DNA of 63,986 nt, the filler included, from Cladosporium halotolerans (taxonomy: Eukaryota): NCBI RefSeq assembly GCF_011745625.1. It is 5 parts of 5 records of this genome, joined end to end, with 100 filler letters (N's around TTAATTAATTAA, not from the genome) between each part and the next. Parts side by side here need not be neighbours in the genome. Positions count along the whole stretch, not along the records: positions 13,490 to 26,818 come from NW_027191569.1; 4 more parts are not named here. One strand, written 5' to 3'. The position numbers and the translations under genes were made by a program. How positions within the stretch are numbered: the stretch's first letter is position 1; each line of letters opens with the position of its first letter. Shown here one piece after another: positions 1 through 63,986 of the stretch. Below the pieces are notes generated by a model that was not told the DNA's origin, ran no database searches, and saw only the letters and a program-made list of their open reading frames with translations.

Positions 1-937
1 TGCTTGATCACGGTCCTTTGGCTTGCTTGCTTGCTTGGTGCTCATAATAGCCAAGCGCAAGCAAGCCGCTCGTACTGGACTTGCTTGTGGACACCACTGG
101 GCAAGACTGGCGTCTGTTGCGCAAGGATCTGGGATTCGCAGTTGCAGTATCGTTGAACTCGTATTTGCACATGGTTTTCTCCAAGGCTGAGCCGTGACGA
201 GTCATTTCCGCCTTCTGCTGTCATAGTCCGATCGTCGGACTCTAGCGGCAGCCGGAGTTGGCTCAGGAATCTGGGCTTGCGATCGGGAGCGCTCCCCGCC
301 CAGTTGCAGAGCCTGGCTCAGCTGTGCGCGCATCCTTGTCAAGCGTTCAGGGTGAATATGCACCAGGTAGCATCTGCAGGAAGGCGGGGTACGATCGATT
401 CTGTAGGACATTAGGGCTACTTGCGATTTTATTTGAACTCCATCGACCCCCCCTGGATTATTGCCTAATTGGAGTAGCATTGGAGGGCAGGAGGCGGGCG
501 CGGGTTCTCAGTACATCCGAAGATTGAAACAAGCAGCCAACAGGACTCCGCTCTTCGCACACACCGCGACGCGCTTCGTCGCACATGTTGCTCAAGCGAG
601 TTTCTCCTCTCCAAAATCCATCGACAACTGCATCACGTATCACGACACCCTCTGCCAGTGACAACGTTGCAGACCGACAAAACAGACACCGAGATTTTCG
701 ATCGACCCCTGTGAACATGGCGGCGTATAGAGGAATGCGCTTGTATGGCAGCGAAATGCGTCAATTCATGGAGCATCGCATGGAAATACTTCGCATGGTA
801 GCAAAACAAATCACACTGAATTTGGGGACCAATGGTAAAACCGCCAAGCGATTTTTATCGATGTTGATCAACAGGCACATAGGTTACAATGAGTACCTGT
901 TCGAGACAGCTTCCGAGAAGTGCGGTTCGACGAAAGT

Positions 938-1421
938 ATGAGTTCGTCTGTCTCTCGATCAGCAGCTGGAGTTTCACTTCCACCAGCAATGGCGAACAAT
1001 TTGGGCAACATTTGCAATGATGCAGAAGAATCCGCAACAGTCGAGGGCCTTACAGAAGCAGTGGCAAGAATGGAGCACGAACAGCGAGACTTTCAAATTC
1101 TTCAGCCCGCCACCGGAGATACGCAACATCATTTACGTCCTCTCGCTAGATGCTGAGATCGAGCCGTCTCCAAAAGCGAAGGAGAGGAAGATCCATCGGC
1201 CACTCGGCAATCCAGGCACTTCGATAATGCATCTCAATAAGCAGTCATGGACTGAGGCCAGCTCATATCTCTTCAGCACAAACGCGTTTTTGCTGATACA
1301 CGCATCGCTGACAGAGAGACTGATCAGCAATGAAATATTGTCGCAGAAGAATACGCAGCCTCTGCTTGGCTTTATCCCACGAGCATACGTTCAAGCTCTT
1401 CAGAGTGATATCCGTAGATAA
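938..1421 (+). pseudogene. Degenerate gene with F-box-like 'FxxLPxEIRxxIY' motif
   Basis: ATG 938 frame (MSSSVSRS...RMEHEQRD) shifts into the 1017..1421 frame carrying FKFFSPPPEIRNIIY; frameshift and early stop. Confidence 0.4.
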
Positions 1422-2964
1422 GCAGAAACAGCACGACTACGCAGACGAGGATCTCAAACGATGAACCTGAAAAGCTCACCGTCCATATCCGCCCAATCCC
1501 CTCCAAAGCCCTCATCAACCCGGCTGCCAATGTGAGGATCAGGTGATCGTCAATGACGGTTGCCGTAAGCAAATAGTTGAGCTAATCTTCAGAGCGGCAT
1601 GGGCCGATTTACAGATAGAATGATGCAGACAGTGGCAGCGTTCCGGAAAAACCCAAAGGCAAGGACGACTCTGCGGATGATGCTGATCATGCTGGACCAT
1701 TCACACCACCGGTATCGAGTACAGATTTTCAAACCTCATGTGAATCCTCTTTAGCTCTGAACGCTTGCAGGCGAAGAAAATCGAGAGGTTCTCTATCCCA
1801 AACAATCGATACGCCTGTAGATTTGCGGATTCAAGATGACGCACATGGTATCTCTAACAGTTTACAAACTTCCAATTTTAGACCAGATGTCTTGATCATC
1901 AGCTGTGCTGTTATCAACGAAGCTCTATCGGTTTTGTGTAGAGACTTATGCTCCATATGGAGCGCAAGGATTGTCAACCGTCCTTGTGAACGTGACCAGA
2001 CAGTACGATGACGGGGCCTACACATGAGTGCAGTGCAGTGTGGTCGCGCTGCTGTGCTCCGATATCAACATTGGATTAATTAGATGCTCGTGCTGAACGA
2101 AGCGCGCGCGGCCCCTAATAACCGAGTTACTTGCCCCGTTGGCCGAATCCAAAGGCTGCCTTTCCGACTGCTCAGCGGGGTAGCCTTGAAAGTGTCTGCT
2201 GCCATGCGAGGATTAGAGTCAGACGACTTGGAATCTTAGGAATATGTTTCAGGGAGTCATCGAGAGGGTGAGCATTGTTCAGCTGAGGTTTGCAGCCAGG
2301 CTGTTGCCGCTCTGCAGGTGGGGCCGACATGCCTGTGGTGTGCTTACTTCTTTTCATATATGTACGACCGGATTTCCGCTGATGTTCTGTTCATGAGGCA
2401 ATATGTCGTCTTGCGGGCATCCTGCGCTGGCTGCGACAATACATGGCGGGATCACAGAATGGGGCAAGTTCCCCGTGGTGGCTACTGTTCGCTTTGCATA
2501 GCATTTACTTGTCCGATGCTGTCATCTCCCATGTTGCGCCAGAGTACAAAGCAATTAATGCTCTTCAGACGCGGCGAGGGTTTCCCCTCGAACGTTGTCT
2601 GCTGCGTATCCCAAATAGATGGAGCGGCTGATCGGGCGGTCTTGCTACCAACACTCAGCGTTTTCAGACGCGCCGTCTTGATCTCTTTGGTGAGAATGAC
2701 CCGTGGACTCATCGCTCGCGCATCTAGATAGCTTGCTTGCTTCCGCTGCAATAAGTTGTGTAGGTGTACGTGTCAAAGCCAACTCGGGGGTTCCCGTGGT
2801 GCGAAGCCAGGATGACGCTTTCTCGGCCCAAACGGCTTGCTCGGCTCAGGTCAGGCGCGGAGAGGGAGGTCCCTCAGCTTCCACCGCGCTTGCGGTCGCG
2901 TGCCGCGTCGCGTCTTCGCAAATTCCCGTCCTCCGACATACGCACCCTATGATCAGCGGATCGG

Positions 2965-5220
2965 ATGACGAGTATGCGACAAGAGCGGAAGCGTCAAAAT
3001 AAGCCCGCATCGAATCCGTACCCGGTTTCAACAGGCCATGCGAACAGACAGACGCGCCATGCCAAGGACAAGCGTCGTTTGCCACCAAAAGCGCAAGCTT
3101 CACGCCCCTTTCTTGCATCGGGTGAAGGCGTGTCCGGAATAACGTCCCCGAAGGACACGGCAGCAAGGAAACGGGAGAACCAGGACCTGTGCGAGGATTG
3201 CGGCGACGGCGGAACGTTGATCTGCTGCGAATACTGCGATCGATCTTATCACGGTGTCTGTTTAGAGCTTGAGGTCGGCGATTTGCCCGATGACTGGGCA
3301 TGTCCAAAGTGTGAGCGGTCGCAGAAGAATGTGGACCTCTCACTCGACCCGCGAGCACGTCTGTCGGCGAGTAGCCGAGGTTCAATCTCCTGCGGCGAAG
3401 GAACACCACAAGTCTCGCAGGCTTTACACGCATTTGGGGAGCCGGGCGAGAATACCAATGGCAAATTGCGAGGACCTTTGCTGGCGACTTTGCTAGCGAC
3501 AAGCCGTGACACGCCATCCCGCAGCGACAGACGATCAGAAACCCCGCAGTCTTCACGCGCACTTGGCACGCCGAGCGAGAGCAGCAATGTTGAACCAATC
3601 TCTAGGCTCTCATACGAACACCGCGACTATCTGGCGCTCCCTTCCAACATCGAAGGCTATTCTGGAAGAGCTGACGCTCAGTGGGCCTACAGGCCGGCAT
3701 CCAAAACACCGAGCGCTGAGCCGCGACTTCGTGATCTCGTATTACCAGGACGCATCCAAAACATTGATGCTGCGCAACGGGCTGACGGTTCACCAACAAC
3801 ATGCTGCGCGATCAACGTCAGTCCGGAAATCCACAGTGGACAGCAGACTCCGGGAAGCTCGATGCTTGAAGTTCCGGCAACCGACGATCGACGCATGAGT
3901 GATGAGGAGCCGCGGGAGGATGGGAAAAGAGGCATGGTGATTCCTCCAGAGGCGCTGAGGCACCGTATTCCTCAGCTTGAAAATGCGATATCGGTGTCAT
4001 CGGACACGGTTACGCAGATCGTGAGGAAGGATCACAAATGCCAAGATGGTGGCCTGACACCACCCTACAGCGATTGCCATGCGCGGTTGGATTGTGATGA
4101 CCCTCAGTTGATTGAGCCAAAGATGATTCAGAAACTTGCAGAAATGGAATGCTTCCAGCGCCATTGTTCACGTTCTACCCTACTTCAGGCAGATCTTTGC
4201 GCGATAGACTCAGTGTCTGACGCCGTAGACGCCGTCTGGAAAACTTGCACTATCCGAACACCAATAGCAATCGACGGGAGTAGCTGCTTTCCCTCTAGAG
4301 AACCGGACGACGAAGCACTATGGAATGAAGCCTTCTTCGACAGAGCCTCCAGGGTGTTTCTCAATGGTGAAGAGAGCACGCGCCGGGACAATCTTGCGCG
4401 CGCGTTTTTCCAGTTGTTCAAGCCAAACAAGCAGTGCCCCGTCTCCGTCATCGGAATCCAGCCTCGCGAATCTGCTCTGCCTGAGTACATGGTGCCAACC
4501 AGCCTTCATGAATACGTTACACCCCACGCGCAGCGCGATACCATTTACAATCTGACTCCGACTTACTCGTTCGTTGATCTGCATGTCGATTATGGCGCGG
4601 ACGGTATATCAAAGACAATGGGAGAGTGCGAGAAATATTGGTTCCTCTTCCCACCAACTGCGGAGAATTTGCAATTGTTGGCATCGGTTCACGGTGAGCA
4701 TAGGAAATTAGGAAAGCTATTGCCTCGGCTTGAGTGCGGTATTGTTGCCCGGACAAGGTCAACTGAGGCCCTTTACATACCGTCAGGATGCATACACGCC
4801 ACGTACACCACGGCCGGCGGATTCCTGGTCGCGAAAGACTTTGCGACGCCCCTCACGTGCGATGTGATCGCACGCCTTGTGTGCTCGGAATACTTCGCCG
4901 TTTTTGACCACCGAAGTCACGAACTTTGTCTCGACTGGTTCGAGCTGTCGTTGCAAGTTGCGAGCCAGCACAGGGACATTACCAAGGTATGCAGCGCCTG
5001 GTGCATTGTCGAAGACGCTCTCAAGGCTTTCACAGCGGGACCACTACGAAAACACTTCGAAAGGGTCAAAAGCAGGGGCCGCGGCTGGTTCGATGCAGCG
5101 TTAGACAAAGATGATGCATCGCTCGAGGATTGTCCATGCGGATGGAAATGGAAAAGAGGACAACCTCAGTTCAAGGCACACTGGCAGAAAGATCATTTCG
5201 AACGAGGACGCACAAGTTAG
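2965..5220 (+). CDS. PHD finger + JmjC domain protein (putative histone demethylase, KDM2/KDM7/Jhd1-like)
   Basis: C4HC3 PHD CEDC..LICCEYCDRSYHGVC..WACPKC; JmjC with Fe ligands H-V-D and H (FVDLHVDYG...EKYWFLFPPT...LYIPSGCIHATYT); C-terminal CPCG..HW..DH; 751-aa uninterrupted ORF. Confidence 0.85.
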   Translation: MTSMRQERKRQNKPASNPYPVSTGHANRQTRHAKDKRRLPPKAQASRPFLASGEGVSGITSPKDTAARKRENQDLCEDCGDGGTLICCEYCDRSYHGVCLELEVGDLPDDWACPKCERSQKNVDLSLDPRARLSASSRGSISCGEGTPQVSQALHAFGEPGENTNGKLRGPLLATLLATSRDTPSRSDRRSETPQSSRALGTPSESSNVEPISRLSYEHRDYLALPSNIEGYSGRADAQWAYRPASKTPSAEPRLRDLVLPGRIQNIDAAQRADGSPTTCCAINVSPEIHSGQQTPGSSMLEVPATDDRRMSDEEPREDGKRGMVIPPEALRHRIPQLENAISVSSDTVTQIVRKDHKCQDGGLTPPYSDCHARLDCDDPQLIEPKMIQKLAEMECFQRHCSRSTLLQADLCAIDSVSDAVDAVWKTCTIRTPIAIDGSSCFPSREPDDEALWNEAFFDRASRVFLNGEESTRRDNLARAFFQLFKPNKQCPVSVIGIQPRESALPEYMVPTSLHEYVTPHAQRDTIYNLTPTYSFVDLHVDYGADGISKTMGECEKYWFLFPPTAENLQLLASVHGEHRKLGKLLPRLECGIVARTRSTEALYIPSGCIHATYTTAGGFLVAKDFATPLTCDVIARLVCSEYFAVFDHRSHELCLDWFELSLQVASQHRDITKVCSAWCIVEDALKAFTAGPLRKHFERVKSRGRGWFDAALDKDDASLEDCPCGWKWKRGQPQFKAHWQKDHFERGRTS

Positions 5221-5517
5221 TATATCGCATTCTCATAGTCAAACCTATACATACACGTATCCACCGTATCCTGAAGTTGAAACTCCTGTCCCCGTGCACG
5301 GCGTGCCATAGACGAGATCGAGCTCGCCAGCGGTGGACATTCGGACTTCGATGAACGGGAACAGCCGTGCCGAGGTGAGATCTCTCTGCTTTCGCAGCGC
5401 AAGCCCGAGCGCAACAAACTATCCCGCCGCGTCCCTCCTCCCTACCGGATCTCTTCGGCAGTCTGTTATCATTTGCTCGGCCTGCAACCATCCTGTACGC
5501 GGACTCCACAACTCGAG

Positions 5518-6705
5518 ATGCCGAAACTACGAGACGTCTCCCATCTCGTGCAGAACAGTGCATCTCGTGCATCGCGAAAAAGAGCTTGCTCAGAGAACGG
5601 CGGCCCGGAAGCCAGTCGTCGACGTCCATCCTTGAGCTTTTTAGTCTCAGACTTCGTCAAGACAGGCACGCAAAACAAGGCTGGGTCCCTGCGTGAACGA
5701 GACATTCATGATGGAACTGGGGCAGAGGACGGACACGGAGCGCCCGCGAAAACGGTGGGATCTGAGCCGTTTGCCTCGGCAGGCGATACGAACACCGGCG
5801 TCAGCGACGTTGCGGTGAGCAAAGACGGCGTCGAGGATGGTGAAAAGTTGTTGATGGAAGTTGGGGACCAGTCGAAGGCGCGTGGTTCAGTGGCCGCAGA
5901 TCAACCCGTGGATCATGGTGAACGCATGATAAACAACGACCGCCCCGGCACCAAAGAATCATGGGATGGCATATTTGAGGGCGTAGCCGAGTCGACAGGG
6001 ATTGACGAAGGCAAGTTGGACAACCGTGACACAGCCGACGACGCAGAAGAGTCAAGCCCAGGTTCAGGGAGCATGTCCGATAATGCTGCAGAGGAGCCTT
6101 CTGGCTCGTCCCCGAGCCGACAGCAATCTGTCTCCTCTACCGGTTGCCCGCCCGTGCAGGAATATTTCGTCGTAAAAGAGAACAGAAAAACTCCGAATTG
6201 CAAACCCAAGATCTTTCGCACAGACCTCGCTAAACGCAGCAACGTAGAAATTTGGCGGCAATTACAAGAACTGCAGACCGTCCAGCATGCAGGTGTTCAT
6301 TACTGCCTGGATGAAGTTGTCTACGTTTACACCTCTGAGGGAGATGATTCACCCGCCAGGATCCGGGAAATCCGCGATACAAAGGATGACAAAGGCAGGA
6401 TTGACATATGTGTGTCCTGGCTCTATTCGGAGGAGGAGGTGAGGCCTACCTGCAACAATCCTGAAGATTGGTCGAGCGGCGCCACTCATATCGACAGCGA
6501 CCGGCTTCAAATCGTGCCGTGGGACACGTTGAATGGCCATCCTACTAAAATGGAGGTCCGACCCTGCCCAAAGAAGATTTTGAGCTTCGGTAAGAAGTTC
6601 AATAGGATCTTGAAGCGCGATGACGCGGCTCTGAAGAGATTGAAATTGGCCAACGAACATGGCGCGGAAATTTCCAGGCCCCAGCGCATGAGGATGCTAT
6701 CGTGA
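5518..6705 (+). CDS. BAH domain protein with acidic low-complexity N-terminus
   Basis: YCLDEVVYV..PARIREIRD..ICVSWLYS..HIDSDRLQIVPWDTLNG fits the BAH pattern; first ATG at 5518 within ORF 5473..6705. Confidence 0.7.
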   Translation: MPKLRDVSHLVQNSASRASRKRACSENGGPEASRRRPSLSFLVSDFVKTGTQNKAGSLRERDIHDGTGAEDGHGAPAKTVGSEPFASAGDTNTGVSDVAVSKDGVEDGEKLLMEVGDQSKARGSVAADQPVDHGERMINNDRPGTKESWDGIFEGVAESTGIDEGKLDNRDTADDAEESSPGSGSMSDNAAEEPSGSSPSRQQSVSSTGCPPVQEYFVVKENRKTPNCKPKIFRTDLAKRSNVEIWRQLQELQTVQHAGVHYCLDEVVYVYTSEGDDSPARIREIRDTKDDKGRIDICVSWLYSEEEVRPTCNNPEDWSSGATHIDSDRLQIVPWDTLNGHPTKMEVRPCPKKILSFGKKFNRILKRDDAALKRLKLANEHGAEISRPQRMRMLS

Positions 6706-8252
6706 GAGATAGAAACGCATACAACGGGTACGAAGAACTGCAAAGCACGTCACGAATAAAGAAGAAGGTAAACGGGACGATGACGAGCATGTGGGAAGGC
6801 GTTGTAAACAAAGATGTGCCGCGATGTTCTGGCGAAGATTGCTGGAAAGCAGCGTGGAGCGATGCCGTCTGGACCGTCAGCTGGGCCGTTTAGCGGAATG
6901 CAGCAAAGCTCGACACCACAGAAAAATGAAACAGTCGCCAACTCTTCGCGGCGGCGCCGCGGGCCCGTCTCGCGAGACAGGTCTGTCGGGCATTGGAGGC
7001 AGGTGACGGCTGCAGTAGCTTCGCAAGGACGTGTCCGATCATGACACAGCTTTACGTTTCCGCCTCAAACGATCGACGTAACGCTCTCCGCTGAGTATCG
7101 GACTCGCTGAATCCTCGACTGGCTCGGCACTGGCTCGGCAGGCGGCAGGCCAGACTGGCGCGTCTATGTCGCAAGTTCTCTTCTGCTGGACCTGATCGAG
7201 TACGCTTCAGCTTCTCCGGCCTTGATACCGAAGAAGCTACTGCGAACGAGAATGGCTGCTGCTGCAAAACTACGCAACGACATGCTTATCGCGCTCCTAG
7301 ACGCTGGAGATGCCAGCGCTCACCTCAGTGTTGGCGGTATTCAATAGGATCTCCCGGAAAGAATTCGGAATGGCGTTGCTGGCGCAGTGCGCGGGCACTC
7401 TGTGTGTGCGGCTATTGCGAAAACGATCGGCGCAGTCCGATTGTCACTCGGACCTGTCCCGATGGCAGACGCAAATGCATGAACGACGCCCCCGTGCCCG
7501 CAGAGTTATCGCAGCAGTACTCGCGGCCGCAGGTTGGCCGTTCATACACCACCGTAGGACGAGGATGGTGGGATCGCTCGATCCAATGGTGGTCCTGCGC
7601 CAAATACGCCGCTTAGACGCAAACAAGATTACTACGAATCTCGACAGGGGTGTCAGCAGGGAGGTCTTGCAGCGCACCTCCCGAGGCGGGCATGTTGTCA
7701 ATAGAACGTGGGCTGAAGCGCCGCCAAAAGGGCAGCGGGGAATTGCCGAGGACGTTGAAGTCTTTAAGGAACCACCGTCGCCATCACACCATCGCGCTCT
7801 GGGCGACGGCATCTGCAACCTGCATTCGGGGTTCACTTTTGAAAGTTGCAACTCAGATTCGACGGGCCACAAGACGTGCTTTGTATCACGTTTCACGTTC
7901 TCTTGATTCACTAACGATGCATCGGCCTGAAAACAACGGCGATTCCCGTCTATTGCAGGCATATGAACTTGGTAGGAAAAGTATGGAAGCCGACTGCGCC
8001 GTGCCGTCGGACGTCCGAAGGCTGTCTGCCATCTCGACGACACACACCAACCGTCGAAGGAAATGTCAAGAAGCTGGTGGGACTGTCTTTCCACATGTTT
8101 CAATGCGACGGTCTACAGCAATACGTGTCGCAGACACCTCGGACGTTTCTTTTCGCTTACAGCCATTCAAGCAAACAAGAGCTCCGAAGAAATAAACGCG
8201 GCTGAGGAATATCGTTTTTCTTATTATGTAACCTTGAAGGGTTGGCATACAC

Positions 8253-9015
8253 AGTGGCCTAGCGGTTCATGTGCCCCGGCGTACGCGAGCTGGTAAACGA
8301 ACCTTGATATCGAGCGAGATTCCAGAATCGTTTAGTAACATGACAAAAATGCTTCGCTTGACCGGCAGTGGTGTCACGCCATTGACTTGCAGTGCGATCT
8401 TATTAACCTGTCGTGCGACTGTGTTACCCTGCTATGCTCTGCTGTGGGTCAACCTCTATACGTCATCGCATCGCTAGACTACGCTTTCCAAGAAGTGAGT
8501 TCTCGCTCCTATGTCTTTCCAGCGAGTGGGAGAGCACGGTTCACGTCCGCACAAGGCTGGGTATTCTCCTTTTGCCTCTTGAAGCTTCGGCGAAAGATCT
8601 TGAGCTTGTCCGTCGACCCTCATAGAACATTGGTATCGCTGATGAAGCATGGAAAAGAGTAGTTACGACAATTCAATCACAACGAAACAACAGCTATGTG
8701 CGAAGCGTGGATCTTTTCCTTTCACTCGCAAAAAAGGCACTAGAGCAGAAGATTCCAAGCACTTCTTGGAAAGCGTCGTCTGCCCGTACGACGACGTATA
8801 GGAAGTTGATCCACAACATCGCGCCACAGCGTCGCACAGCATGGTGACACAGTCGCACTGCGCGTCACTCATGTGTCGCTGCTCCAGCTGAGAGATATTA
8901 CTGTTGTGGTGTTACTGAACGATTCGTGCTTCTCGCTTGATATCGAAGCTTATTTACCCCCTTGCTTAAAGACACGAAGCACTCGGACACTGTGTCTACT
9001 CACCGCTGCGGCCAA
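8253..9015. repeat. Degenerate long inverted repeat (foldback/MITE-like relic)
   Basis: Left arm (e.g. ggtaaacgaaccttgatatcgagcgag ~8292; gcgactgtgttacc..acgctttccaagaagtg ~8415-8497) matches the reverse complement of ~8700-8960; outer ends approximate. Confidence 0.7.
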
Positions 9016-9633
9016 GACGTGAAGCTTGTCCGCTCCGATTGCAGCAAAGAAGGAAAGACAACATGTACATGTGCAACTAGGTGTAGTCTGTCGCAGTTCC
9101 TCGGGTCTCACAAATTACTCTGTTGTGTATCAGGTTTCTGCGAGCATGCAAGGATGATGGGCCAAACTCATTACGCAAAATCTATCTCATCACGCTTATA
9201 TCAAGACGAGGCCAATCGCTCTATGCGGCTTCAAAAGCGAAAGACTAGTCGGCAAACAGCCGCCGAAGGCGCCTCTAGCCAACGTCAAAGGGAAAAACTT
9301 GATTCCATCGCCGCCGACTATGGCAGCGCCAACCACGGGGAAAGTCACCACCGGTGCAGGCCAGTGGCGTAAGGTCACTGTAGCATCGTTATGCGACACG
9401 AGAGTCGTCAACCCGATGCCACCCGATCCAACCACCAGTTGTCGCGCCTTTCGATCCACACCTAATCCTTCATTACATGCAGCCCCATCTGAATCTGTCA
9501 ATCACCAGCACAATGATTTCAGAGAACCCGCTACTCTCTTTATACCACAGATGGTCATGCGGAGAGCCGGAGGGGGATTGACTCGTCCTTTCCAATTCTC
9601 AGAGATCGTGACGATCGCACTAGATCATTTGAC

Positions 9634-10053
9634 TTGAAAAATGCTCTCCCAATCTCCCACTGCCACCTCCAGCCAATCACCAGAGGCGATGTTCGTTCGA
9701 ATGGCAATCAGAACGTATTGAAGGGCCATCCCACACCACATGATTCAACTCAAGAAAAGTCTCGGCCCAACAGACCTTCTTACACTGAGGAGCAGAAATT
9801 CTCCATCATGTACTACCGCATCATCAAAGAGCTCTCCTGGCCTGAGATAGAGCTTGCATTCGGAAAGCTTTTCGATCCACGGACCACAGATGGTCTTACC
9901 AGCGTATACTACCGCGTTCGGAAGAGTTGGGGCGAAGTCTCGAAGACCGAATCGACATCAGTCAACGACCGTAACACGATTGAGCTTCAATCCGTCCGTT
10001 TTTCCAAGGCCTTTTTGATAGAGCTTGGCTATTGTGACGGGGAGGACGTGTAG
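9634..10053 (+). CDS. Myb/homeodomain-like HTH protein (C-terminal part; true start may lie upstream near 9320)
   Basis: RPSYTEEQKFSIMYYRIIKELSWPEIELAF..RTTDGLTSVYYRVRKSWG three-helix motif. Confidence 0.6.
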   Translation: MKNALPISHCHLQPITRGDVRSNGNQNVLKGHPTPHDSTQEKSRPNRPSYTEEQKFSIMYYRIIKELSWPEIELAFGKLFDPRTTDGLTSVYYRVRKSWGEVSKTESTSVNDRNTIELQSVRFSKAFLIELGYCDGEDV

Positions 10054-11851
10054 GTGCCTTGCAGCCCTCATTCGATCTGGGCATGCGAGCTTTGGGACAC
10101 ATTTTGACATTCGATACAGCGTATGCAATGGGAAACCGACTTTGATAGTGCCGCTTTGATAGTTGAGCTTGTCGGTGCCTAAGGGTGATTGGTCCACCAT
10201 CAGCGAAGTCGTGCCCGCACCCATCGAAACGACACCTCTCAGCATGCGCTTTATTTCCGCTTCGCTTACGTAGGGGTGCAGTACGGGTCAGTTACTTCTT
10301 GTGTGAGCTTCAGTGGGTGTCTGTTAACCGCACCTGGAGATGAAACTACCGCATCATCAAAGAGCTCTTCTGGCCTGGAATAGAGCTTGAGTTCGCAAAA
10401 TTTTTGGATCAATGGCGCACAGATGGTCTCACCAGCGTCTCTACTGAGCACCAAACCAATGCCTGCGAATGACACAATGATTGAAAGTAAAGCTTCATAC
10501 GTTTGCGGTGTCTTGGCCATGACGATGAGTAAGGCTATGTCGAAGACGAATGTCCCTTTCATTGTTGAGTTGCTCAGGGATAAAAGCATTCTCCCGCTGA
10601 TCCGCTTGCCTTATGTCCAAGGTCGATCTCCGGATTGCAGGATCTACCTTGTTGCTTCTTTGGCTTGCTTTGAATCCGGCTCTGGGACTGTATGCTCAGC
10701 AGATGCTGTATGTCATTCTGTGCCGTTTGCTCTGTGGCTGTATGGTCTGCAACTCGTTCTTGTTATACGATCGTATATTCTCATATTTCTGCTTGTTCTT
10801 TTGTGGTAGTGTTTTGCTCTCTAGCTGATGCCATATTTTCTTCGACTTTCTTTGGACAATTGGGTGCTTGTACATGGCGCTGCTAGAAAGCTTCACTTGG
10901 GCCCGGCATACGCGAAGGATCGATGTGATGCGACTCGTGAAGCATGTATCAAAATCCACCCACGTTCGGAAGTATCGCAACATTTGTCTATTCAAGGATC
11001 TGCTCCAAATTAATTTCAACCTGACGCTCTCGACTTTCATCAGGCCATTCGCAAGGTTGGAGCACTAAGCTTTCCGTCTTCTCAATAGCGCACTAGACTA
11101 CCACCTGCAATTGTGTACTTGCCAGGTGAGCACTTTCGCTGGTGTGCATTCGAAGTTCGGGCGCCGAATCTACGTTGTGACGCGAGAATTCCTTTGCGAA
11201 GCCTCTGCATGAGAAGACTCGCTTCAACCATCTGTAGCGAAAGGCCATCGCGGTCATGTGGCAGCCTGTGGGATCAGAGTCGAGACAGCAAGTATGGGGG
11301 GACGAGGCGTAGCAGCCTGCCATCCATCGGAACATGCCCTGGCTTCAAGGAAACGGGTGAAAAACATTGCAAAACCTTACTGCCTCAAAGCCACACTGCT
11401 TTCGACCCCGGATGTGCCAGTTCGTGTCTCTGGTGTCTCCCGTCAATCCCTAGGACCGCAGCGCTGTGCTTGGCAAAAGTAAGGCTTGGCGTCGGTGCCC
11501 AGCCGAAGCGCCGGACCAGGCCAAGCTTGACAGGCGCTGTTTCTCGTCAGATCTTACGCGCGCGCTTATTTCCTCTGTTCGGACTCTGCCTTCAGCTCGT
11601 CAGCTATGGGATGCGGTGATGGTCTCGGGAGAGTGAGAGACATGTTTACTGGTCATACCGCAGGCCGCCATATGCATAGACCACTCCCTTGTCGGCGCTC
11701 TCCCATCACTACCGAACATAAGCATGGCAGCCTCAAGCCCGACGGCAACCTCCCTTCCTAGCGGGATACCCGAGACCGACCAGGAATTGCTGAAATTTGC
11801 GCAGGCAAGGGTGATCTGCAGAAGCTGAATAAAATCTGCGCACAGTGGGAA

Positions 11852-13292
11852 ATGACACCTCTCGAAGTGTACAATCACTTTGGAATATTCGCTTGGTCAA
11901 AGAAGTTCCTGCGCGGATTGGGACAATTCTCGAGAAATGTACCAGACAGGCAGACCGAAATGCAATTGCTTAATGAGAGCCAGAAGTCGTCGCAAAGACG
12001 CGAGAAGAAGACCAGTAACCCAAAATTTTGGTGCGTGGCCGACGTTGAAACAGCGATAGAATCCCTGCACGATCAGGACAATAGTACTCCCAGCACTTCG
12101 AAATCAAATTCCGCAAGGCGCTCGCCAAAGATGCGTAGAGGGAGAGAAGTGCAAGAAATCCATACACCGCCGCACACCGTTACTGCGGAAAAGACTAGGA
12201 TGCGGGCCCCCTCCCCTAGAGGCATACCGAGTCGAAGCAGTGGAGCTGCTAATCTGTTCGTTCGATGTCATCCACTCAAGCACCTCTCCGTTTGATGATG
12301 CAGAGTCGCCCACTTTGACAGCAGAAGGCCTCCTCCATACACCAATATCATCCCAATCATCAGATTTAGTAACGTTGGCTGCAGCTGCAGAACAGACCCT
12401 ACGCCGCCTCAAGTCGTGCGGAACCGCAAGCGACCTGAAGAGTCTGTAGGCGCAAGCTCTTTACATCATTCTGTTGCAGCCGCTGACCAGGCGCCTCCTA
12501 TGCAAGAATTGATCACCCAATTTGACCACCAGTTAGCACTGGTGGACGACGAGCCGCCGTCCTGAACACCCCCGATGGTAGGCCCTGTCAATACACTATT
12601 GCGGGCTTTCAATCCGAACCCACTAAATTTCCACGTCGCGCCCGCGGGAGTGCTTGAGACAGAAAGGACGTCAAGCAATGCTCAAACAATAATGGAGTCG
12701 AGCGGCGGATGCACCTTCTTCCTTCTTCCGCTGTATCTTGTGGATACAGCGCATTGGGCATTGGTGGTGATACGAGACCGAAAGCGAGACTACTGCGGTG
12801 TTTTTCACACTCTTGGCCCTCCCACGTCCGCCGAATCCTTCCAACCACTCGTAGCCTTGCTTGCAGAGCAGGGCTTTCTGCGGGCAGGGCAGTCAGCGAA
12901 TCTCGATCTATTCCCTGAACTCCGTCAGAAGCGCGATGCAGATGGAATTGTTCTATTGGCAGCTGTGGCGCTTCACACCTTGCATGAGAAACCGGGCAGA
13001 ACTTTGGGGCGAGTTCCTGCGTGGTTGTCTCTTCTCTCGGGATGAACAATCAGGAGCGTGGTGGCGGAATCACCGTACCGATCTGATCAAGCAAACCTTA
13101 TCAGAGATGGCGCGTGATACGGTCATCAACTTAGAACAAAAGACCAAGGACGCGGAAGCGCTGAGCAATGTCCTCAAACAAGTACGCTCGTACATAGAGC
13201 AATCAAAGTCTCTTCGCGGGCTGACCCAGTCACAGTTGCGAAGCGCTGATATCCGTCGGAAGTTGGGGAACCTCGAGTCGTGGCATCAAAAC
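11852..13292 (+). pseudogene. Ulp1/C48-like SUMO protease gene, frameshifted, truncated by hAT insertion
   Basis: LLPLYLVDTAHWALVVI (catalytic His motif); RQKRDADGIV where Q..DCG is expected; split over ORFs 11852-12295, 12240-12449, 12575-13045, 12861-13292. Confidence 0.5.
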
Positions 13293-13389
13293 CAGGGTGT
13301 TCATCAGACAGACAGACAAGATTTTCGGGAGTGTCTGGTCTGCTTACCTAAGGAGCGGTGGCTTGTCTGTCTGTCTGAGAAATGGCAAT
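13293..13389. mobile_element. hAT transposon terminus (TIR CAGGGTGTTCATCAGACAGAC) with CAGA subterminal repeats
   Basis: 21-bp identity to the terminus of the hAT at 51622; runs into the gap. Confidence 0.75.
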
Positions 13390-13489
13390 NNNNNNNNNNN
13401 NNNNNNNNNNNNNNNNNNNNNNNNNNNNNNNNNTTAATTAATTAANNNNNNNNNNNNNNNNNNNNNNNNNNNNNNNNNNNNNNNNNNNN
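13390..13489. other. Artificial contig linker (N-TTAATTAATTAA-N)
   Basis: 100-nt spacer with all-frame stop cassette. Confidence 0.97.
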
Positions 13490-13861
13490 CTTACCTGGTG
13501 GCGCGAACATCATCACAGGTTTCCTGTCCTGAGGCATCTCGCTTTTGAGATCCTCGCAGCGCCAGCAAGCTCTTCCGCCGACGAGCGAATCTTTTCGATG
13601 GCTGGGGACGTTGTCAACGATGAGCGACCAAACACGATGGAGGAGTTGGCAGAGGCTTACCAGGGTTTACGCAGCTGGTACTCGGAAGGACTACTGTGAT
13701 GGACATAAGCTTCTTACACTCCCGAGCACCCGGGAGGACCGTGCACCGAACGAACGACGAACATCCGAGTGGACCCTGAACAAATGAACAACACCTGTCC
13801 AAGAAGCCGAACGAACGAGCACTACGCCTGTTCGGTGTTCGTTTGTTCATTGCCCACCCTG
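13490..13861 (+). mobile_element. hAT transposon 3' end: dimerisation domain (13490-13699) plus right TIR
   Basis: Manual translation LTWWREHHHRFPVLRHLAFEILAAPASSSADERIFSMAGDVV..LRSWYSEGLL*; GAAC subterminal repeats; ends ...cattgcccaccCTG. Confidence 0.85.
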
Positions 13862-15416
13862 GTTGGAGAGGGTTAGAAGGGAGAGGAGGGTGGGATTTAA
13901 GTTTGGACCGGGCACACAAGAAGGCGAATAAGAGAGAGAGGGAGGTGTGATGGGTAGGGTGGATGCAGACAGCCGTTAGCGTGGCGGTTGGGGAGCGGCG
14001 TGGACAGGTTGTGAACACAAGCGTAGGATGCGGATGCATTAGCGTAACGAAGTGCCCGAAAGGTCGGTTCGAGGACAGAAGCGAGGTGGCGGGGGAAGGA
14101 ACGGGAAGGATGGAGGGTGATTGATTGGGAAGGACAGAGAAAGACGAAGGCGTAGTGAAGGGGACGGATGAAGGTCAAGTTCAGACATAGTGTGTGTTGA
14201 CAAGTGTAGAGGGTAGGGGTAGGTATGTGAGTGGGATGCCCGTACGGAGGCATAGGACGGCACGAAGTGGCATGATCGAAGGCAGGGGTGGAAGGAAGAC
14301 GTTTAGAGGTGGCAGTGAGAGAGGATGGAGGATAGGGAATAGTGAGGTAGGAATAGAGTTTGAGAAGGGAAGAGGAGAGTTTTGGGAGGAAGTATGGATG
14401 TTTCAGAGAGAGAAGAGGGGGAGAATTTTGATTTTGGGTCAAAAGAGGGGGGGATAGCGGGGGAATGGAGAAGAGAGAATAAGACGAAGGCAATCGACAA
14501 AGCAAGCATGGAGTCGGTGTTTGAGTAGAGGATGTCGAGTCGGATTATGTCAGCAGGGCGTGAACGTGGGGATGAGTCAGCAAAATCAAAATCATGATCG
14601 GAACGTATACAACGCAGCAAGAGACAAAGAGAGCAAGCGGCGTCATTTTATGGCAAGGATGGTTGGAGCGAGATTGAAAGTGGAATCGGGAGGGAGAAAG
14701 AAAAGTGGGTGAGAAGAATAAGGTAAATAGGGAGAGATGAGGAAGAAAAGAGAAGAAAAGAGAAGAAAAGAAAAGAAAAGAAAAGAGGTGAGGGTTAGGG
14801 TGTATAGAAGATTGGGAGTGTGATGTAGTGGAGGGTTAGTTGAAGTAAGTGAGGGTTGAGTGAGGGAGGGGGGATTAAAGAAGTGAAGTGGGGAGTGAAT
14901 TGGTAGGTGAAATGGAGGGAGTGTGATGAGGGGAGAGTTTGGAGGATGATAATAATTAAGGTGAGTAAGAAGAATGAGGTGGAGAGGGAGAGATGGGGAG
15001 AAAAGAAGAAAAAAAAAAAAAAAGGGGGGTTTTTTTTTTTTTGTTTTAAGAAGGAAGAAGAGAATGAGAGAGGAAGGAATGAAATGGTAAATGTAATATG
15101 AAGGAGAAGAGAGAGAGAGAAGGATGAGGGTTAGGGTGTATAGAGGTTGGTAGATTAGATTATAGAGTGGATTGTAGGAGATGGATATGAGGGTGTATAG
15201 AAGTTGAGGAGTAAGGGAAAGGGTTAGGGGATAGTAGAAGAGAAGAGTAGATTGATGGAAGGTAAGAGAAGGGTATGAAAGGGGAAATAGATAGAGGATA
15301 GTGTTGATTAAAGGTGGTAGGGGAGGAAAGGAAGGAGGAAGAAGAAAGGAGAAGATAAGGTAGAGGAGGGTAGGTAGTTAGGGTGTTTTAGGGTTTTAGG
15401 GTTAGGGTTAGGAGTT
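13862..15416 (+). repeat. Strand-asymmetric G/A-rich tract, including a 729-nt C-free stretch (14688-15416) with embedded GGGTTAG motifs
   Basis: No C between 14687 and 15417 by inspection; (GAAAA)n; A15-G6-T13 at 15009-15042; repeated gagggttagggtgtataga. Confidence 0.9.
15378..15412 (+). repeat. Telomere-type repeats (TTAGGG/TTTTAGGG) downstream of the LINE 3' UTR
   Basis: TTAGGG TG TTTTAGGG TTTTAGGG TTAGGG TTAGG. Confidence 0.85.
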
Positions 15417-16200
15417 CAATTTAGAATATCGAAATGCAGCCTAGCAGATGGCGGCAAAGATAAGCTACATACATTGAAGGTCAGACTGCAGAGAGGAGAG
15501 ACAAATCCATGCGCTTCTCTCTGACCAACTGAGTCAGTCGGATCGGGCTGGGGTACCGGATACACCATTCCCCTTTCATGTGCCACCATGCCTGCAGAGG
15601 ATGGATCACGTATAGCCTTCGCGGGCACCCGACGATCCCATCGATGATTCCCATGGTCCTTCCTGACGATACACCCACCGGGTGCACGCCCCATGGACAG
15701 ACAGCGTTGGCCGGTATCCCGCCATCAGGTTTCACTCCCACATCCAGATTAGATATTGTTCGATCGATTGGCAGCCGACTGCCTACGCCTGCGGTGGCAC
15801 GAACTAACATCTTCTCCAGCAAGGAGCCTCAGCGAATCCTCGCGAGACAATCCCAACCGATGGAACCTGCTTTCATCGCCGCCAGGCGACACGGTTATCC
15901 CAGGTGTAAGACCCGAGTTCCCGTCGGTTCGATCAGAAGCCGAGACCACCCAATCCAGGGTACGTTCGCCTTCCTTAACCCGGTCGACACCTCACTTCCG
16001 GGGGAATGTGCACGCCTCGTGATGGCAGGTCTAACGCACGCAGCACGCAAGCCGACTCTCCCAACCTACTACGCGGCCACAGCCAGCCGAGTATGAGTGG
16101 GCCCCGAAATGGGAAGTGCTGAATCCACAGCTCCACCCAAAAGAGAACCCCACTCTGGAATGGCAAACCCATGCCAGGCATGCGAGGGGTCAACACGACC
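15417..16200 (-). ncRNA. Putative highly structured RNA (LINE 3' UTR)
   Basis: Stems that need G:U pairs on the minus strand: 15525-15541, 15669-15687, and 15875-15890 inside the 15855-15929 stem; no convincing ORF. Confidence 0.5.
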
Positions 16201-16673
16201 AAACGCTAGCGGAGTACCACCCCAAGAAGATTTCCACGCTCACTTCTAGGAGCACCCTCTGTAGAAAAAGGTCGAAACAAGAAGCGGGCCAGAGTCCACT
16301 GGCACCCACCCACAACACCTGGAGTCCACCAGCAGTATCGTCACCCATCAAGCCAGCCGGAGTCCACCGGCATCAGCTAGATAGATGTGATCGATCCTCC
16401 TCTCCAGAAGACGACGTCTGGAGTCCACCAGCAACGCCACGATCCCACGAGCAGGGCCCGGAACAAATCCCGACCCCGGACGGGACGAGAGTTCAGCCCT
16501 ACGAGTCAAGCCACACTAAGCACAGCCACATCGTCGAAGCCACACCTGGAAACGGCCACACTCGACACGGCATCGACACCGTCCCCCCTCTCGACATCCT
16601 CAGGTCATGACCAGGTTATGAGACCAGGTCAGTCCGTCATCGGATACATCGATCAGGGTGTGATGTGGCCGGT

Positions 16674-19600
16674 TCAGTTCGTACCATCCGATGGTACCAA
16701 GTCACGTGGTCGCGGCGCCACAGAGGATTCTGTCGGTTCGAGAAGAGTCGGGTCATTCTCCAATTGCATCCGTGCAGAATAGACATCGCCAAGTGCTCTA
16801 CGTATGGCAGCAAGCGCTGGACCGGCACGATGATATTGCCTAGTATTCAGTAGGAAGTCCAGATGGGTGAAGCTGGCGGACACACCAATGCCGAGCCGCT
16901 TCGCCATTTCGCTCTTCCGGCGTAGCTCGGTGCCAGACAACTGAGGCGGCCGTGGCAAGTACCTACAGTCCTCGTGGCCACGGCGGAATATCACGTCTGG
17001 GCCACAAGCACATAGTTTCCCGAATTGGAAGCGGCCCATTCTGTATCTCACGAAATTTTGTTGATGTTCCAAGGGAGCGAAGAAGACCCAATCGGCACCG
17101 TACAGTGAAGTGGTAGATCGAGATCGCGCAGTCAAGCGGGTGAGATGTCGCGACTGACAGGACAGCATCACCTCGAAGCGTCGCGAACGCCGAAGATGGA
17201 GACGCAGAAGACGACGCGAGCAAGGCAGGGATCGACTCTGCCGAGCGATCGAAGACCATTCCGGTACGTCTCGAAGGCTGTCGAGGAACGGGCGACCGAC
17301 GGGGGCTCGAGGTAGGAAAGGTCGAGAAGCCAAGCAAGAACTTAGCGGACTGTCGGCAGGTGCGAGGCTGAGCAGCCGCTGGAAAGAAGTATGCAGGTGT
17401 GGAAAGCGGATCTCGGGCTCGAGGATACCGCAGAGGTTGGCACCGACGGCGGACCCGTCAGGGCTGCAATCAAGAATCCACCCAATGAGGTCCTTCCAGC
17501 CCACCGTGGCAGCTCGGAAAGCTTTCTTGTTTGCTTCGTTTTGGCGAGACCAGGCAAATATCAGAGGGGCGCCATATTCGAACATAGGGGCAAGATATCT
17601 GCCGTATATGCGCAGACGGTGGGCTGGACCCCAACTGTCCGAGTGGAGGCGTAGGAAGGATGCACGGCCGGTGGCTTGGGAGATGCGTTTGCTCAGATAG
17701 CCGGCGAAATCAATCCCGTTCGATCCCACAGGGAAGCCAAGGTAGGTGTAAGACTCAACGATCGGCAAAGGCTTCCCACAGATGAGGATAGGATGCGACG
17801 CGTGTTCGAGAGCGACAGCGCGTCCAAGAACGAGCCCGCACTTTTTGACATTCACAGCTATGCCAGCCTCAGCGCTCCACTCCGTCAGGAGATCGGCGAG
17901 GCAGCGCAGTGAGGGCAGATCTTGTGCGAGGAGGACGCCGTCGTCGGCATAGAAAAGACTCCGAGGAATGCCGACAGCAGAGTCGTTCAAACGCACGATC
18001 AACTCGTCGATGTAGATGTTGAAGAGGTAAGGTGGGAGAGGCGAGCCTTGCAAGACACCTCTCGTGCGAGGGAACCAGTCAGATGACTGGCCGTTGACGA
18101 GGACGCGGGAGCGTAGACCTCGAAAAGTGAGGTTTTCTATCAAGTTGCGAATCCTGCCCGGGCAGCCACGCCGAACCAGCAGGGCACGGAGGCGTGTGTG
18201 ATCGACCATATCGAACGCTTTCTCGAGGTCTATGAATGCAGCGTAGCGGACCAAGCCGGTCGAGAGCAGGTGGTGCACGACTGCAGCGTTAGTGAGAGTA
18301 GAGTAGTCGCCGCGAAAACCAGCTTGGGTGGGATGCAGCTTCCCCCAACCGGATTTGTCGAAAAAGTGTACGAGCAAGAGCCTCTCGAACAGTTTGCGGT
18401 GCATACATATCAGAGTGATGGGCCTGACGTTGTCGACGTCTCGAGGACGATTAGTGTCCTTGGTAACCATGTGTACATCGGTCGAGTTCCATGAGGCGGG
18501 AGTGCTTCCGCTGGAGAGGCAAAGATTGAACAGTCGACCGAGCACTTTAGGATAGCACGACGGTAGCAGTGCCTTGATGACACGCATGTGCACGCCGTCC
18601 AAGCCGCAGGTCTTGCTCGCATCTTGTCTGCGGATCTCCCTCACCACATGGCTTTCTGAGAGCTCATCGCGGCTCTGGTCTGCTCCGGCGCCGTCGACCG
18701 GTTCGTTGGACACCAAGGCTCGACCGGCATACCGGTCTGCGAGTGAGTCAGATATCTCTCGCAAAGCCGAGAGCCCCCCCGAACGTCCACGCTCGGAAGG
18801 TAGAATGTCGCCATTCTCTCGAGACTCGGCCGCGGCCGACTTGTAAAGTAAAGTGCTGACTTGCGGGTCTTGTCGGTTGGCGGGAACCTTCTTCCTGCTT
18901 ACGCCAGCCGCGGTGGAAGATCTTTTCTGACCAAGGAACCTCCGACAGATCGATCGGACCAGAGCAATCAGACGGCGTTCCAGAGCGGCAGCGTTGACTG
19001 GCACTGCAGCAGACAACAAGCTGAGCGACCTCGTCCCCTCGTCGAAAGCGGCGCACATGTCCCTCCGCACAGTTTCGTCAGACAACTTTCCCAGGTGGAA
19101 GCGAATGGCAGCCGGTGCGTCACCCTGGCACGAAGGGGTCGGCTGGCGAGCACTCAGGTGCAGGCAAAGGGTATAGGCGTGATCGGTGGGCAGGCCTATC
19201 GATGGATTGTCCAGCAAGAAGAAGTTGGCATCGGCGACCCGCCCAGACTGGACGAAACAGTGATCCACGGTGAGTAGCTTCCTCAACACCACCCCGGCAG
19301 GGAGACCGGGTTGTGGTGAAGCATCGGGCTCGGTAGCCTCGAGGGTAGTGAACCCGTGCGAGCGAGCGAAGTCGGACAGAGCTTCCACCCTCTCGGGCGG
19401 GCCAGGTCGACCGAGCTGTGTCTGCAGCCACGGCAAGCGAGCGTTGACGTCTCCCAGGACAACGTGCGACGCTGCCACCGAGCCGAGGGCAGCGACGACG
19501 TCCTCGCTAGACATGCTAGGCTGCAGATAGACGGCGGAGACGGAAGAGGCATCGGCGTGGAAGGTGACGGTCGACGGCGTGGTCCGGACGTCACCCACGA

Positions 19601-19952
19601 GGCGACCTCGTGCGGAAGCCGAGGCCAAGAGGTATATCCCGCCGCCGTTGCGGGTACGCTGGAGCGATGGCGATGGAAGGGGTGTCGAAGCGACGAAGCG
19701 GCGGTCGCGGACATGCCGCTCGTGCCCGACGAACCACGTCTCTGCAAGGAAGAGAAAATCGAAGGAGGTGTGGAGGAGCTTGAGGCAGGCCGTCCACTTC
19801 ATCTGATCGAGTCCGTTGACGTTCACATACCCGACTCTGACGCTAGCCGAGCCTCCTCGCAAGTGCGCCGATCCTGCGGACTTCCTGCTCAAAGGCTGCT
19901 GTGACTGTGGCTTGCTTCGCACGTGCCCGGATGGCTTTCTTTCCCGGGCCAT
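16674..19952 (-). CDS. LINE ORF2: AP endonuclease + reverse transcriptase + C-terminal Cys/His knuckle
   Basis: APE: YVNVNGL, LAETW, GGGIYL, VLGDVNAR, DHCF, TDH; RT: RPITL, QAGFR, FIDLEKAFD, GVLQGSPL, YADD, YLG; C-terminal CACG..RGHEDC; 1092 aa intact. Confidence 0.95.
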   Translation of the reverse strand: MARERKPSGHVRSKPQSQQPLSRKSAGSAHLRGGSASVRVGYVNVNGLDQMKWTACLKLLHTSFDFLFLAETWFVGHERHVRDRRFVASTPLPSPSLQRTRNGGGIYLLASASARGRLVGDVRTTPSTVTFHADASSVSAVYLQPSMSSEDVVAALGSVAASHVVLGDVNARLPWLQTQLGRPGPPERVEALSDFARSHGFTTLEATEPDASPQPGLPAGVVLRKLLTVDHCFVQSGRVADANFFLLDNPSIGLPTDHAYTLCLHLSARQPTPSCQGDAPAAIRFHLGKLSDETVRRDMCAAFDEGTRSLSLLSAAVPVNAAALERRLIALVRSICRRFLGQKRSSTAAGVSRKKVPANRQDPQVSTLLYKSAAAESRENGDILPSERGRSGGLSALREISDSLADRYAGRALVSNEPVDGAGADQSRDELSESHVVREIRRQDASKTCGLDGVHMRVIKALLPSCYPKVLGRLFNLCLSSGSTPASWNSTDVHMVTKDTNRPRDVDNVRPITLICMHRKLFERLLLVHFFDKSGWGKLHPTQAGFRGDYSTLTNAAVVHHLLSTGLVRYAAFIDLEKAFDMVDHTRLRALLVRRGCPGRIRNLIENLTFRGLRSRVLVNGQSSDWFPRTRGVLQGSPLPPYLFNIYIDELIVRLNDSAVGIPRSLFYADDGVLLAQDLPSLRCLADLLTEWSAEAGIAVNVKKCGLVLGRAVALEHASHPILICGKPLPIVESYTYLGFPVGSNGIDFAGYLSKRISQATGRASFLRLHSDSWGPAHRLRIYGRYLAPMFEYGAPLIFAWSRQNEANKKAFRAATVGWKDLIGWILDCSPDGSAVGANLCGILEPEIRFPHLHTSFQRLLSLAPADSPLSSCLASRPFLPRAPVGRPFLDSLRDVPEWSSIARQSRSLPCSRRLLRLHLRRSRRFEVMLSCQSRHLTRLTARSRSTTSLYGADWVFFAPLEHQQNFVRYRMGRFQFGKLCACGPDVIFRRGHEDCRYLPRPPQLSGTELRRKSEMAKRLGIGVSASFTHLDFLLNTRQYHRAGPALAAIRRALGDVYSARMQLENDPTLLEPTESSVAPRPRDLVPSDGTN

Positions 19953-20898
19953 CGGCGGCGTGGAAGTCGGCGGCCAACGTGCTGGCCAAGGGGAGTGGCG
20001 GAGGTGCTTCTTCTCTGGCGTCAGACGAAGAGACGTCGGCGTCAGAAGGACTGATCTCGATCAAAGCCCCAACCCCAGGTGGCCCAGAGCAAGCAGGCGA
20101 GGAAGAGGAGGGAGGCGTTGGAGGGCGTGCCACCGCGCGCAGAGCGAGGCCCTTCGCTTCGTGTATGCCCAGGTACTCTTCCGGTGACAGGCTGTTCTCT
20201 CGTGTCCGGTCGCCGCCCTCACACAGAGCTCCGATGAGCCCGTCCAGCTTGGCTCGGATGTCGACCAGGCCGTCGATCAAGCCGGGCGGCGAAGATAGGA
20301 TGTGCTCTGCCCCGACGACGTCCACCGCGGTCGGCTCAGTCGCGGGAGGATCCTCAGACCTTTCTCCACAGGTGGCCGCCTCCACAGGGGGAGGTAAGCT
20401 GGTGGCGGGAGTGAAGAAGTTCAGGCGACGTTTGGTCGACGGGGGAGTCGCTTGTGCGGCAGCTGTCCGTTTCAGAGGAGTGGGCGCGACGCAAGGAGAG
20501 GGCCCGTCTTGCAAGAGGAGCCCCAAACGACAGTGCTCGGGTCCCTTGTCCTCGAAGCCGGCGCGGATTCCTTCCACGATCGAACGGAAAGGTTCACGAG
20601 CGACTTGCGTCTTGGCCCAGTCGATGTAAGCGGCGTTGCCCAAGCTCGGGCAGGCGAACTTGCCGTTGGTGGTGCAGCACCACCTGCGATAGACCCTGTC
20701 CTCGCCGTCACGCTTGCCGGCCAGGTTCTTGACGTAGTTCCCCTTGCGTTCCCTCTCGGACGAAGAACAGCTCTTGCAAGGCAGGTAAGAGGCGTACTTG
20801 GCGTGCAAACCCTCCGCGACCAGGGCCAGGCCGCCCTCGGGGCTGACGGTCGAAGGCTTTCTGGTGCGGCGTGGAGCGAACCTGCTGGAGATGGGCAT
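19843..20898 (-). CDS. LINE ORF1 (Cys-motif protein), overlaps ORF2 by 110 nt
   Basis: ATG 20898 (MPISSRF); LPCKSC...RWCCTTNGKFAC; Pro/Ser-rich linker; TATAAG about 75 nt upstream. Confidence 0.7.
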   Translation of the reverse strand: MPISSRFAPRRTRKPSTVSPEGGLALVAEGLHAKYASYLPCKSCSSSERERKGNYVKNLAGKRDGEDRVYRRWCCTTNGKFACPSLGNAAYIDWAKTQVAREPFRSIVEGIRAGFEDKGPEHCRLGLLLQDGPSPCVAPTPLKRTAAAQATPPSTKRRLNFFTPATSLPPPVEAATCGERSEDPPATEPTAVDVVGAEHILSSPPGLIDGLVDIRAKLDGLIGALCEGGDRTRENSLSPEEYLGIHEAKGLALRAVARPPTPPSSSSPACSGPPGVGALIEISPSDADVSSSDAREEAPPPLPLASTLAADFHAADGPGKKAIRARAKQATVTAAFEQEVRRIGALARRLG

Positions 20899-21359
20899 GG
20901 GAGTGTGGCAGTGAAGAAGGCGACGATTGGGAAAGTGACGAGAGAGTCCCCCAGAGCCCAGGAAGGGCCCATACTTATAGCCGGAGGCACACGTCGTTGG
21001 AGCACGTCGAGATCGATCGATCACTCCAATGGCCGTGATATCGTTTCGAAAACTGCATCGCCAGCCTCTGTCACGCTACATGCGTCGTGGGATGGCGGCC
21101 GGCGTGCATGAGGCACCCGCATACAGACGCACACGTCGTCCGATCGAGCGTGTGATCAGACGAGCGCAGCGTCCCAGGCACAGAACCAGCCAGGCCTCGA
21201 TCAATCGTGGGGCCACTTCCACATCACTGCAGGAGGTAAAGGTCAAAGCAAGCAGAGAGAGACATCACAGGGACCGGTAGAGCTTGGAGCGGGCAAGCGA
21301 GATTTAAATACAGTCTACAATGCAGAACAACCTCGTTCGTACCATGGCATGGGGTGTAA

Positions 21360-22913
21360 TCACGTGACATCCGTCTCTTCCAGGAAGGCGCCGTCCTGAG
21401 TGAAGGCATCTTCCTCTTCGTCTCGCGCGGGCAGAGACGGCAACAGGATCGAAGGGTCTCGACAGTCGCGGCCCATTTCTTCGAACGATACCTCCTCGAG
21501 CCTCAACCGCACCGGAGGCTTCTTCCCACTCAAGGCGCCTTCTACCAGCGACCATGTCCGTTCGACCATCGTTGCGTCCGGGCGGTTGTGACGTCGTAGA
21601 ATGTTCAGCCAAACGTCAAACTGCGTGGCCGAGAGCGTCTGCTCCACCCAAGAATTCGTCACAGCGCTGCTAGGCAAGAGGGCAAAGATGCCAGGGCCAA
21701 ACTCGGCCCGCAGACGCGCCCACCGCTCTCCGTAATGCAGCTGGTGCTCGAAGCGCCTCGCCTGCCGCCGGTATTCCTCCCCTTTCGGGTCCAGGTCGGG
21801 GTGAGCTTCTTTGAGTCTGGCCTTCTTCACTTCGCCGAACTTCTTCTTCCAGCCGAGGTTGGGTTTGACGGTGGGTCGCAACAGTGCTTGGAAAGCTTCC
21901 CAGAAGTCAGCCAGCCTTCCCCGACGCACGACGGCGCGCACAAAGTCGTCGGCATCGTCGCAGAGCGCCCAGTACGCCGACACGTGTACGGCGACGATGG
22001 CCTCCTTGTCCTTCCCCTCAGGCACGCGCTCCGCCCACTCACCCCGGAGCGCCGTGGTCTTGCGTTCGACGTCGCCCTTCGTTTCGTACATCAGCCCATC
22101 CCGCCACTTGCGGCAGAGGCCAAGCAGGTCTTCCATGGCTCCAGGGCCGGCGACGGCGAAGACGGCGTCGAGGATCTTGTCAACCGCCACCGGAGAAGTT
22201 CGTGATGCTTTGCCCAGCCCCAGCTTGAGCATGGCTTCAGCTTCCGCCCGACCAGAGCGTGTGACGCCGGCTCCGATCTCCTCGACCACGGCAGGTGTCG
22301 ATGCCCTCTCGGAGGGCGGGCCAGAGGGGGTTGGCGAGATTGCTCGCTCGAGGGTGGAGACGACGTCTTCGGCGGCCAAGGGCGGGTCGGCATCGCTTCC
22401 CTCGACACTTGGCTCGACACCTTCGCCCTGGTCGTCTCCGGAGTCGTCGACGACCGTGGCTCTCGAACGTTTCCTCCGGCCAAGGTCCCCCTCTCCAAGC
22501 TCGGCCGCTTCCTGCCGCCGCTTGCGGTCCCTCTCGCGTTTGCGATTCTTGCTGGTGACGGCGAGAACGTAGCGTGGCAGCGCCGCAGTCCTCTCCGCCA
22601 CAGAGCGTTGCGACGCCGACACGAAGAGCGGGCCCGGCGTCTCGGTCAACTCGCGGTGTCGCCTTTCGTCGACGAATCCCTCCCCGTTGCAGGCAGCGCA
22701 GGAGTATCGCTCGCCGTTCGACCGTCGAGGCGAGGGTGTCTTCTGGAGCGAGGCCATGGCGTGGACAAAGGTGTCAAAGCACGAGTGGCGGGCGAGAGAG
22801 GTGGAAGTGGGCGCCATGCCACTGACGAGGCCGGCGGCGGGGCCATCACGCCGCTCGCACGAGACCTGCTGCCTTCGCGTGGCGGCGTGACGACGTGCAT
22901 TGCATCGTTCCAT
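21360..22913 (-). CDS. ORF0, uncharacterised protein carried at the 5' end of the LINE
   Basis: 517-aa open frame; CAAC motif, basic NLS-like stretch, helical domain YGERWARLRAEFGPGIFALLP; same strand and GC as ORF1/ORF2. Confidence 0.7.
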   Translation of the reverse strand: MERCNARRHAATRRQQVSCERRDGPAAGLVSGMAPTSTSLARHSCFDTFVHAMASLQKTPSPRRSNGERYSCAACNGEGFVDERRHRELTETPGPLFVSASQRSVAERTAALPRYVLAVTSKNRKRERDRKRRQEAAELGEGDLGRRKRSRATVVDDSGDDQGEGVEPSVEGSDADPPLAAEDVVSTLERAISPTPSGPPSERASTPAVVEEIGAGVTRSGRAEAEAMLKLGLGKASRTSPVAVDKILDAVFAVAGPGAMEDLLGLCRKWRDGLMYETKGDVERKTTALRGEWAERVPEGKDKEAIVAVHVSAYWALCDDADDFVRAVVRRGRLADFWEAFQALLRPTVKPNLGWKKKFGEVKKARLKEAHPDLDPKGEEYRRQARRFEHQLHYGERWARLRAEFGPGIFALLPSSAVTNSWVEQTLSATQFDVWLNILRRHNRPDATMVERTWSLVEGALSGKKPPVRLRLEEVSFEEMGRDCRDPSILLPSLPARDEEEDAFTQDGAFLEETDVT

Positions 22914-23009
22914 CGTTTCACCCCGTTGCTCGTTTGGCCGGATTGGGGATGTCGCGCAGGGCTCAACGCTGCGGACCGGCAGAGCTTAAACGGACGTCAG
23001 CTTAGGGTT

Positions 23010-23864
23010 TGAACCATAGCCGTCGAGCAATAGAAGCCGCCAGGTACCTCTTTGGCTCTGTTGAGAATGCTTCTCAAAGTGTGCGATCCATTCAAGCATG
23101 AGTTCGTCGTTCATATAGCCTGAATCGGCGACTCCTATAAGCGTTGCATCGTGAAGGGCTTGGAACCACGTGGATTGGTGCTGTTTCGCGGCGATTACGA
23201 GCATAGCTGGTATAGCTTCACCTGCAGCTGAGATGGCTTCAACCACTGTGAGGCTCTCACGGTTATTCGCAGTTGGTAGGAAGTGAGACTTCTCAGGATG
23301 CTCGGTAAGTATGTAATGGCTCTTCGAAGCGCCAATTCGAAAGCCTGTTTCATCCATGTTCCATATGTTTTCAGGTGTAATGCCATGGTCATGGATAACT
23401 ACCTTGAGCTTCTCATACCACCTCTCAATGTCGGCTAGGTCGTAGGCAGCCGCGCGAACAGCCTCAAGAGGTGCTTGCTTACGCTTCTTCCAAACCGGGT
23501 ATCGTTGAAGGAAGCGCGTGGTCCATGAGAGGCTGATCGTTGGTGGTAATGAGGCCTCTGAATGCGCACGCCGTAAGATCGAGTTTGCCGATATTGAGAT
23601 TGCGCGCGGCCGTGCATTCACTCCTAGAGCCTCACAACGCTTCAGCCACGTAACAAGTGCAGCCTCCTGATCGTTGTCAAGCTTCTTGTTTGTAGGCGCT
23701 CTTGTAGATCGTGAATCTACACCTCGAAGGCGTCTACCAAGGCGTTGGTAGGGAACATCGAACAACGTAGCCAAAAGGGTAATTCTCGGCGGTTCAGGCT
23801 GTTCAAATTGAAATTCAACAGCTTGATTAATCCGCTCTTCAATTTGTTGATACTCAGAAGCCAT
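23010..23864 (-). pseudogene. pogo/Fot1 (Tc1-mariner, DDE_1) transposase, truncated at LLLDGYGS
   Basis: psq/CENP-B HTH, IWNMDETGF, DSGYMNDE, RLLLLDGYGS, then AACCCTAA in place of the expected His codon; 13-bp direct repeats GATCGTTGAGCTG at 23918 and 23935 mark the likely TIR. Confidence 0.9.
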
Positions 23865-25205
23865 GGTGGGTGAATGGTATAGGTGAGAAGGCAGTGGATA
23901 CCTCAAAACACGACGTTGATCGTTGAGCTGAACCGATCGTTGAGCTGCACGGCACTCGCTCGCGAGTTCTGGCCGCGGGGAGCCTTGGCCGGCACGACTG
24001 CACGGATACCCTCTCCCCCTGAGCCCAGCTTAGAAAGGCCCTCTGAACGTGCCTGCCAGCTGAGAAGCTTTCCCTCACTTGCTGCAGATGAGCCTCTCGG
24101 ATTCCCAAAGGCACTATTAGGACCTGGAACCGCGCTATCAGTTCAGGACGATCCGACACTAGGCTTTCTAGCCCACGGCAGGTACGACTTTTGGAGAGGC
24201 GTGATGCCTTTCGGCTCTCAACAGACTCCTCCAGACGATTGCGCGCCCTGGGAACAGTTGGTATACTATAACTTGTCGACCTCATATCCTCCGTCAATCC
24301 CCCATGCCTGGCACCCGTCACAAGAACGTCAGCCGGCATTGTACGGCAACTTTCAAGAAGCCGGACATTCTAGTCTTATTTCCTCGAATGTTGGATACCA
24401 GTCACTGGCTGGGCAAGAAGTACAGCCGGTCGAAACAGCGACCTACGCCTCTCTCGATTTCCACCGTGCAACTACGCGGGGAGCAGTCAGCGGTCTTCAA
24501 CCGGCGCCTGGTAACACACTAGTGGAGTCCTTCGCAAGCTAAGATAGCCTTCTCTGCTTCTCCTCTTCCGCGCCAGCAGCGCCTCCAACCTCTGCAGCAT
24601 CTGGTACCCTCTCCTTGCCGAGTACCCGACTAAGAGGAGCGGACCCCCGCCAATCGCAGTAACTTTGAACGCCAACCTCACTGAAGAGTTTGGAATAAGT
24701 TACGTCTCATAGTGAGGTAGACGGAGCTCACCCCGAGGAAAAGGGGGGACACATTTTCCAAGACTAATGTCTGCTTGCACCGCTATAATAGGGCGGAAAG
24801 TATTCTGGTCAATATGGTGAGAATGGTCACTTACAAATGGTCGCTACCGAATGAACGTTGGCCCTTTGATCGACGGGAATGGATTCAAGTCCTCTCGCTC
24901 TACAAGTCCAGGTATCCAATCGAGTAAGATGAAAAAGCGCCGCGCGCTCTTATTGGCTGTTCACGATGATGATGATGAAGTTCATTCCGCCTGGCGCCAA
25001 GCATAAAGGGCAACTGACTGTCGCAGCCTAAGGAAATTGGGAGACCTCGGTCGAGAACTGCAGATCACGCTTGCCAAGACATTAGATAGGTCAGCCCGGT
25101 CAACCCGACCGTGGACTTTGACAGAAACAATCAACTCATGACTTTTGAGTATCACGCACTTTCACCTTCGACAGGTATAGCCGACAGCGGGACTTTAACT
25201 AAGGG

Positions 25206-25516
25206 GTAAGCGTATTAGGTAAGGAAGAGGGGTTCTAGCTAAGGCACTAGGTACGGTTCGTTGTAAATAGTGACTCCAATTGAATATTTAGGTTGCGAAC
25301 GAGGCTCCTATGAAAGAGTGTAAAGTACCTGTCCTATATACCAAGGAGACCGGTGAGCGCTCAATCCCAAGCTGAGCGTGAGCATCTCAGTCTTAACTGA
25401 GACTGAGCCGTCGCTGCTCAGTGGACCAGTCACGTGACTCTATGAGTCCTGACTGGCCCGCTTGTTGAGCCTATAGCAATGGCTTAGCGGGAGGGTCTTT
25501 GGGATTGCTCATCACA
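25206..25516 (-). mobile_element. Possible solo LTR relic
   Basis: Minus strand begins TGTGATG, has TATATA and an LTR-like length; other end not canonical. Confidence 0.25.
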
Positions 25517-25546
25517 CATTGACCCTGCTGAGCACTGGCACAGCGA

Positions 25547-25766
25547 TTTTTTTTATTTTTTTATTTTTTTTAATCATACTGTATGCAAGCTATTTAGCTT
25601 ATGACAGGCCTGGGCTAATTCCCAGACATTTCTTGGTCTTCTATCTGTGCTCTCGCGTTGGTGTCGTTCCTTCGATCCTGCTCGCCATCCCGCCTTACTC
25701 AAGGCGCCACGGCTTTTGGGCTCAGCGCGCTCCTACTGGTCTGTCTTGGTGGTCGCAACTGCTGAC
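25547..25766 (-). mobile_element. 3' end of a second (Tad-like) LINE with A-rich tail
   Basis: Minus strand ...CTGTCATAAGCTAAATAGCTTGCATACAG.. stem-loop followed by an (A7T)n tail; cut by the hAT at 25767. Confidence 0.4.
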
Positions 25767-26542
25767 CATAGTGTTTGAATCTTGAATCGCGATTCAATCA
25801 ATTCAGGTTTGAATTGATTGAATTGAATTTGAATTCGGTCCGTTTGAATTGATTGAATCGGAGTCAATTCAGCCGGTGCTTCTTCGGCAGAGGTATGTCC
25901 TCGAAAATTCGGCCTATACAGCATTCTGAGGTGAATACAACTAACCATGGCTGATCGACCTAGACGAAGCGGCCTCACACAGACATTTGCTGTTCCTGAC
26001 GAGGATGATATATATTATGATCCATCAATTGCACCGTTGGAAGATCCCTCGGGGCCTGCGGAAGAGACTGACACCTCCAGCCTTTACAATACCAACGAGA
26101 CAATTGCCGCCTTCTTTAACGGTTCGTACAGTCCAACCGTGGAAAGCCAGTCAACTACACCTCCTACGCCTACGCCAGGCCCAGTCATTCCTACTGTAGC
26201 TACTACGCCACAGTTTCTCAAGCGGAAGAGACAGAGCAGTACTCCGCATAGGGGCGCAGGGCAGAAAGACAAGGCGCTTTGGAAGCACTCGAGAGCACGA
26301 TTGCCCTATTAGATGCTCGGAGTTGTTAAAAGACTGGCTACACCGTGGAATCCCTCACGCACTGCCAACTAATTACGTTGATAGCGATCAAGACAGCGAC
26401 AACGAGCCATAGAACAGCATGTTTGTGTAGCAACACCTGAATCTTGAATTGAATTGAATTGAATCCGAATTCCTCTGATTCAGCCTGAATTGAATCCGAA
26501 TCCAGGCCTCTGAATTGAATAATTCAGGATTCATAATCTATG
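25767..26542 (+). mobile_element. Internally deleted non-autonomous hAT-like element
   Basis: Imperfect TIRs CATAGTGTTTGAATCTTGAAT / CATAGATTATGAATCCTGAAT; TGAAT subterminal arrays; transposase-like N-terminus 25947-26312; no TSD visible. Confidence 0.7.
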
Positions 26543-26818
26543 GTTACCGTTCACAATGAATAGTTGCTGACATCTCTTTTCGTGCTCGCAGAGGTAGCAG
26601 TAGTACACATCCTTCTGGTCCTTGAGACGTCGCAACAGCTCTCCATATCGCCACACTGGGGATGCTTTCTTACGTGTAGCTTTTTTGGTTTCGACTCGCA
26701 TTTGCAATTTGCAACATCGATCAGTGCTGTTATTGGTTCGGTTGGTGCTGGTTCTGTGGTCAAACCGACACCAACCGGCAACTCGACATGTAAGAACCAT
26801 TTGACCAGATGGTGAACC
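26543..26818 (-). pseudogene. hAT transposase fragment (BED zinc finger) interrupted by the preceding element
   Basis: SPVWRYGELL..VYYCYLCEHEK. Confidence 0.6.
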
Positions 26819-26918
26819 NNNNNNNNNNNNNNNNNNNNNNNNNNNNNNNNNNNNNNNNNNNNTTAATTAATTAANNNNNNNNNNNNNNNNNNNNNNNNNN
26901 NNNNNNNNNNNNNNNNNN
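26819..26918. other. Artificial contig linker
   Basis: N-TTAATTAATTAA-N. Confidence 0.97.
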
Positions 26919-27471
26919 AGTTGCGGTTGTTGAGAAATCACGTAGAGAAGAGGACGCGTTGGTGCCGCGTCAAGCGTGCCTGAGGTGTGGACGTGCTTGA
27001 GGTGGGGAAAGCTTCTATTTGAGCGCAATTTCTTTGAACACCGTAAACCTAGCCAGAATCAAGTTGCTCTAGAAGGCACAGTTGCTCCAACTCGCCGCAT
27101 ATAGATGTATCGCATCTGAGCGTCAGAATCCTAGGTTTATAAGGGTGTTCTAGGGGGCTAAGCGATTGTATCAATGCACGAGAACTGATCATTCCTATGG
27201 CTGTGTGCTCTCGCCGTCAATCAGCCGGCGTTTCGGCATAGTTGCCTTGACTGCAGCAGATGGGAAAAGTGTCAAGCACGAGTTGCAAATGTGTCACACA
27301 CGGTTTGTTTCGAGTCTATTCCACGCATCAGGAAGTGCCTATGTGCCTTTTCATCTCCCTCACGGAAGGACTCCTTAGTGTCACAGACGCTCACATTCTG
27401 AATTTCTTTTGGAAACCCCCCGAGCTTCACAGCCATCAGCAAACCTAACAGAAAACTTGCTTGCACCAGAG

Positions 27472-28026
27472 ATGTCCAACAAGACCGTACACCCAACTGT
27501 ATTGGATAGTTACTACGGCTCCACAATGCAATTGGCTGCTTCCAAGGGTGATTTGGCCCTAGTAAGAAGCCTAGTGGCTGAGGGAGCTGACGTGAACGCA
27601 AGAGGAGGCTATTTTGGAAATGCGCTACAAGCTGCGGCATTTCGCGGTCATCAAGAAGTGGTCCAAGAATTAGTACAACGTGGGGCGGATACAAAATCGC
27701 AAGATGGGCCGTATGGCAGCGCGCTGCAAGCTGCATGCCTGCGGGGCCATTTGTCAATCGCAAAGTTGTTGCTCCAACACGGCGCCGGTGTGAATGCACA
27801 GGGGGGGTATTACAACAGCGCATTGCAAGCCGCAGCGTTTGCCGGTCGGACAGACCTTGTAATATTGTTGCTTAGCCATGGAGCAGATCCCAATCTAGGA
27901 GGGGGAGACTATGGAAGCGCGCTGAATGTTGCCCAACTTCGAGGCTGGGAAGACATAGTCAAAATCCTCGCCAATGCCGCAGCTACAGCGGAAGAAAGAA
28001 GCACGCTTGCAAGGAGCTGCGGGTGA
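27472..28026 (+). CDS. Ankyrin-repeat protein (fungal YGSALQAA-type repeats)
   Basis: About 5 repeats G.ALQAAA..GH...V..LL..GADVN; ATG at 27472. Confidence 0.85.
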   Translation: MSNKTVHPTVLDSYYGSTMQLAASKGDLALVRSLVAEGADVNARGGYFGNALQAAAFRGHQEVVQELVQRGADTKSQDGPYGSALQAACLRGHLSIAKLLLQHGAGVNAQGGYYNSALQAAAFAGRTDLVILLLSHGADPNLGGGDYGSALNVAQLRGWEDIVKILANAAATAEERSTLARSCG

Positions 28027-28653
28027 CCCTTGATTCCAGGAAGCCACCGCAAGGTTCGCAAAATTCAGTGAAAGAGGGCTATGCTAGGCTCACCTCACTG
28101 ATCAAGGAGCTGAACAACGAATGTCAAGTAGCCATGTATTATTACGGTGTGAGAATATTTGCTAGGACCTGAGACTACAAAGCCAGGAAGCCAGATATGA
28201 GCTTGAACGACACTTTGAAGGAAACACTGGTGGTATCGAACCATGATATTCGAAACACAAACCTCGTCCTAAATGCAGTCAAACATAAGTCAGCCCCTGA
28301 AGCATAACAGTACGTGAAGACGACCATGCTTAAGAGCTAAATTAGGCACGCAACCACGAGCACAGCTCATAGCATCGCCCGATCTGGCTCCCCAACATGA
28401 GGCCTGCAGGAAGTCACCCCGTCGAGCAAGCCCCTCTGATGTCAAGAATGGGAGCAAAAGGCAGATAGCGCGAGGCGGGACTGGACCCTCCCGTCTTTAC
28501 GGCCCGCTTATAGTAAGCGGACGTCTCGAAGCTAAACGTGCCATCGACACTGGTGGAAAGCTCACAGTACCACCCGTGGCCTGAACTACCATCAAAGCCC
28601 GGCAAGGTCGGCTTCAGTGGCGACGTACGTGAGTTCCGTCAAGGAGCGTACAG

Positions 28654-30565
28654 CTACCACATCCGCGCTACTGGTACGTTTCCGGGCAAGGCTGCGTTGG
28701 GCCATCCAAGGCAGGTTGACAGTCATGAGCAACATTTCGACTTGCAGCATCTGGGGAATTGTGCTAGGCAGGTACTCTCGCCTTGCCGACGCGAGGTCCG
28801 CGCCGTATGATTTCCTTCCTCTTCGCCACTTGCTCTATTTTGTTCTCGGCTCTCACCATTTCTCTCCTGACCTTCGCTTTCTCTTTCTCAGCTTTCATCC
28901 TCTCCTTTTCGATCGCCTTCATCTCCTTCTCGGCCTGCTTCCGGTCTTTCTCTGCATGCTTCCTTTACTTGTCGGCTTCGGCACGCTCCCACATTTTTCT
29001 CGCTTCCACGATGTCCTCGAATGTCATAACTTTGTTGCCTATCTTTCTCTCATTTGCATGTTTTCGTGCTTTCTTCTCATTGTTCTGCTGCATTGGTGCA
29101 TCATTCTCGTCTTTGAGAAGCTCGCGTTCTGCGAAGGCCCGCTTTGCAGCATTGAGAATCTTCTGCAGATACGGGTCCACATGCGCAACATTTTCGGGCC
29201 TTTCTTGAAGCTTACTTTGGAGTGCCGCAAGACTAATAGTGTTGGTTGGTGTTTTCAGCGAAGCAGGAGACAGCGCAGGTTGTGTGGGTACAGTGGCTGC
29301 GATTTCTGCGGGGGCTGGATTGACGGGAGCTTGCTGCATACTATCAAAAACTTTTCGAGGGTTGAAAGGGAAAATTCCCGTCTTGGACCATCCAGATCTG
29401 ATGTTCCGAGAAGTCAGAGCGATATTGTGGGCTCGGCTGTATAGCAGCGTAAAATGGGCCTTGTTGACAGTCTCCGCCCCACCGCGATACATAAGATCAA
29501 CTTGCTCGCGATAGGCCATCTTCAGTGGCGAGAACACCCCGACATCGCACGGCTGTGTCAAATGGGTCGTGTGGGATGGCTGGCGACACAGCCACGATGT
29601 TTTTTTGGAAGCAAAATGTCATCACTCCCAGAGACTCATGGGTGTTGAATCCGTCGACGATTAAAATGCGAGGTTTGCCCGCAGCCCGGTCTTTGGTGGG
29701 GGGATTGAATACATTCTGCACCCAGTACAGGTTTATCTTAGAATTGATGTAACCCTTATCGCTGCATGCGTAATGCCAGTCTGGGGTATCGTGAGAGATC
29801 CACGTGTTTTGCAATGTCTTTCCCGGCCAGATGATCAGCGGAGGCAAAGCTCTCCCCTTTGCTGATATGCATTCTACTGCGGTGATCATTGTGCGACGCA
29901 ATCTAACGCCGCGACGGCTTTGCGCATCGCTGCGGGACACAAGCACTTTCATCGTGGTAAGATCGCTGAGCAACACGCCAATCTCATCCATGATGTACAC
30001 GTTCTCTTGCAAGACATCACGTTCGGAGAGCTCCTTGCTCATAACCTCAAACCATTGCTCAACCTTGCTGCGAATGTTTTTCTCGTGTCTCTGCCAATCG
30101 ATTGCTCTCACTTTTGCAGCTTTGAGTTCGGGGTGGCGCTTATGGAAAGCTTGTGGCCAGTCCTTCCCGGGTAGACGATAGTTGGACGAGGACCCTGCAG
30201 CGTACCGCTGGCGCAGGAGAATGCCCGCAAAGTATCGGAGGTGTTTCACGCGAGCAGGGTAGCCATTTCTGTGCAGCCGCAACAGGTATTCTACAAGGGC
30301 TTTCTCCTGCTGTGGTGTAAGTAATTGCTGTTGCTCAGCACGTTGGCGCCGCGTCTGGCGACCGTGCGACGCGGTGCCATCGAGTTGACACGGGAACATC
30401 ATTGGGAGGTTCAGAAAGACGGGTTTCTGCAGCGCACAGCATGTTTCTGAGAGCGCGAAGCGCAGGTGGTTGCTGCAGGAGACACTGAAAGCCACGGAAG
30501 GAAGTTGGGCTGCAGGAACGAGTTTCGCCCGCCTGGTGGTTCCAGAAGTCCCTGACAGACGCCAA
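28654..30565 (-). pseudogene. pogo/Fot1-family transposase, disrupted
   Basis: HTH, PGKDWPQAF, YIMDEIG, LIVDGFNTH, QPCDVGVFSPLK, C-terminal PVARMW* at 28654; frameshifts and a stop at 28965. Confidence 0.9.
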
Positions 30566-33067
30566 AAGCTGTGAGTCAGACCCCTATAACTCAAGGGCTG
30601 CTGGTCTCGTTGGTTTTGATCAGTCTGTTGTAATAGATCGAGCGGAGCGTCCCGCGACCGTTCGCCTCGCCCCGCACACCGTGTCCGAAGCGTCGCTTGA
30701 CTGTCCCATAGCTTTCTTCATAGAGACCTTAAAATCATGAGCTTGGTATAACGGTACAGAGACCGGCTTGTCTACCCCTGCATGTCCACCTTCAGTGGCC
30801 TCAATTCGCTCGAGATGTTGCTTGCCGATAGTGATGCATGTTGCGCGCCTTTAGGTATGATTTCAGCCATTATAGTCCCGTGCCTGAGTTGGTAGCCAGA
30901 CAGAGAATGAATGCACGAGAACAGGCATATGACGATGATGACTTCAGACGGCGCTTCTGAGCGCTACGTCGACCTAATTGTTACAAGTCTGAGTACCTTG
31001 ACTGGACTTGATTCCGTCTATCAGATAGAGACGCGCATAAAGGCAGAAAGTGGTGGGTTCGGCATGAGTGACCCTGCAATGCGTGCTTACTGGCATGAGC
31101 TTTTCCCCGCACCCGGCTTTTCGCTGGGGTAGGATGCACTTTACAGCTTGTATCTCGATCGCACTTGTAACGTTATGCAATTGTCTAGCCCTACATTGAC
31201 GCCCGGATTCAGGGTTTCCTGTTACGACGTGAGAGCTGACAGTCCAGACCACAGACCTGCATGAACGCTGCAAGCCGTCCTCTGTGTCGTCTCTTGGAAT
31301 ATGGCCTTGATTGGCTAGTCACAATGAGGCACTAGCGGAAGCAAGCAGCTGCCTATGAATCGCAGTTGCAAAACGCTTAGACGGTTAGGAGGCAACATAG
31401 GTCAGCAGCATGCGCTGGTTCTTCCAGCGCCAAAATCTCTGACAGGTGACCTTCTATGAGCTTCCGTACGATTTTGCTCCGCCTCCTGCGGAACGGTAAC
31501 AGCCCGCACTGGTATCAAAACCGCTGAGACACGGTCTCGTTGCGAACGGACATAAGGTAAGCCCGCCTTGCCGCACGGTGCCGACCGAGCGAATCAATGA
31601 AAGCAGAGGTCGCGGCATCGGAGCTTCTCCGCGTCTGGCCCTTGTCAGTGGACCCGAAGGCTGATCCTGCCGAAAAACCGGTCTGGCGCTTATCTGCATG
31701 CCGCAACCTTCGTCAACGGTCTCTAGCTGGATGCATTTGGATGGACGACGTTCTTCTCGTCGTAGCGCATCTAGCGCATCTACTTTCAACTCTGTTCAGA
31801 CCGCGTGTCGCCTTTGCGCAGGCTCGAAAGCAGAAGCGTCGAACGATGACGGCGACGAATTTTGGACGAAGGGACGGCTATCCGTGCGATCGGTGCCCAC
31901 ACACCTGGTCAGGCCGATAGGCAAAATGACAGGAGAAGAGCAAGAGATGGATTATCAATCAGTTGTGGCAAGGACAACAGATGCAGAGCGAAGACCAGAA
32001 AAAAATGTCCCGGCACAGGTGGATTCCCGGCACAGGTGGATGAACGTTATTCGTCAATCATCGATCTCGCGTGGTGCTACAATACAGTTTCGAGAAAGTG
32101 TGCTGAAGTGTGCTCGCCGTGAGCTGCACTGCATAGCGTGACTCCGCTGATGTCTAAGTTACGGTCGAACGTGTTTTCACGGTCATGACGTCACAAGCAC
32201 GATGCTCCATGGATCACCCCAACCCTAACCCTAACAACCCTCAACCCAAGAGAAGAGTCGACTTGGGAAGTGCTTCGGCGCAATCTGGCCACGACGACGA
32301 CGCTCAGACAATCAACGTTGCTTTCCTGATGATTCTATGGTCGCGACGATAATACCAGGTTTGTATGGGTATGTAGATGTGTGCAGTTCACCAATCGTGA
32401 CCGAAGCTGAGATAGGGGGACTTACTGGACAGCTGCGGCTGCAAAACGACTGCGCTCTTCGTCGGACAGCTGCACCACACACGTTCAGAAGATTGTCAAG
32501 ATTCAAGCAAAAGCCCACTCGTGTGGCAAGGCTGCGTGCGAAGCCCCCAGCTTGACAACCGGTCTATGGGGTGTAGCCCCGAACAATGACGGGCATACAT
32601 TCGGCCCCTCAGCATCATGGTGCGCTTTCGATAGTACGCTGCAGCAGCACTGCCTACAATAGCGCTCTACTGTAAACCGACGGAGTTTCCGATCTAGATT
32701 CGTGCGCCGCCGTGAGGTACAATACTGTACAACACGCGTTGCGCTGCGTTGCGCGCCATCGCACGCAATGTCGCCCTGGGGTCGCAGTCTCCAGGCTCAC
32801 GACCCCCTCGCAACCATGGGAAATTTACAAAAGGGGGTCGATTTAGAGTGAGAAATACCGCAGTGGCGGAGGGGTTCGACGCGGATCGAGGGACACCAGG
32901 TGTGTATCTGTCACTGTTGGCACGACGCCCTGGTTTATAATCTTCTGCTCTCTTCAGTGTTGCGGTATGTTCTTCCATTGAACAGCTGCTTGACGAGTAC
33001 ATACACATATTGAAATCTATATACTGCAATTGGTGACACGTGGAAATCAGGCTCGTGCGCCGCACTG

Positions 33068-33527
33068 GTGATGCCCCTGCCGTCATTTCGAGAATTCTGT
33101 AGGGGCGCGGGGATATTCGTGTTGTCCGGCAGTGAAAAGCCCAGATATGACAGCTGCGACAACTCATTCGGCAATCGAAGCAACACCAAGGCCCCCAACA
33201 AGGGTCACGGCGGACATCCGAAGCCGGAGCACCAATGCAAGGAGTGTGCGAAGCGGTTCCGCCGCAAAGCCGATAGGAAGAGGCACGAGAGGGGACGGCT
33301 CCCGACAGTGTCGCCATCTGAACTAGCACTGACGTAACGACAGACGCACAACGATGCACGTCCGAAAGTATGCCCGTATTGTCCCAAAACGTTCGCACGC
33401 GACGACACGCTGAAGAGGTAAATCGGGTTGGTTCCAGAAGGTGGAAATGTGCAGCCTCGCTAAGACGCATGCAGGCACAAAAGGACATGTTTGAGGAGCT
33501 TGCCGAGCTTGTACCGGCGATAAGTTA
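33068..33527 (+). pseudogene. Two-finger C2H2 zinc-finger transcription factor (spliced, probably damaged)
   Basis: HQCKECAKRFRRKADRKRHE, intron-like segment (CTGAC..ACAG, non-GT donor), then VCPYCPKTFARDDTLKR|GTAAAT..CAG|HKRTC. Confidence 0.6.
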
Positions 33528-36500
33528 GCGTTCGTTATTATTGATATCTCTTTGATCAGAGACGACGGTCTGGTGGAGAGGCAAGGATGATGCGGGTGAT
33601 GTGCAAGTGTTCAGCAGTCGAGACCGTGTCGGCAAATTAGTCAGTATCGCTTTGAATGAGAGACAAGAATCGTTGTGACGTAAAGTTGAAATATATTCTC
33701 TAGAGGTCTTGGCGGTCCTGCCGCTCACATGTTTCCTGCGATGGTCAATGGTGCAATTCAGTAGCAGTCATGACAACAGGGGCATGAAGCCACCCATTAT
33801 TTAACCCAACCCTTACAGTACCATAACAACGCACATTATGGGGTGAGGGTTGACCTGGAAAGTGCTTCTGCACGTGATGCGTGCCGAAAGCGTGCGCACC
33901 GTGACTTGACAGACACGAAGCACAACCGTCGGCAGTCAAGGGGGCTGGGACGCAACAGCGACAGCCATAAGAACATAGGTCTTGCAAATCTGGCCGTCGC
34001 CACTCGCTCAAACTGGAACAGTGGCTTCCGTCTCTGTTACTAAAGTAATGTTACTCGGTAAGTGGATTGTCTCCGAATGCAGCTGCTGGTGCAACATGCA
34101 GTTGAGTGAATTGCAGCACACGCAATGTGACCGGGCCGTCCGGGGTCTCAGCTGGGGAGGTTCGATGGTCGACCTCGGTGCGTGAGCGGCAGCGACATAT
34201 CAGCAGGAAAGTGGTGGGTGACGACAACAAGTGAAGAACAACAAGAGGACGCGACACAGCCACAGGGCGCACAATCAGGAAAACGGAAAAAGTCTACTGT
34301 AATCTAGGTTACTGTTTGGTTGGCTCGAGTTGACACGTGAAGATGCTGGACAAGGCGTTGAGATCCGTGATGGCCACGCTAATGGTGATGGTAATGAACT
34401 TCATTCCGTGACGGTCACGCTAGGTAACCGTGCCATTCCACACTTGGACCCCCGGGCTACTCTTCGCTTAGCGCCTATGCGTTCCGACCTTGACGACATC
34501 GAGGTCTTGGTGCCTCACATGATTACTGTACAGTGCACTTGAGACTTCCTCGTAGTTCCAAATGCGCGGTCCGCTCCGAGCATCTGCGGCGACCACTTGC
34601 GAGAGAAGAGCTGGTGGGCCGCACGCTGGCGGGTGCTTTACGGCAACTGATGAGGTCAAGCAAATGTGGCAGGGAACGACAGAGACCAAGTTGAGCTTCC
34701 TCGAATTGAGCTCCGGATTCCTTGGATGGAGCGGAACGTTTAAGCCGTGTGAATCAGAGAGGCGTAGATACCACAGGCTACTGTACCTACACTGTGTTCC
34801 TCTCAATCATGAAGCCCTACAGAACCCAAATGTCACTCTACTCTGGCGCTCTATCTCATACGGTGGGACACATGGTCCTGTTCCAAGTTCTTGTGATTAG
34901 TAATTGGCGGGTACTCTTGAAGCTGTGTTTCCAAGAGTTTACCTTCCAAGCCGCCTACCCTCATCCTGAGATTTGCTCCTCAAGCACCGAGTAAAGGTTC
35001 TGCGGGTGGCGATACCCTCTTGTATGAATAATAAGGCTCCTAGTACGGGTGGGACAGCAGCTTCCTTCTCTTTGTGTACCAACATGCACATCCGTCCTTT
35101 CGAGCCACGCAGACGGTGTCAGCCGTCGCCGCCATGGCGTGTTACGTCCCGCGGCCCAAACCGTTTCGCGTGACCTCGGGAGGTCTCCCTCGTCGAGACT
35201 GACCATGTCTCGCCGTGGGGATTCGAGACAGCGCCCTGGCCAGCAGCGGAAGCCTCTTTGCCCGCCCGGGTGACCACCCCTATTCTCGCGGCTTAACAAG
35301 TTCGCCGCGGAGGGGCGATGTCCCTCGAAAGTGCGCATTCCTCATGTCATGAATAGATCCGCTCTGCAGTGGTCTGTCTCCAAAGAAGGAGCACAAAGGC
35401 TGCGTCTTGACAGGTTCTCCGCACCAGTGGCCTGTCCCCTCGCTTTCACATGCGGCTTCACACCACAGCGGGGCACGAGTCGGCTACACTCGCCAGCGTA
35501 ACGTTACTGGTCCCACAACGCTCGTAGGTCACGGGTGTCCTGTCTCTTGAATAGCTCAATTGCACATCCACCGGCCCTATTGTCTTAACAGTGTCCCTGT
35601 CCCCGGACCGTCTCTTTCAAGCAGCTGTGCGACCAGCCGCTACGTGCAACAAGTGATGCGCCGGCTTCGGGCCCAGGTCGACGGTCTGCGTAGGCAAGAG
35701 TTGGATGGTTTTCTCCCGCCAGTATCCGCTGATTTGTGATGTTTTTCTTGACTTTGATGATGCTGTTCGTTCTGTTGCTCCTGGTCAGCCAGTGCCCTGG
35801 AGATGATGACTCTTACCTCTGCCGGAGGGCACCGTCTAGCAAGAGGTGCAATTCCATCGACAGGCAACACCCCCCGAGCTCTCGCCCGGTATCCCAGTGC
35901 GAGTGAGGAAGAAGGATGTACTAGACGGTCGTGGGAGCTGAGGTCGTCACCGTCGCGTCGCGCTCCGCCGGCTTCGCGACCGTGCGCGCCCCGGCGATAA
36001 GACCTTTTCGCGTCTTCATCCAGGGCGAGACCATTTATGTGTCTTGGTCTCCTGTAGGACAGGCTGCTCTTACGGCCATCCCAAGGTCCTACGTTGCCTA
36101 TATTTTCAGAGATTCTCAAGTGGAACCGTTCACAGTAAGCAGCTTTTTGCAAAAGCTGTTCAAATACTTGTCGATCATCCTGCCACCTCGGCCGGTATAT
36201 CCTCTTGGGAGTCTCACAGGTGGCTGTACACAGTCGAGCTTTTGCTCCTGCCATCATCGGTGCGAACGAAGGTGGAAAAGGTCGTGCTGGCTCGCTGCCA
36301 GATCACTGACGAGGACTGCACCGCGCTGTCGGCAACGCACATTCAGGCGAGGGCTCATTCCTATAGTCTGGCAACTCTGGATGCCGGAGGGAGCTGATCT
36401 TTAGACAAGTTAAAAGAGAAAAGAGAAGGAATGTCACGTCAGGAGGCGGCCGTCTGCAGACCTGCGGCAGTCACTTGGTGCAACCACCGTTGACACAAAA

Positions 36501-36916
36501 GTTGGAAGCGAGGGCTCGAAGATCGGGCGCTTCTTACAAGCGTCTTGCGCGACACACTTCTGTCGTCGCTTATGAGAACGATATAGGCAGGAACATTTTC
36601 ACAAGCAGCCCCAGGAATAAGACGTTGGTGTGCACACTTCGCAGCGAAGCGCCCCGATGGCTCTCAGCAACACGTCAGCATCCTACTGGTGGATAAGGTA
36701 TACCTGCGCTTGAGCCGGGATCTTGCACGGAATGATCACATCTTCTTTAGAATGCCTTGGGATTTCAGTCTGAGTTCCGGCCACATCAACTGTCCACTTT
36801 CCGTGCTTACTCAGACTCACTGGCCGTCAACCCCTTGTTGGATTGTTATCATCTCGTGGAGTGCGAGTATTGAGACCCTGATTCCTGGCTAATCATGGCG
36901 AACGAAAGTGTGGTTT

Positions 36917-37684
36917 CTAAGAACCCCAAATGTGGCCCTCTGAATGCAAGATTTCCGAAGCTGAGTTGAATTTGCCGCGCCATAATCCTAGAATAGTGGA
37001 TCCAAGAGTTAAGTGCAACACTGACGGAAATTCTTGGCGTGCAAAGCGTATGGCGATATCTTCTTCATCCTCGCCTGCGCAAGGGGAATTGCCCTGCTCG
37101 ATTTCATATAGAGTTGACCCTAGTGCGAAAAGATCAGATTGGACGGAGCTGTCGGCAGATAATTCCCTTGGCATGAAATGGCTTGAATCTTCAAGCCCGA
37201 GAGCTCTCTCGCAGTCGAGGCCAAGGGAAGGGCAACTGTCATAGCCAGACGAGTTGAAATCGCTGAGCCGGGCGTTCATTGCAGAATCCAGGAGCCACTG
37301 TTCAAGTCTGATATCGGAGTGCCGCACACCCCTACTATGAACAAATTCTACGGCTTCGACAATCTGCCGTGTCCACTTGCGGAGCTGCGTGGAGCCGTTA
37401 GCTGCCACGTAATCCTTGAGGTTTCCGTTTTCATAAAACTCCAAGATGATCAGATCCCCAAGGGGGCTGACGTAGAAGCAGTTGGCAATCAGATCATTGT
37501 GTCCGAGAATTTTATACACATTCGCCTCAATTTTCATTGCTTTCATATTGCCTTTGGTGATTTCGGCGTCATCGTCGATCCGCGGGATTTTGACAACCAT
37601 ATGGCCTAGGCGATACGTGGAGGAGGAGGATCCGACCATAAGAAGATTGACATTTTCGGCGGCAATGGTTCGCAGAGAATCCAT
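36917..37684 (-). CDS. Protein kinase-like protein (intronless)
   Basis: GSSSSTY, VVKIP, LEFYENGNL, HSRGVRHSDIR, ARLSDF, SDLFALG. Confidence 0.85.
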   Translation of the reverse strand: MDSLRTIAAENVNLLMVGSSSSTYRLGHMVVKIPRIDDDAEITKGNMKAMKIEANVYKILGHNDLIANCFYVSPLGDLIILEFYENGNLKDYVAANGSTQLRKWTRQIVEAVEFVHSRGVRHSDIRLEQWLLDSAMNARLSDFNSSGYDSCPSLGLDCERALGLEDSSHFMPRELSADSSVQSDLFALGSTLYEIEQGNSPCAGEDEEDIAIRFARQEFPSVLHLTLGSTILGLWRGKFNSASEILHSEGHIWGS

Positions 37685-38165
37685 GAAGGCACGGTGTTTT
37701 GCTTGGCTCGTATTATGCTGCAGAGGAAGAAGTACTTGTCAGGGCTGGGATGCAAGGGTTGTTCGACTCAGCACCGTCCTCTTGGCAGCCAGCCGCGGGT
37801 CTCGGCGGCTGGGCTTTTCTCTCACGAGCCCCTGTTCTATAAGCGGATCTTCCAATAAACACAAGGACATCCGCATTTGCGGAGCCCCGCAATGCACACG
37901 ACCCAGTCATACGAGCCCAGCAGAGCTACGGCGCCGTTCTTGCGCGCGCGTTCAAGAGCCATCGAATGAGCGCGTGGAAGTAAGCGCCACGTCGCTACAC
38001 AAATCACCTCATGTAGCTACAATTCATCCCGTCACCACCATTAGCGCTTGGTGGGCGCGTAACTTCTGTATATCTACGGTATGCTTTGCATCTGGATTCG
38101 AACACTTCCATCTCTAAAATTTCAACTCGACTACAGTACAGCCAAACATAGATTCGCTTCCCATA

Positions 38166-38357
38166 ATGTGCAAAGAGTACAAAACCTTGACCATCTGGTC
38201 AGGCGGTGGCTGCACTTACGAGTGCAGAAAGGAGACTCTGACTGCAGACCCTTGCACGGAAAAACCAGCTCAAGGCATTCGATACTGTGCCCATTATGAG
38301 TTGATAACCTCTGGATCAACGCGCAAGAAAGGGCCCCGACCTGGACACAGTCACTAA
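38166..38357 (+). CDS. Small Cys-rich hypothetical protein (MC-start type)
   Basis: MCKEY..C..C...C...YCAH, 63 aa. Confidence 0.3.
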   Translation: MCKEYKTLTIWSGGGCTYECRKETLTADPCTEKPAQGIRYCAHYELITSGSTRKKGPRPGHSH

Positions 38358-40036
38358 ACCTCATCCACAAATGTGAGTTCTGCTCAGACGTCATACTCCT
38401 AGGCTGGCATATCTGACTGAAGGCTAAGACGAGAGGTTTATGATCTGTCGAGCATCTAGATCATGATTTACTTTGCGTGCAGCTTACAGTGTGCGCTCGC
38501 GAAAGGTTCAGATGTCAAATCTTGTGAGAGTGGACGGAACTTTTCAGGCATGTCTAATTATGCCCCTAGCCAAGAAATGAATGCATATGTTGGCACCCTC
38601 CACTGAGGTGCTTCCTACGCTCCTTCTCCAACTGAACATGTCCTAAATCCCCAAGTCTCTTCCGCGACCATCGAACGCTCCCGGCGTGTTGTGTTGTCGG
38701 GAGGTAGGCATGCTGCTTTTCGATCAAAGCTCCGACTCTGAGTATACTGTTGATCCAGACGAGCACCCGCTCTCCTGAGCCGATGCATTACAGTAAGCTC
38801 AAGTAACCACCTCTGCGTAGCGCGTGGGGAACAAGCTCCGCTCATCTTCGGCTGGCGTACTTTCGGAAGGTGTCGGCCCGAACCCTGACCAAAGCGGCCA
38901 CGCACCGAGCTTGATCCATAATGCTCGAGCCTGTCACGGCTAAGCGTCGCATCATCGACGGCAGCACGAGCGTCAGTTGACCTCCCACTGCGCAATACCG
39001 TAACACTCATTCATGCGCAGGCGTGCCGCACTCTCGATGGCTTCCCAGCTCTATACCTTGCAAGTGCAGTACAAGCGTGATGCTCTTCCCTTCGCTTGGC
39101 AGTGCGGCGTTTGAGAGCGTCCATCACGTCCATCACGTCCATCGATTGCCGCTGCGGCGCTGTGCTGCGACAGGCTCGCGACCCTCACCTCAGCTTAACC
39201 AGCGCAACCTCCCACAGCCGTGCCATGGGCGCCTGGCGCCTACGCGAGAGATCGTCGTCCAAAAGGAGGACGAACAACCTAACGACGCAACTGTGCGGTT
39301 TTCGACTCCGGCATTGACAGCTAGGGAAAGGCACCAACATGTTGGAGTGCCGCACCAAGAGATGGGACATCACTCTCGTGGCAGGAATTGATTAGGGACA
39401 AGGTTCCAAGAAGCTGCTGAAGCGCCACGGCCCAATCAAGACGTCCAGAGAGTATCGGTCTGCCTCTTCTTCCAGCAATTAAGCGGACGGTTCGCGTCAT
39501 GCTGTCCAGAACGTGCCGTCGGCCGAGGACAATGCTGGCCGCATCGTCGCTATCGTGGGTCGCTGGCGTCTCGTGTTCTCGGCTGAGGCACCAGTCGTGG
39601 CTGTTCGCCACGGCTGAAGAATCGACTGGCTCACGCTCGACGAGGCTGCATGTCGGAAATCAGCCGTGTGTTTTCGTTTGTAGGGCCCAGGCATGCCACA
39701 GTCTACCAGGGCAAAAGCCTCTCGCGGACCCAGGCACGCAAGAATTTGGAATATGGAGACCTGTCAGTAGTCGTTCACGTGAATTTGTGGTGGATCACCT
39801 ACGCCCACGTCAGAACTTCTGCGTATTGGGCCATGGCGCCCAGTTCTGGTGATCGGCCACTCGCCGAGGCCGTGTTGATGGATGTAGACGTATACGTCTG
39901 CGAACAAGCACCCCCGTGCTCCAATCCGATACTCCGCCAAATCGTGGTGCGATTGGGGCACGGCTTCCGTGTCCACCTCCAACGTAATATCGACTGTCGA
40001 GTCACTTTCGTGCTCGGCTTGAGGTTGAGTGCGTTT

Positions 40037-40136
40037 NNNNNNNNNNNNNNNNNNNNNNNNNNNNNNNNNNNNNNNNNNNNTTAATTAATTAANNNNNNNN
40101 NNNNNNNNNNNNNNNNNNNNNNNNNNNNNNNNNNNN
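40037..40136. other. Artificial contig linker
   Basis: N-TTAATTAATTAA-N. Confidence 0.97.
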
Positions 40137-40233
40137 TGATTGCTGATTGATTTCTGATTGAGCGCCCACCTGACTGATTTGATTCCTGATTGAGCTTCAC
40201 CTGATTCTGAATATTCAAGATTCAAGATCTATG
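40137..40233. mobile_element. Terminus of hAT-like element (CATAG family, cf. 25767-26542)
   Basis: CTGATTG repeats ending ..attcaagattcaagatctatg; interrupts the paralog of the 56031-56697 gene. Confidence 0.65.
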
Positions 40234-41418
40234 GGGGTCAGACGTATGCAGTCAGACAAGGCTTCAGGCTAACATGTGAGATGATGCAAGACAATCCAGA
40301 ACTTGACGACGACTCGGAAGTCTGGGCAGAATTTTTTGACAAGTCGTGCGGTATGCCTCCGCCCGACTACTTCATGGAAGACCCAGATTTTGAAGAAGGC
40401 TACCGCATGTCGTGCTGCGACAGGAGGTTAAACGAGCCTGGTTGCGTGGTTTCAAGACACAAGCCAAACTTGTAGAAGTGAGATACATAGCGGAGCCACA
40501 CGCTCAAAGATATTTGACGTCAGTATACTAATCTGGAGTTTGGCGTTACTGTACTGTACATCTAGACCATGACGTTCTATCTTGCAGATTCTTTAGCCAG
40601 TGTCAGGATGCAATCCATTGGGCAAGATGGCGCAGGATCAGATGGCTTTCGTTCTCTTGTGAGAAGGAATTATGGCATCTTCGCCGGAGTCATCCCCAAC
40701 ATCATGAAGCTTGCGCTTGCCGCTACTCGCTCGAGCTACACATCCTGGACGACTTGTGGTGACGGTCCTACTGAGAGGCTGGCCCGCCACGTTTCCTTTT
40801 GGGTGGGGGGTCAGGCAATGCTTCATAATGGGTCTTGGCCCATTTGGAGGACGTTGTGTCCAATTCGGCTCGTTATCGCTCCTATCTGGCAGCCGTTAGT
40901 TTGCACTTCGTCGAGAAGAAGGTTGTAAACCTCTCCGTACACCAAAGATCGTCGGAGATGTATCCGAGATGAAAGCGAGGTGGTCAATGAACAAGCATTG
41001 AATTGTTCGTTCAGTGCGTTTTTGTGATAGATACGACCGCTTTTGTAACGTTATGCTTCCATCATTGCGAGACTCAAGCAAGACTTTCGTTTCGGAGCTC
41101 GCTCTCAATTTCTTTCTTTTCCTCAGGTGCAAATGGTATGCCGAAATTCAACAGATCGCAAAGCTCCTCTGCTGTTTTGTCTGCGATTCCTTCGGCAAGG
41201 TACCGGCAACAAAGCTCGTCTAGTTCATCGATGATGAGATAGTCCGCCGCGTTTCGCATTTCAACGATTTCTTGCATGTCCACTCGTCCGAGGCTGTGGC
41301 TCCATCTCATGGCATCATACGAGCTTCTCTGATCTTCCATGCGGCGCTCACACCACGCGAGAACCTTGACAAGCACACTCGCATCAACATTTGGAATCTA
41401 CGTGCGACTTTTTAGCTA
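40234..41418. repeat. Segmental duplicate copy A (matches 56456-57115 plus 62981-63499)
   Basis: Near-identical sequence and ORFs (MMQDNPELDDDSEVW...; Skp1-like MLVKVLAWCE...). Confidence 0.95.
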
Positions 41419-41651
41419 TGCAGAAATAGCACAACATCTTTTGAGCACTTACCGGGATCTCTGCATCTTTCGTGCCCCAATCATCCAATGCGTCTCGCAT
41501 CACTTGGGAATACAAAGTAATTTCTTTTCCTTTGGTGATGCAACTTCAGAACTCCAATCTCGGGAGAACGTGAGACTCACCGACGCTTACCGCACCAAAT
41601 CTCGACGCCGTCGCTTGAAACAAGCTTGACCATTCCATGGTCCGTGCTCAT
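41074..41651 (-). CDS. Divergent Skp1-family protein (spliced)
   Basis: VKLVSSDG..; IPNVDASVLVKVLAWC; AADYLIIDELDELCCRYLAEGIADKTAEELCDLL..FAPEE. Confidence 0.8.
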
Positions 41652-42193
41652 AGTGATGAGGCTTATCCGTTGGCGTCCAAGTCGACTTCTCGTCACCTTC
41701 AAGCTTTGAAGGAAGAGCAGATGGAAAAGTGTTACGCGAAGGCAATGTAGGGGATCACTCAAGAGACTTTGATCAGTAGAATTTCGCCTCTAAATACCAC
41801 CTCTCAGGTGCATGGATATGATGACGTTATACTAAATGACACGCCTTCCCGAAGCAACATCCTCGACCCTCTAGGGGGGATGAAGTGGCCGCAAGAAATG
41901 AGCCTCATCGTGCTCAGAACTTTCTCCAGCCACAGTTCTCAAGTATTCTCAACCAATTATACGGTTAAACGTCGAGTTTCTTACAGTACTTGTCGGAGGT
42001 CATGGGATCAAGTAATTGCTGAATCCTTCCCCCGTTTCCCCCCTCAAGCGACTGTGCTGAACGGTAAATACAAATTCGATGGATTCAATGTAGTAAAGCA
42101 AGGCTACGATTTACTTCATCTCGGCTCCTTCTTGAAATCCTTTGTTCCCACCACTATACTGTACGCCACGGCAAATTTTCCGAGCCGTGATAA

Positions 42194-43888
42194 ATGTCGA
42201 ATCATAAGAAGAGATCGGGCCATGGTCCGGACATCCCTCCGACGGACAAGTGGTACGCATCCACGTTAACCAAGATACATGAAATGCATCAAGAGGACTT
42301 CGCCAAAGGGCTGAATGTATCGCGGACGGATCTCTATCGGCTACAGCTCGGTCTCATGAGATTTATCGCTAGTGTGAGAGCTACGGAGGCTGATGTCACC
42401 CCACGACAAAACAGACAATGGCATCTCAGTGAATCCGCCTATGTTCAACAGGTACGGAGTGCTCACTCGAAGTTGGCAGCGAAATTTCCAGGCACCGCAG
42501 TGCAGAGCAGCTGGCTGGAACATGCGCTCCCGGGATTTGTTCGAAAGTGTGAGGATGCATTCGAGGTCATGATCTCCCAAGGTACCCTCGATGGCAGAAC
42601 AGGGTCACTCACAAACGAAGGCCGAAGAGTATTCCATAATTACTTTCATGGCAGCATCCCGAAGGTGGCTTTCGACTTTGATTGCATGGAAAAAGTCCTT
42701 GCTTGGTCGGGCTTGAGGCCAAAAACCATGAGGAATGTTGTCAAAAACATGGGTTTTGATGGGGAGGATGGAGATCGTCTCTTGCGAGGACGATGCGATC
42801 CTGTCTCTTTTGGAGAGCTCGTTGCCAACCCTCCTGCATTACTCATGGCTATGCACGACTGCGAAGTCTTGCTCGTCGGCTCTCGTGCTGCAAAGTACTT
42901 CTATCCACGGTTGGAGACATCCGAGTCTGACTGGGACTTTCTCACTCATCCGCATGCTCTTCACTGGCTCAAGTTTGCCGTCTACCTGTCTTCAATCGGC
43001 ACAACCTGGGAGTTCCCCGACTGGCCGGAAGGGGATGATGAGCCACCTCCGATCTACGAAAGTCACACACTATGTGGTACAGTCGAGCGCAATGGCAAAC
43101 GACACAAGTTGCATCTCATTGCCCACTTCGACAATCAAGTAAGCAGTACACACCTGATGCTTGACTTTCACTCTTCATTTGTTCAATGCTTTATATCTGG
43201 CTTTGGAGCGGTCTCAATGTACGGCAATCTGACAGCCGCGGGATGCTCACGCGCATGGGAACCTAAGGATTGGTTTTGTGAATATTTGCGGCAGGCCAAC
43301 CAAGAAGCCGTAGACAAATACGTGCGTCGAGGGATACAATACGTGGCGAGGTCGGAACTGCCTGCTCCACCACACATCTTGCCTGTGCCAAGGAGTCGGT
43401 ACCTCGGGGATTCATCATCTGTCTGCATCTCGTTCGAAGACTACATTAAAGAGTCTTTAGCGCGGAACACTGGGGATGCTGACCTAGTAAAGGCTCGCGT
43501 GGAGATGGTTCGCGAGGACTTCTGCTTACTGCATTTTGTACAATGGTTTGAGAGGCCTTGGCAAACTTTTCATCCAGGCTACAAGACCGTACATTCACCC
43601 AAGAGGTTCCCACGGGAGCAATACGAGGCAAGGGAGGACATGAGGAGACATACTGTGACAGGAGGGCCAGAGTTCAAAGAGCTAATTGAAATCGCAGAAT
43701 GCAGTATGTGCGATGTTTCCAATTCGGGAAGACATGTTTGCAGCGCTCATGACAATATCAAAAGCGATTATCTTGAGTTGCTAGCGTTCTTTTGCGACCG
43801 CATCAACTACAACGCATTCAATGCAGGTATCGTATCAATGGAAAGCAGGTGGGATTGGAGGGATCGTGCCAGATATCCCTACATATAA
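42194..43888 (+). CDS. Hypothetical protein with nucleotidyltransferase-like GS..DxD motif
   Basis: LLVGSRAAKYFYP..SDWDF; FHSSFVQCFISG..SMY; KYVRRG; 564-aa intact intronless ORF. Confidence 0.6.
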   Translation: MSNHKKRSGHGPDIPPTDKWYASTLTKIHEMHQEDFAKGLNVSRTDLYRLQLGLMRFIASVRATEADVTPRQNRQWHLSESAYVQQVRSAHSKLAAKFPGTAVQSSWLEHALPGFVRKCEDAFEVMISQGTLDGRTGSLTNEGRRVFHNYFHGSIPKVAFDFDCMEKVLAWSGLRPKTMRNVVKNMGFDGEDGDRLLRGRCDPVSFGELVANPPALLMAMHDCEVLLVGSRAAKYFYPRLETSESDWDFLTHPHALHWLKFAVYLSSIGTTWEFPDWPEGDDEPPPIYESHTLCGTVERNGKRHKLHLIAHFDNQVSSTHLMLDFHSSFVQCFISGFGAVSMYGNLTAAGCSRAWEPKDWFCEYLRQANQEAVDKYVRRGIQYVARSELPAPPHILPVPRSRYLGDSSSVCISFEDYIKESLARNTGDADLVKARVEMVREDFCLLHFVQWFERPWQTFHPGYKTVHSPKRFPREQYEAREDMRRHTVTGGPEFKELIEIAECSMCDVSNSGRHVCSAHDNIKSDYLELLAFFCDRINYNAFNAGIVSMESRWDWRDRARYPYI

Positions 43889-44641
43889 TGTTGGATAAAA
43901 TAACTTGATTACGTTACTCTCATGCATGGATTAATTTAGTTTAAAAAAGGGCGACAAGCCGTTGATTCCTAAATTAACTTCTGTGAATGAACGTTGAATT
44001 TAGAGTTTCTTTGAGTTGAACTCGCGTGCACGCCTCTCACGCAATCACATTTACCATCCTAACGTTAATTTAATTTAGATAGGAGAAGACACACCTCCTC
44101 ACACCCATGCCCTCCAACAACGTCAACTCAGATTACTGGACCGCACAAGAAATGAAGCGAATTTGACTCAATTGAACGTTAAGTTGATAACGTTAAATTT
44201 AACCTAAATTCACACAAGTTCTGAGTTGCTCCAGGCGCAAGGGTTGCTTCTGTGGCGTTCAAGATGATCGCCAATGTTATACCGTCACTGCCCATTGTCG
44301 AGAAAGTAGAACGACTTACCGTAGAACTAATCAAACTGTCCTCCACAACATGAAAAGGATCGTAAATTCATTTCATTGGGAAAACCTTATTTGGGTCTAC
44401 CGTATCGTATTACCAAGAGCATGACTCAGATTGTGTGCACAGATCCACCTCTGGATCACAACGCCAGCCTAAATTAGTCTATATTAGGATCTGATCAGAT
44501 TGGAAACAAGATGTTGCGCCAGCTTTAAGAGCTCGCCCCCGGAAATGCGCCTGATTCCTCAATAAGAGTCCGTCGCATGTAGTAATCCATCTGGACATTG
44601 CACCGGCAAAGTCTGTCAGTGAGACGTCCTACAGGAGTGTA

Positions 44642-46921
44642 TCAGGCTTCCGTATCTTCCGCCAAAGATTTCTCCAGCATGGCAGTCTTCACCCTCAGCT
44701 CTTCCAGCCTCCTCTCCTTGTCGGCCCTCAATAATTCCTTCGAGCTGCTTTCGAGCGGCGGATCCTCACCGGTCACAACAAACCCACCGTCTTCATCGTA
44801 CACGCCGTCGTTTCGATCCAGCTCTGCTCCACTCTCGTCTTCCAAGGTTTCTCCCCTCTCGAGTTCCTCCATTGGACCTTTGTACTCCACCCCCCAGTCC
44901 CTGCAGGTCCGCTTGCTTGCACCTTCAGGCACGATTACACTTGGCATCCCAGCGCCTTTCATCAGGTCTCGAATCTTCCGGCTCACAAGCCCGACGCCCC
45001 ACACCTTGCCCATGTAGCTTCTTGACCAGAAACGTGGACCCTGACCGTCATCAAGATCTAAGCGTATGAACATCGTCGGCATCTTCTTGAGGTTCTTCCC
45101 CGTCGTTCTCGGGATCATCGCGATCCCAGAAATTTCAGTTGTGTTGAAGGGGTGCTTCTGAAGTTCAGCCACATTGCCATCTGCAGTGGTGATTTCGATG
45201 CCTCTGCTGTTTTTGTATTCGTCGACAAGCGATTCGCGGTACATAGTCGCTGCCTTGATATGCCATAGGGTGATACGTCCTTGGTTGTAGGTGCCCACCT
45301 CAACCAACACTTGGTAGTATTCCGTTCCGTCACGCTTCTTGCTCGCCACCCTGAACCCACCGATCTTTCCTTCTTGGCGATCGGGGTCAGTGAAGACTTC
45401 GTTTCTGACCTGCAAGGACGATTCTTCAGCAATGGGAGGGATACCACCTTCGCCCATAGCGGCGTCCCGATCTGTCGTCTGCGCTTCTGCTGAGGTAGGG
45501 CTTGATTGGGGACCATTCGCATCGTTTAAGCTCTCGCCTTCGACTGCCGGCTCATTGCTGCTGACGTCGTGTGAAGATCGAGGCTCAGTCGAGCTGCGAT
45601 CATCAAGTCTCTTGTGCGCAGGACTATCTCCATCTCCATCCGGGCTGGACCCACCCCTCTTGCGCTTGCGAGCATCAGCTTTCGGAGTCAGCAGCATCCC
45701 TGAGGACTTGATGGCGCTATCACGTTCTTGCAGTTGCCTCGTATAGACGGACTCCGTCATTGGCTTTCCATGCTGCGAGGCAACCTGTTGAATCTCTTCA
45801 ATTGTGTAGGGAGAATCTTTCTCGCGCCGCGTGGCCAGTCTTGGAACAGTGCGGTTGAAATGCTTTATCCATTCCGGAGGGTACCCTTTGCTCTCCAACA
45901 AATCATGAAAATGCTTCGACCAGGTGTTGTATACATCTTCGCCATTGGGAAGACGATTGCCGTCTCCATCAACCAGGTCCGCTCCTCTGCCAGCTAAATT
46001 TGCGACGATAGCCTTGCTGTGCTCCAAATGCGCACAGCTCATGACAATCTGTCGGATGGTCGACACAGGAAGCCTCGCATCGCCAGCGAAATTCCTCGCT
46101 TTGGCTTCTTCCTGGACTTTTGCATTGACTACGGCGTCGTACTCTTTCGCGGCCGGATCGTCGAGCGGATCAGCTAGCATTTTTCCGAACAAATTCTCGA
46201 ATCTGCTGTCACCATTGCAGATTTGTGCTATAAAATCTGGAGCTTCTGTCACGCTCTTCCTGGAATCCTCGATATGAGGAGAGTCCTTTGCTCCTTCCCT
46301 ACGGTCTTCCGACAAATTTGGTGCTTTGTCAAGCAAAACCCACTTGTCACCCTGGAGATCATAGTAGTCCTCTGTCAGGCTAGAACGTTTGCCCCGGCTT
46401 TGTACATATTGCACAACTTCGTTAATGACTTGAGGCGGGAAGGGGAACTCGTTATTCTCTGCATTGCTTGCAGTTTTCAGTTCAAGGGTGAGTGCTGGAA
46501 ACCCAATCAGTCGTCCTGTTGTGCACTAGATCCGTGCACAGTTCCACGTACCTTGCGTGACATATTCTTGAGCCTCATGCTCGGTGACATTTTCGACTAT
46601 AAAACGTGCATAGGCGCGAAGTCGACGACAACGAACATACACGTTGCGATCGGCCGTACTTGTCGCGGATAAGCCCTTCTCAGGGTGCGGCAGATCGTCA
46701 TCGAATACGTTGTTCCAATCTGGGTGTGCTTTTTTGTGTTCTTCGCGTCTCTCATCGGCTTTCTTTAGATTTGTGTAGTAAGTGGCGTAAAAATCTTCAA
46801 AGGAAAATGCTACATCGCTCGGAGCCTTATTTGCATTCGTGCCGCCTTGCGCTGGAGAAGCAAAAGCTTGGCCAGATGTCGCACCTTGCGCGTTTCGGTG
46901 GGATTTTGTTGCGACTGACAT
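44642..46921 (-). pseudogene. Large hypothetical protein (~759 codons) broken by one TAG at 46526-46528
   Basis: ORFs 46526-46921 and 44642-46414 are in frame with no other stop between them. Confidence 0.65.
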
Positions 46922-47575
46922 AATGAGCGCAAGTTCGATCGATGCGTTTCAGAAATTGGATGTTCGGTCGCTGTGTTGATAAGCTGGTGTCTGTTAAGGA
47001 TGCGAGAGATACAGTTGATACTCATGCGGACTATATATTCCTGCCAGGAGCGCTCCTAGAGTCAACCTTTATGATGATAGACCCAACACGTGCGAAGGGG
47101 GGCAGAGTTTTGGAAGAGAGGCGGGAGCCCCTGGGGTCCAAAAATTAGCTTTCTAACTTGAGTCTCAGTGCAGCGTGACTGGTACTGTACTGTATGATTG
47201 TCAGACTATACAGTACGGTACATTCGGCCCTGACCTACCAGACGTGGCTACCTAACGAAAGCGCTGGAATGTGCGTCCAATTCCATCGCGCGCAGTTCGG
47301 CAAGAACGCATGCGCTCGACCCTGCGGCCCCTCACGAAAGCTTTCTGGTAAGGCTGTGCGCACCACGCCCGCCCCATGCTCTCAACAAAGTTTGTGCAGT
47401 CTCCGTCAACGTCGGTCGATCGTCGACTCACTTATGACCTTGGATCGCACTGTAGAGGTACAGTAAGTGGCTGACTTACCAAGTGCTGCTGTGATCACCT
47501 CTCCCCCATTTCTGCGGTTGACCGTGCTCTTTTCTTGTTTACCTCCTTCAATCTCATATTTACCCGTCGTTGAAC

Positions 47576-49007
47576 ATGCGCAGCAATAACGTTCGACAGA
47601 TTTGCCCGCATAAGTTCCTCCGCATCGTCCTCGCCGCGGCTGTCGCTGCCGCTGTCTTCTTCTTCGCTACCATGGAGCGCGGTTCCACGAGATATGCCGA
47701 AGTCAGTGCAGCGTCCGATCTAAATTTATCTGGAAAGTCACCACAAGCAGTAGGACCCTGCAAAAGCTTGCCTGGTGCGGACAGAACTGTCGTCATCATT
47801 CGGACTGGTTCGACTGAACTAGAGAACAGACTCCCTGTCCACTTGACGACGAGCGTACGGTGCTTTTCGGACTACTTGATCTTCTCCGACACTGACGAAT
47901 ATTACCTTGGTGAGCACATCCTGGACGCTTTAGCAGATGTCAGTCCCAGCATCACCGAGCATAACTCCGACTTCGAGCTATATCGACGACTACGCAAAGG
48001 CGGAAGATCAGCTTTGCATCCGTCAGAGCTTGCGGGTCCACTGGACGAGATCCCAAACATGTCCGGGAAGTCGGAGAACCCTGGATGGAAGCTTGATAAA
48101 TGGAAGTTCCTCCCGATGATCAACAGAACACTGCAGATGAGACCTGACAAGCAGTGGTACGTTTTCGTGGAGGCAGACACCTTTGTTCTCTGGTCCATGC
48201 TGCTGCGATACCTGGAGAGCTTTGACCCGACAAAGCCAATATACGCGGGCAATCCCATGCTTATAGGGGAGGTCATGTTCGCACACGGCGGCTCGGGGTT
48301 TGTCGTTTCTCGGCCTGCGCTGGAATCGGTCGTCGAGCATTACGCAACGCGCAAAGAAGAAATCGAAAGCTTCACCAATGAACACTGGGCGGGAGATTGT
48401 GTTCTGGGTAAGGTACTCCTTGATTCGGGAGTGTCCATGACAAACGCCTGGCCGGCTTTTCAAGGGGATTATCCAGGCTTCCTCTCGTACACGCCAGCAG
48501 ACAGACGTCCCATGGCCAACAATTTTCTAAGAGAATGGTGCGGCCCCACTGTCTCTTACCATCATATGGCCCCGTCTGAGATTGAGGAGCTGTGGCACTT
48601 CGAGCAAGACTGGCTGATCAACCAAAGCCCGGTGGGTGCTAGTTCGTCCTAGATCCCTTCGAATGCGGACACTGACCTAACGCTTCGCAGGGGAAAAAGT
48701 CTTGCGTCACATAGATATCTTTACCAAATTTGCCATGCCTCGGATGAGGTCCGTCAAGGGAAATTGGGATAATTTGAGCGAGGACCGATCGATGATCGCT
48801 TCTTCAATTGATGAGTGTAGACATAAGTGCATGGCGAATCCGGCATGCATGCAATATTCTTATGACAAAGATGGATCATGCAAGACACACGTCCATCTAA
48901 GGCTGGGAAGGGCTAAGCCTGGAATTACATCAGGATGGATCTGGGATCGTGTGGTTGACTTTGCACAGGGTATGGCGTCTTGTGAGGGAGCGAGTTGGCC
49001 GACATGA
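47576..49007 (+). CDS. Glycosyltransferase family 31 (Fringe-like) with C-terminal PAN/apple-like Cys domain
   Basis: N-terminal TM; GWKLDKWKFLPM, WYVFVEADT, FAHGGSGFVVS, WAGDCVLG, VSYHH; intron ~48632-48690 (phase uncertain). Confidence 0.85.
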
Positions 49008-49168
49008 TCGAACGAAATGTACGGCATCGTGTATGCTGTAGGGATTACAAGCTTAGCTGTATAAATCAAGTCTTTGTGGGCGAGACTATTGGTGTACATG
49101 TGGAATAAGATCACGTGTCAACGTAACACAACGAAGTCAGACCTCCGGCCGCTGATTCGGCCACGAGC

Positions 49169-50947
49169 TTAGTGACATTCGGCTTCGTTTCGGTCAGTGA
49201 GCATTTCCACCACGGTGAAGTCCTCCCAAACAGGCAGACTGGCGTCATCGCAAGGCAAGTGAACGTCATAACGGATAATGCTGACATCCACGCCAGGCAA
49301 ATTGCTGGCATCTTTGATACAACCGTCTGCATCAACTATGCGCCAGTCGAATCCTTGTCTGGCAAGGTCGCTGATGGTGCCAAAATCACGTCTCTGGGCT
49401 ATTCCTGACCTCTCTGGAAGGTCGGGCGGAAAAGACCTGTTGGGAATGGAGACACCTGCACGCAGTCGAAAGCCAGAATTGAAGAGCGAGCCCGAGAGGA
49501 AAAAGCCGTGGAACCCCATCAAGCTTCTACTCTTCCGCCACTCCGTGGGGTTGGTCTTGTTGAAGTCCCCGTCGAAAAGAAAGATGGTAAAGGATCCGTT
49601 CAGAGCTCCGGCGTCACGTTGAATGCAGGCGAAATGCTTCGTCAGCTTGATTGAGGGACCGGCCGCCTGGCCGTTGTCGAGCCATAACATAGGACCGTGA
49701 ACTTCGTCAGTTCTCTTGGCCAAGCCGCCATGGACCTCTTGATCTGGCCCAGCGACCGAAATCTTCACAGTATGGAGGCCGTTGATCACGGATGTCACAT
49801 TCTCCTCGCCGAGACCTTCGTACGTGTAGTTCAGCGAACGTGTGGAACGCAATGCGTTGGAAGTCCAGAATCCGTTCTTCGCACTCGACCGGAAGGGCTG
49901 AAGGCTGGTGTTCCCATCCGTGACCGAGCCGGAAGTATACCACATGGAAGAAGCGGCTTCCACAGATTGAGAAACCCACTCGTCAGGCTAGGCGGCTTGA
50001 TAGATGGCGAGTATCCGGTCCACATTTGTGTGACGCAGCCAGAAAATAGGATCAAAAGCCGCTTGTGAGATGACGCTCATGTGACCTCCAACAAGAACAT
50101 GCACGAGGTCGTGTATCGCCTCCAAATTGCTGGGATTCAGACTTTGTGTCCCCTTGTTGGCACCATCGAGCCTGGCTTCGGTGCTGAAGTCTGAGGTCTG
50201 AGCAGATGACAGCGCAGCCCAAAGATCAGCACGCAGCTGAAGGATGTCACTGACGGCAAAAGTTGGCCGTCTGTATGTTTCGTTGGCGTTCATGAAGCTG
50301 TGATCTTCATTTGATCGGAACACATAGCTCTTCAGGGGATTGGTGATGTTCGCACGACCTGAGGGAGTACTGACGAGCACTTCTTCGTCGGTGAACACTC
50401 GAGGGAAAGAGTCTGCAGTTTCCAAAGGAAGCTTGGCCCAGTCCCAGAATGGCAGTCTGAGACGTTCGGCAGCTCGTACATAACGGCCACGTTCATCGCC
50501 GGTGAACTGCTTGGCTACAGACATCGCATTCAGCAACAGCGCCTGCTCGAAGAGCGCCATATAAGCGCGATGCCAGGTTGGGAACAAGGTGGACTGGTGG
50601 GTGCAGTACCCTGAGAAGGCGCAGCCATCACACGGCTCGTTGTTGTCCCAAGCAATATACGGCTGGCCGTGGATGGCAGCAATCTGGTAACATGACATGG
50701 GATCGCTCCCGTCCGCCTCTTTGAACTGGGAGAGACCGAGAAGATATATGTTCCATTCATCTTCATTTTCTCGCAACGCATGAATTTCTCTTCGATAGCC
50801 GACGCCATCGCTAGCGGATCCGGCTATTGTTACAAAACTTTGGTTCCGGGTGGAGAGAATCTGGTCGGGTAGGGATACGTGTGCTGACTGAGCAGAGCAG
50901 CAATTTTCAAGGGTCAGTAAAAGAGCCGCCTCCCAAAAAAGTAGCAT
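49169..50947 (-). pseudogene. Secreted tyrosinase with a nonsense codon at 49988
   Basis: Signal peptide; CuA AIHG..CTH..FPTWHR; CuB EAIHDLVH..DPIFWLRH; in-frame continuation with LNYTY after TAG. Confidence 0.85.
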
Positions 50948-51621
50948 TGCTGCAACCGCGTGGAGAGTGATCTTCGTGTCGACGTAGCCTGATGGAAGTA
51001 GTAAGGTGAAGTCTCGCAGTAGGCTCTCGTGAAGAAGCGCCAGAGTTTTTGAGCGAATGTCGGTCCGAGTCGATGGCGCTATGAGCCTTTCGCCGAGACT
51101 GCCAGTATACCAAAGCAGGACGAGCAGGCATGAGGAAAGACAGACTTTGAATCAGACCCGCCTGAGTGAGACCTCGCTCATTTATGGCATCGAGGGAAGA
51201 TGCAAAAAGCGGATCCATGCGTCATGTCCGGCAACCCGTTGCGAGGGTAGTGTTGTTCGAATGAACCGACTTTTCCCGTCCTGCTCTTCACACCGACAAA
51301 TTCAGATGAGGATCACAAGCACAGCCTTCCTATGGCGGGGCCACGGCCTACAGGGGTAAGACCTCTTGTTCTCCATCCGTCGAAAAACGAAGTGTTCCAA
51401 AGTCATGCTGCTGTGCAGTCACATTGCTGGTGTTCACGTCTCATCAAAACATCCGGCCCGCGAAGGCATCATCACCCCCCGTCTCTGATATAATTTGCTT
51501 GGCTATGTCGGCACACTTATTTTGCCACCTCATTCGGGATTAGCGGTCCTGAGTGGGAGAAATACCACGGAACAATTCTAGATGCAATCCCTAGCAGCCC
51601 CATCTGCGACCGCGACATGAC

Positions 51622-53219
51622 CAGGGTGTTCATCAGACAGACACAGACAGACTGTCTGTCTGTCTGATCACGTAATCAGACAAACAAACATCAGCAAAGT
51701 CATTATATAAGCAGACCAGACAATTATCTGTTGTCTGCAGACTGTCTGCAGACATTGTATTTTTCTTGGCATTGAATGTGATCAATTCCAGATCTCGTCT
51801 CGTAACCCCAACCCTGACCCTATCAGCGCGCAGCCGAGACCTGTGCCCCTCTGGTGGGTTGTGACGCAATGCACGCGACGCGGCGACACGCGAGTCCCGC
51901 AGCGTTGCGCCCGACTCGACAAGCCGCCGGTAAACAAGCAACAAGCATTGACTGCGAACTGCCCCACGATGGCAGACGTACCAGTGGGCACAACGGAACT
52001 ATGCACTGCACCCTCGCAGCGCAGACGGCAAAATGAGGGCGGTCTGCTAATTACTGGCGCGGACCTGAGTGGCTACGCGCCCGCACCGCCCTCGAAGAAG
52101 CCGCGGGAAAGCTGGATATGGAAACACGGAGAGGCGTTGATACGAGACAGTGACTACAGCCTCGTTTGGCTCTGTACAATATGTCATGCCGATTCCGTGC
52201 ATCACCCGCATAAGGATTACATCCTCGCAGCTGCCTCGACCACACCGGCACGGCGTCACATGGAGCGACATGGTTTCGATCTCAAAGGACAACAGGTGCA
52301 CCGAGGCTTGAAGCGTCGAGCAGGCTCCTTGCTTGACTATGTTGACCGTCAGCACACGGCCGATCATTCGACTTTCAACGAGAAAGGATGGATTGATGCT
52401 TTCGTGCGATGGGCAGTGACTACCAACCAATCGTTACTACAGGCGAGCTCGCAATCACATCTATTCCTGCTGACCTTCCAAAACCCTCGACTAGAAAACT
52501 TGGTCCCGACCAGCGCAAATACGATCCGAGATTGGATCATGCAAGCAGCATCTGCTGCCAAGGAGAAAATCAAAAAGTCTTTAAGTCAAGCAGCGAGTAG
52601 CATAACAATTTCCTTCGATAACTGGACCGCTGACAACGGCCTGGATTTTCTCGGAGTGACTGCACATTACCTCGATGCTTCTCTCTGTCCGCGCGCCATA
52701 CTTCTCGGTCTGCGCGACACGAGGGGATCGCACAGCGGCGAAAGCATCGCAGAGGAGGTCTTACGGGTGATCAACGACTTCGAAATTGCCGAAGAAGTGG
52801 AGTATTTCATGGCAGACAACGCGACCGCAAACGACCGAGCGATCAGAGTTTTGAGCGGTAGTCTGGACATTGATCAAGAACACGACCGTCTGCGCTGCGG
52901 TGCCCATGTGATAAATCTCGTGGCTAAGGCGGTGCTTTACAGCACAGATAACGATGCAATCGATCAAGAAGAGCGCGAAGACTGCCTTTCGGACAGCCGC
53001 CATGTAGCCGCTCTCGAAGCACTTGTGCGGTCTGAGCCTTTAGAAGAAGCACTTCAGACGTGGCGTCGCAAAGGCCCTGCCGGGAAACTCCACAACCTAG
53101 TCACCCACATCCAGAAGACCCCAAAACGTCGGCGTTTCTTTGAGATCAAGCAAAACATCGACGCCGATCCCGACGACGGCCGGATCTATCGAGTGATCGT
53201 CAACGGCGGCATCAGGTGG
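51622..53219 (+). mobile_element. hAT transposon (left TIR plus transposase from ATG 51969, runs into the gap)
   Basis: CAGGGTG TIR; BED finger WIWKHG..CTIC..H..H; SFDNWT, DNATAND, RCGAH, ..IRW. Confidence 0.92.
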
Positions 53220-53319
53220 NNNNNNNNNNNNNNNNNNNNNNNNNNNNNNNNNNNNNNNNNNNNTTAATTAATTAANNNNNNNNNNNNNNNNNNNNNNNNN
53301 NNNNNNNNNNNNNNNNNNN
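53220..53319. other. Artificial contig linker
   Basis: N-TTAATTAATTAA-N. Confidence 0.97.
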
Positions 53320-53940
53320 TTCCGGACCTGCGCACCGTCGCGATCTCAGGAGATGAACACCAAGTGCCAGCTGAAGCAACGGCTCAACGGCCGCGCCGAC
53401 GGCCCGTACCCGCCCGCACCAGGATCGGTGGTTTGCGATGACGCGACAGCCGACTGTTGGTTTTTCCAACTCTCACCGGCCGGGCCGGCTTGCACATTGA
53501 ATCTGCTGAAGCCTTTTTCAACGCCTGCAAGAGCATTGTGATTGTCAACAAGTGTTGCCGGCGCCATGGCGACCCTCACGCAGACTCCCTGCAGCATCAA
53601 GGCGAAAAGTTCGCATTCACCTCTTTTTCTCCTTGCCTGGCTCCACGTCGCGTCAGGCCGTGACAACTAATCGAGGATGAGGGCAGCAAATCCGGGCACA
53701 GACCGCTTCGCAATCGGAGTGGAGGAGGCGATCTAGGGGGGCCGAACTGGGGCCGACAGGGGCTCACACAGCGATGGACAGACGTAAAGTTACAGCGGAA
53801 GGCTTCCAACGCTGACCTTCCAGGAAGTCGACCGGCGGACACGGCCTGGAGCACCCAACACATAAGTTACACAACGGCTCGGGCTCCTTGGACCGCAAAC
53901 TGGTTATTTCTCTGGATGGTGTGGAAGCCGCGCCGAAGGG

Positions 53941-55477
53941 ATGGCTTCAACGTATTTTCATCGCGCGACAGCGTTCGTTGTCCTCGCATTTCTGTCTTCG
54001 TTCTCTGCCGCCGGTCCAAATCTCCCGCAGCCACCTATTCCAGACAAAACCTTCACATCACCAAATTCCGTTCTATCCAACGTGAGCCGTGACTCCCAGG
54101 CGGGCCAATCTTCTCAGCGCAACGTGTATCGCAATGTGGCATACTACGTCGTCAGTTATTCTCTTCTCAGCGGCACGGCCTTGATGTGCACTAACGGCGA
54201 CGCAGAATTGGGCGATTTATGCTCGCAACCATCAGCCACAAGATATTCCTGTCGACAAGCTTACCCACGTGCTGTACGCTTTTGCCAACGTTCGTCCGGA
54301 ATCGGGGGAAGTGTATCTGACAGACAGCTGGTCTGATACTGACAAACACTATCCGAACGACTCTTGGAATGAGGGAGATGGGAACCTGTATGGCTGTCTG
54401 AAGTAACTGTATCTCCACAAAAAACGCAACAGAAACCTCAAGGTCCTACTGTCGATAGGAGGCTGGTCATACAGCTCCAATTTCGCCACGCCTGCCTCAT
54501 CACCCGCTGGTAGGGAGAAGTTCGCACAGACTGCTGTGGCCTTACTAAAGGATCTCCCCTTCGACGGCCTCGACGTGGACTGGGAGTACCCACAAACTCC
54601 GCAGGAGGGATCTGATTTCGTCGCCCTTCTTTCTGCCATCCGGCATGAGCTGGACAAGTATGCCATCTCTCTGCCATCGAAGCCACATTTTTTGTTGACA
54701 GCTGCTTCTCCGGCCGGACCCCAACACTTCCCAAACATACCCTTTCGCGACTTGGACCCCTACCTCGACTTTTGGAATCTTATGGCTTACGACTACGCTG
54801 GCTCGTGGGATACAGTCTCCGGCCGCCAAGCCAACATCTTCTTGTCGAATTCAACGCCGGCAGCAACGTCTTTCAACACTGACGCAGCAGTGGTCCACTA
54901 CAAAGAGCAAGGAGTACCTGCAGGAAAGATCGTGCTAGGCATGCCGCTATACGGTCGTGCGTTTCAAAATACTGATGGGCCGGGCACTGTGTTCAATGGT
55001 GTTGGGGAGGGAAGCATTCCCGGAGAAATTGGAGTGTGGACTTACAAGGTAGGACCTTGCCATTCATACATCCCCTTCGACAGAGGGTCACCGTCGATGT
55101 CTTTCTATGATCAGAACAAGAGTCAAGCACACTGACTCAGTCGTTAGGCTCTCCCACAGCCCAGAGCGAAGGTTTTTGAAGACGCCCAAGCCGCCGCGTC
55201 ATGGTCTTATGACGAAACATCGAAGACGATGATCTCATACGATACTCCCGAAGTGATGCGCCGGAAGGTCGATTACATCAAGAGTATGGGACTTGGAGGA
55301 GCTATGTTCTGGGAGACATCAGGCGATCGCCCATGCACAGACGAAGAAAGTCTGATTAATGTTGCCGCGATCCAACTCAGCCGCGGAGAAAACTGTCGCC
55401 TTGAAAGCAGCGACAATTGCCTCGATTATCCCGGAAGCAAATATGAGAACTTGAAAAGAGGGATGCCCAGTGAGTAG
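53941..55477 (+). pseudogene. GH18 chitinase (group A-like), 2 introns, TAA at 54404
   Basis: Signal peptide; [48 protein letters not shown] where Q is expected. Confidence 0.9.
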
Positions 55478-56030
55478 AGACAACAAGGCGGAATGTCTCA
55501 ATGCATGGATGATTCAATTTGTGGCGATGATCTGTTCGAAGTTATGGTGGGTTGTGGTATACGGTATGGGACGGACGGCCAGAGAGGAGTGATTTCCGGT
55601 CTGATGGGCTTCTCCGTCGGGACAACCACAATGTACGCAGCGTTATGTACACTGTAACAGTCTGTTGCCCCTTCGGTGCTTAAAGTTGGGCGGATTCAAT
55701 GCCATGCCTTGTCTTGCCTTTACACCAAGAAATGATTTCTTTCCACTCATCAAATGGTACGGTACTATTCACCAAGACTCCCTCCACCACCCTTTCCCTT
55801 GATACAATGCAGCTTGCAGGTCACCGTATAAAGTCATGGCCAAAGTCAAAGGCTCGTTTCCGAAGAGGGGCACACCGTGCCATGCCTGAGCGGGTCAAAT
55901 TCCGTTGGGACTCACGTCCTCGCTCCATCAATTCAACGAGGTAACGTTGTTAAACCCGTCCCTTCCAGTTAGCTTCTTGCAGACTTCTCGCTCTCTCTGT
56001 CGCTTTTTCGAAGCTCAGCAAGTTCGCGCC

Positions 56031-56697
56031 ATGTCTGATCATAATGTAACCAGTACCACCACGAGCAGAACCGGCAACTCTGACAGTACCAGTAGCGACG
56101 GCAGAAGTGGTATGTCAAGCTTCCTTGTGACAGCGCGCCTTTACTAATGTGAGAGACAAACAGACGTGTCTTACACTTCAGACCAGGAGATCGAAGGGTC
56201 GCCTACTCCACCACCCGAGGAGGTGACCGTCTCCGAAGCGATCGAAGATGCACCTGGGCCCGAATTGAGGAAGCTGGTCAAACGTCTCTAGGATCGCTTC
56301 GCAAATACCAGATCAACCATTGACGACGCGCTTCGGAGACCGATTGATAAGAGTTCAGGAATGATGCGTAAAGCTTTCGAGTATTGCCGCAATTGTCACG
56401 AGTACTACGATGTCGACTTGAACGCTTTAGGCGTTTGCAGATATCATTCTGGTGAGGGGTCAGACGTATGCAGTCAGACAAGGCTTCAGGCTAACATGTG
56501 AGATGATGCAAGACAATCCAGAACTTGACGACGACTCGGAAGTCTGGGCAGAGTGTTTTGACAAGTCGTGCGGTATGCCTCCGCCCGACTCGTTCATGGA
56601 AGACCCGGATTTTGAAGAAGGCTACCGCATGTCGTGTTGCGACAGGAGGTTGAACGAACCTGGTTGCGTGGTTTCGAGACACAAGCCAAGCTTGTAG
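56031..56697 (+). pseudogene. Small fungal Cys/His protein (CxxC..CxYH..SCC..GC..H), spliced, with internal TAG
   Basis: YCRNC..VCRYHSG and MSCCDRRLNEPGCVVSRH; stop near 56288; 3' part duplicated at 40281-40475. Confidence 0.55.
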
Positions 56698-58190
56698 AAG
56701 CGAGATACATAGCGGAGCCACACGCTCAAAGATATTTGAGATCAGTATACTAATCTGGCATATGGCGTTACTGTACATCTACACCATGACGTTCTGTCTT
56801 GCAGTTCTTTAGCCAATCTCAGGATGCAATCCTGTGGGCAAGATGGCGCAGGATCAGATTGCTTTCGTTCTCTTGTGAGAAGGAATCATGGCATCTTCGC
56901 CGGAGTCATCCCCAACAGCATGAAGCTTGCGCTTGCCGCTACTCGCTCGAGCTACACATCCTGGACGACTTGTGTTGACGGTCCTGCTTAGAGGCTGCTT
57001 TGCCACGTTTCCATTTGGGTGGGGGGGTCAGACAATGCTTCATAATGGGTCTTGGCACATTTGGAGGGCGTTGTGTCCAATTCGGCTCTTTATCGTTCCA
57101 CTCTGGCAGCCGTTAACCTCTATCAGGTCGTTGCGAAAACCTGGCCGTACCGAAAGAGCATATAGGCAACATCGGGCACAACATTTTACACACTGATCTT
57201 CTGTATTCGATATTCTTCCAACACAATGTCAACACTATAAAAATCACAGTTCTTCATTTTGAGCCTCATCGTTTATGTTAAAGGGCGATCTTGGCAGCGC
57301 GAACGGCTATACCGTAACCGTGATTTCTCTCTATCTTTTGCAAAAAATCGCTCTATGAGTCTACAGTTAGCCGCGCATGATTTGAAACATAGTCTATTTT
57401 GATCTCCAGTGTCGGCATTACGGCAAAACAGATCGTTTAAACTGGCTCACGCCATTCGAAATAAAGTTGAAGGGGCTCAAACGAGGCACATAGTAATCCT
57501 GCAGGGCAAATCTAGGGTGGACATGGCGCAGAAACCTCGGGTGTTCGTGGAAATATAAAGAGGACCACGATAGCCGGTGGAGGTGATAAGAAGCACACGA
57601 ACCGGCGCAACCTCGGTCCACGTCTCCGTGATCGCAAGCTCCGTGGCGCTCTACGGCTGCCCCCGCACTATGCATACCACTCGACCGTGGCAAGCGGACG
57701 TTCTCTTTCGTGGTATGCAATACTTTCTGGACAACCTTCAGCGCTAGAAGCAGTATAGCCACCCCTCTCTTAGCTCGGAGCAGACAAGAGGCACATGAAA
57801 AACACTGAAGATAGTACTAGTGCCAGTGGAACGATGCGTAGCATTCTGTTCATCTATTGGGAGCTAAAATTTGCATGATAATGAGAACCTTCGCCGTCAC
57901 GGGCTGTCTTCGGATGCTAAACATCTATATCAAGCTGACAGGACACATACAACCTTTGTGTAGCTCGCTCCACAAGCCATATCCCAATCTAGTCCTCGAA
58001 GGTAGCAGTTATCCAAGTTGCTTAAAGCGGCTGTGACAAGGGACAAGATTCAAGGACTTCGTGGTAGCCGTCTAACGGTCAAGTAGATGTGTAAAGTTAA
58101 TGCGTCGATCTTCCAAGCGGGTAAGAGAGCCGATGAGATGAAGAACGAGCTTGACGGACACAAAGATATCCCAGAGTCGAACAATAGAGA

Positions 58191-59354
58191 TCAAGGTATG
58201 TTAAACCAATCGTGGTCCAGTAAATCGCCTGCTGTTGGTCTGTCCCTTGGATCCAATTGCATGATATCGCAAATGAATGCCTTATCTCCCGGCTTTATCT
58301 CCCTGTCTTCAACATGTGAAAAAGGCTTGCGAATCCCTTGCTCTTCTATTAACATGTGAATTGCGGCCAGAATTCTTTCTTGCTCCTCGTCTAGAATTTC
58401 CTTATAGCTTAAAGGAAAGGGTCCAAAATATCTTGTCTGTTCGATTAGGACATGCGCGGGAAACTCAGCATCATCTGCTTTTACGCCCAACGGCTTGAAG
58501 ATGTGAAAATTTAGCCCAAAAATCAGACTGATGAGCTATCGAAGAATTAAGCAGTTACTCATCATTGTAGGGACTATTGTAAGACTGACCGTGGCGCCGA
58601 ACGACCATATATCCGTTGGAGTTGACCATTTCAATCCCAGTAAGGCTTCTGGGCTTCGAAAAATAGCAGCACCGATCATGTGGGCTGTGCCGCGTGGGTC
58701 CGTGTTGAGATCAACGTTGCATGCGTCGCCTATAAGATAGGGCATGAGCTTGGCTCGCTCGCAGTCAGAGCTACACGTTGTTCTGTGCTTACCGCAGTCG
58801 GCTAGCTTAGCTTCCACAACCGTACCATTCGTGTCAAAGTTCAAGAGGATGTTGTCTGGTTTTATGTCTTGCACCGTCAAAATTCAGTCAAGTGCTTCTT
58901 TCTGCGACAGTTGGAGATAATATTACCGGTGTGGGCTATTCCCTTTGCGTGCAGTGACCCCAATGCGGACAGAATGCTGCGAGCGATGAATTTTATGTTT
59001 TTCCTCGACAATTTTGATTTGCTAGACGATTTCAGCGCATCGTCTTGAAGGTGCTCCATGACTAGGCAAGGAGGTTCTTTCGCAAAGTCGATAAGTTGTC
59101 TGATGCACGCATTGCCTTCAAACTGTTGCAAAACTTCTTTTTCACGCTGTAGGCGAATTTCGGATGCGCACTTCAGCACGAAATTCTTGTGGGATGTACT
59201 GCTGCGTCTGCGTTCAGTGGACAAATATTCCTGCTGTTCATGTCAGGACGGGTACCAACCTAGCTCTCCAGATCTGATCATGGAGCTTCTGCGCGACGAT
59301 GTATATGTCCCTCCCACCCTTGATCGCCTGACCTATTCGTAGGGACGATCCCAT
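58191..59354 (-). CDS. Ser/Thr protein kinase (CMGC/SRPK-like), about 5 exons, inside the transposon
   Basis: VLKC..E, LVMEHL, HAKGIAHT|DIKPDNILL, LADC|GD, FRSPEALLG, DIWSFG, DPRDRPTA. Confidence 0.85.
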
Positions 59355-59955
59355 GGCAGCGGCTTCAGGACTTGTCCACGTACTGAAAGGTGAAGTTCGT
59401 TCGGGCCGGGAAAAAGCCTCCAGACTTCGAGGTATGGACGATTTCGGAGTCCCCGCCAAGCAACGTGACCCTCCCGCGTCCAATGCACGGGCCCATGGGT
59501 GCTGCCGCCAAGTATTACGCGCGCATCACTGGCGCTTAATGAAGGCTTCCATGCATTCCGAACCTGTGACACGTTCGGAAAATCGCATCTTGAACGCTTC
59601 CGATTCACTGCCAGTCTGCTCTGGCAATGTGCTGAAGCCGCTCGGGTGCTTCTAGCCGAGCTTGTGGAACACCTGCTTGCATGCGCGAAGCGCCAATATG
59701 TTCATCATGCACGCCTTATCACAACATGGACGTGTCAAAGCAAGATTCGACCCGTCACAATCGCAATGTGCTATGAGTATTGGATGGTTTTCCAAAATGG
59801 GCATGATCCGCTGTGAGCCTCCTGCGTGTATAAGACGAGTGCTTCGCCCTCCGGTCTAGAGCCAACTTTACCAAGGAGCAAAATCTTTCTCAAGTCATCA
59901 TCTTGTCGCCAGACAGCGGCTTACTCGCTTTATACCTAACTATTGATCATCCACG

Positions 59956-60320
59956 ATGAGCTCCAACAAGATCATAGCGAGCAAAGCCCTCGGGTCTATC
60001 CTTCGAAGCGGAAAGAAGCTCGAATTACGCGCAGCCACACAGACAACACTTTGGAAAAGGCCAGACATCATTGCCAATTCTGATATGAGAGACGGTGCAA
60101 TCAAGGCTATCGAGGGTAGCGGTAAGGCTATACCTGATAATACAGCTAGATTAGTCGTGAGGTCAGTGGAGGTTCAATCCCTGTATAAACGAAAGCTTAC
60201 TCACAAAAATCAGGGAGGCAGAACATTCGAGTGAGAATGACCCAAAGGATCACTACACCGTGGTCCTAGAGTGACAAAGACGGCAATTACATTAAAACTG
60301 AACATTTTGATAAGAAGTGA
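59956..60320 (+). pseudogene. Small spliced cargo gene (H.S..D..DHYT..H motif), frameshifted
   Basis: MSSNKII..LVVR|gtcagt..cag|EAEHSSENDPKDHYTVV; DGNYIKTEHFDKK* in a shifted frame. Confidence 0.45.
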
Positions 60321-60584
60321 CAAACACGAGAACGGGTTCGACCAGCTATTTTGTCGGGCATCCTTTGGATCTCACTAACGTGCGTAGAGGCGATCGCCCG
60401 TGGCGAGAGGGTTGGGCACAGGGAATGCTTCCTAGGAGATAGCAATTTATGGAAAGAAGATATAATTTGGAGAATGATCCGAATTCTTGGACTCGTAAAC
60501 AGGTTGAGCACGAAACAGACCTTGACAAACGCGTTATCACAGGTCGCAGCTCGCTGGAGCTATCTTGGAACCCTTAACATTAAG

Positions 60585-62219
60585 TTACCACATACGCGCT
60601 ACCGGCGCTCTCCCTGAGCAAGGTGTTATGATACCTTCCGTATGCTGGATTTCAGAATCCTGAACCAGAACCTCGGAACCAGCTTGTTGTCTGCGCTTCA
60701 CCGGCTGCTTGGCGTTTCCTGTACCGGCATCTACCATTCGCTTCCGCTGCGCTTCGATAATATCTGCGTAGGACATGATTTTCGCGTCGCCCTGGCCGAT
60801 TATCCTGCTCTTAGCGTTTTGCCGCACCCTCTTCCCGTCATTCTGTTTGATTAAGCTTTCGTTCTCATCATGTAAAAGCGAACGATCAGCGAACGCTTTC
60901 TCTGTCGCGTGCAGGAATTTCTCGAGGCACGGATCCCTCGTCGCGCCATCTGCGTTTAGCCTGTCTTCGAGCATACGGTACAGGTTAAGCACACCTTCTG
61001 TCGTGGTCGGCGTCACCAGAGTCTGGTAGTTCAATGGTTCTTCCACTTGCTGGGGACCAAGAGGGGGAGGTTGCATTGAGTCTTCCCGCACTGGCGGCGA
61101 CATTCCGTCAAGCACTCGGCTAGGATTGAACGGAAAAAGCCCAGCCTTCGACCAGCCGGGACGGATGTTATGGGCCGTCAAAGCTACCTCGCGAGCTTGA
61201 CGATACAACAGAACAAAGTGTTCCTTGTTTACTGTGTTTGCACCTCGTCTTTGGAGTTGTTCTACCTGTTCACAATATGCGGTCTTTAATGGACCGAATA
61301 CACTTATATCACAAGGCTGGGGCCTGTGCGATGTGTGCGACGGAAGACGACATAGGATGATGTTGTTCTCAAAGCAGAACGTCAGTACTTCCGAGGATTC
61401 GTGCGACCCAAATCCGTCGTTGATCAGGATTCGTGGTCGTTCATTAGCACGCTAAGGGGTTCAAATATAGTGCGGAGCCATTCTATATTGATCACTGAGT
61501 TCATGTAGCCTTTCTTGCCGCCAGTCCGGAGCCTCGTGGCAGACCCAGTTGCTTCGGAGATCGACCCCAGGGAAAATGACGATAGGCGGCAAGCTCCTGC
61601 CGTCAGCAGATATACATTCGACCGCTGTGATCAGTGTTCTCCGCGCGCCAGTGCCTCTGTGGGCTTTCTCCATGTCACTACTGACAAGATACTTCGAAGA
61701 GCCAAGCGCACTGAGCAATATTCCCGTCTCGTCCATGTTGTACACGTTGTCTTGCAAGATGTTTGTTTCTTCTAGCTGTGCGCGCATGATGTCGAACCAG
61801 CAAACTATTTTTGCATAGATGTTCTTTTCGTGCCTCCTCCAGTCTAACGCCTTGAGGCGTGCGACCTTCAGTTCAGGATGCCGCTTGCAGAATGCTTGCG
61901 GCCAGTCTTTGCCTGGGCTTAGCCTGCCCGCAGGAGCTGTCAAGGTGGTCTCTGGTCCGCGTTGGAGACCTCGTTTTCGGAGAAGGATCGCTGCGTAACG
62001 GCTCAGATCCTTGACTCTTGCAGGGTATCCGTTGCGGTCCGCCCGCAGCACAAAATCTACAACGGCTTGCTCCTCTCGGGGCGTAAGCAGTTGCTGCTTG
62101 ATCGCCTTGTCCCGACGCGATTGGTCGCCGTGCCATTGAGTGGAACGAGGGAGGGCATTGGTAGGTGCAACAAGCTCGCCGGGCGCAACGGTCTCGCGAG
62201 CATTGCGCGGTACCGGCAT
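60585..62219 (-). pseudogene. pogo/Fot1 transposase of the cargo element, frameshifted
   Basis: PGKDWPQAF, YNMDETG, TAVECISADG, LINDGFGSH, QPCDISVF, PVARMW*. Confidence 0.9.
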
Positions 62220-63155
62220 GACGTGCAGCGGGAGCTAACGGCGCTGCAGGGCGCCTGTCACGTCAGATGCGATGCTTACTACGCTGTCAAGTCTGCAGAT
62301 GATACAGAAAGCGAGTATTGAGACGGTTAAGGCGCCAGGGCCGCTGAGGAGAGGTGGAAGGCAGGTTGGGTCAAGGACGTGGGGATCCAGTACTCCCCGA
62401 AAATCTGGGGGCCTGCGTAGGGCAACGCTACGCTAGAATCTATTTTTAGTACGGGACCAGCCGCTAGCCGCCCATCTCATGCGATTGCGGAGGCAGGAAG
62501 ACGAGGACCCACAATCGCAGGTGGCTTGCGGTGTGCTATCTATCACACCCAAGAAATCTCACCTATCAGTGATGTCATCGTGCTGTTTCTGCCCTGTCAG
62601 ATCACCATCAACTCACTTCGTGCCCCTGCAACCTTATTTCTATTAGTTTGTGTAAGATCGTCTTACAAGTTTTCATAGAGATTCAACACCAGAGAACAGC
62701 ACGAAGTATGTTTCAAACAATTGCATTCACTTGCACGATGAGGGTGCTAAACTTGCGTAGATATACAGAAAAATCGCCATTGAAGCGAAGCCTTGTGCCC
62801 AGCCACGATCGCCCTTCGCTGGTGGCGATGAGGCTGCAAGAGATGCATGTGAGGTTTAGATGATTGATAAGGACATCGGGAAACGTACGTGTGCGGCGAA
62901 AGGGTGCATAAAAAGTTACGGTCAATGTTGCGCAGAAGCGTTTCGGCACGCCCGAGTTTTCGCAACGCCCGGATATAGGTTAGTTTGCACTTCGTCGAGA
63001 AGAACGTTGTAAACCTCTGCGTACGCTAGTGATCGTCGGAGATGTATCCGAGATGAAAGCGAGGTGGGCAATGAACAAGCATTGAACTGTTACAGTGCGT
63101 TCTCTGTGATAGATACGAACGCTACTGTAACATTATGCTTCCATCATTGCGAGAC

Positions 63156-63499
63156 TCAAGCAAGACTTTCGTTTCGGAGCTCGGTCTCGATTTCTTCTCT
63201 TTCCTCAGTTGCAAATGGTATGCCGAATTTCAACAGATCGCAAAGCTCCTCTGCGGTTTTGTCTGCGATTCCTTCGGCAAGGTACCGGCAACAAAGCTCG
63301 TCTAGTTCATCGATGATGAGAAAGTCCGCTGCGTTTCGTATGTCAACGATTTCTTGCATGTCCACTCGTCCAAGGCTGTGGCTCCATCTCATAGCATCAC
63401 ACGTACTTTCCTGATCTTCCATACGGCACTCACACCACGCGAGAACTTTGACAAGCACACTCGCATCAACATTTGGAATCTATGCGCGATTTTTAGCTA
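63156..63499 (-). pseudogene. Skp1-like copy B, 5' part cut off by Tc1 insertion
   Basis: Near-identical to 41074-41418; similarity ends at TA 63498-99. Confidence 0.8.
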
Positions 63500-63986
63500 C
63501 AGTCACCAGCGATTGCAGTGTCCTCACGCGACCTCATATATTGATCCTGAGTGGCACATATTAGCTTTGTACAGCCTATACATCGATTTTGTAAGGGTCA
63601 TATAAAATTTTGCAGAGAGTATATATATTGCTTCTACCAGACTGATATATCGAATTAAAGGACATATATAAATTTTGTACAGCTTTCTCCACAAGCCCTG
63701 TTCCGGATTGCTCCGGGAATGACTATTGCAGCCGTCCCCACAAGCCCCAATGATCCTTCCGGCAAGGATCATGGCGCCGCGTCTCGCACAGTCCCAAAGA
63801 ACCCAATTGTACGACATGGTTCGATCAAGCTCGCTATGCGACAGGGATATCGCCCATATCGCTTGCTGCAGTATGCGCACCGTCCGCAGAGTCCGCGCTA
63901 ACATGCAGGCTTTTGGGGCACCACGTGCGCCCAACCTTACTGGTGGACGGCGTCCCAGTATGCTTCCACATACTTTCGATGCGCTA
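63500..63986 (+). mobile_element. Tc1/mariner (Ant1-like) element left end plus transposase N-terminus (ATG 63771)
   Basis: TA|CAGT start; MAPRLAQSQRTQLYDMV..IAHIACCSMRTVRRVRANMQAFGAPRAP..GRR. Confidence 0.8.

Follow-up and report, generated by a model that had tools for sequence, protein, structure and literature searches.

Gene content of the Cladosporium halotolerans locus

The window, meaning the whole stretch of 63,986 nucleotides that was analysed, comes from Cladosporium halotolerans (GCF_011745625.1) and is a concatenation of contigs with N44-TTAATTAATTAA-N44 spacers between them; the LINE described here lies only in the part at positions 13490-26818 (NW_027191569.1). The following features were recognised, in window coordinates:

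14688..15377, + strand: C-free (G/A/T only) tract directly adjoining the LINE 3' junction, with several GGGTTAGGG-like motifs inside
15378..15413, + strand: telomere-like tract, TTAGGG TGTTTTAGGG TTTTAGGG TTAGGG TTAGGA
15414..16673, - strand: 3' UTR, 1.26 kb, running into the TTAGGG-like tract
16674..19952, - strand: ORF2, 1092 aa, with APE, RT and a C-terminal Cys/His motif
17730-18437, - strand: RT in ORF2 (aa 506-741; RVT_1, 9.6e-26)
ORF2 aa 981-996, - strand: C-terminal CxC-x9-H-x2-C motif
19149-19844, - strand: APE endonuclease in ORF2 (~aa 37-268), from catalytic residues and predicted fold
19843..21024, - strand: open frame of ORF1, conserved start M43 at 20898, ~351 aa from that Met
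21360..22913, - strand: open frame of ORF0, conserved start M53 at 22757, ~465 aa from that Met
22758..23001, - strand: 5' UTR remnant, its start matching nt 3557 of relative L002, whose element starts at 3330
23002..23009, + strand: TTAGGGTT at the 5' junction (AACCCTAA in element sense)
23010..23999, - strand: pogo/Tc5-type transposase fragment (HTH_Tnp_Tc5 and the first half of DDE_1)

A preliminary description of this DNA had proposed an intact ORF2 with APE and RT domains, accompanied by ORF1 and ORF0, all on the minus strand; these frames are open as described, and ORF2 combines a complete APE catalytic set with an RVT_1 match and, in the structural model, an APE fold. ORF1, the end of which overlaps the start of ORF2 by ~110 nt, carries an N-terminal Cys-rich motif (CxxC...RxWxC...C) and matched no family in Pfam. 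The C-terminal domain of ORF0 (aa ~218-495) is conserved and all-helical, and relatives of this protein carry the precomputed label PF28402.

The best solved relatives of the ORF2 RT were R2 (5e-19) and L1 ORF2p (8e-14). A Pfam search of the window ORF2 did not call the APE domain (0.18), sequence profiles by themselves being weak. Residues N44, E71, D168, N170, D230, H231, D257 and H258 of this domain are invariant in 14 sequences sharing 32-82% identity. With an AF2 model (pLDDT 80.2) as query, the top Foldseek matches were L1 EN 2v0r (E 8.4e-10), TRAS1 EN 1wdu (4.2e-9, TMt 0.69) and R1Bm EN, and L1 EN, TRAS1 EN, R1Bm EN and APE1 all scored at E 1e-9 to 1e-7. The invariant catalytic residues and the predicted fold together confirm that the endonuclease is of APE type. 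The C-terminal motif of restriction-like endonucleases (REL), CxxC..H..C..RHD/N..E..R/KPD, was absent from 20/20 ORF2 relatives, 19 of which contain a CxC..H..C knuckle. No internal or terminal repeats were found in the element. With its LINE RT, N-terminal APE, lack of terminal repeats and 5'-truncated copies (L047, L050 and the window copy), the element is an APE-type non-LTR retrotransposon (LINE).

Estimates of dN/dS were 0.10-0.19 for ORF0, ORF1 and ORF2 alike, which shows, as judged from coding sequence, that all three are under purifying selection. Since the frames are also open, the word 'relic', used previously for this copy, is too weak.

Junctions of the window copy

Both LINE/flank junctions were bridged by independent contigs of public runs, and are therefore not assembly artefacts. 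The LINE is single-copy in its own genome (depth of 94.5 versus 88-95 in the flanks of an isolate run). The same two junctions recur in a run that bears a different organism label, and at least half of the words of the stretch were present in 18/20 runs holding it.

On the 5' side, DNA homology to L002, the closest full relative, ends exactly at 23001, which adjoins TTAGGGTT and the truncated transposase, just as had been observed initially. The description of a three-ORF APE LINE with telomere repeats at both ends was likewise borne out by the ORFs and both junctions, save that the 5' end is incomplete, falling ~227 nt short of that of L002. The latter has AACCCTAACCCTT at its 5' junction, and a short CCCTAA-type sequence is present at both of the placeable internal 5' junctions. 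No CCCTAA hexamer was found upstream of L014; this counts against a telomere-building explanation, as does the internal position of the window copy, with at least 3.8 kb of non-telomeric DNA on its 5' side. The pogo fragment is cut on its C-terminal side (the reading frame stops at ~22998), repeat boundaries lie in this region at 23965/23999, and a search for the rest of pogo to the left of the LINE found none.

On the 3' side, the RNA 3' region runs into telomere repeats, as proposed: the last two units of the TTAGGG-like tract (15402-15413) are the counterpart of CCCCTAACCCTAA, the invariant terminus of the family, from which they differ here by one C>T change. Six occurrences of TTAGGGTTAGGG at ≤1 mismatch were counted in the window, versus 0.12 expected. 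Not one C is found on the + strand between 14688 and 15416, and comparable G-free tracts (on the sense strand) lie just beyond the 3' junctions of L002, L015 and L023/L049. A C-poor composition extends further left, to ~13862. The 3' UTR had no Rfam match and no ORF common to copies; over its last ~700 nt, four copies share 87-94% identity, at a synonymous divergence of 0.5-2.4.

Relatives carry an invariant telomeric tail

Relatives were picked on ORF2 similarity alone in a metagenome scan, in which 196 pattern matches yielded 69 confirmed hits and 68 loci; 26 loci were informative, reaching the ORF2 C-terminus and extending ≥780 nt beyond it. The outcomes named beforehand as unfavourable were insertion of other copies at random sites lacking TTAGGG junctions, and an ORF0 unlinked to ORF1/ORF2. 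What we found was a 3' end of the form ...GAACCCCTAACCCTAA, always in sense orientation, in 20/26 informative loci, and ORF0-like genes next to ORF1/ORF2 in every lineage with upstream sequence. Across all loci, the tail motif CC[CT]AACCCTAA / AACCCCTAA was present in sense 0.78-4.1 kb past ORF2 in 20/68, and in the opposite orientation in 0/68. The six informative loci without the motif count against a telomere-building explanation; in two of them, the contig ends 23-48 nt too early, judging by a sister copy.

The single invariant block in an alignment of 17 3' ends was C..CCTAACCCTAA. The tail is an exact host-type telomere unit, constant across lineages with only 33-40% ORF2 identity. Sister copies have a common 3' end followed by differing flanks (window/L002/L003/L005, L012/L030 and L015/L034). 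The repeats at 3' junctions number 1.5-5 and form no long arrays, which counts against telomere building and gives no support for insertion into full-length telomeres, and most 3' flanks beyond 2-3 repeats are unique non-telomeric DNA.

Contigs reaching a telomere array were found for only 2/68 loci, both with the 5' end toward the tip; this low number is a further point against telomere building, although short-read contigs rarely extend to telomeres. These are L047, which starts with (CCCTAA)11, and L050, which starts with (TAACCC)16; each array is joined directly to an ORF2 truncated in the APE region, and the other end of L050 consists of AACCCCTAA and then non-telomeric DNA. The window copy, L002, L014 and L049 are not at capped termini, and the position of L014, with ~18 kb on its 5' side, and of L049, inside a 48.5 kb contig, again counts against telomere building. 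In a single case (L024), two head-to-tail units are separated by (CCCTAA)2 and have 3' ends 97.7% identical; one is an ORF0-only unit, sharing its 3' end with the ORF1+ORF2 unit. The 3' flank of L012 holds a 1963-aa ORF (OrsD+DEAD+Helicase_C), a helicase of the telomere-linked type.

Junction repeats, fixed orientation and the arrays capping two 5'-truncated copies lend support to the suggestion, made from the window alone, of an APE-LINE lineage that targets or extends telomeres. The evidence supports placing the window element in a group of telomere-building retrotransposons about which little is known, with relatives in many other fungi at, or pointing toward, chromosome ends.

A proposed mechanism and its rivals

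We consider it probable that the window element, intact but for a slight 5' truncation, belongs to an APE-LINE superfamily that is widespread in ascomycetes and builds on telomeres by means of a TTAGGG-pairing tail. Such elements encode ORF2 (APE and RT), ORF1 and a family-specific ORF0, and their RNA would end in (CCCUAA)2. Most likely by target-primed reverse transcription, the terminal CCCUAACCCUAA of the RNA would pair with a DNA 3' end that bears TTAGGG. If the chromosome's own G-strand supplies this end, cDNA would be added outward, with the 5' end of the element toward the tip, and telomerase would then cap it; the alternative is a nick made by the element's own APE within a telomere-like tract. 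Documented for the superfamily are the tail and its orientation, the differing sister flanks, the capped terminal copies and the tandem pair, together with purifying selection and, for the APE, both its fold and its catalytic set. As to the window copy, two origins appear similarly likely: it may have been added to a former chromosome end that subsequently fused with a broken pogo, or the APE may have inserted it into a telomere-like tract of interstitial position, AACCCTAA being the target duplication; under the former, TTAGGGTT at the 5' end would have been made by telomerase rather than by target-site duplication.

The most substantial competing explanation, which we regard as distinctly possible though not favoured, resembles TRAS/SART: the APE would cut (TTAGGG)n specifically, and all copies would be endonuclease-dependent insertions flanked by target-site duplications, with no end-priming. 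The invariant APE catalytic set fits this, as do the TRAS1 EN among the top fold matches, the single variant CCCTAACCCTT at both junctions of L002, the AACCCTAA on the 5' side of the window copy with matching units on its 3' side, and the several TTAGGG-like sites in the C-free flank. L050 speaks against array insertion because repeats would be expected on both sides, whereas its 3' junction is its own AACCCCTAA followed by unique DNA, with the telomere array on the 5' side; moreover, there are nearly always 2-3 repeats at the 3' end, rather than a number varying with array position. TART, for its part, attaches to ends yet keeps an APE. The case against array insertion is qualified by the reported instability of long interstitial telomere tracts (PMC7367193, from the available excerpt). 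That the locus has become a set of host genes, domesticated or fixed and no longer transposing in this species, would agree with its unit depth relative to the flanks, the recurrence of its junctions and words across runs, and its intact ORFs with low dN/dS; we nevertheless think it improbable, as relatives at 69-84% identity sit in differing flanks, and on that scale the family has therefore been mobile recently. Low copy number is what one expects of fungi that have repeat-induced point mutation, so that this feature does not favour domestication either.

Tails such as (TAA)n are found on other LINEs, and the present tail could by the same token be a chance CCCTAA-like microsatellite of an ordinary dispersed LINE with no functional link to telomeres. 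Unique DNA past 2-3 repeats in most 3' flanks and the many copies internal to contigs, including that in the window, are in keeping with such an origin, which is rendered very improbable by a host-type unit invariant at 33-40% ORF2 identity, by the predicted orientation of the 5'-truncated copy joined to the array in both array-reaching contigs, by the same repeat at both placeable internal 5' junctions, and by the tandem pair and the helicase neighbour. The least credible source of the repeats at the window copy is chromosome breakage, healing or fusion that had nothing to do with how the element integrated. The truncation of pogo exactly at the junction, with its other half absent, does mean that at least one rearrangement involved a telomere-like tract; however, the 3' repeat belongs to a motif common to 17 aligned elements, the 5' homology boundary meets the repeat to the base, and the pattern is seen again in L002.

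Going beyond the mechanism we prefer, one may speculate, with little confidence, that this is an undescribed ascomycete-wide three-gene APE LINE superfamily with its own telomeric primer-binding tail that acts together with telomerase to heal eroded ends, and that reiterative, telomerase-like copying by the element RT as reverse transcription starts makes the C-free tracts of 0.7-1 kb at 3' junctions.

Significance and comparison with known systems

Telomere-specialised retrotransposons are central to ideas on the relation between telomerase and mobile elements. In the literature found, as far as excerpts of it go, the characterised fungal telomeric LINEs (MoTeR, FoTeR and Cnl1) use a restriction-like endonuclease. 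APE-type telomere specialists known to us so far are from animals, and a fungal lineage of this type would mean an independent origin of telomere targeting. It is marked by a telomeric tail that does not vary, by the conservation of a third gene and by a 3' UTR whose conservation far exceeds that of synonymous sites. Its many sequence-diverse members would permit tests of how a LINE recognises chromosome ends; the lineage may explain the subtelomeric LINE blocks of Zymoseptoria, and it is relevant to the instability of subtelomeres in common fungi, both airborne and associated with plants.

According to excerpts of the published accounts, Zymoseptoria tritici (Mycosphaerella graminicola) has a non-LTR 'family 4' confined to subtelomeres (Dhillon 2014, PMC4522978); the 'L1 LINE-like RIL2' of Schotanus 2015 (PMC4589918) is probably the same family. 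It is described as having 1-3 TTAGGG at a 3' end that always points away from the telomere, with truncated copies in tandem (PMC4522978), and as present at 26/41 chromosome ends, or 34/42 subtelomeres (PMC4522978, PMC4589918). At 3.4-3.5 kb, it was read as an endonuclease-lacking Penelope-like element, the available text reporting no APE, ORF1 or ORF0 (PMC4522978). The host belongs to the same class as named relatives of the window element, and the likeness is drawn from published descriptions. The initial list of fungal telomeric examples missed this family (PMC4522978, in part); its typing of MoTeR and Cnl1 as REL-type agrees with the accessible part of PMC12857005.

MoTeR1/2 (Magnaporthe oryzae), FoTeR (Fusarium oxysporum) and Cnl1 (Cryptococcus) are embedded in telomere repeats, according to excerpts of PMC7367193 and PMC12857005. 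They have the 5' end nearest the tip, as L047 and L050 do here, short interstitial TTAGGG at junctions and head-to-tail arrays, as in L024. They differ in having one ORF, a C-terminal REL, CRE/SLACS clade membership and 5' variant repeats, whereas the window family has an N-terminal APE and three ORFs; the absence of the REL motif from 20/20 relatives sets it apart from the REL-type telomeric elements of the CRE clade. The telomeric Penelope-like elements Athena and Coprina have, at the 3' end, short telomere repeats in reverse complement, which have been proposed to anneal to the G-overhang (PMC4522978, in part). Their orientation is the same as in the window family. PLEs lack an endonuclease, and their RT is TERT-like; with an APE present and LINE RTs (R2, L1) as best RT matches, the window element does not fit this group.

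TRAS1/SART1 (Bombyx mori, R1 clade) are APE-type LINEs specific to telomeric repeats and in this resemble the window family, TRAS1 EN being among the best structural matches. TRAS/SART are insect elements that have two ORFs and a poly(A) tail, and long (TTAGG)n arrays are their insertion sites. The window family differs: its 3' ends are CCCTAA units, i.e. the telomere repeat itself, without poly(A), and its flanks are mostly non-telomeric after 2-3 units. HeT-A/TART/TAHRE of Drosophila have the 5' end toward the tip, head-to-tail arrays and long 3' UTRs, with an APE kept in TART/TAHRE. The window family is similar to HeT-A/TART in its long conserved 3' UTR, and the ORF0-only and ORF1/ORF2 units of L024 are reminiscent of their partnership. 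Drosophila lacks telomerase and HeT-A/TART/TAHRE end in poly(A); unlike there, the host of the window element has TTAGGG telomeres, and the element carries that repeat.

A single-copy three-ORF LINE with telomere-like sequence at both junctions

Spacers of the form N44-TTAATTAATTAA-N44 (13390–13489, 26819–26918, 40037–40136 and 53220–53319) mark the joins of the five contigs in the window, and distances across different pieces carry no meaning. The element lies wholly within the piece 13490–26818 and comprises, with its junctions, the following features:

16674–19952 (−): ORF2, open frame of 1092 aa
19843–21024 (−): ORF1, open frame; conserved start at 20898
21360–22913 (−): ORF0, open frame; conserved start at 22757
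from ORF2 to 15414 (−): 3′ untranslated region (UTR), 1.26 kb
15378–15413 (+): telomere-like tract, TTAGGG TGTTTTAGGG TTTTAGGG TTAGGG TTAGGA
23002–23009: 5′ junction motif, TTAGGGTT

Both element junctions were bridged by contigs assembled from public runs, and read depth over the element in the isolate run (94.5) equalled that of its flanks (88–95), from which we conclude that the structure is real and single-copy; neither blastn nor tblastn returned further copies within the window. At up to one mismatch, the window contains six matches to TTAGGGTTAGGG, where 0.12 would be expected. A second short telomere-like tract, CCCCAACCCTAACCCTAACAACCCTCAACCC, is present at 32217–32250 (+), with no ORF0, ORF1 or ORF2 homology nearby by tblastn; it was ruled out as a counterpart facing the element's own tract, since it belongs to a separate contig of the concatenated window.

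Past the 5′ junction, a pogo/Tc5 transposase frame retains the HTH and the first half of DDE_1 only (Pfam), and its alignment with other pogo copies ends at approximately 22998. Plain insertion of the LINE into an intact pogo was ruled out, as no second pogo half is left of the LINE. Homology between the window and L002, the closest full-length relative, starts exactly at 23001 (L002 nt 3557), 227 nt inside the L002 element. Further pogo/Tc5-type transposase copies at 29497–30717 and 60585–62234 share approximately 50% identity with each other and 27% with the truncated copy.

Elsewhere on this piece, 13490–13861 is repeated at high copy number, its depth in the isolate run being 635–699 versus ~94 around it, and contig ends branch at 13862. 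None of the runs containing the stretch is catalogued as RNA. Four runs that we guess to be RNA gave identical contigs over the element; in one such run, contig depth drops over 13885–~17500, from ~460 on the C-poor flank to ~3 inside ORF2, and the 3′ junction was crossed by one contig among these runs.

Encoded proteins

RVT_1 was the sole Pfam match in ORF2; among proteins of solved structure, its sequence is closest to R2 and L1 ORF2p. The N-terminal 300 residues, aligned with 13 relatives (32–82% identity), carry invariant N44, E71, D168, N170, D230-H231 and D257-H258. The top structural matches to an AlphaFold model of this region (mean pLDDT 80.2, pTM 0.75) comprise the endonucleases of L1 (2v0r, E = 8.4e−10), TRAS1 (1wdu, 4.2e−9, TMt 0.69) and R1Bm, together with L1 ORF2p and APE1; a sequence profile of the same region gave no matches against solved structures. 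The restriction-like endonuclease motif of MoTeR, FoTeR and CRE was absent from all 20 ORF2 relatives inspected, and a C-terminal CxC-x9-12-H-x2-C knuckle was present in 19 of these 20. Given the APE fold with its invariant residues and the absence of the restriction-like motif, we classify the element as an APE-type LINE, with an endonuclease that is conserved and apparently active.

A Cys-rich motif is conserved at the N-terminus of ORF1, which matched no Pfam family. The C-terminal domain of ORF0 is all-helical and conserved; the protein matched nothing in the protein atlas or in the Pfam set searched, which does not include PF28402, the label precomputed for its relatives, and structure searches gave nothing convincing (Foldseek best E = 0.23; VIA-align best Z = 6.5 over 49 residues). 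Weak structural rows for ORF0, toxin and transporter entries included, were taken as noise. Against L002, L004 and L001, three related loci with dS of 0.54–2.4, dN/dS was 0.16–0.19 for ORF0, 0.19 for ORF1 and 0.10–0.17 for ORF2; all three genes are maintained.

The preliminary description had treated ORF0 as part of the element, and this linkage recurs in other copies: L002 and L004 each have a homologue ahead of ORF1/ORF2 and on their strand. Upstream homologues on the opposite strand were found in L010 (3534–5689), L015 (787–2901) and L022/L049 (L022 6295–7941), which points to divergent arrangement of the element, or to an antisense gene, in these distant lineages. Remote homology to the ORF0 domain extends to the ORFs upstream in L001/L017 and in L028/L039 (hhalign on one representative per pair; probability 94.8 for L001 and 89.0 for L039).

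Relatives share a sense-oriented telomeric tail

A protein search with ORF2 returned 28 relatives, the named ones from Hortaea werneckii and Cladosporium. Metagenome contigs were then scanned by ORF2 alignment, blind to telomere sequence, giving 196 pattern matches, 69 of them confirmed, at 68 loci. CC[CT]AACCCTAA or AACCCCTAA in sense orientation was present 0.78–4.1 kb downstream of ORF2 at 20 of the 68 loci, and at 20 of the 26 whose contigs run through the ORF2 C-terminus and 780 nt or more beyond it. Of the six informative loci lacking the motif, two have a sister copy that shows the contig ending 23–48 nt short of the terminus. The opposite orientation was seen at none of the 68 loci; a stricter pattern yielded one perfect (TTAGGG)2, within an unrelated ORF of L039. 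Extra CCTAACCCTAACC motifs lie directly past the ORF2 stop, besides the terminal one, in L010 (10575–10591) and L018 (6409–6421).

Across 17 aligned 3′ ends, from lineages down to 33–40% ORF2 identity, the sole invariant block was C..CCTAACCCTAA, preceded by GAAC or AAAC. Identical sequences (L022, L023 and L049) were scored as one junction. Copies of the same family (window/L002/L003/L005, L012/L030 and L015/L034) have a common end followed by unrelated flanks, and therefore the element itself ends at two telomere units, with 0–3 further units beyond. Flanking genes include a NACHT-WD40 gene at L003, a PIF1-like helicase at L002 and, in the 3′ flank of L012, a 1963-aa OrsD+DEAD+Helicase_C frame, a helicase type linked to fungal telomeres.

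Two contigs start with telomere arrays, (CCCTAA)11 in L047 and (TAACCC)16 in L050, each joined directly onto an ORF2 truncated within the APE region; no other contig end among the loci carried such an array. The L050 element ends 1.3 kb past ORF2 in AACCCCTAA, beyond which the DNA is ordinary. L024 holds two head-to-tail units (1–4588 and 4589–14241) with (CCCTAA)2 between them and 3′ ends 97.7% identical; the upstream unit contains ORF0 without ORF1/ORF2, the downstream one ORF1/ORF2 without a recognisable ORF0, and the last ~260 nt are common to both. These may be an autonomous element and its non-autonomous partner. At L002, AACCCTAACCCTT directly precedes the 5′ end, and the 3′ junction carries the same variant, CCCTAACCCTT.

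A conserved 3′ UTR end and adjoining one-base-free tracts

Over its last ~700 nt (window 15414–16100), the 3′ UTR is 87–94% identical among four copies with dS of 0.5–2.4. The UTR has no conserved ORF with a common frame and position, Rfam gave no match over 13490–23100, and with z-scores mostly near 0 for 14 folded 3′ ends (range −3.1 to +1.25) we claim no hairpin upstream of the terminal motif. Judging by its conservation, this end likely has a cis-acting role, for instance in RT recognition or as the promoter of a downstream neighbour.

Left of the 3′ junction, window 14688–15416 (+) contains no C over 729 nt, and the tract beside the junction is G-free in the element sense for 725 nt; the one-base-poor tract as a whole spans 13862–15416. 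Of the 15 distinct 3′ junctions whose flank is 100 nt or longer, 4 adjoin such a tract, the window's included. The others are at least 996 nt without G in L015 (10182–11177, element sense), three G in ~1.06 kb in L023/L049 (L023 3644–4700), and at least 100 G-free nt in L002 (11035–11134), with a 12-mer repeated six times. Local tandem duplications occur within these tracts, and in the window and L023 G returns gradually with distance from the junction. C-to-T deamination or RIP was rejected as the source of the C-free tract, with T at just 9–25% and G at 27–47%, as was neutral decay of a TTAGGG array, which would have yielded C, yet there is none in 729 nt. Being rich in TTAGGG-like sites, such tracts may be favoured for insertion; alternatively, reiterative synthesis as reverse transcription begins may have produced them.

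Proposed mechanism

Target-primed reverse transcription through pairing of the tail is the simplest reading of the fixed sense tail, the polarity, the capped 5′-truncated copies, the tandem pair and the APE domain. The terminal CCCUAACCCUAA would pair with a TTAGGG-bearing DNA 3′ end and so prime reverse transcription. If that primer were the chromosome's own G-strand, the cDNA would lengthen the chromosome, leaving the 5′ end of the element facing the tip, to be re-capped by telomerase. L047 and L050 look exactly like such end additions, and the near-constant two to three 3′ units, together with the L050 junction without extra units, agree with the element serving as template for its own tail.

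The invariance of the APE residues argues that nicking is also in use. As with TRAS/SART, insertion into interstitial telomere-like tracts could have duplicated the target site and so left the short telomere-type sequences that border the window copy and L002 on either side. Both routes for the window copy, addition at an old chromosome end or APE-mediated interstitial insertion, are about equally likely, and both require one extra event joining a telomere-like tract to the broken pogo.

Comparison with known systems

According to Rahnama et al. (PMC7367193), MoTeRs are always oriented with the 5′ end toward the chromosome end, and interstitial tracts break if they have three units or more, the stable ones having at most two. 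Such breakage of longer tracts, if it applied here as for MoTeR, would be a further explanation of why the observed tracts are short. The published fungal telomere-embedded non-LTR elements named in an excerpt of PMC12857005, MoTeR, FoTeR and Cnl1, all belong to the CRE clade and have a REL endonuclease, and MoTeR1 is the sole fungal entry in the part of a 2023 survey used here (PMC10088271). Nothing in the literature covered, with few subscription journals and no Repbase reports, describes a fungal LINE that is APE-type, has three ORFs and carries a telomeric tail.

A non-LTR family of Zymoseptoria tritici is, in the portion of Dhillon et al. 2014 (PMC4522978) cited here, subtelomere-restricted and 3.4–3.5 kb long, with 1–3 TTAGGG units at a 3′ end oriented away from the telomere; those authors read it as an endonuclease-less Penelope-like element. 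The dominant subtelomeric repeat of this fungus is termed 'L1 LINE-like RIL2' in a passage of Schotanus et al. 2015 (PMC4589918). The Zymoseptoria subtelomeric repeat ('family 4' of Dhillon et al./RIL2) may represent decayed members of the superfamily to which the present element belongs.

Follow-up and report, generated by a model that had tools for sequence, protein, structure and literature searches.

A DNA strand that does without one of the four bases over hundreds of nucleotides raises the question of how it was made, and whether it belongs to the mobile element beside it. Such a strand is found in Cladosporium halotolerans, in the window analysed here (the whole stretch of 63,986 nt, which is made of concatenated contigs), on the contig at 13490-26818. 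According to base composition, word counts and the contigs of three independent sequencing runs (X2, X5, X6), the longest cytosine-free run of the whole window lies exactly at 14688-15416 on the plus strand (729 nt; A 281, G 300, T 148), as the earlier note had reported. Cytosine makes up 26% of the window, and a gap of 729 nt would be expected by chance at about 0.74^729 = 1e-95, or at about 1e-37 with the 11% C of the adjoining 13862-14687. The runner-up among real C-free runs measures 90 nt (14314-14403) and lies in the same G-rich region, while the remaining runs, each about 105 nt long, consist of N linkers and are not real sequence; the artificial linker N44-TTAATTAATTAA-N44 occupies 13390-13489, and a second linker at 26819-26918 closes the contig of the tract. 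GC skew reaches 0.70 over 14001-15000. The non-telomeric heteropolymer portion of the run is 14688-15377. The tract was said to grade into true telomere repeats at a LINE, which is correct for 15378-15413, while the final 3 nt of the run (15414-15416) are LINE body.

Low-complexity sequence near a contig end could indicate a sequencing or assembly artefact, as could the homopolymer motif A15-G6-T13, at which the contigs of X5 and X6 break. The probability of an artefact is nevertheless negligible, because the contigs of X2, X5 and X6, from three studies, span 13861-15661, or 13861-14993 and 15056-16500, with 0-1 letter differences and bridge the junction between tract and LINE, and sampled words are present at a share of at least 0.90 in 14 runs from 8 studies. 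A second locus of the LINE family with a tract of this kind was recovered from three metagenome samples (L022, L023, L049) at 99.98-100% identity. Read depth over the tract was 88.2, 12.4 and 38.7 in three runs, compared with 88-134, 13.7 and 35-55 over the LINE 3' UTR, and this single-copy depth implies that a second copy is absent from those genomes. One RNA run (X18; one study, contigs only, and uninformative on transcription of the tract) gave a single 211-nt contig at 15423-15627 and none on the tract, and five further RNA runs had shares of 0.07-0.10.

On its left side, the contig starts with the 3' end of a multi-copy hAT transposon (13490-13861, plus strand; Dimer_Tnp_hAT, E 2.3e-11, 13499-13696), which is covered by reads 3-8 times as deeply as the tract. 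The end of this transposon is the left limit of a C-poor zone, in agreement with the previous observation that C stays sparse back to 13862. From 13862 to 14687 the flank is a G-rich, C-poor mosaic on the plus strand (A.29, C.11, G.42, T.17; 1-16 C per 100 nt), which includes the 90-nt C-free patch, and its boundary with the tract at 14687/14688 is abrupt, with 13 C per 100 nt giving way to none. The best similarity between flank and tract scored 34.7 bits, no better than shuffled sequences (mean 26.5, maximum 39.4). An ORF on the minus strand of the flank (13897-14505) translates into a low-complexity peptide. The run contigs carry a different 375 nt to the left of 13861, at odds with the window, and the consensus of their loose ends on that side includes a 16-nt word that is absent from the window.

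The description of the tract as complex and non-periodic sequence also held. No lag-6 autocorrelation was detected in the window tract, spacing 6 is depleted (3 vs 9.4), distinct 8-mers amount to 0.83 against 0.907 for shuffles, the zlib size is 209 bytes against 213, and dinucleotide ratios of 0.79-1.41 are near random, with TpA not enriched (0.88). The complexity of the window tract (G 41%, T 19-20%) is almost that of random three-letter sequence. Telomeric words are enriched in it: 14688-15377 contains 21 telomeric 6-mers vs 4.2 in shuffles, a number equalled by none of 500 shuffles, and 16 telomeric 7-mers vs 1.4. The GGGTTAG islands reported before are real, with GGGTTAGGG at 14792, 15128, 15221 and 15399, and TTAGGGTGT, the opening words of the LINE-proximal tail, occurs again at 14794 and 15130. 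The suggestion that the tract is G4-prone was not borne out: using four-run motifs of the form G3+N1-7 and composition-shuffled sequence for comparison, we found one canonical motif, which is the terminal repeats, against 0.6 in shuffles (loops up to 7) or 1.7 (loops up to 12). An Rfam search of 13490-16800 with E up to 1 gave no match.

On its right side, TTAGGG-type repeats connect the strand-specific tract with a LINE on the minus strand, at the 3' end of that element, so that, as anticipated, the LINE-sense strand is G-less (C.41, T (U).385, A.20; G 0/729). This intact non-LTR retrotransposon occupies 15414-23001, from its 3' end ...TTGAAC at 15414 to its 5' end GCTGACGTC... at 23001; the 5' position was fixed by homology with the family member L002, and for distant copies pairwise blastn could not set 5' ends. 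Its ORF2 (1092 aa, 16674-19952, minus strand) comprises a predicted N-terminal APE-fold endonuclease, an RVT_1 reverse transcriptase (E 9.6e-26) and a C-terminal Cys/His motif; a protein cluster known from other assemblies matches ORF2 at 100% identity across 97% of the ORF2 length. Searched against PDB, profile A1 matched R2 (E 3.9e-36) and L1 ORF2p (E 4e-27), which identifies a reverse transcriptase of the non-LTR class. The N-terminal domain is weak by sequence (Exo_endo_phos_2, E 0.17; profile A2 had no match in PDB, and hhalign covered the RT only). Its structural model (pLDDT 82.5) gave L1 EN, APE1, R1Bm EN and TRAS1 EN as the best Foldseek matches (E 3e-10 to 4e-9, probability 1.00), and ESM Atlas returned EEP and LINE ORF2 clusters at 0.96; as modelled, the domain is thus clear by fold as apurinic-endonuclease-like (EEP, APE). 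Upstream of ORF2 are a 393-aa ORF (19843-21024, minus strand) and the first ORF of the LINE (P0002, 517 aa, 21360-22913, minus strand), both belonging to no Pfam family; homologues of the first ORF precede ORF2 in L002 and L004.

The telomere-like repeats at the 3' junction read TTAGGG-TG-TTTTAGGG-TTTTAGGG-TTAGGG-TTAGG-A (15378-15413, plus strand, about 36 nt), which in LINE sense is a (CCCTAA)n-type tail, and their variant CCCTAAAA is common to the window and L003. At the 5' junction, TTAGGGTTT (23002-23010, plus strand) is followed by a C-terminally truncated Tc5/pogo transposase fragment (23011-23906, minus strand; HTH_Tnp_Tc5; DDE_1 profile positions 6-91 of 177), and 22951-26818 had no blastn match in the window's other contigs. 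TTAGGGT is present both at 15378-15384 and at 23002-23008, which makes it a candidate 7-nt target-site duplication, and as such it would bracket the LINE and its tail and leave the tract outside; among the 15 loci examined, no duplication was convincing and none was longer. A head-to-head telomere fusion with a CCCTAA site at 32215-32249 was rejected, as that site is on another contig.

The earlier note had offered two origins, an element-encoded, HeT-A-like tail or end-extension by telomerase or reverse transcriptase, and had named in advance the comparison with other element copies as the test. The comparison took in 68 metagenome loci of the LINE family, and 15 independent 3' junctions, that of the window among them, have at least 89 nt of flank. 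At all 15, and at four more with less than 60 nt of flank, (CCCTAA)2-4 directly follows ...AAC or ...ACC, so the telomeric repeats stand in fixed orientation at the 3' junction. Past these units the sequence is ordinary DNA at 11 junctions and a tract that is G-less in LINE sense at four, namely the window (729 nt), L002 (at least 89 nt), L015 (at least 1000 nt) and the L023 locus (about 2.5 kb). Tracts of this kind therefore recur in fungi that are distant from one another. The two classes are bimodal in G per 90 nt (0-2 at four junctions vs 6-21 at eleven). The tracts differ, and the four have no sequence in common beyond chance. Because the 2-4 units are present whatever the flank, they behave as the element's own 3' tail. 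Pyrimidine content of the 3' flanks at the ordinary junctions is 0.547 vs 0.523 in 51 control windows, which leaves a graded target preference unsupported. Evidence on whether the family keeps to chromosome ends or telomere arrays is mixed. The contigs of L047 and L050 open with CCCTAA repeats (66 and 90 nt), which precede LINE sequence of like orientation, an order in which the LINE 3' end faces away from the repeats; but 11 of the 15 3' flanks are ordinary DNA. Several stretches of 170-210 nt were set aside as different in kind: those poor in G in L014, L024 and L039 (in L039 a CT-rich tandem repeat) and the C-poor ends of L056, where an 18-nt unit is repeated in tandem. A search of genome and viral contig collections with profile A1 returned no relatives and no further loci.

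It is on this comparison that an encoded origin fails. A tail or 3' transduction carried in the LINE RNA and copied at every insertion would agree with the position of the tract, which adjoins the LINE at its 3' side in sense orientation, and with a strand bias that runs in the same sense as in HeT-A and TART. However, homology of the three closest copies to the window LINE stops within the telomere repeats (L002, 87.6%, at 15398; L005, 83.9%, at 15393; L003, 81.5%, at 15374), most junctions lack a tract, the four tracts are unrelated, and the window tract is at single-copy read depth. These data argue against a conserved, HeT-A-like element part, and such an origin is extremely unlikely. The tract is not part of the LINE and lies outside it.

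The tract has also changed since it was formed. An internal direct duplication is present on the plus strand (copy 1, 14702-14808; copy 2, 14958-15144, which includes A15-G6-T13 at about 15009-15042), with aligned blocks of 66 nt (76%) and 40 nt (78%) and start-to-start spacings of 256 and 336 nt; long self-alignments at 58-65% in L015 and L023 are composition-driven and were disregarded. The 66-nt block has 16 mismatches, of which 15 are A/G and one is G/T. RIP converts C to T on both strands, makes sequence AT-rich, and is indicated by TpA/ApT above about 0.89 and (CpA+TpG)/(ApC+GpT) below about 1.03. It had been dismissed as irrelevant here, and rightly insofar as it cannot turn ordinary DNA into a strand free of C; where C is already missing from a strand, however, RIP-type deamination can only change G to A, and the three-letter alphabet is preserved.

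RIP-like indices are found in all three tracts measured (TpA/ApT and (CpA+TpG)/(ApC+GpT) of 1.24 and 0.82 in the window, 1.56 and 0.09 in L015, 2.30 and 0.28 in L049), and the extreme values of L015 and L049 are limited to the tract, the adjoining LINE and the far flank of L049 being normal, although such values also follow from telomere-like syntax and the window tract is 41% G. Together with the A/G bias of the duplicate and a flank at 8-16% C that could be the unconverted state, they might suggest one-sided erosion of ordinary purine-rich sequence, either by RIP, whose preferred contexts CpA and CpG contain most of the C on a purine-rich strand, or by deamination of a repeatedly single-stranded G-strand near a chromosome end. 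C-to-T change should have raised T, but tract T is.20 against.17 in a flank with.11 C; moreover, TpA is not enriched in the window, the left edge of the tract is abrupt, the LINE, hAT and pogo sequences are free of RIP, and tract and flank are no more alike than shuffled controls. Erosion of this kind is very improbable.

A canonical TTAGGG array, trapped from a telomere or from the LINE's tail, expanded by slippage and decayed by cytosine deamination only, would account for the enriched telomeric k-mers, and its alphabet would be closed under G-to-A change and duplication. Further traces of such an array may be seen at other loci, where T has G before it and A after it (L015, L023), A-run starts have a weak spacing peak at 5-7 nt with a Y-run mode of 4 (L015), and tandem sub-repeats occur (L015, L002). 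Against this, T is 16-20% in every tract compared with 33% in TTAGGG, and deamination cannot remove T. Neither residual hexamer periodicity nor TTAGGG-like composition was found in the window tract; its near-random dinucleotides and missing hexamer period show that it is not simply decayed TTAGGG, and substitution that scrambled T so far should have yielded C, of which there is 0 in 729 nt and 0 in the 1000 nt of L015. We regard an origin by decay alone as improbable.

The main competing possibility is that the tract is untemplated filler made at the junction during LINE insertion, either by A/G/T extension of the primer by the reverse transcriptase or another polymerase ahead of its engagement with the (CCCUAA)n tail, or by copying into DNA a long G-less C/U/A tail that a CutA-type terminal nucleotidyl transferase had put on the LINE RNA. 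The near-random complexity and dinucleotide ratios of the window tract, its homopolymer runs, and the bimodal G counts point in this direction, as does the fact that the tracts differ per locus and are always contiguous with the LINE tail on its 3' side. So do the three occurrences of TTAGGGTGT and, in L002, an array of the 12-mer CCCTTACTTCCA (x6) that has the LINE's own two repeats on one side and more canonical repeats on the other; a template for this 12-mer was not found in LINE copies, and its K-mers are not enriched in the window tract. On the other hand, the internal duplicate is 24% diverged though the LINE is intact, the candidate TTAGGGT duplication leaves the tract outside, and the strong G-richness of 13862-14687 would be a coincidence. 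No LINE reverse transcriptase is known to add kilobases without a template, which also counts against filler. CutA, known from the two filamentous ascomycetes Aspergillus nidulans and Thielavia terrestris, is an enzyme that makes template-independent C/A/U tails that exclude G, an alphabet equal to that of the tract in LINE sense (PMC7498324, PMC5689010). The exclusion of G is shared by the tract, but not composition or length: CutA tails made in vitro contain about 2% U and are short 3'-terminal extensions (PMC5689010), compared with 38.5% T over at least 690 nt here. The parts of the CutA literature consulted mention no link with retrotransposons (PMC7498324, PMC5689010). Filler made at insertion therefore appears rather unlikely, though it deserves serious consideration. 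The same low but real likelihood attaches to the wider proposal that the tract is a genomic fossil of template-independent, kb-scale polymerisation with one nucleotide excluded, fixed at the LINE 3' junction repeatedly in distant fungi (the window, L002, L015 and the L023 locus); the LINE reverse transcriptase could have made such a fossil by A/G/T primer extension, or it could go back to a C/U/A tail without G that the LINE RNA carried.

The reading we tentatively prefer, which may well be right but stops short of being probable, is that a telomere-type, C-free G-strand block at a TTAGGG-bearing end predates the LINE and has since changed only by duplication, slippage and A/G transitions. An A/G/T-only strand would have been laid down by telomere-type polymerisation that never called for dCTP, from a G-less template or template-free. 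The block would have ended in a TTAGGG-bearing 3' end, most likely a former chromosome end or healed break, from which the APE-type LINE, with an RNA ending in (CCCUAA)n, would then have been reverse-transcribed. The alphabet was kept afterwards, as the visible changes are only tandem duplication, slippage and A/G transitions, from which C cannot arise on a C-less strand. Since the G-less strand is the LINE-sense strand in 4/4 cases, the C-free strand enters TTAGGG and continues the telomeric G-strand. With 16 of 66 positions of the duplicate mismatched while the LINE ORFs (1092, 393 and 517 aa) are open and ORF2 has its identical cluster in other assemblies, the tract looks older than the LINE, and the constant T (16-20%) with an A/G ratio that differs between tracts fits one kind of synthesis followed by unequal G-to-A change. 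The enrichment of telomeric words in the window tract, a 2- to 3-fold enrichment of TTA and TTARRR in L015 and L023, and the confinement of extreme indices to the tracts of L015 and L049 were also counted in favour of a block older than the LINE, as were the candidate TTAGGGT duplication and the order of repeats and LINE in L047 and L050. Several observations were counted against it. In all three kb-scale cases the tract is on the 3' side of the LINE only; the position of the L002 array would fit synthesis at insertion; the recurrence of TTAGGGTGT could mean repeated abortive priming on LINE RNA; a duplication of 7 nt that consists of a telomere word carries little weight; the CCCTAA runs of L047 and L050 (66 and 90 nt) are far below 0.7-2.5 kb; and the window tract has near-random dinucleotides and lacks a hexamer period.

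Telomere-tailed retrotransposons and degenerate telomere repeats are both already known. TRAS1 and SART1 of Bombyx are telomere-repeat-specific APE-type LINEs, and like them this LINE combines an APE-fold endonuclease, as predicted, with a reverse transcriptase and a fixed orientation to telomeric repeats; the TRAS1 endonuclease domain (1wdu) matches the modelled N-terminal domain of ORF2 at a Foldseek E of 3.7e-9. Unlike in TRAS1 and SART1, its repeats (2-4 units) come after the element regardless of the flank, which is ordinary at 11/15 junctions, and no three-letter tract is known from TRAS or SART. In Drosophila, the non-coding 3' regions of HeT-A and TART have a strand bias oriented like telomerase repeats, beside a terminal retrotransposon. 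In HeT-A, the element itself transcribes the biased sequence, which its copies conserve, whereas here the tract is outside the conserved element and missing from most copies. Irregular telomeres, such as yeast TG1-3 and Dictyostelium AG1-8, have a G-strand alphabet without C. Like these and like degenerate or interstitial repeats, the tract is C-less, in the same orientation and embeds canonical repeat islands, but it differs in being kb-scale and of near-random complexity, with no repeat unit and with T at 16-20% rather than 33%.

Among fungal telomeric non-LTR elements, MoTeR, FoTeR and Cnl1 carry 3-7 telomere repeats at the 3' end and about one motif at the 5' end, an asymmetry that matches 15378-15413 vs 23002-23010 here, and they form head-to-tail arrays, comparable with L024 in our set, according to the portion of the account used (PMC12857005). 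In the same portion, their endonuclease is of the REL type and they are placed with CRE and SLACS, in contrast to the predicted APE fold of this LINE, and VNTRs are described with no mention of a one-base-less tract (PMC12857005). The LINE studied here is one of a lineage widespread in fungi, with an APE-fold endonuclease and a (CCCTAA)n tail, distinct from REL-type MoTeR/FoTeR. The 'family 4' of Zymoseptoria tritici, also a Dothideomycete, is described, in the part of the source drawn on, as a telomere-restricted retroelement that has one to three TTAGGG at its 3' end and invariably turns this end away from the telomere; it measures 3.4-3.5 kb and was classed as an endonuclease-less Penelope-like element, compared with about 7.6 kb, three ORFs and a predicted APE domain here (PMC4522978).

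Among the titles and abstracts listed by our literature searches, we found no kb-scale, complex, non-periodic DNA that lacks one base and always stands beside a LINE 3' junction, on the side of the telomeric C-strand. When a strand keeps strictly to three letters, this is the fingerprint of its synthesis, either from a template missing one base or from no template, and tracts that differ and yet are always G-less, judged from sequence, may leave room for non-canonical or de novo end synthesis. The tracts may therefore be the record of chromosome ends that filamentous fungi extended or healed in a non-canonical way, or of LINE integration that includes a terminal-transferase step. If they are indeed fossils of template-independent polymerisation, they would represent a route by which truly de novo DNA enters eukaryotic genomes.

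The longest cytosine-free run of the window was found at exactly 14688-15416, comprising 729 nt of A, G and T only (281 A, 300 G and 148 T), which bears out the earlier note in both coordinates and length. The second-longest genuine run (90 nt, 14314-14403) lies in the same region, and the other cytosine-free runs, each about 105 nt long, consist of N blocks. By our own arithmetic, the chance of a 729-nt gap without C is about 1e-95 at the window's 26% C, and still about 1e-37 at the 11% C of the adjoining 13862-14687. The GC skew reaches 0.70 within 14001-15000.

The tract is no repeat array. As had been described, it is non-periodic and complex: no lag-6 autocorrelation was detected in it for T or G, dinucleotide ratios range from 0.79 to 1.41, distinct 8-mers amount to 0.83 of positions (0.907 in shuffles), and the zlib size is 209 bytes (213 in shuffles), against 0.009 and 21 bytes for a perfect TTAGGG array of equal length. 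The GGGTTAG-type islands reported previously are also present, with GGGTTAGGG at 14792, 15128 and 15221; telomeric 6-mers number 21 versus 4.2 in shuffles (0 of 500 shuffles as high), and telomeric 7-mers 16 versus 1.4. A diverged direct duplication was identified in two segments, 14702-14767 with 14958-15023 (66 nt, 76%; the 16 mismatches are 15 A/G and one G/T) and 14769-14808 with 15105-15144 (40 nt, 78%). At ~15009-15042 the otherwise purine-rich tract carries A15-G6-T13, an A/T hairpin-like inverted repeat whose right arm has T or G at the positions where C would be needed to pair perfectly with the left arm. Directly between tract and LINE are telomere-like repeats, in line with the earlier note, reading TTAGGG-TG-TTTTAGGG-TTTTAGGG-TTAGGG-TTAGG-A (15378-15413). 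These terminal repeats supply the sole canonical G4 motif, versus 0.6-1.7 in shuffles; no G4 excess exists in the tract, and the idea of a G4-prone telomere surrogate was not upheld.

The LINE is an intact non-LTR retrotransposon on the minus strand (15414-23001), its 5' end at 23001 being placed by homology with L002, a metagenome locus of the same family. It contains three ORFs, all on the minus strand: the first (P0002, 517 aa, 21360-22913), the middle (393 aa, 19843-21024) and ORF2 (1092 aa, 16674-19952; RVT_1, E 9.6e-26), whose profile matches R2 and L1 ORF2p among solved structures. Sequence searches barely connect the N-terminal 290 residues of ORF2 with EEP families (E 0.17), and the profile of these residues had no match among solved structures, hhalign aligning the RT alone. 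The structural model of this region (mean pLDDT 82.5) gave L1 endonuclease, human APE1, R1Bm EN and TRAS1 EN as best Foldseek matches (E 3e-10 to 4e-9, probability 1.00), and ESM Atlas agrees with this assignment; the domain is predicted from these models to have an APE-type endonuclease fold. Among named homologues, the closest belong to Hortaea werneckii (87% identity across 64% of the query) and to Cladosporium (69% and 65%), which points to a Dothideomycete-like fungal host. Near the ORF2 C-terminus (16674-16990 (-)), the motif C-x-C-x9-H-x2-C at residues ~981-996 is invariant in 20 of 20 aligned relatives, and the ~95 residues after it matched no Pfam family. The LINE 5' end adjoins TTAGGGTTT, beyond which comes a truncated pogo transposase. 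Tc5/pogo transposase fragments occur at 22986-23906 (-) and 29497-30594 (-) on separate contigs, with no blastn match between them, and the C-terminal truncation of the first coincides exactly with the LINE 5' junction.

The tract is no artefact. Of the words sampled from 13600-15800, a share of 0.90 or more was present in each of 14 public runs from eight studies, and contigs were compared for three DNA runs, one per study (X2, X5 and X6). A single 2176-nt contig of X2 covers 13861-15661 with zero differing letters; X5 contigs cover 13861-14993 (one differing letter) and 15056-16500 (none), and X6 contigs 13861-14990 and 15056-15672 (none). The breaks in X5 and X6 fall at the A15-G6-T13 segment, and the tract/LINE junction is spanned in all three runs. 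A sequencing or assembly artefact, which the earlier note named as what would count against the tract, is contradicted by this reproduction across three studies. Tract depth (88.2, 12.4 and 38.7 in X2, X5 and X6) matches that of the LINE 3' UTR; because the tract is at single-copy depth, its 3' transduction by the LINE is unlikely.

Further left, 13500-13861 holds a hAT transposon end (Dimer_Tnp_hAT, E 2.3e-11) with read depth 3-8 times that of the tract. Left of 13861, the contigs of all three runs carry 375 other letters in place of the hAT end, among them a near-copy (46 nt) of 14231-14276, which makes the hAT end only a candidate for the true left neighbour at 13861/13862; the mismatch reflects either a strain-specific hAT insertion or a wrong assembly path at a repeat. 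Four 100-nt linkers of N44-TTAATTAATTAA-N44 (13390-13489, 26819-26918, 40037-40136 and 53220-53319) join separate contigs, so the window is not one contiguous chromosome stretch and features on separate pieces should not be taken for neighbours. The full pieces descend in length (13329, 13118 and 13083 nt), the tract's contig being 13490-26818. On another contig, 32215-32249 is a short interstitial telomere-like CCCTAA site (CACCCCAACCCTAACCCTAACAACCCTCAACCC) within ordinary sequence, with no LINE 3' end before it and no G-free tract after it.

A scan of metagenome contigs yielded 68 loci of the LINE family (L022, L023 and L049, at 99.98-100% identity, represent a single locus). The lineage, which is widespread in fungi, has an APE-fold endonuclease, and every 3' end present reads ...TTGAAC, ...ATGAAC or ...AAACC, always followed by (CCCTAA)2-4. 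Fifteen independent 3' junctions with flanks of at least 89 nt were counted: the window copy, L002, L003, L005, L012, L014, L015, L018, L023, L024 (at 4577), L028, L030, L033, L034 and L045. Four junctions with flanks of 0-7 nt were left out (L010 at 11407, L011, L016 and L039), as were telomere-like words without a LINE 3' terminus before them (L010 at 356, 10575 and 10606; L018 at 6409; L024 at 3090 and 4695; L041; L052; the second L033 row; window 32223) and the terminal arrays of L047 and L050. On the LINE sense strand, G counts in the first ~90 nt of flank (89 in L002) are bimodal, being 0 in the window copy, L002 and L015, 2 in L023, and 6-21 in the other 11, whose pyrimidine richness is not notable (0.547 versus 0.523 in controls).

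The four G-free or nearly G-free tracts are those of the window (729 nt), L002 (CCCTTACTTCCA x6, then canonical repeats, reaching the contig end), L015 (1000 nt, reaching the contig end) and the L023 locus (~2.5 kb with G at most 1%, including runs of 739 and 534 nt). ORF2 of the L015 and L023 LINEs is just 38-40% identical to the window ORF2. No further stretch above 210 nt with G or C at most 2% was found in the 68 loci, and the tracts have no more sequence in common than expected by chance, also with A and G collapsed. For the three closest copies, homology to the window stops inside the telomere repeats: L002 (87.6%, to 15398), L005 (83.9%, to 15393) and L003 (81.5%, to 15374). The element-encoded, HeT-A-like tail suggested earlier thus fails its defining test, conservation between copies, as the tracts beyond the repeats are unrelated. 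The alternative expectation, tracts different in sequence but always lacking the same base, held at four of 15 junctions and not at the 11 ordinary ones.

Several other arrangements were observed among the copies. An L024 3' end fragment (~4520-4588) lies head-to-tail upstream of a full copy. P0002 is co-oriented with ORF2 in the window, L002 and L004; in the distant relatives L015 (784-2862 (-)) and L049 (6292-7902 (-)) its homologue precedes the ORF2 unit on the other strand, as might result from a 5' inversion or from an element built differently. The 3' flanks of L003 (5057), L005 (4622), L014 (14181) and L028 (13179), on different contigs, start with GAYAYC-like words (GATATACC, GACATACC, GATACC and GATATC); the endonuclease may prefer such sites for nicking, or the templated RNA tail may extend further than the repeats, and CCCTTACTT continues the flank in both L002 and L034. 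L056 is a distant relative (32% identity) on a 4.4-kb contig, the first 80 nt of which (1-80) are a 20-nt unit, CCTAAAATTAAATTTTTCAT, repeated four times. At its other end (4211-4379), past the ORF, the sense strand shows an 18-nt tandem repeat free of C (about GTAGAGTTAGAAGGAAAT), opposite in strand sense to the other tracts.

A simple decayed TTAGGG array fits the tracts poorly, for T is 19-20% in the window, 20% in L015 and 16-18% in L023 versus 33% in TTAGGG; T cannot be lost through deamination, and ordinary substitutions scrambling the array should have introduced C. For one-sided C-to-T erosion of ordinary DNA the fit is likewise poor: T shows no rise (.20 in the tract versus.17 in the flank of C.11), TpA is not enriched in the window tract (0.88), and the 14687/14688 boundary is abrupt. 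The strand must have been synthesised C-free, and the later changes are all C-free-preserving (duplication, slippage and A/G transitions). A steady T fraction alongside a variable A/G ratio is consistent with a single mode of synthesis and unequal G-to-A change thereafter. TpA/ApT is extreme in the tracts of L015 (1.56) and L049 (2.30), with substrate indices of 0.09 and 0.28; these extremes are limited to the tract, with normal values in the LINE and in L049's far flank, and could reflect RIP restricted to an internally repetitive tract or an intrinsic telomere-like syntax (G before T, A after T).

In the reading that we favour tentatively, at less than even odds, C-free DNA would already have been at a chromosome-type end, the LINE later being primed from the G-strand end. 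Consistent with such pre-existing end-DNA, the tract duplicate is 24% diverged, against a LINE whose ORFs are open and whose ORF2 matches a protein cluster of other assemblies at 100% identity across 97% of its length. TTAGGGT occurs at 15378-15384 and again at 23002-23008, and as a candidate target-site duplication it would place the tract outside the insertion. CCCTAA repeats open the L047 and L050 contigs (66 and 90 nt) and precede the LINE sequence there, the orientation expected from such priming, and the same orientation is described for Z. tritici family 4 (PMC4522978) and FoTeR (PMC12857005). Synthesis of the tract during insertion is a less probable reading; in its favour are the position of the tract on the 3' side only in all three kb-scale cases, its near-random complexity and the A15-G6-T13 segment. 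Likewise pointing to it, TTAGGGTGT, the tract-adjoining first words of the LINE-proximal tail, is seen again at 14794 and 15130, and in L002 the LINE's repeats are separated from further canonical repeats by the 12-mer array. A candidate G-less RNA tail, added by a CutA-type nucleotidyl transferase, exists in filamentous ascomycetes; however, its alphabet alone agrees with the tract, such tails having about 2% U in vitro and being described as short 3'-terminal extensions (PMC5689010).

Among the papers listed by a literature search on telomeric retrotransposons and base-lacking telomere DNA, no title or abstract describes a one-base-lacking tract beside a telomeric retrotransposon; the FoTeR supplement (VNTR tables) could bear on this. 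We file the LINE as new among telomere-associated retrotransposons, predicted to be APE-type with a (CCCTAA)n tail, and the tract as a newly seen form of telomere-associated DNA.

Follow-up and report, generated by a model that had tools for sequence, protein, structure and literature searches.

A conserved, folded 3′ untranslated RNA adjoining the telomere-like tail of a LINE retrotransposon in Cladosporium halotolerans

The window considered here, that is, the whole 63,986-nt stretch of Cladosporium halotolerans DNA that was analysed, carries on its minus strand a 7.6-kb active-type non-LTR retrotransposon, an endonuclease- and reverse transcriptase (RT)-encoding LINE of a Cladosporium/Hortaea-type Dothideomycete fungus. 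Its ORF2 (16674..19952, minus strand) encodes a protein of 1092 aa with an N-terminal endonuclease-like part, an RT recognized as a Pfam RVT_1 match at residues 506-741 (E 9.6e-26), and a C-terminal part in which a Cys/His motif is visible by eye. The nearest solved relatives of the protein are R2 and LINE-1 ORF2p. Besides RVT_1, Pfam returned weak N-terminal matches of the EEP type alone (Exo_endo_phos_2 in five of 13 family members, Exo_endo_phos in one of 13) and no C-terminal restriction-enzyme-like endonuclease, and the E/D-N/D-H positions kept across 13 aligned ORF2 homologs are of catalytic type. By eye, the C-terminal part also lacks an RHD...E motif like that given in PMC12857005. The RT is thus an APE-type LINE enzyme, not a Penelope-like or telomerase-like one. 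The position of the ORF2 stop is common to the homologs and, because it lies at 16674, the start of the 3′ UTR was set at 16673. From there the UTR extends for about 1.26 kb to 15414 (minus strand), between the conserved stop and a CCCTAA-like tail, and the unusually long (>1.2 kb) 3′ UTR proposed in the initial annotation is borne out.

Self-BLAST found no second copy of the element within the window. As a check for target-site duplication, the word AAACCCTAA was found at both ends of the window element, and no shared end word of at least 5 nt was present at the related loci L002 and L042, the latter a 5′-truncated copy reduced to the tail and the ~390 nt before it. Depth in a DNA run was 53-64 over 15504-16171, compared with about 24 elsewhere in the element. 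Three RNA libraries yielded contigs on the UTR, at 15470-16583 (as variants) and at 15423-15627 and 16415-16630 (identical), although such contigs could derive from DNA, are no proof of transcription and are silent on strand, ends and level; parts of the element without RNA-library cover carry no meaning in this respect. In RNA and DNA contigs alike, the number of hairpin units in the UTR varies, with joints that skip 69 and 125-126 nt.

Several segments can be distinguished along the UTR on the minus strand. Just 3′ of the stop lies a conserved box (16592..16650) that is kept in all eight of the copies covering it (A2 columns ~55-110) and in which an AUGAC/GUCAU hairpin with a GGACU-containing loop may be drawn by eye. 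It is followed by a variable spacer (16442..16591) with large indels among copies in alignment A2 and, in a four-copy profile, an identity of 0.48 and a gap fraction of 0.58. A proximal structured domain of nested and tandem hairpins (16071..16441) then gives way to a distal domain (15482..16070), the most conserved part of the element, which holds all three stems named in the initial annotation as well as a hairpin with a UGGAUU loop (15961). A terminal module (15414..15481) closes the UTR and adjoins the tail (15378..15413), which consists of irregular CCCTAA units reading UCCUAA CCCUAA CCCUAAAA CCCUAAAACA CCCUAA.

The 3′ UTR is a conserved non-coding region that is kept more strictly than the ORF. 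Its last ~680 nt are 88-94% identical in pairwise comparisons of related metagenome copies, against 65-82% for the ORF, and copies that match the window element at 68-80% in the ORF match it at 81-88% over the whole UTR (69.0% and 83.9%, respectively, for L005). Identity in 100-column steps is 0.89-0.94 over 16073-15480 and 0.53-0.86 over the coding stretch 19852-16770. The fraction of variable columns by codon phase is 0.16/0.18/0.17 in the distal UTR and 0.36/0.27/0.74 in the ORF. There is no 3-base substitution periodicity in the distal UTR on either strand, and indels of 1 nt are present, which together rule out that the UTR is itself coding sequence. Distances in the two parts of the element are incongruent, in that the window copy is nearest to L003 by ORF and to L002 by UTR, and L005 is an outgroup in the ORF only. 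Part of the extra conservation may therefore reflect 3′ modules passing from one lineage to another, in which case constraint would not be its sole cause. In distant loci, a profile of the UTR built from the close group matches only the last ~85 nt, so the 1-kb core is specific to its subfamily at the level of sequence.

Exceptional folding stability of the single sequence is not supported. A favourable RNAfold z-score had been named in the initial annotation as a check on the large structured RNA that it placed at 15417-16200, yet that interval gave −0.12 on the sense strand, where ten of 20 shuffles folded as well, and −0.71 on the antisense strand; for 16160-16445 the value was −1.17 on the sense strand, a level that 20 of 200 shuffles reached, and −2.22 on the antisense strand. 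The second check, covariation among homologs, gave a clear result. In the proximal domain, seven copies share 124 consensus pairs with 93.3% of cells paired, and 37 of the 124 pairs are changed on both sides, compared with 19.1±2.9 in shuffled controls (n=500, none of which reached 37) and 3-9 in slid controls, in which the pairing partners are shifted. In the A5 alignment of five copies, which covers 16100-15388, 97.1% of cells are paired over 214 pairs, and both-sides changes occur at 16 of these, against 7.7±1.9 after shuffling (0/500 reach 16) and 0-2 after sliding. Changes on both sides thus beat all shuffles and slid controls, in structures that RNAalifold predicted on the same alignments as were used for counting pairs, and with only 4-7 distinct copies available. 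The majority of pairs in the distal domain never vary, and hence much of the distal fold rests on energy alone. Alifold z-scores below −3 were obtained in six of 17 UTR windows and in none of 27 ORF windows; they range from −3.2 to −5.2 across five contiguous windows of the proximal domain. It is scarcely credible, in view of these results, that the UTR has no function and that its stems are those which the eye finds in G+C-rich sequence, conserved through recent common descent. A single-sequence z near zero is what such an origin would give, but the same copies vary at 74% of third codon positions and at 17% of distal-UTR positions, and in three alignments covariation lies above every control, so that this reading is already contradicted.

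The strand on which the structure acts can be judged from the same data. The initial annotation had argued that its pairings need G:U and therefore point to the sense RNA, and this was confirmed, as G·U cells far outnumber A·C cells on the sense strand only: the sense consensus structures hold 156 G·U vs 27 A·C cells in the proximal and 152 vs 16 in the distal domain, while structures predicted independently for the antisense strand hold 32 vs 36 and 58 vs 18. Energies are −127 and −161 on the sense strand and −67 and −128 on the antisense strand, and the window 15863-15745 has an alifold z of −5.29 in sense and −0.62 in antisense orientation. Antisense z also falls below −3 in five of the 17 UTR windows, and strand assignment is weaker within the hairpin array because antisense z is low there too, as is expected for near-palindromic hairpins. 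These near-palindromic stems, together with ORFs of 172 and 164 aa that overlap the region on the plus strand, would also suit a conservation that stems from the DNA or from the other strand, whether through a promoter, a palindrome bound by protein, antisense transcription or a hidden ORF. Such an origin is nevertheless extremely unlikely, since neither strand has 3-base periodicity and 1-nt indels occur, the excess of G·U over A·C is confined to the sense strand, loops are asymmetric, and hairpin motifs are sense-biased across loci. Covariation, conservation and strand preference together bear out the proposal of a folded sense-strand RNA domain.

Not every detail of the original proposal fared equally well. 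All three of its stems exist on the minus strand. The first (CCGACUG-loop-CAGUUGG, 15525..15541), of 7 bp, is paired in 35 of 35 cells across five homologous copies, with one compensatory change from G-C to A-U and two G-U states. The second (GUGCACCC-GGU-GGGUGUAU, 15669..15687), of 8 bp, is paired in 39 of 40 cells and has one C-G / U-G / U-A series alongside a single broken cell. The third, a multibranch stem (AACCGA.GGGAAC/GUUCC.UCGGUU enclosing GUCGCC/GGCGAU, 15855..15929), is unsupported: it is near-invariant, and at each of its three variable pairs the pairing has been lost by one copy or more (one has C·U for A-U, one has C·A for C-G, three of four have U·U for U-A), without compensation at any of them. 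RNAalifold prefers competing hairpins over it, and helices 7 and 10 among these carry compensatory changes. As to location, 15417-16200 is indeed structured and conserved, but the true extent is wider, from 16441 to 15402, and most of the hairpin array (16441-16100), which has the best support, falls beyond that interval. The earlier failure to match a hammerhead, HDV, group I or group II core was upheld and can be widened to any other Rfam family: a scan of 13500-24500 against Rfam 15 with E up to 10 gave four chance-level matches, including a 'Hairpin ribozyme' on the opposite strand that was dismissed at 18.6 bits vs a threshold of 65.

The hairpins of the array have 4-bp stems and UGGAYU hexaloops, and six of them occur in the 1296-nt UTR, where 2000 dinucleotide shuffles gave a mean of 0.029 and a maximum of 2. 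In the proximal domain, four loops read UGGACU (stems from 16431, 16370, 16332 and 16302), one reads UGGAUU (16131) and one UGGGUU. Elsewhere in the window there are two such hairpins on the same strand and none on the other, and among 47 loci they number from one to six per locus on the sense strand of 19, with five single hits in total on antisense strands. A literature search with the UGGAYU loop motif yielded unrelated microRNA papers alone. A second subfamily (L010, L012, L013, L014 and L019) has its own alignable UTR of ~1.1 kb, in which 215 consensus pairs are 89.6% paired and 70 of them are changed on both sides, vs 10-24 when slid; its energy is −150 in sense vs −85 in antisense orientation. 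Its proximal array comprises five or six hairpins of the form GAC-N-URRGA-N-GUC, a motif that occurs 20 times in sense and never in antisense orientation in 262,950 nt of loci.

The terminal module is built from box 1 (ACCUUCAAU..GUAGC), a variable inner hairpin and box 2 (AUUGAAC), which is able to pair with box 1. Both boxes are kept in ten of ten further copies, including relatives at 37-46% protein identity, and the helix that they form appears in the MFE structure of five of ten copies folded. In the close group, six pairs of the inner helices 28 and 29 are changed on both sides; among distant relatives the boxes persist, yet not all of these clearly maintain the inner hairpin, and by eye L019 breaks the L012-type stem. 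Every copy then continues with two to four CCCTAA-like units followed by unrelated flanks, without poly(A). A sense-strand (CCCTAA)2 is found in 16 of the 47 loci, in 14 of these at 0.8-2.3 kb past the RT match, and in none of the 47 do two TTAGGG units stand side by side on that strand, as they would in a tail of reverse orientation. A second (CCCTAA)2 in the window, at 32223-32234 on the plus strand, lies without terminal boxes and without an upstream RT ORF and was rejected as a copy of the module.

Taken together, 16673-15378 (minus strand), the 3′ UTR and tail of a LINE, probably acts in cis as a folded sense RNA, one by which the element's RNP and RT would recognize their template and initiate. 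By analogy with characterized LINEs, recruitment of the RT and the setting of the reverse-transcription start at the tract appear to be its most likely function. Three layers may be envisaged: hairpins with UGGAYU loops that could serve as repeated sites for an element-encoded protein during RNP assembly, a multi-helix core of ~600 nt that is under stricter conservation than protein-coding sequence and, adjoining the short (CCCUAA)2-4 tail, the box-hairpin-box module. As happens in 'stringent' LINEs, ORF2 protein would recognize its RNA in cis, and reverse transcription would start within the short tail, whose TTAGGG units in cDNA could base-pair with G-rich 3′ ends or resemble them. The tail itself was presumably templated by the element RNA instead of being derived from the target, and the irregular spacing of its units suggests that slippage or re-alignment may take place at initiation.

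A different role for a genuinely structured UTR, such as in RNA stability, 3′-end formation, export, translation or the evasion of silencing, with 3′-end exchange among lineages accounting for much of the high identity, is possible but rather unlikely; repeated loops could, for example, bind a host protein. The incongruent ORF and UTR distances and the variable copy number of the hairpin units agree with such a role, as does the density of GGACU, with five occurrences in the 1296-nt UTR vs three in the 3279-nt ORF2; within the loops this word fits the m6A consensus. It is countered by the family-wide terminal module, which adjoins the tail, where reverse transcription must begin, and is retained in 5′-truncated copies, and by the second subfamily, whose long covarying UTR of different sequence is what would be expected under co-evolution with a cognate protein.

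Recognition by the element's own protein accords well with what is known of stringent LINEs, the ORF2 proteins of which bind a cognate 3′ stem-loop according to PMC4176376. As in UnaL2 of the eel and ZfL2 of the zebrafish, so far as the available accounts describe them, a conserved 3′ structure adjoins a tail of short tandem repeats, the 3′ module is kept in 5′-truncated copies, and loop sequences are conserved while stems covary, those beside the tail within the close group. Like a recognition element of the stringent type, the module described here adjoins the tail, is non-coding and conserved beyond neutral expectation, and is kept by 5′-truncated copies. The structures of UnaL2 and ZfL2, however, are single stem-loops of about 60-80 nt, whereas that of the present element is ~1 kb long with a hairpin array and a core conserved above the ORF; moreover, its tail is the unit of the host telomere and binding by ORF2p is putative. 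A candidate recognition module that is unusually large and conserved for a stringent LINE is the best reading of the data. What a LINE copies is decided when its own RNA is recognized through the 3′ end, and in well-studied LINEs one short stem-loop is used; here a kilobase-scale RNA that evolves more slowly than the RT would take its place. The many covarying helices offer a natural system for the study of RNA-protein co-evolution in LINEs, and the UTR hairpins are a candidate multi-site RNA tag. A search for a published account of this UTR RNA or LINE family, confined to literature outside the subscription journals, returned related systems only.

Among these, the 3′ UTR and tail of SART1Bm fix the start of reverse transcription, as reported in PMC7265360. 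SART1Bm and TRAS1 of Bombyx resemble the present element in being APE-type LINEs tied to telomere repeats, but in the available descriptions SART1/TRAS elements have poly(A), lie inside long telomere arrays and use a repeat-specific endonuclease, whereas here poly(A) is absent, tails hold two to four units and the flanks are not arrays. The SART1 3′ UTR is reportedly 461 nt in length, and the UTR described here is about three times longer. R2 has a folded 3′ UTR that is recognized by its own protein, which carries out target-primed reverse transcription without a need for poly(A). That UTR is a few hundred nucleotides long and its sequence is poorly conserved from one species to another; the R2 endonuclease is C-terminal and of REL type, and the rDNA target is fixed. 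The present UTR is likewise folded and free of poly(A), with recognition by the element protein putative, but it is longer and conserved, and the endonuclease-like part is N-terminal. MoTeR of Magnaporthe and FoTeR of Fusarium are likewise non-LTR elements of fungi; one or both of their ends bear short telomere motifs, and they contain variable tandem repeats. According to PMC12857005, their endonuclease is C-terminal and restriction-enzyme-like and their 3′ UTRs measure 346-409 nt, in contrast to the N-terminal EEP-type endonuclease and ~1.26-kb UTR found here.

Closer to the host, subtelomeric non-LTR 'family 4' of Zymoseptoria tritici bears one to three telomere hexamers, with its 3′ end pointing away from the telomere (Dhillon et al., 2014; PMC4522978). 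So far as the available portion of that account goes, this family resembles the present element in being a Dothideomycete non-LTR element with 3′ telomere hexamers, a variable-copy internal tandem repeat, and tandem full-length and truncated copies; it differs in its size of 3.4-3.5 kb and in having been read as putatively Penelope-like and endonuclease-less, and that portion describes no RNA structure (PMC4522978). Its comparison with the 7.6-kb APE-LINE is by description only. LINE initiation would thereby be linked to telomere-like sequence in Dothideomycetes, where such elements were filed as putative Penelope-like. In the endonuclease-deficient Penelope-like elements Athena and Coprina, reverse-complement telomere repeats end an extended 3′ UTR and are thought to pair with G-rich overhangs. 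Short reverse-complement telomere repeats are present at the 3′ end here too, although the RT is of LINE type with an endonuclease domain, and the Rfam scan found no hammerhead motif. A summary of the endonuclease-deficient elements is also given in PMC4522978.

Telomerase RNA in the Pezizomycotina is a long structured RNA whose CCCUAA units are copied by an RT, and the initial annotation had drawn a loose analogy to it. A telomerase RNA comes from a stand-alone gene and combines an internal template and its boundary element with a pseudoknot and a three-way junction. The present RNA is likewise long, structured and supplied with CCCUAA units, but its tract is short, 3′-terminal instead of internal and copied along with the element, it is the mRNA-like tail of a mobile element that leaves 5′-truncated copies, it occurs in copies with single short tracts, and no family match was obtained; the analogy accordingly is not supported. 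In its mechanistic form, the analogy would have the UTR hold the RT while CCCUAA is copied repeatedly, with telomere-like, C-free DNA added at ends or breaks before, or in place of, copying of the element. The irregular re-iterated units in the tails of the window copy and of L003, a possible helix directly 5′ of the tract and the Zymoseptoria precedent of a non-LTR element with one to three terminal telomere hexamers (PMC4522978) lend it some colour. The sequence beyond the tails bears on it also. In the window, the flank at 14688..15377 (minus strand), outside the conserved UTR, has no G on the sense strand of the element, with a GC skew of 1.0 and a G fraction of 0.00 in seven 100-nt bins. 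A similar flank lies 3′ of the tail in L002, L012, L014/L023, L029 and L043, such that seven of 15 tail flanks, or six of 14 with a duplicate locus entered a single time, have little or no G on the sense strand, always on the 3′ side only and for 0.1 to >2 kb; that of L002 is a telomere-like 12-mer array. These flanks, too, would suit repeated copying, but the other eight of 15 are ordinary sequence, the G-free tracts have no 6-nt periodicity and no homology to one another, every copy has only two to four units, the protein retains an endonuclease domain, and the Rfam 15 scan of 13500-24500 (E up to 10) matched no telomerase-RNA family. A scaffold of this kind is therefore very unlikely. Equally improbable is its boldest version, in which UTR and CCCUAA are a built-in telomerase-like template and the LINE RT primes on G-rich 3′ ends and sloppily recopies a G-free template, laying kilobase C-free/G-free tracts before the element is copied; if true, the LINE family would be a system for healing chromosome ends and breaks and would represent a new mode of DNA synthesis.

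Three other origins were considered for the G-free flank in the window, and none was confirmed. A mutated telomere array is at odds with the lack of lag-6 periodicity and with an A content that is too low, and G-to-A hypermutation is at odds with a strand that is T-rich, not A-rich. The missing half of an interrupted pogo transposase found no support either, as none of 13 downstream ORFs (10696-14647) gave a DDE_1 match. Should the G-free tracts prove to be tied to insertion, they would constitute a new phenomenon.

The 3′ UTR considered here belongs to an element on the minus strand of the window, the strand to which all coordinates of the element refer. An ORF of 1092 aa (16674-19952) carries a reverse transcriptase (RT) domain (RVT_1, E 9.6e-26, residues 506-741), and between its stop and a tail of irregular CCCTAA units read from the sequence (15413-15378) lies the UTR (16673-15414), with the units directly after it, which bears out the length of more than 1.2 kb claimed in the initial annotation. 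The nearest solved relatives of the RT protein are R2 proteins and LINE-1 ORF2p; among 13 family members, Exo_endo_phos_2 is weakly matched in five and Exo_endo_phos in one, and across the aligned homologs the N-terminal third has acidic, Asn, and His residues that vary little or not at all. On the RVT_1 match, this kinship, the endonuclease-family (EEP) matches, and these residues, the element is an APE-type non-LTR retrotransposon (LINE) rather than a Penelope-like or telomerase-type one. Homologs with a name belong to Hortaea werneckii and Cladosporium, which makes the host a Dothideomycete fungus. Comparison with the homologous locus L002 sets the 5′ start at about 23001, and no second copy was found in the window. 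Two upstream ORFs (19843-21024 and 21360-22913; 393 and 517 aa) are without a Pfam match, yet are conserved at the DNA level in L002 and L004. A box of about 45 nt directly after the ORF2 stop (16592-16650), kept in all eight copies that cover it, could form an AUGAC/GUCAU hairpin with GGACU in its loop; between this box and the main structured region lies a spacer that varies.

Metagenome contigs were scanned with an alignment of the 13 homologous proteins, giving 47 loci (L-numbered), of which nine belong to the window's subfamily. The UTR is partly or wholly present in L001-L006, L009, and L042, L007 stops before it, and L003 and L006 are identical; every complete copy has the same terminal box, then CCCTAA units, then unrelated flanks. 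In BLASTN comparisons, the UTR module (16442-15398) comes out closer to the window than does the coding part of the same copies, with UTR and ORF identities of 87.6 and 78.6% in L002, 83.9 and 69.0% in L005, 80.7 (first 486 nt) and 68.3% in L004, and 81.5 and 79.5% in L003. Mean pairwise identity per 100 columns of a four-copy alignment is 0.53-0.86 in the coding part (19852-16770) and 0.89-0.94 over 16073-15480. Variable columns make up 36, 27, and 74% of ORF codon positions 1, 2, and 3 and 16, 18, and 17% of the three phases of the distal UTR, which is thus non-coding, yet has fewer changes than second codon positions. Distances are incongruent, the window being nearest to L003 in the ORF and to L002 in the UTR, with L005 an outgroup in the ORF only, and the UTR's extra conservation may in part reflect 3′ modules swapped between lineages.

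Judged by stability alone, this region is not exceptional, since single sequences fold much as their shuffles do. The flagged 784 nt (15417-16200) reaches -309.8 kcal/mol in the sense direction, where its shuffles reach -308.96 ± 6.92 (z -0.12; 10 of 20 are as stable) and has z -0.71 on the other strand, and the hairpin-rich 286 nt (16160-16445) has z -1.17 in sense (20 of 200 shuffles as good) and -2.22 in antisense (4 of 200). The evidence for structure comes instead from covariation among homologs. In column-shuffled RNAalifold (120-column windows, 30 shuffles), sense z falls below -3 in 6 of 17 UTR windows, five of them contiguous (16460-16104) and the sixth at 15863-15745 (-5.29 sense versus -0.62 antisense); on neither strand does any of the 27 ORF windows do so (mean -0.03 and 0.25). 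A sequence-only MAFFT alignment of seven copies of the proximal domain (16441-16071) gives 124 consensus pairs with 93.3% of cells paired, and 37 pairs are changed on both sides, compared with 19.1 ± 2.9 in shuffles (0 of 500 reach 37) and 3-9 when partners are slid by 1-3 columns. In the distal part (16100-15388, five copies), 214 consensus pairs are 97.1% paired, 16 are changed on both sides versus 7.7 ± 1.9 shuffled (0 of 500) and 0-2 slid, and the majority are invariant and hence uninformative for or against pairing. These counts are somewhat inflated because the structures were predicted from the same alignments, but the slid, shuffled, and ORF controls speak against an artefact. Separately predicted reverse-complement structures are weaker (-67 versus -127 kcal/mol proximally, -128 versus -161 distally), and G·U:A·C ratios are 156:27 and 152:16 in sense versus 32:36 and 58:18 in antisense; the weaker energy and missing G·U excess on the antisense side support the earlier G:U argument for a sense-strand fold. 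The 3′ UTR is therefore a long, selected, sense-strand RNA fold.

Its particular components fared unevenly. Two hairpins proposed from the sequence (15541-15525 and 15687-15669) are kept in all copies, each with one compensatory change. The proposed multibranch stem (15929-15855) is almost free of variation; of the three pairs that do vary, every one is broken in one or more copies, and RNAalifold picks two other hairpins there instead, both with compensatory changes. Rfam returned four matches, all with E of at least 0.43 and none near threshold, and none of them is a sense-strand ribozyme or telomerase RNA, which agrees with the reported lack of a known ribozyme core. The likeness to telomerase RNA is not supported, and the UTR is not a relative of that RNA.

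The proximal part contains an array of four hairpins with 4-5-bp stems and UGGACU loops (starting at 16431, 16370, 16332, and 16302). Two further hairpins have UGGAUU loops (16131 and 15961) and one has a UGGGUU loop, all on the minus strand. The UGGACU stems are CUGG/CCAG, CCGG/CCGG, or CCAG/CUGG; other copies show CUAG/CUAG. Six UGGAYU hairpins fall within 1296 nt, whereas 2000 dinucleotide shuffles average 0.029 and have at most 2; elsewhere in the window there are two on the minus strand and none on the other. The number of units differs among copies: DNA and RNA contigs alike have joints that pass over 69 and 125-126 nt. In the terminal module (15481-15414), a variable hairpin stands between box 1 (ACCUUCAAU...GUAGC) and box 2 (AUUGAAC), which is able to pair with box 1, and the tail follows directly.

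Both terminal boxes are retained in relatives with 37-46% protein identity, in which the close group's UTR profile finds only the last ~85 nt. The core shared across the family adjoins the site at which reverse transcription has to start. In a second subfamily, B (L010, L012, L013, L014, and L019), UTRs align along some 1.1 kb at 69-75% (ORFs 66-70%), and their consensus has 215 pairs, 89.6% paired, with 70 changed on both sides versus 10-24 slid and energies of -150 in sense versus -85 in antisense. Its proximal array comprises five to six small hairpins of the form GAC-N-URRGA-N-GUC, a motif found 20 times in sense and never in antisense over 262,950 nt of loci. The two subfamilies thus share one order, with a UGGA-type loop array first and box-hairpin-box last. 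Sense-strand (CCCTAA)2 is present in 16 of the 47 loci, in 14 of them 0.8-2.3 kb past the RT match, and no locus has it in the reverse orientation. On the plus strand of the window, a 17-nt sequence with GGUGGAU in it is perfectly duplicated in tandem (32008-32041), about 180 nt before a (CCCTAA)2 (32223-32234), a tract without the LINE terminal boxes and with no RT ORF before it.

In stringent LINEs, ORF2 proteins bind the cognate 3′ stem-loop (PMC4176376), and in SART1Bm the start site is determined by UTR and tail (PMC7265360). By analogy with these systems, the UTR would be the cis element by which the element's proteins choose their own RNA and would set the RT on the tail, with the hairpin array as putative repeated protein-binding loops, for which the products of the 393- and 517-aa ORFs are candidate RNA-binding partners. 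In function, the nearest kin are the 3′ tails of stringent LINEs, together with the UTRs of R2 and SART1. Among published descriptions, the nearest precedent comes from Zymoseptoria tritici, where a subtelomeric non-LTR family carries one to three telomere hexamers at a 3′ end that faces away from the telomere and was interpreted as a putative Penelope-like element (PMC4522978); MoTeR/FoTeR likewise bear telomere motifs but have another endonuclease and 346-409-nt UTRs (PMC12857005). No published account of this UTR RNA was found in literature outside subscription journals, and it is a new, unusually large, conserved example within a known kind of element.

The behaviour of the copies is that of a LINE family. 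L042 is 5′-truncated, retaining only the last ~390 nt and tail; depth in one DNA run is 53-64 over 15504-16171 versus ~24 elsewhere in the element, and the same interval is where several variant contigs stop. Contigs of three RNA libraries match the UTR as variants (15470-16583) or identically (15423-15627 and 16415-16630), which attests to presence in RNA libraries and says nothing of strand, ends, or level. Irregular unit spacing in the window and L003 suggests slippage or re-alignment at initiation, and the units may either be copied from the RNA or derive from short telomere-like target sites. AAACCCTAA is found at the window element's 5′ junction as well, and no target duplication was found at the L002 and L042 ends. 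A pogo/Tc5-type transposase ORF (22986-23906, minus; HTH_Tnp_Tc5 and the first half of DDE_1) breaks off mid-domain exactly at the LINE's 5′ end, where the junction (23001-23010) carries AAACCCTAA; the remaining DDE_1 half was not found downstream of the LINE.

Directly at the window's tail begins a sense-strand G-free tract of 726 nt, tail included (15413-14688). In 7 of 15 flanks (6 of 14 with a duplicate locus counted once) the CCCTAA tail is exactly where such a tract starts, the other eight being ordinary. The tracts extend for at least 1 kb in L012 (10178-11177), ~2.3 kb in L014/L023 (3679-5882 of L014), ~1 kb in L043 (2042-3074), and to the contig end in L002 (10402-10502) and L029 (4305-4466). 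They lie on the 3′ side only, with none upstream of the element, are mutually non-homologous and without 6-nt periodicity, and are T- and C-rich on the sense strand, not A-rich. They keep alive, at a small probability, a telomerase-like or end-healing activity of the family. L010 holds a related LINE twice, head to tail (527-588 and 6001-8952), the upstream copy's terminal module and its (CCCTAA)2 standing about 5.4 kb ahead of the following copy's RT, a layout like that of telomeric LINE arrays. CpA is depleted in the G-free tracts of L012 and L014, and in the window G content returns gradually across about 1 kb beyond the tract.
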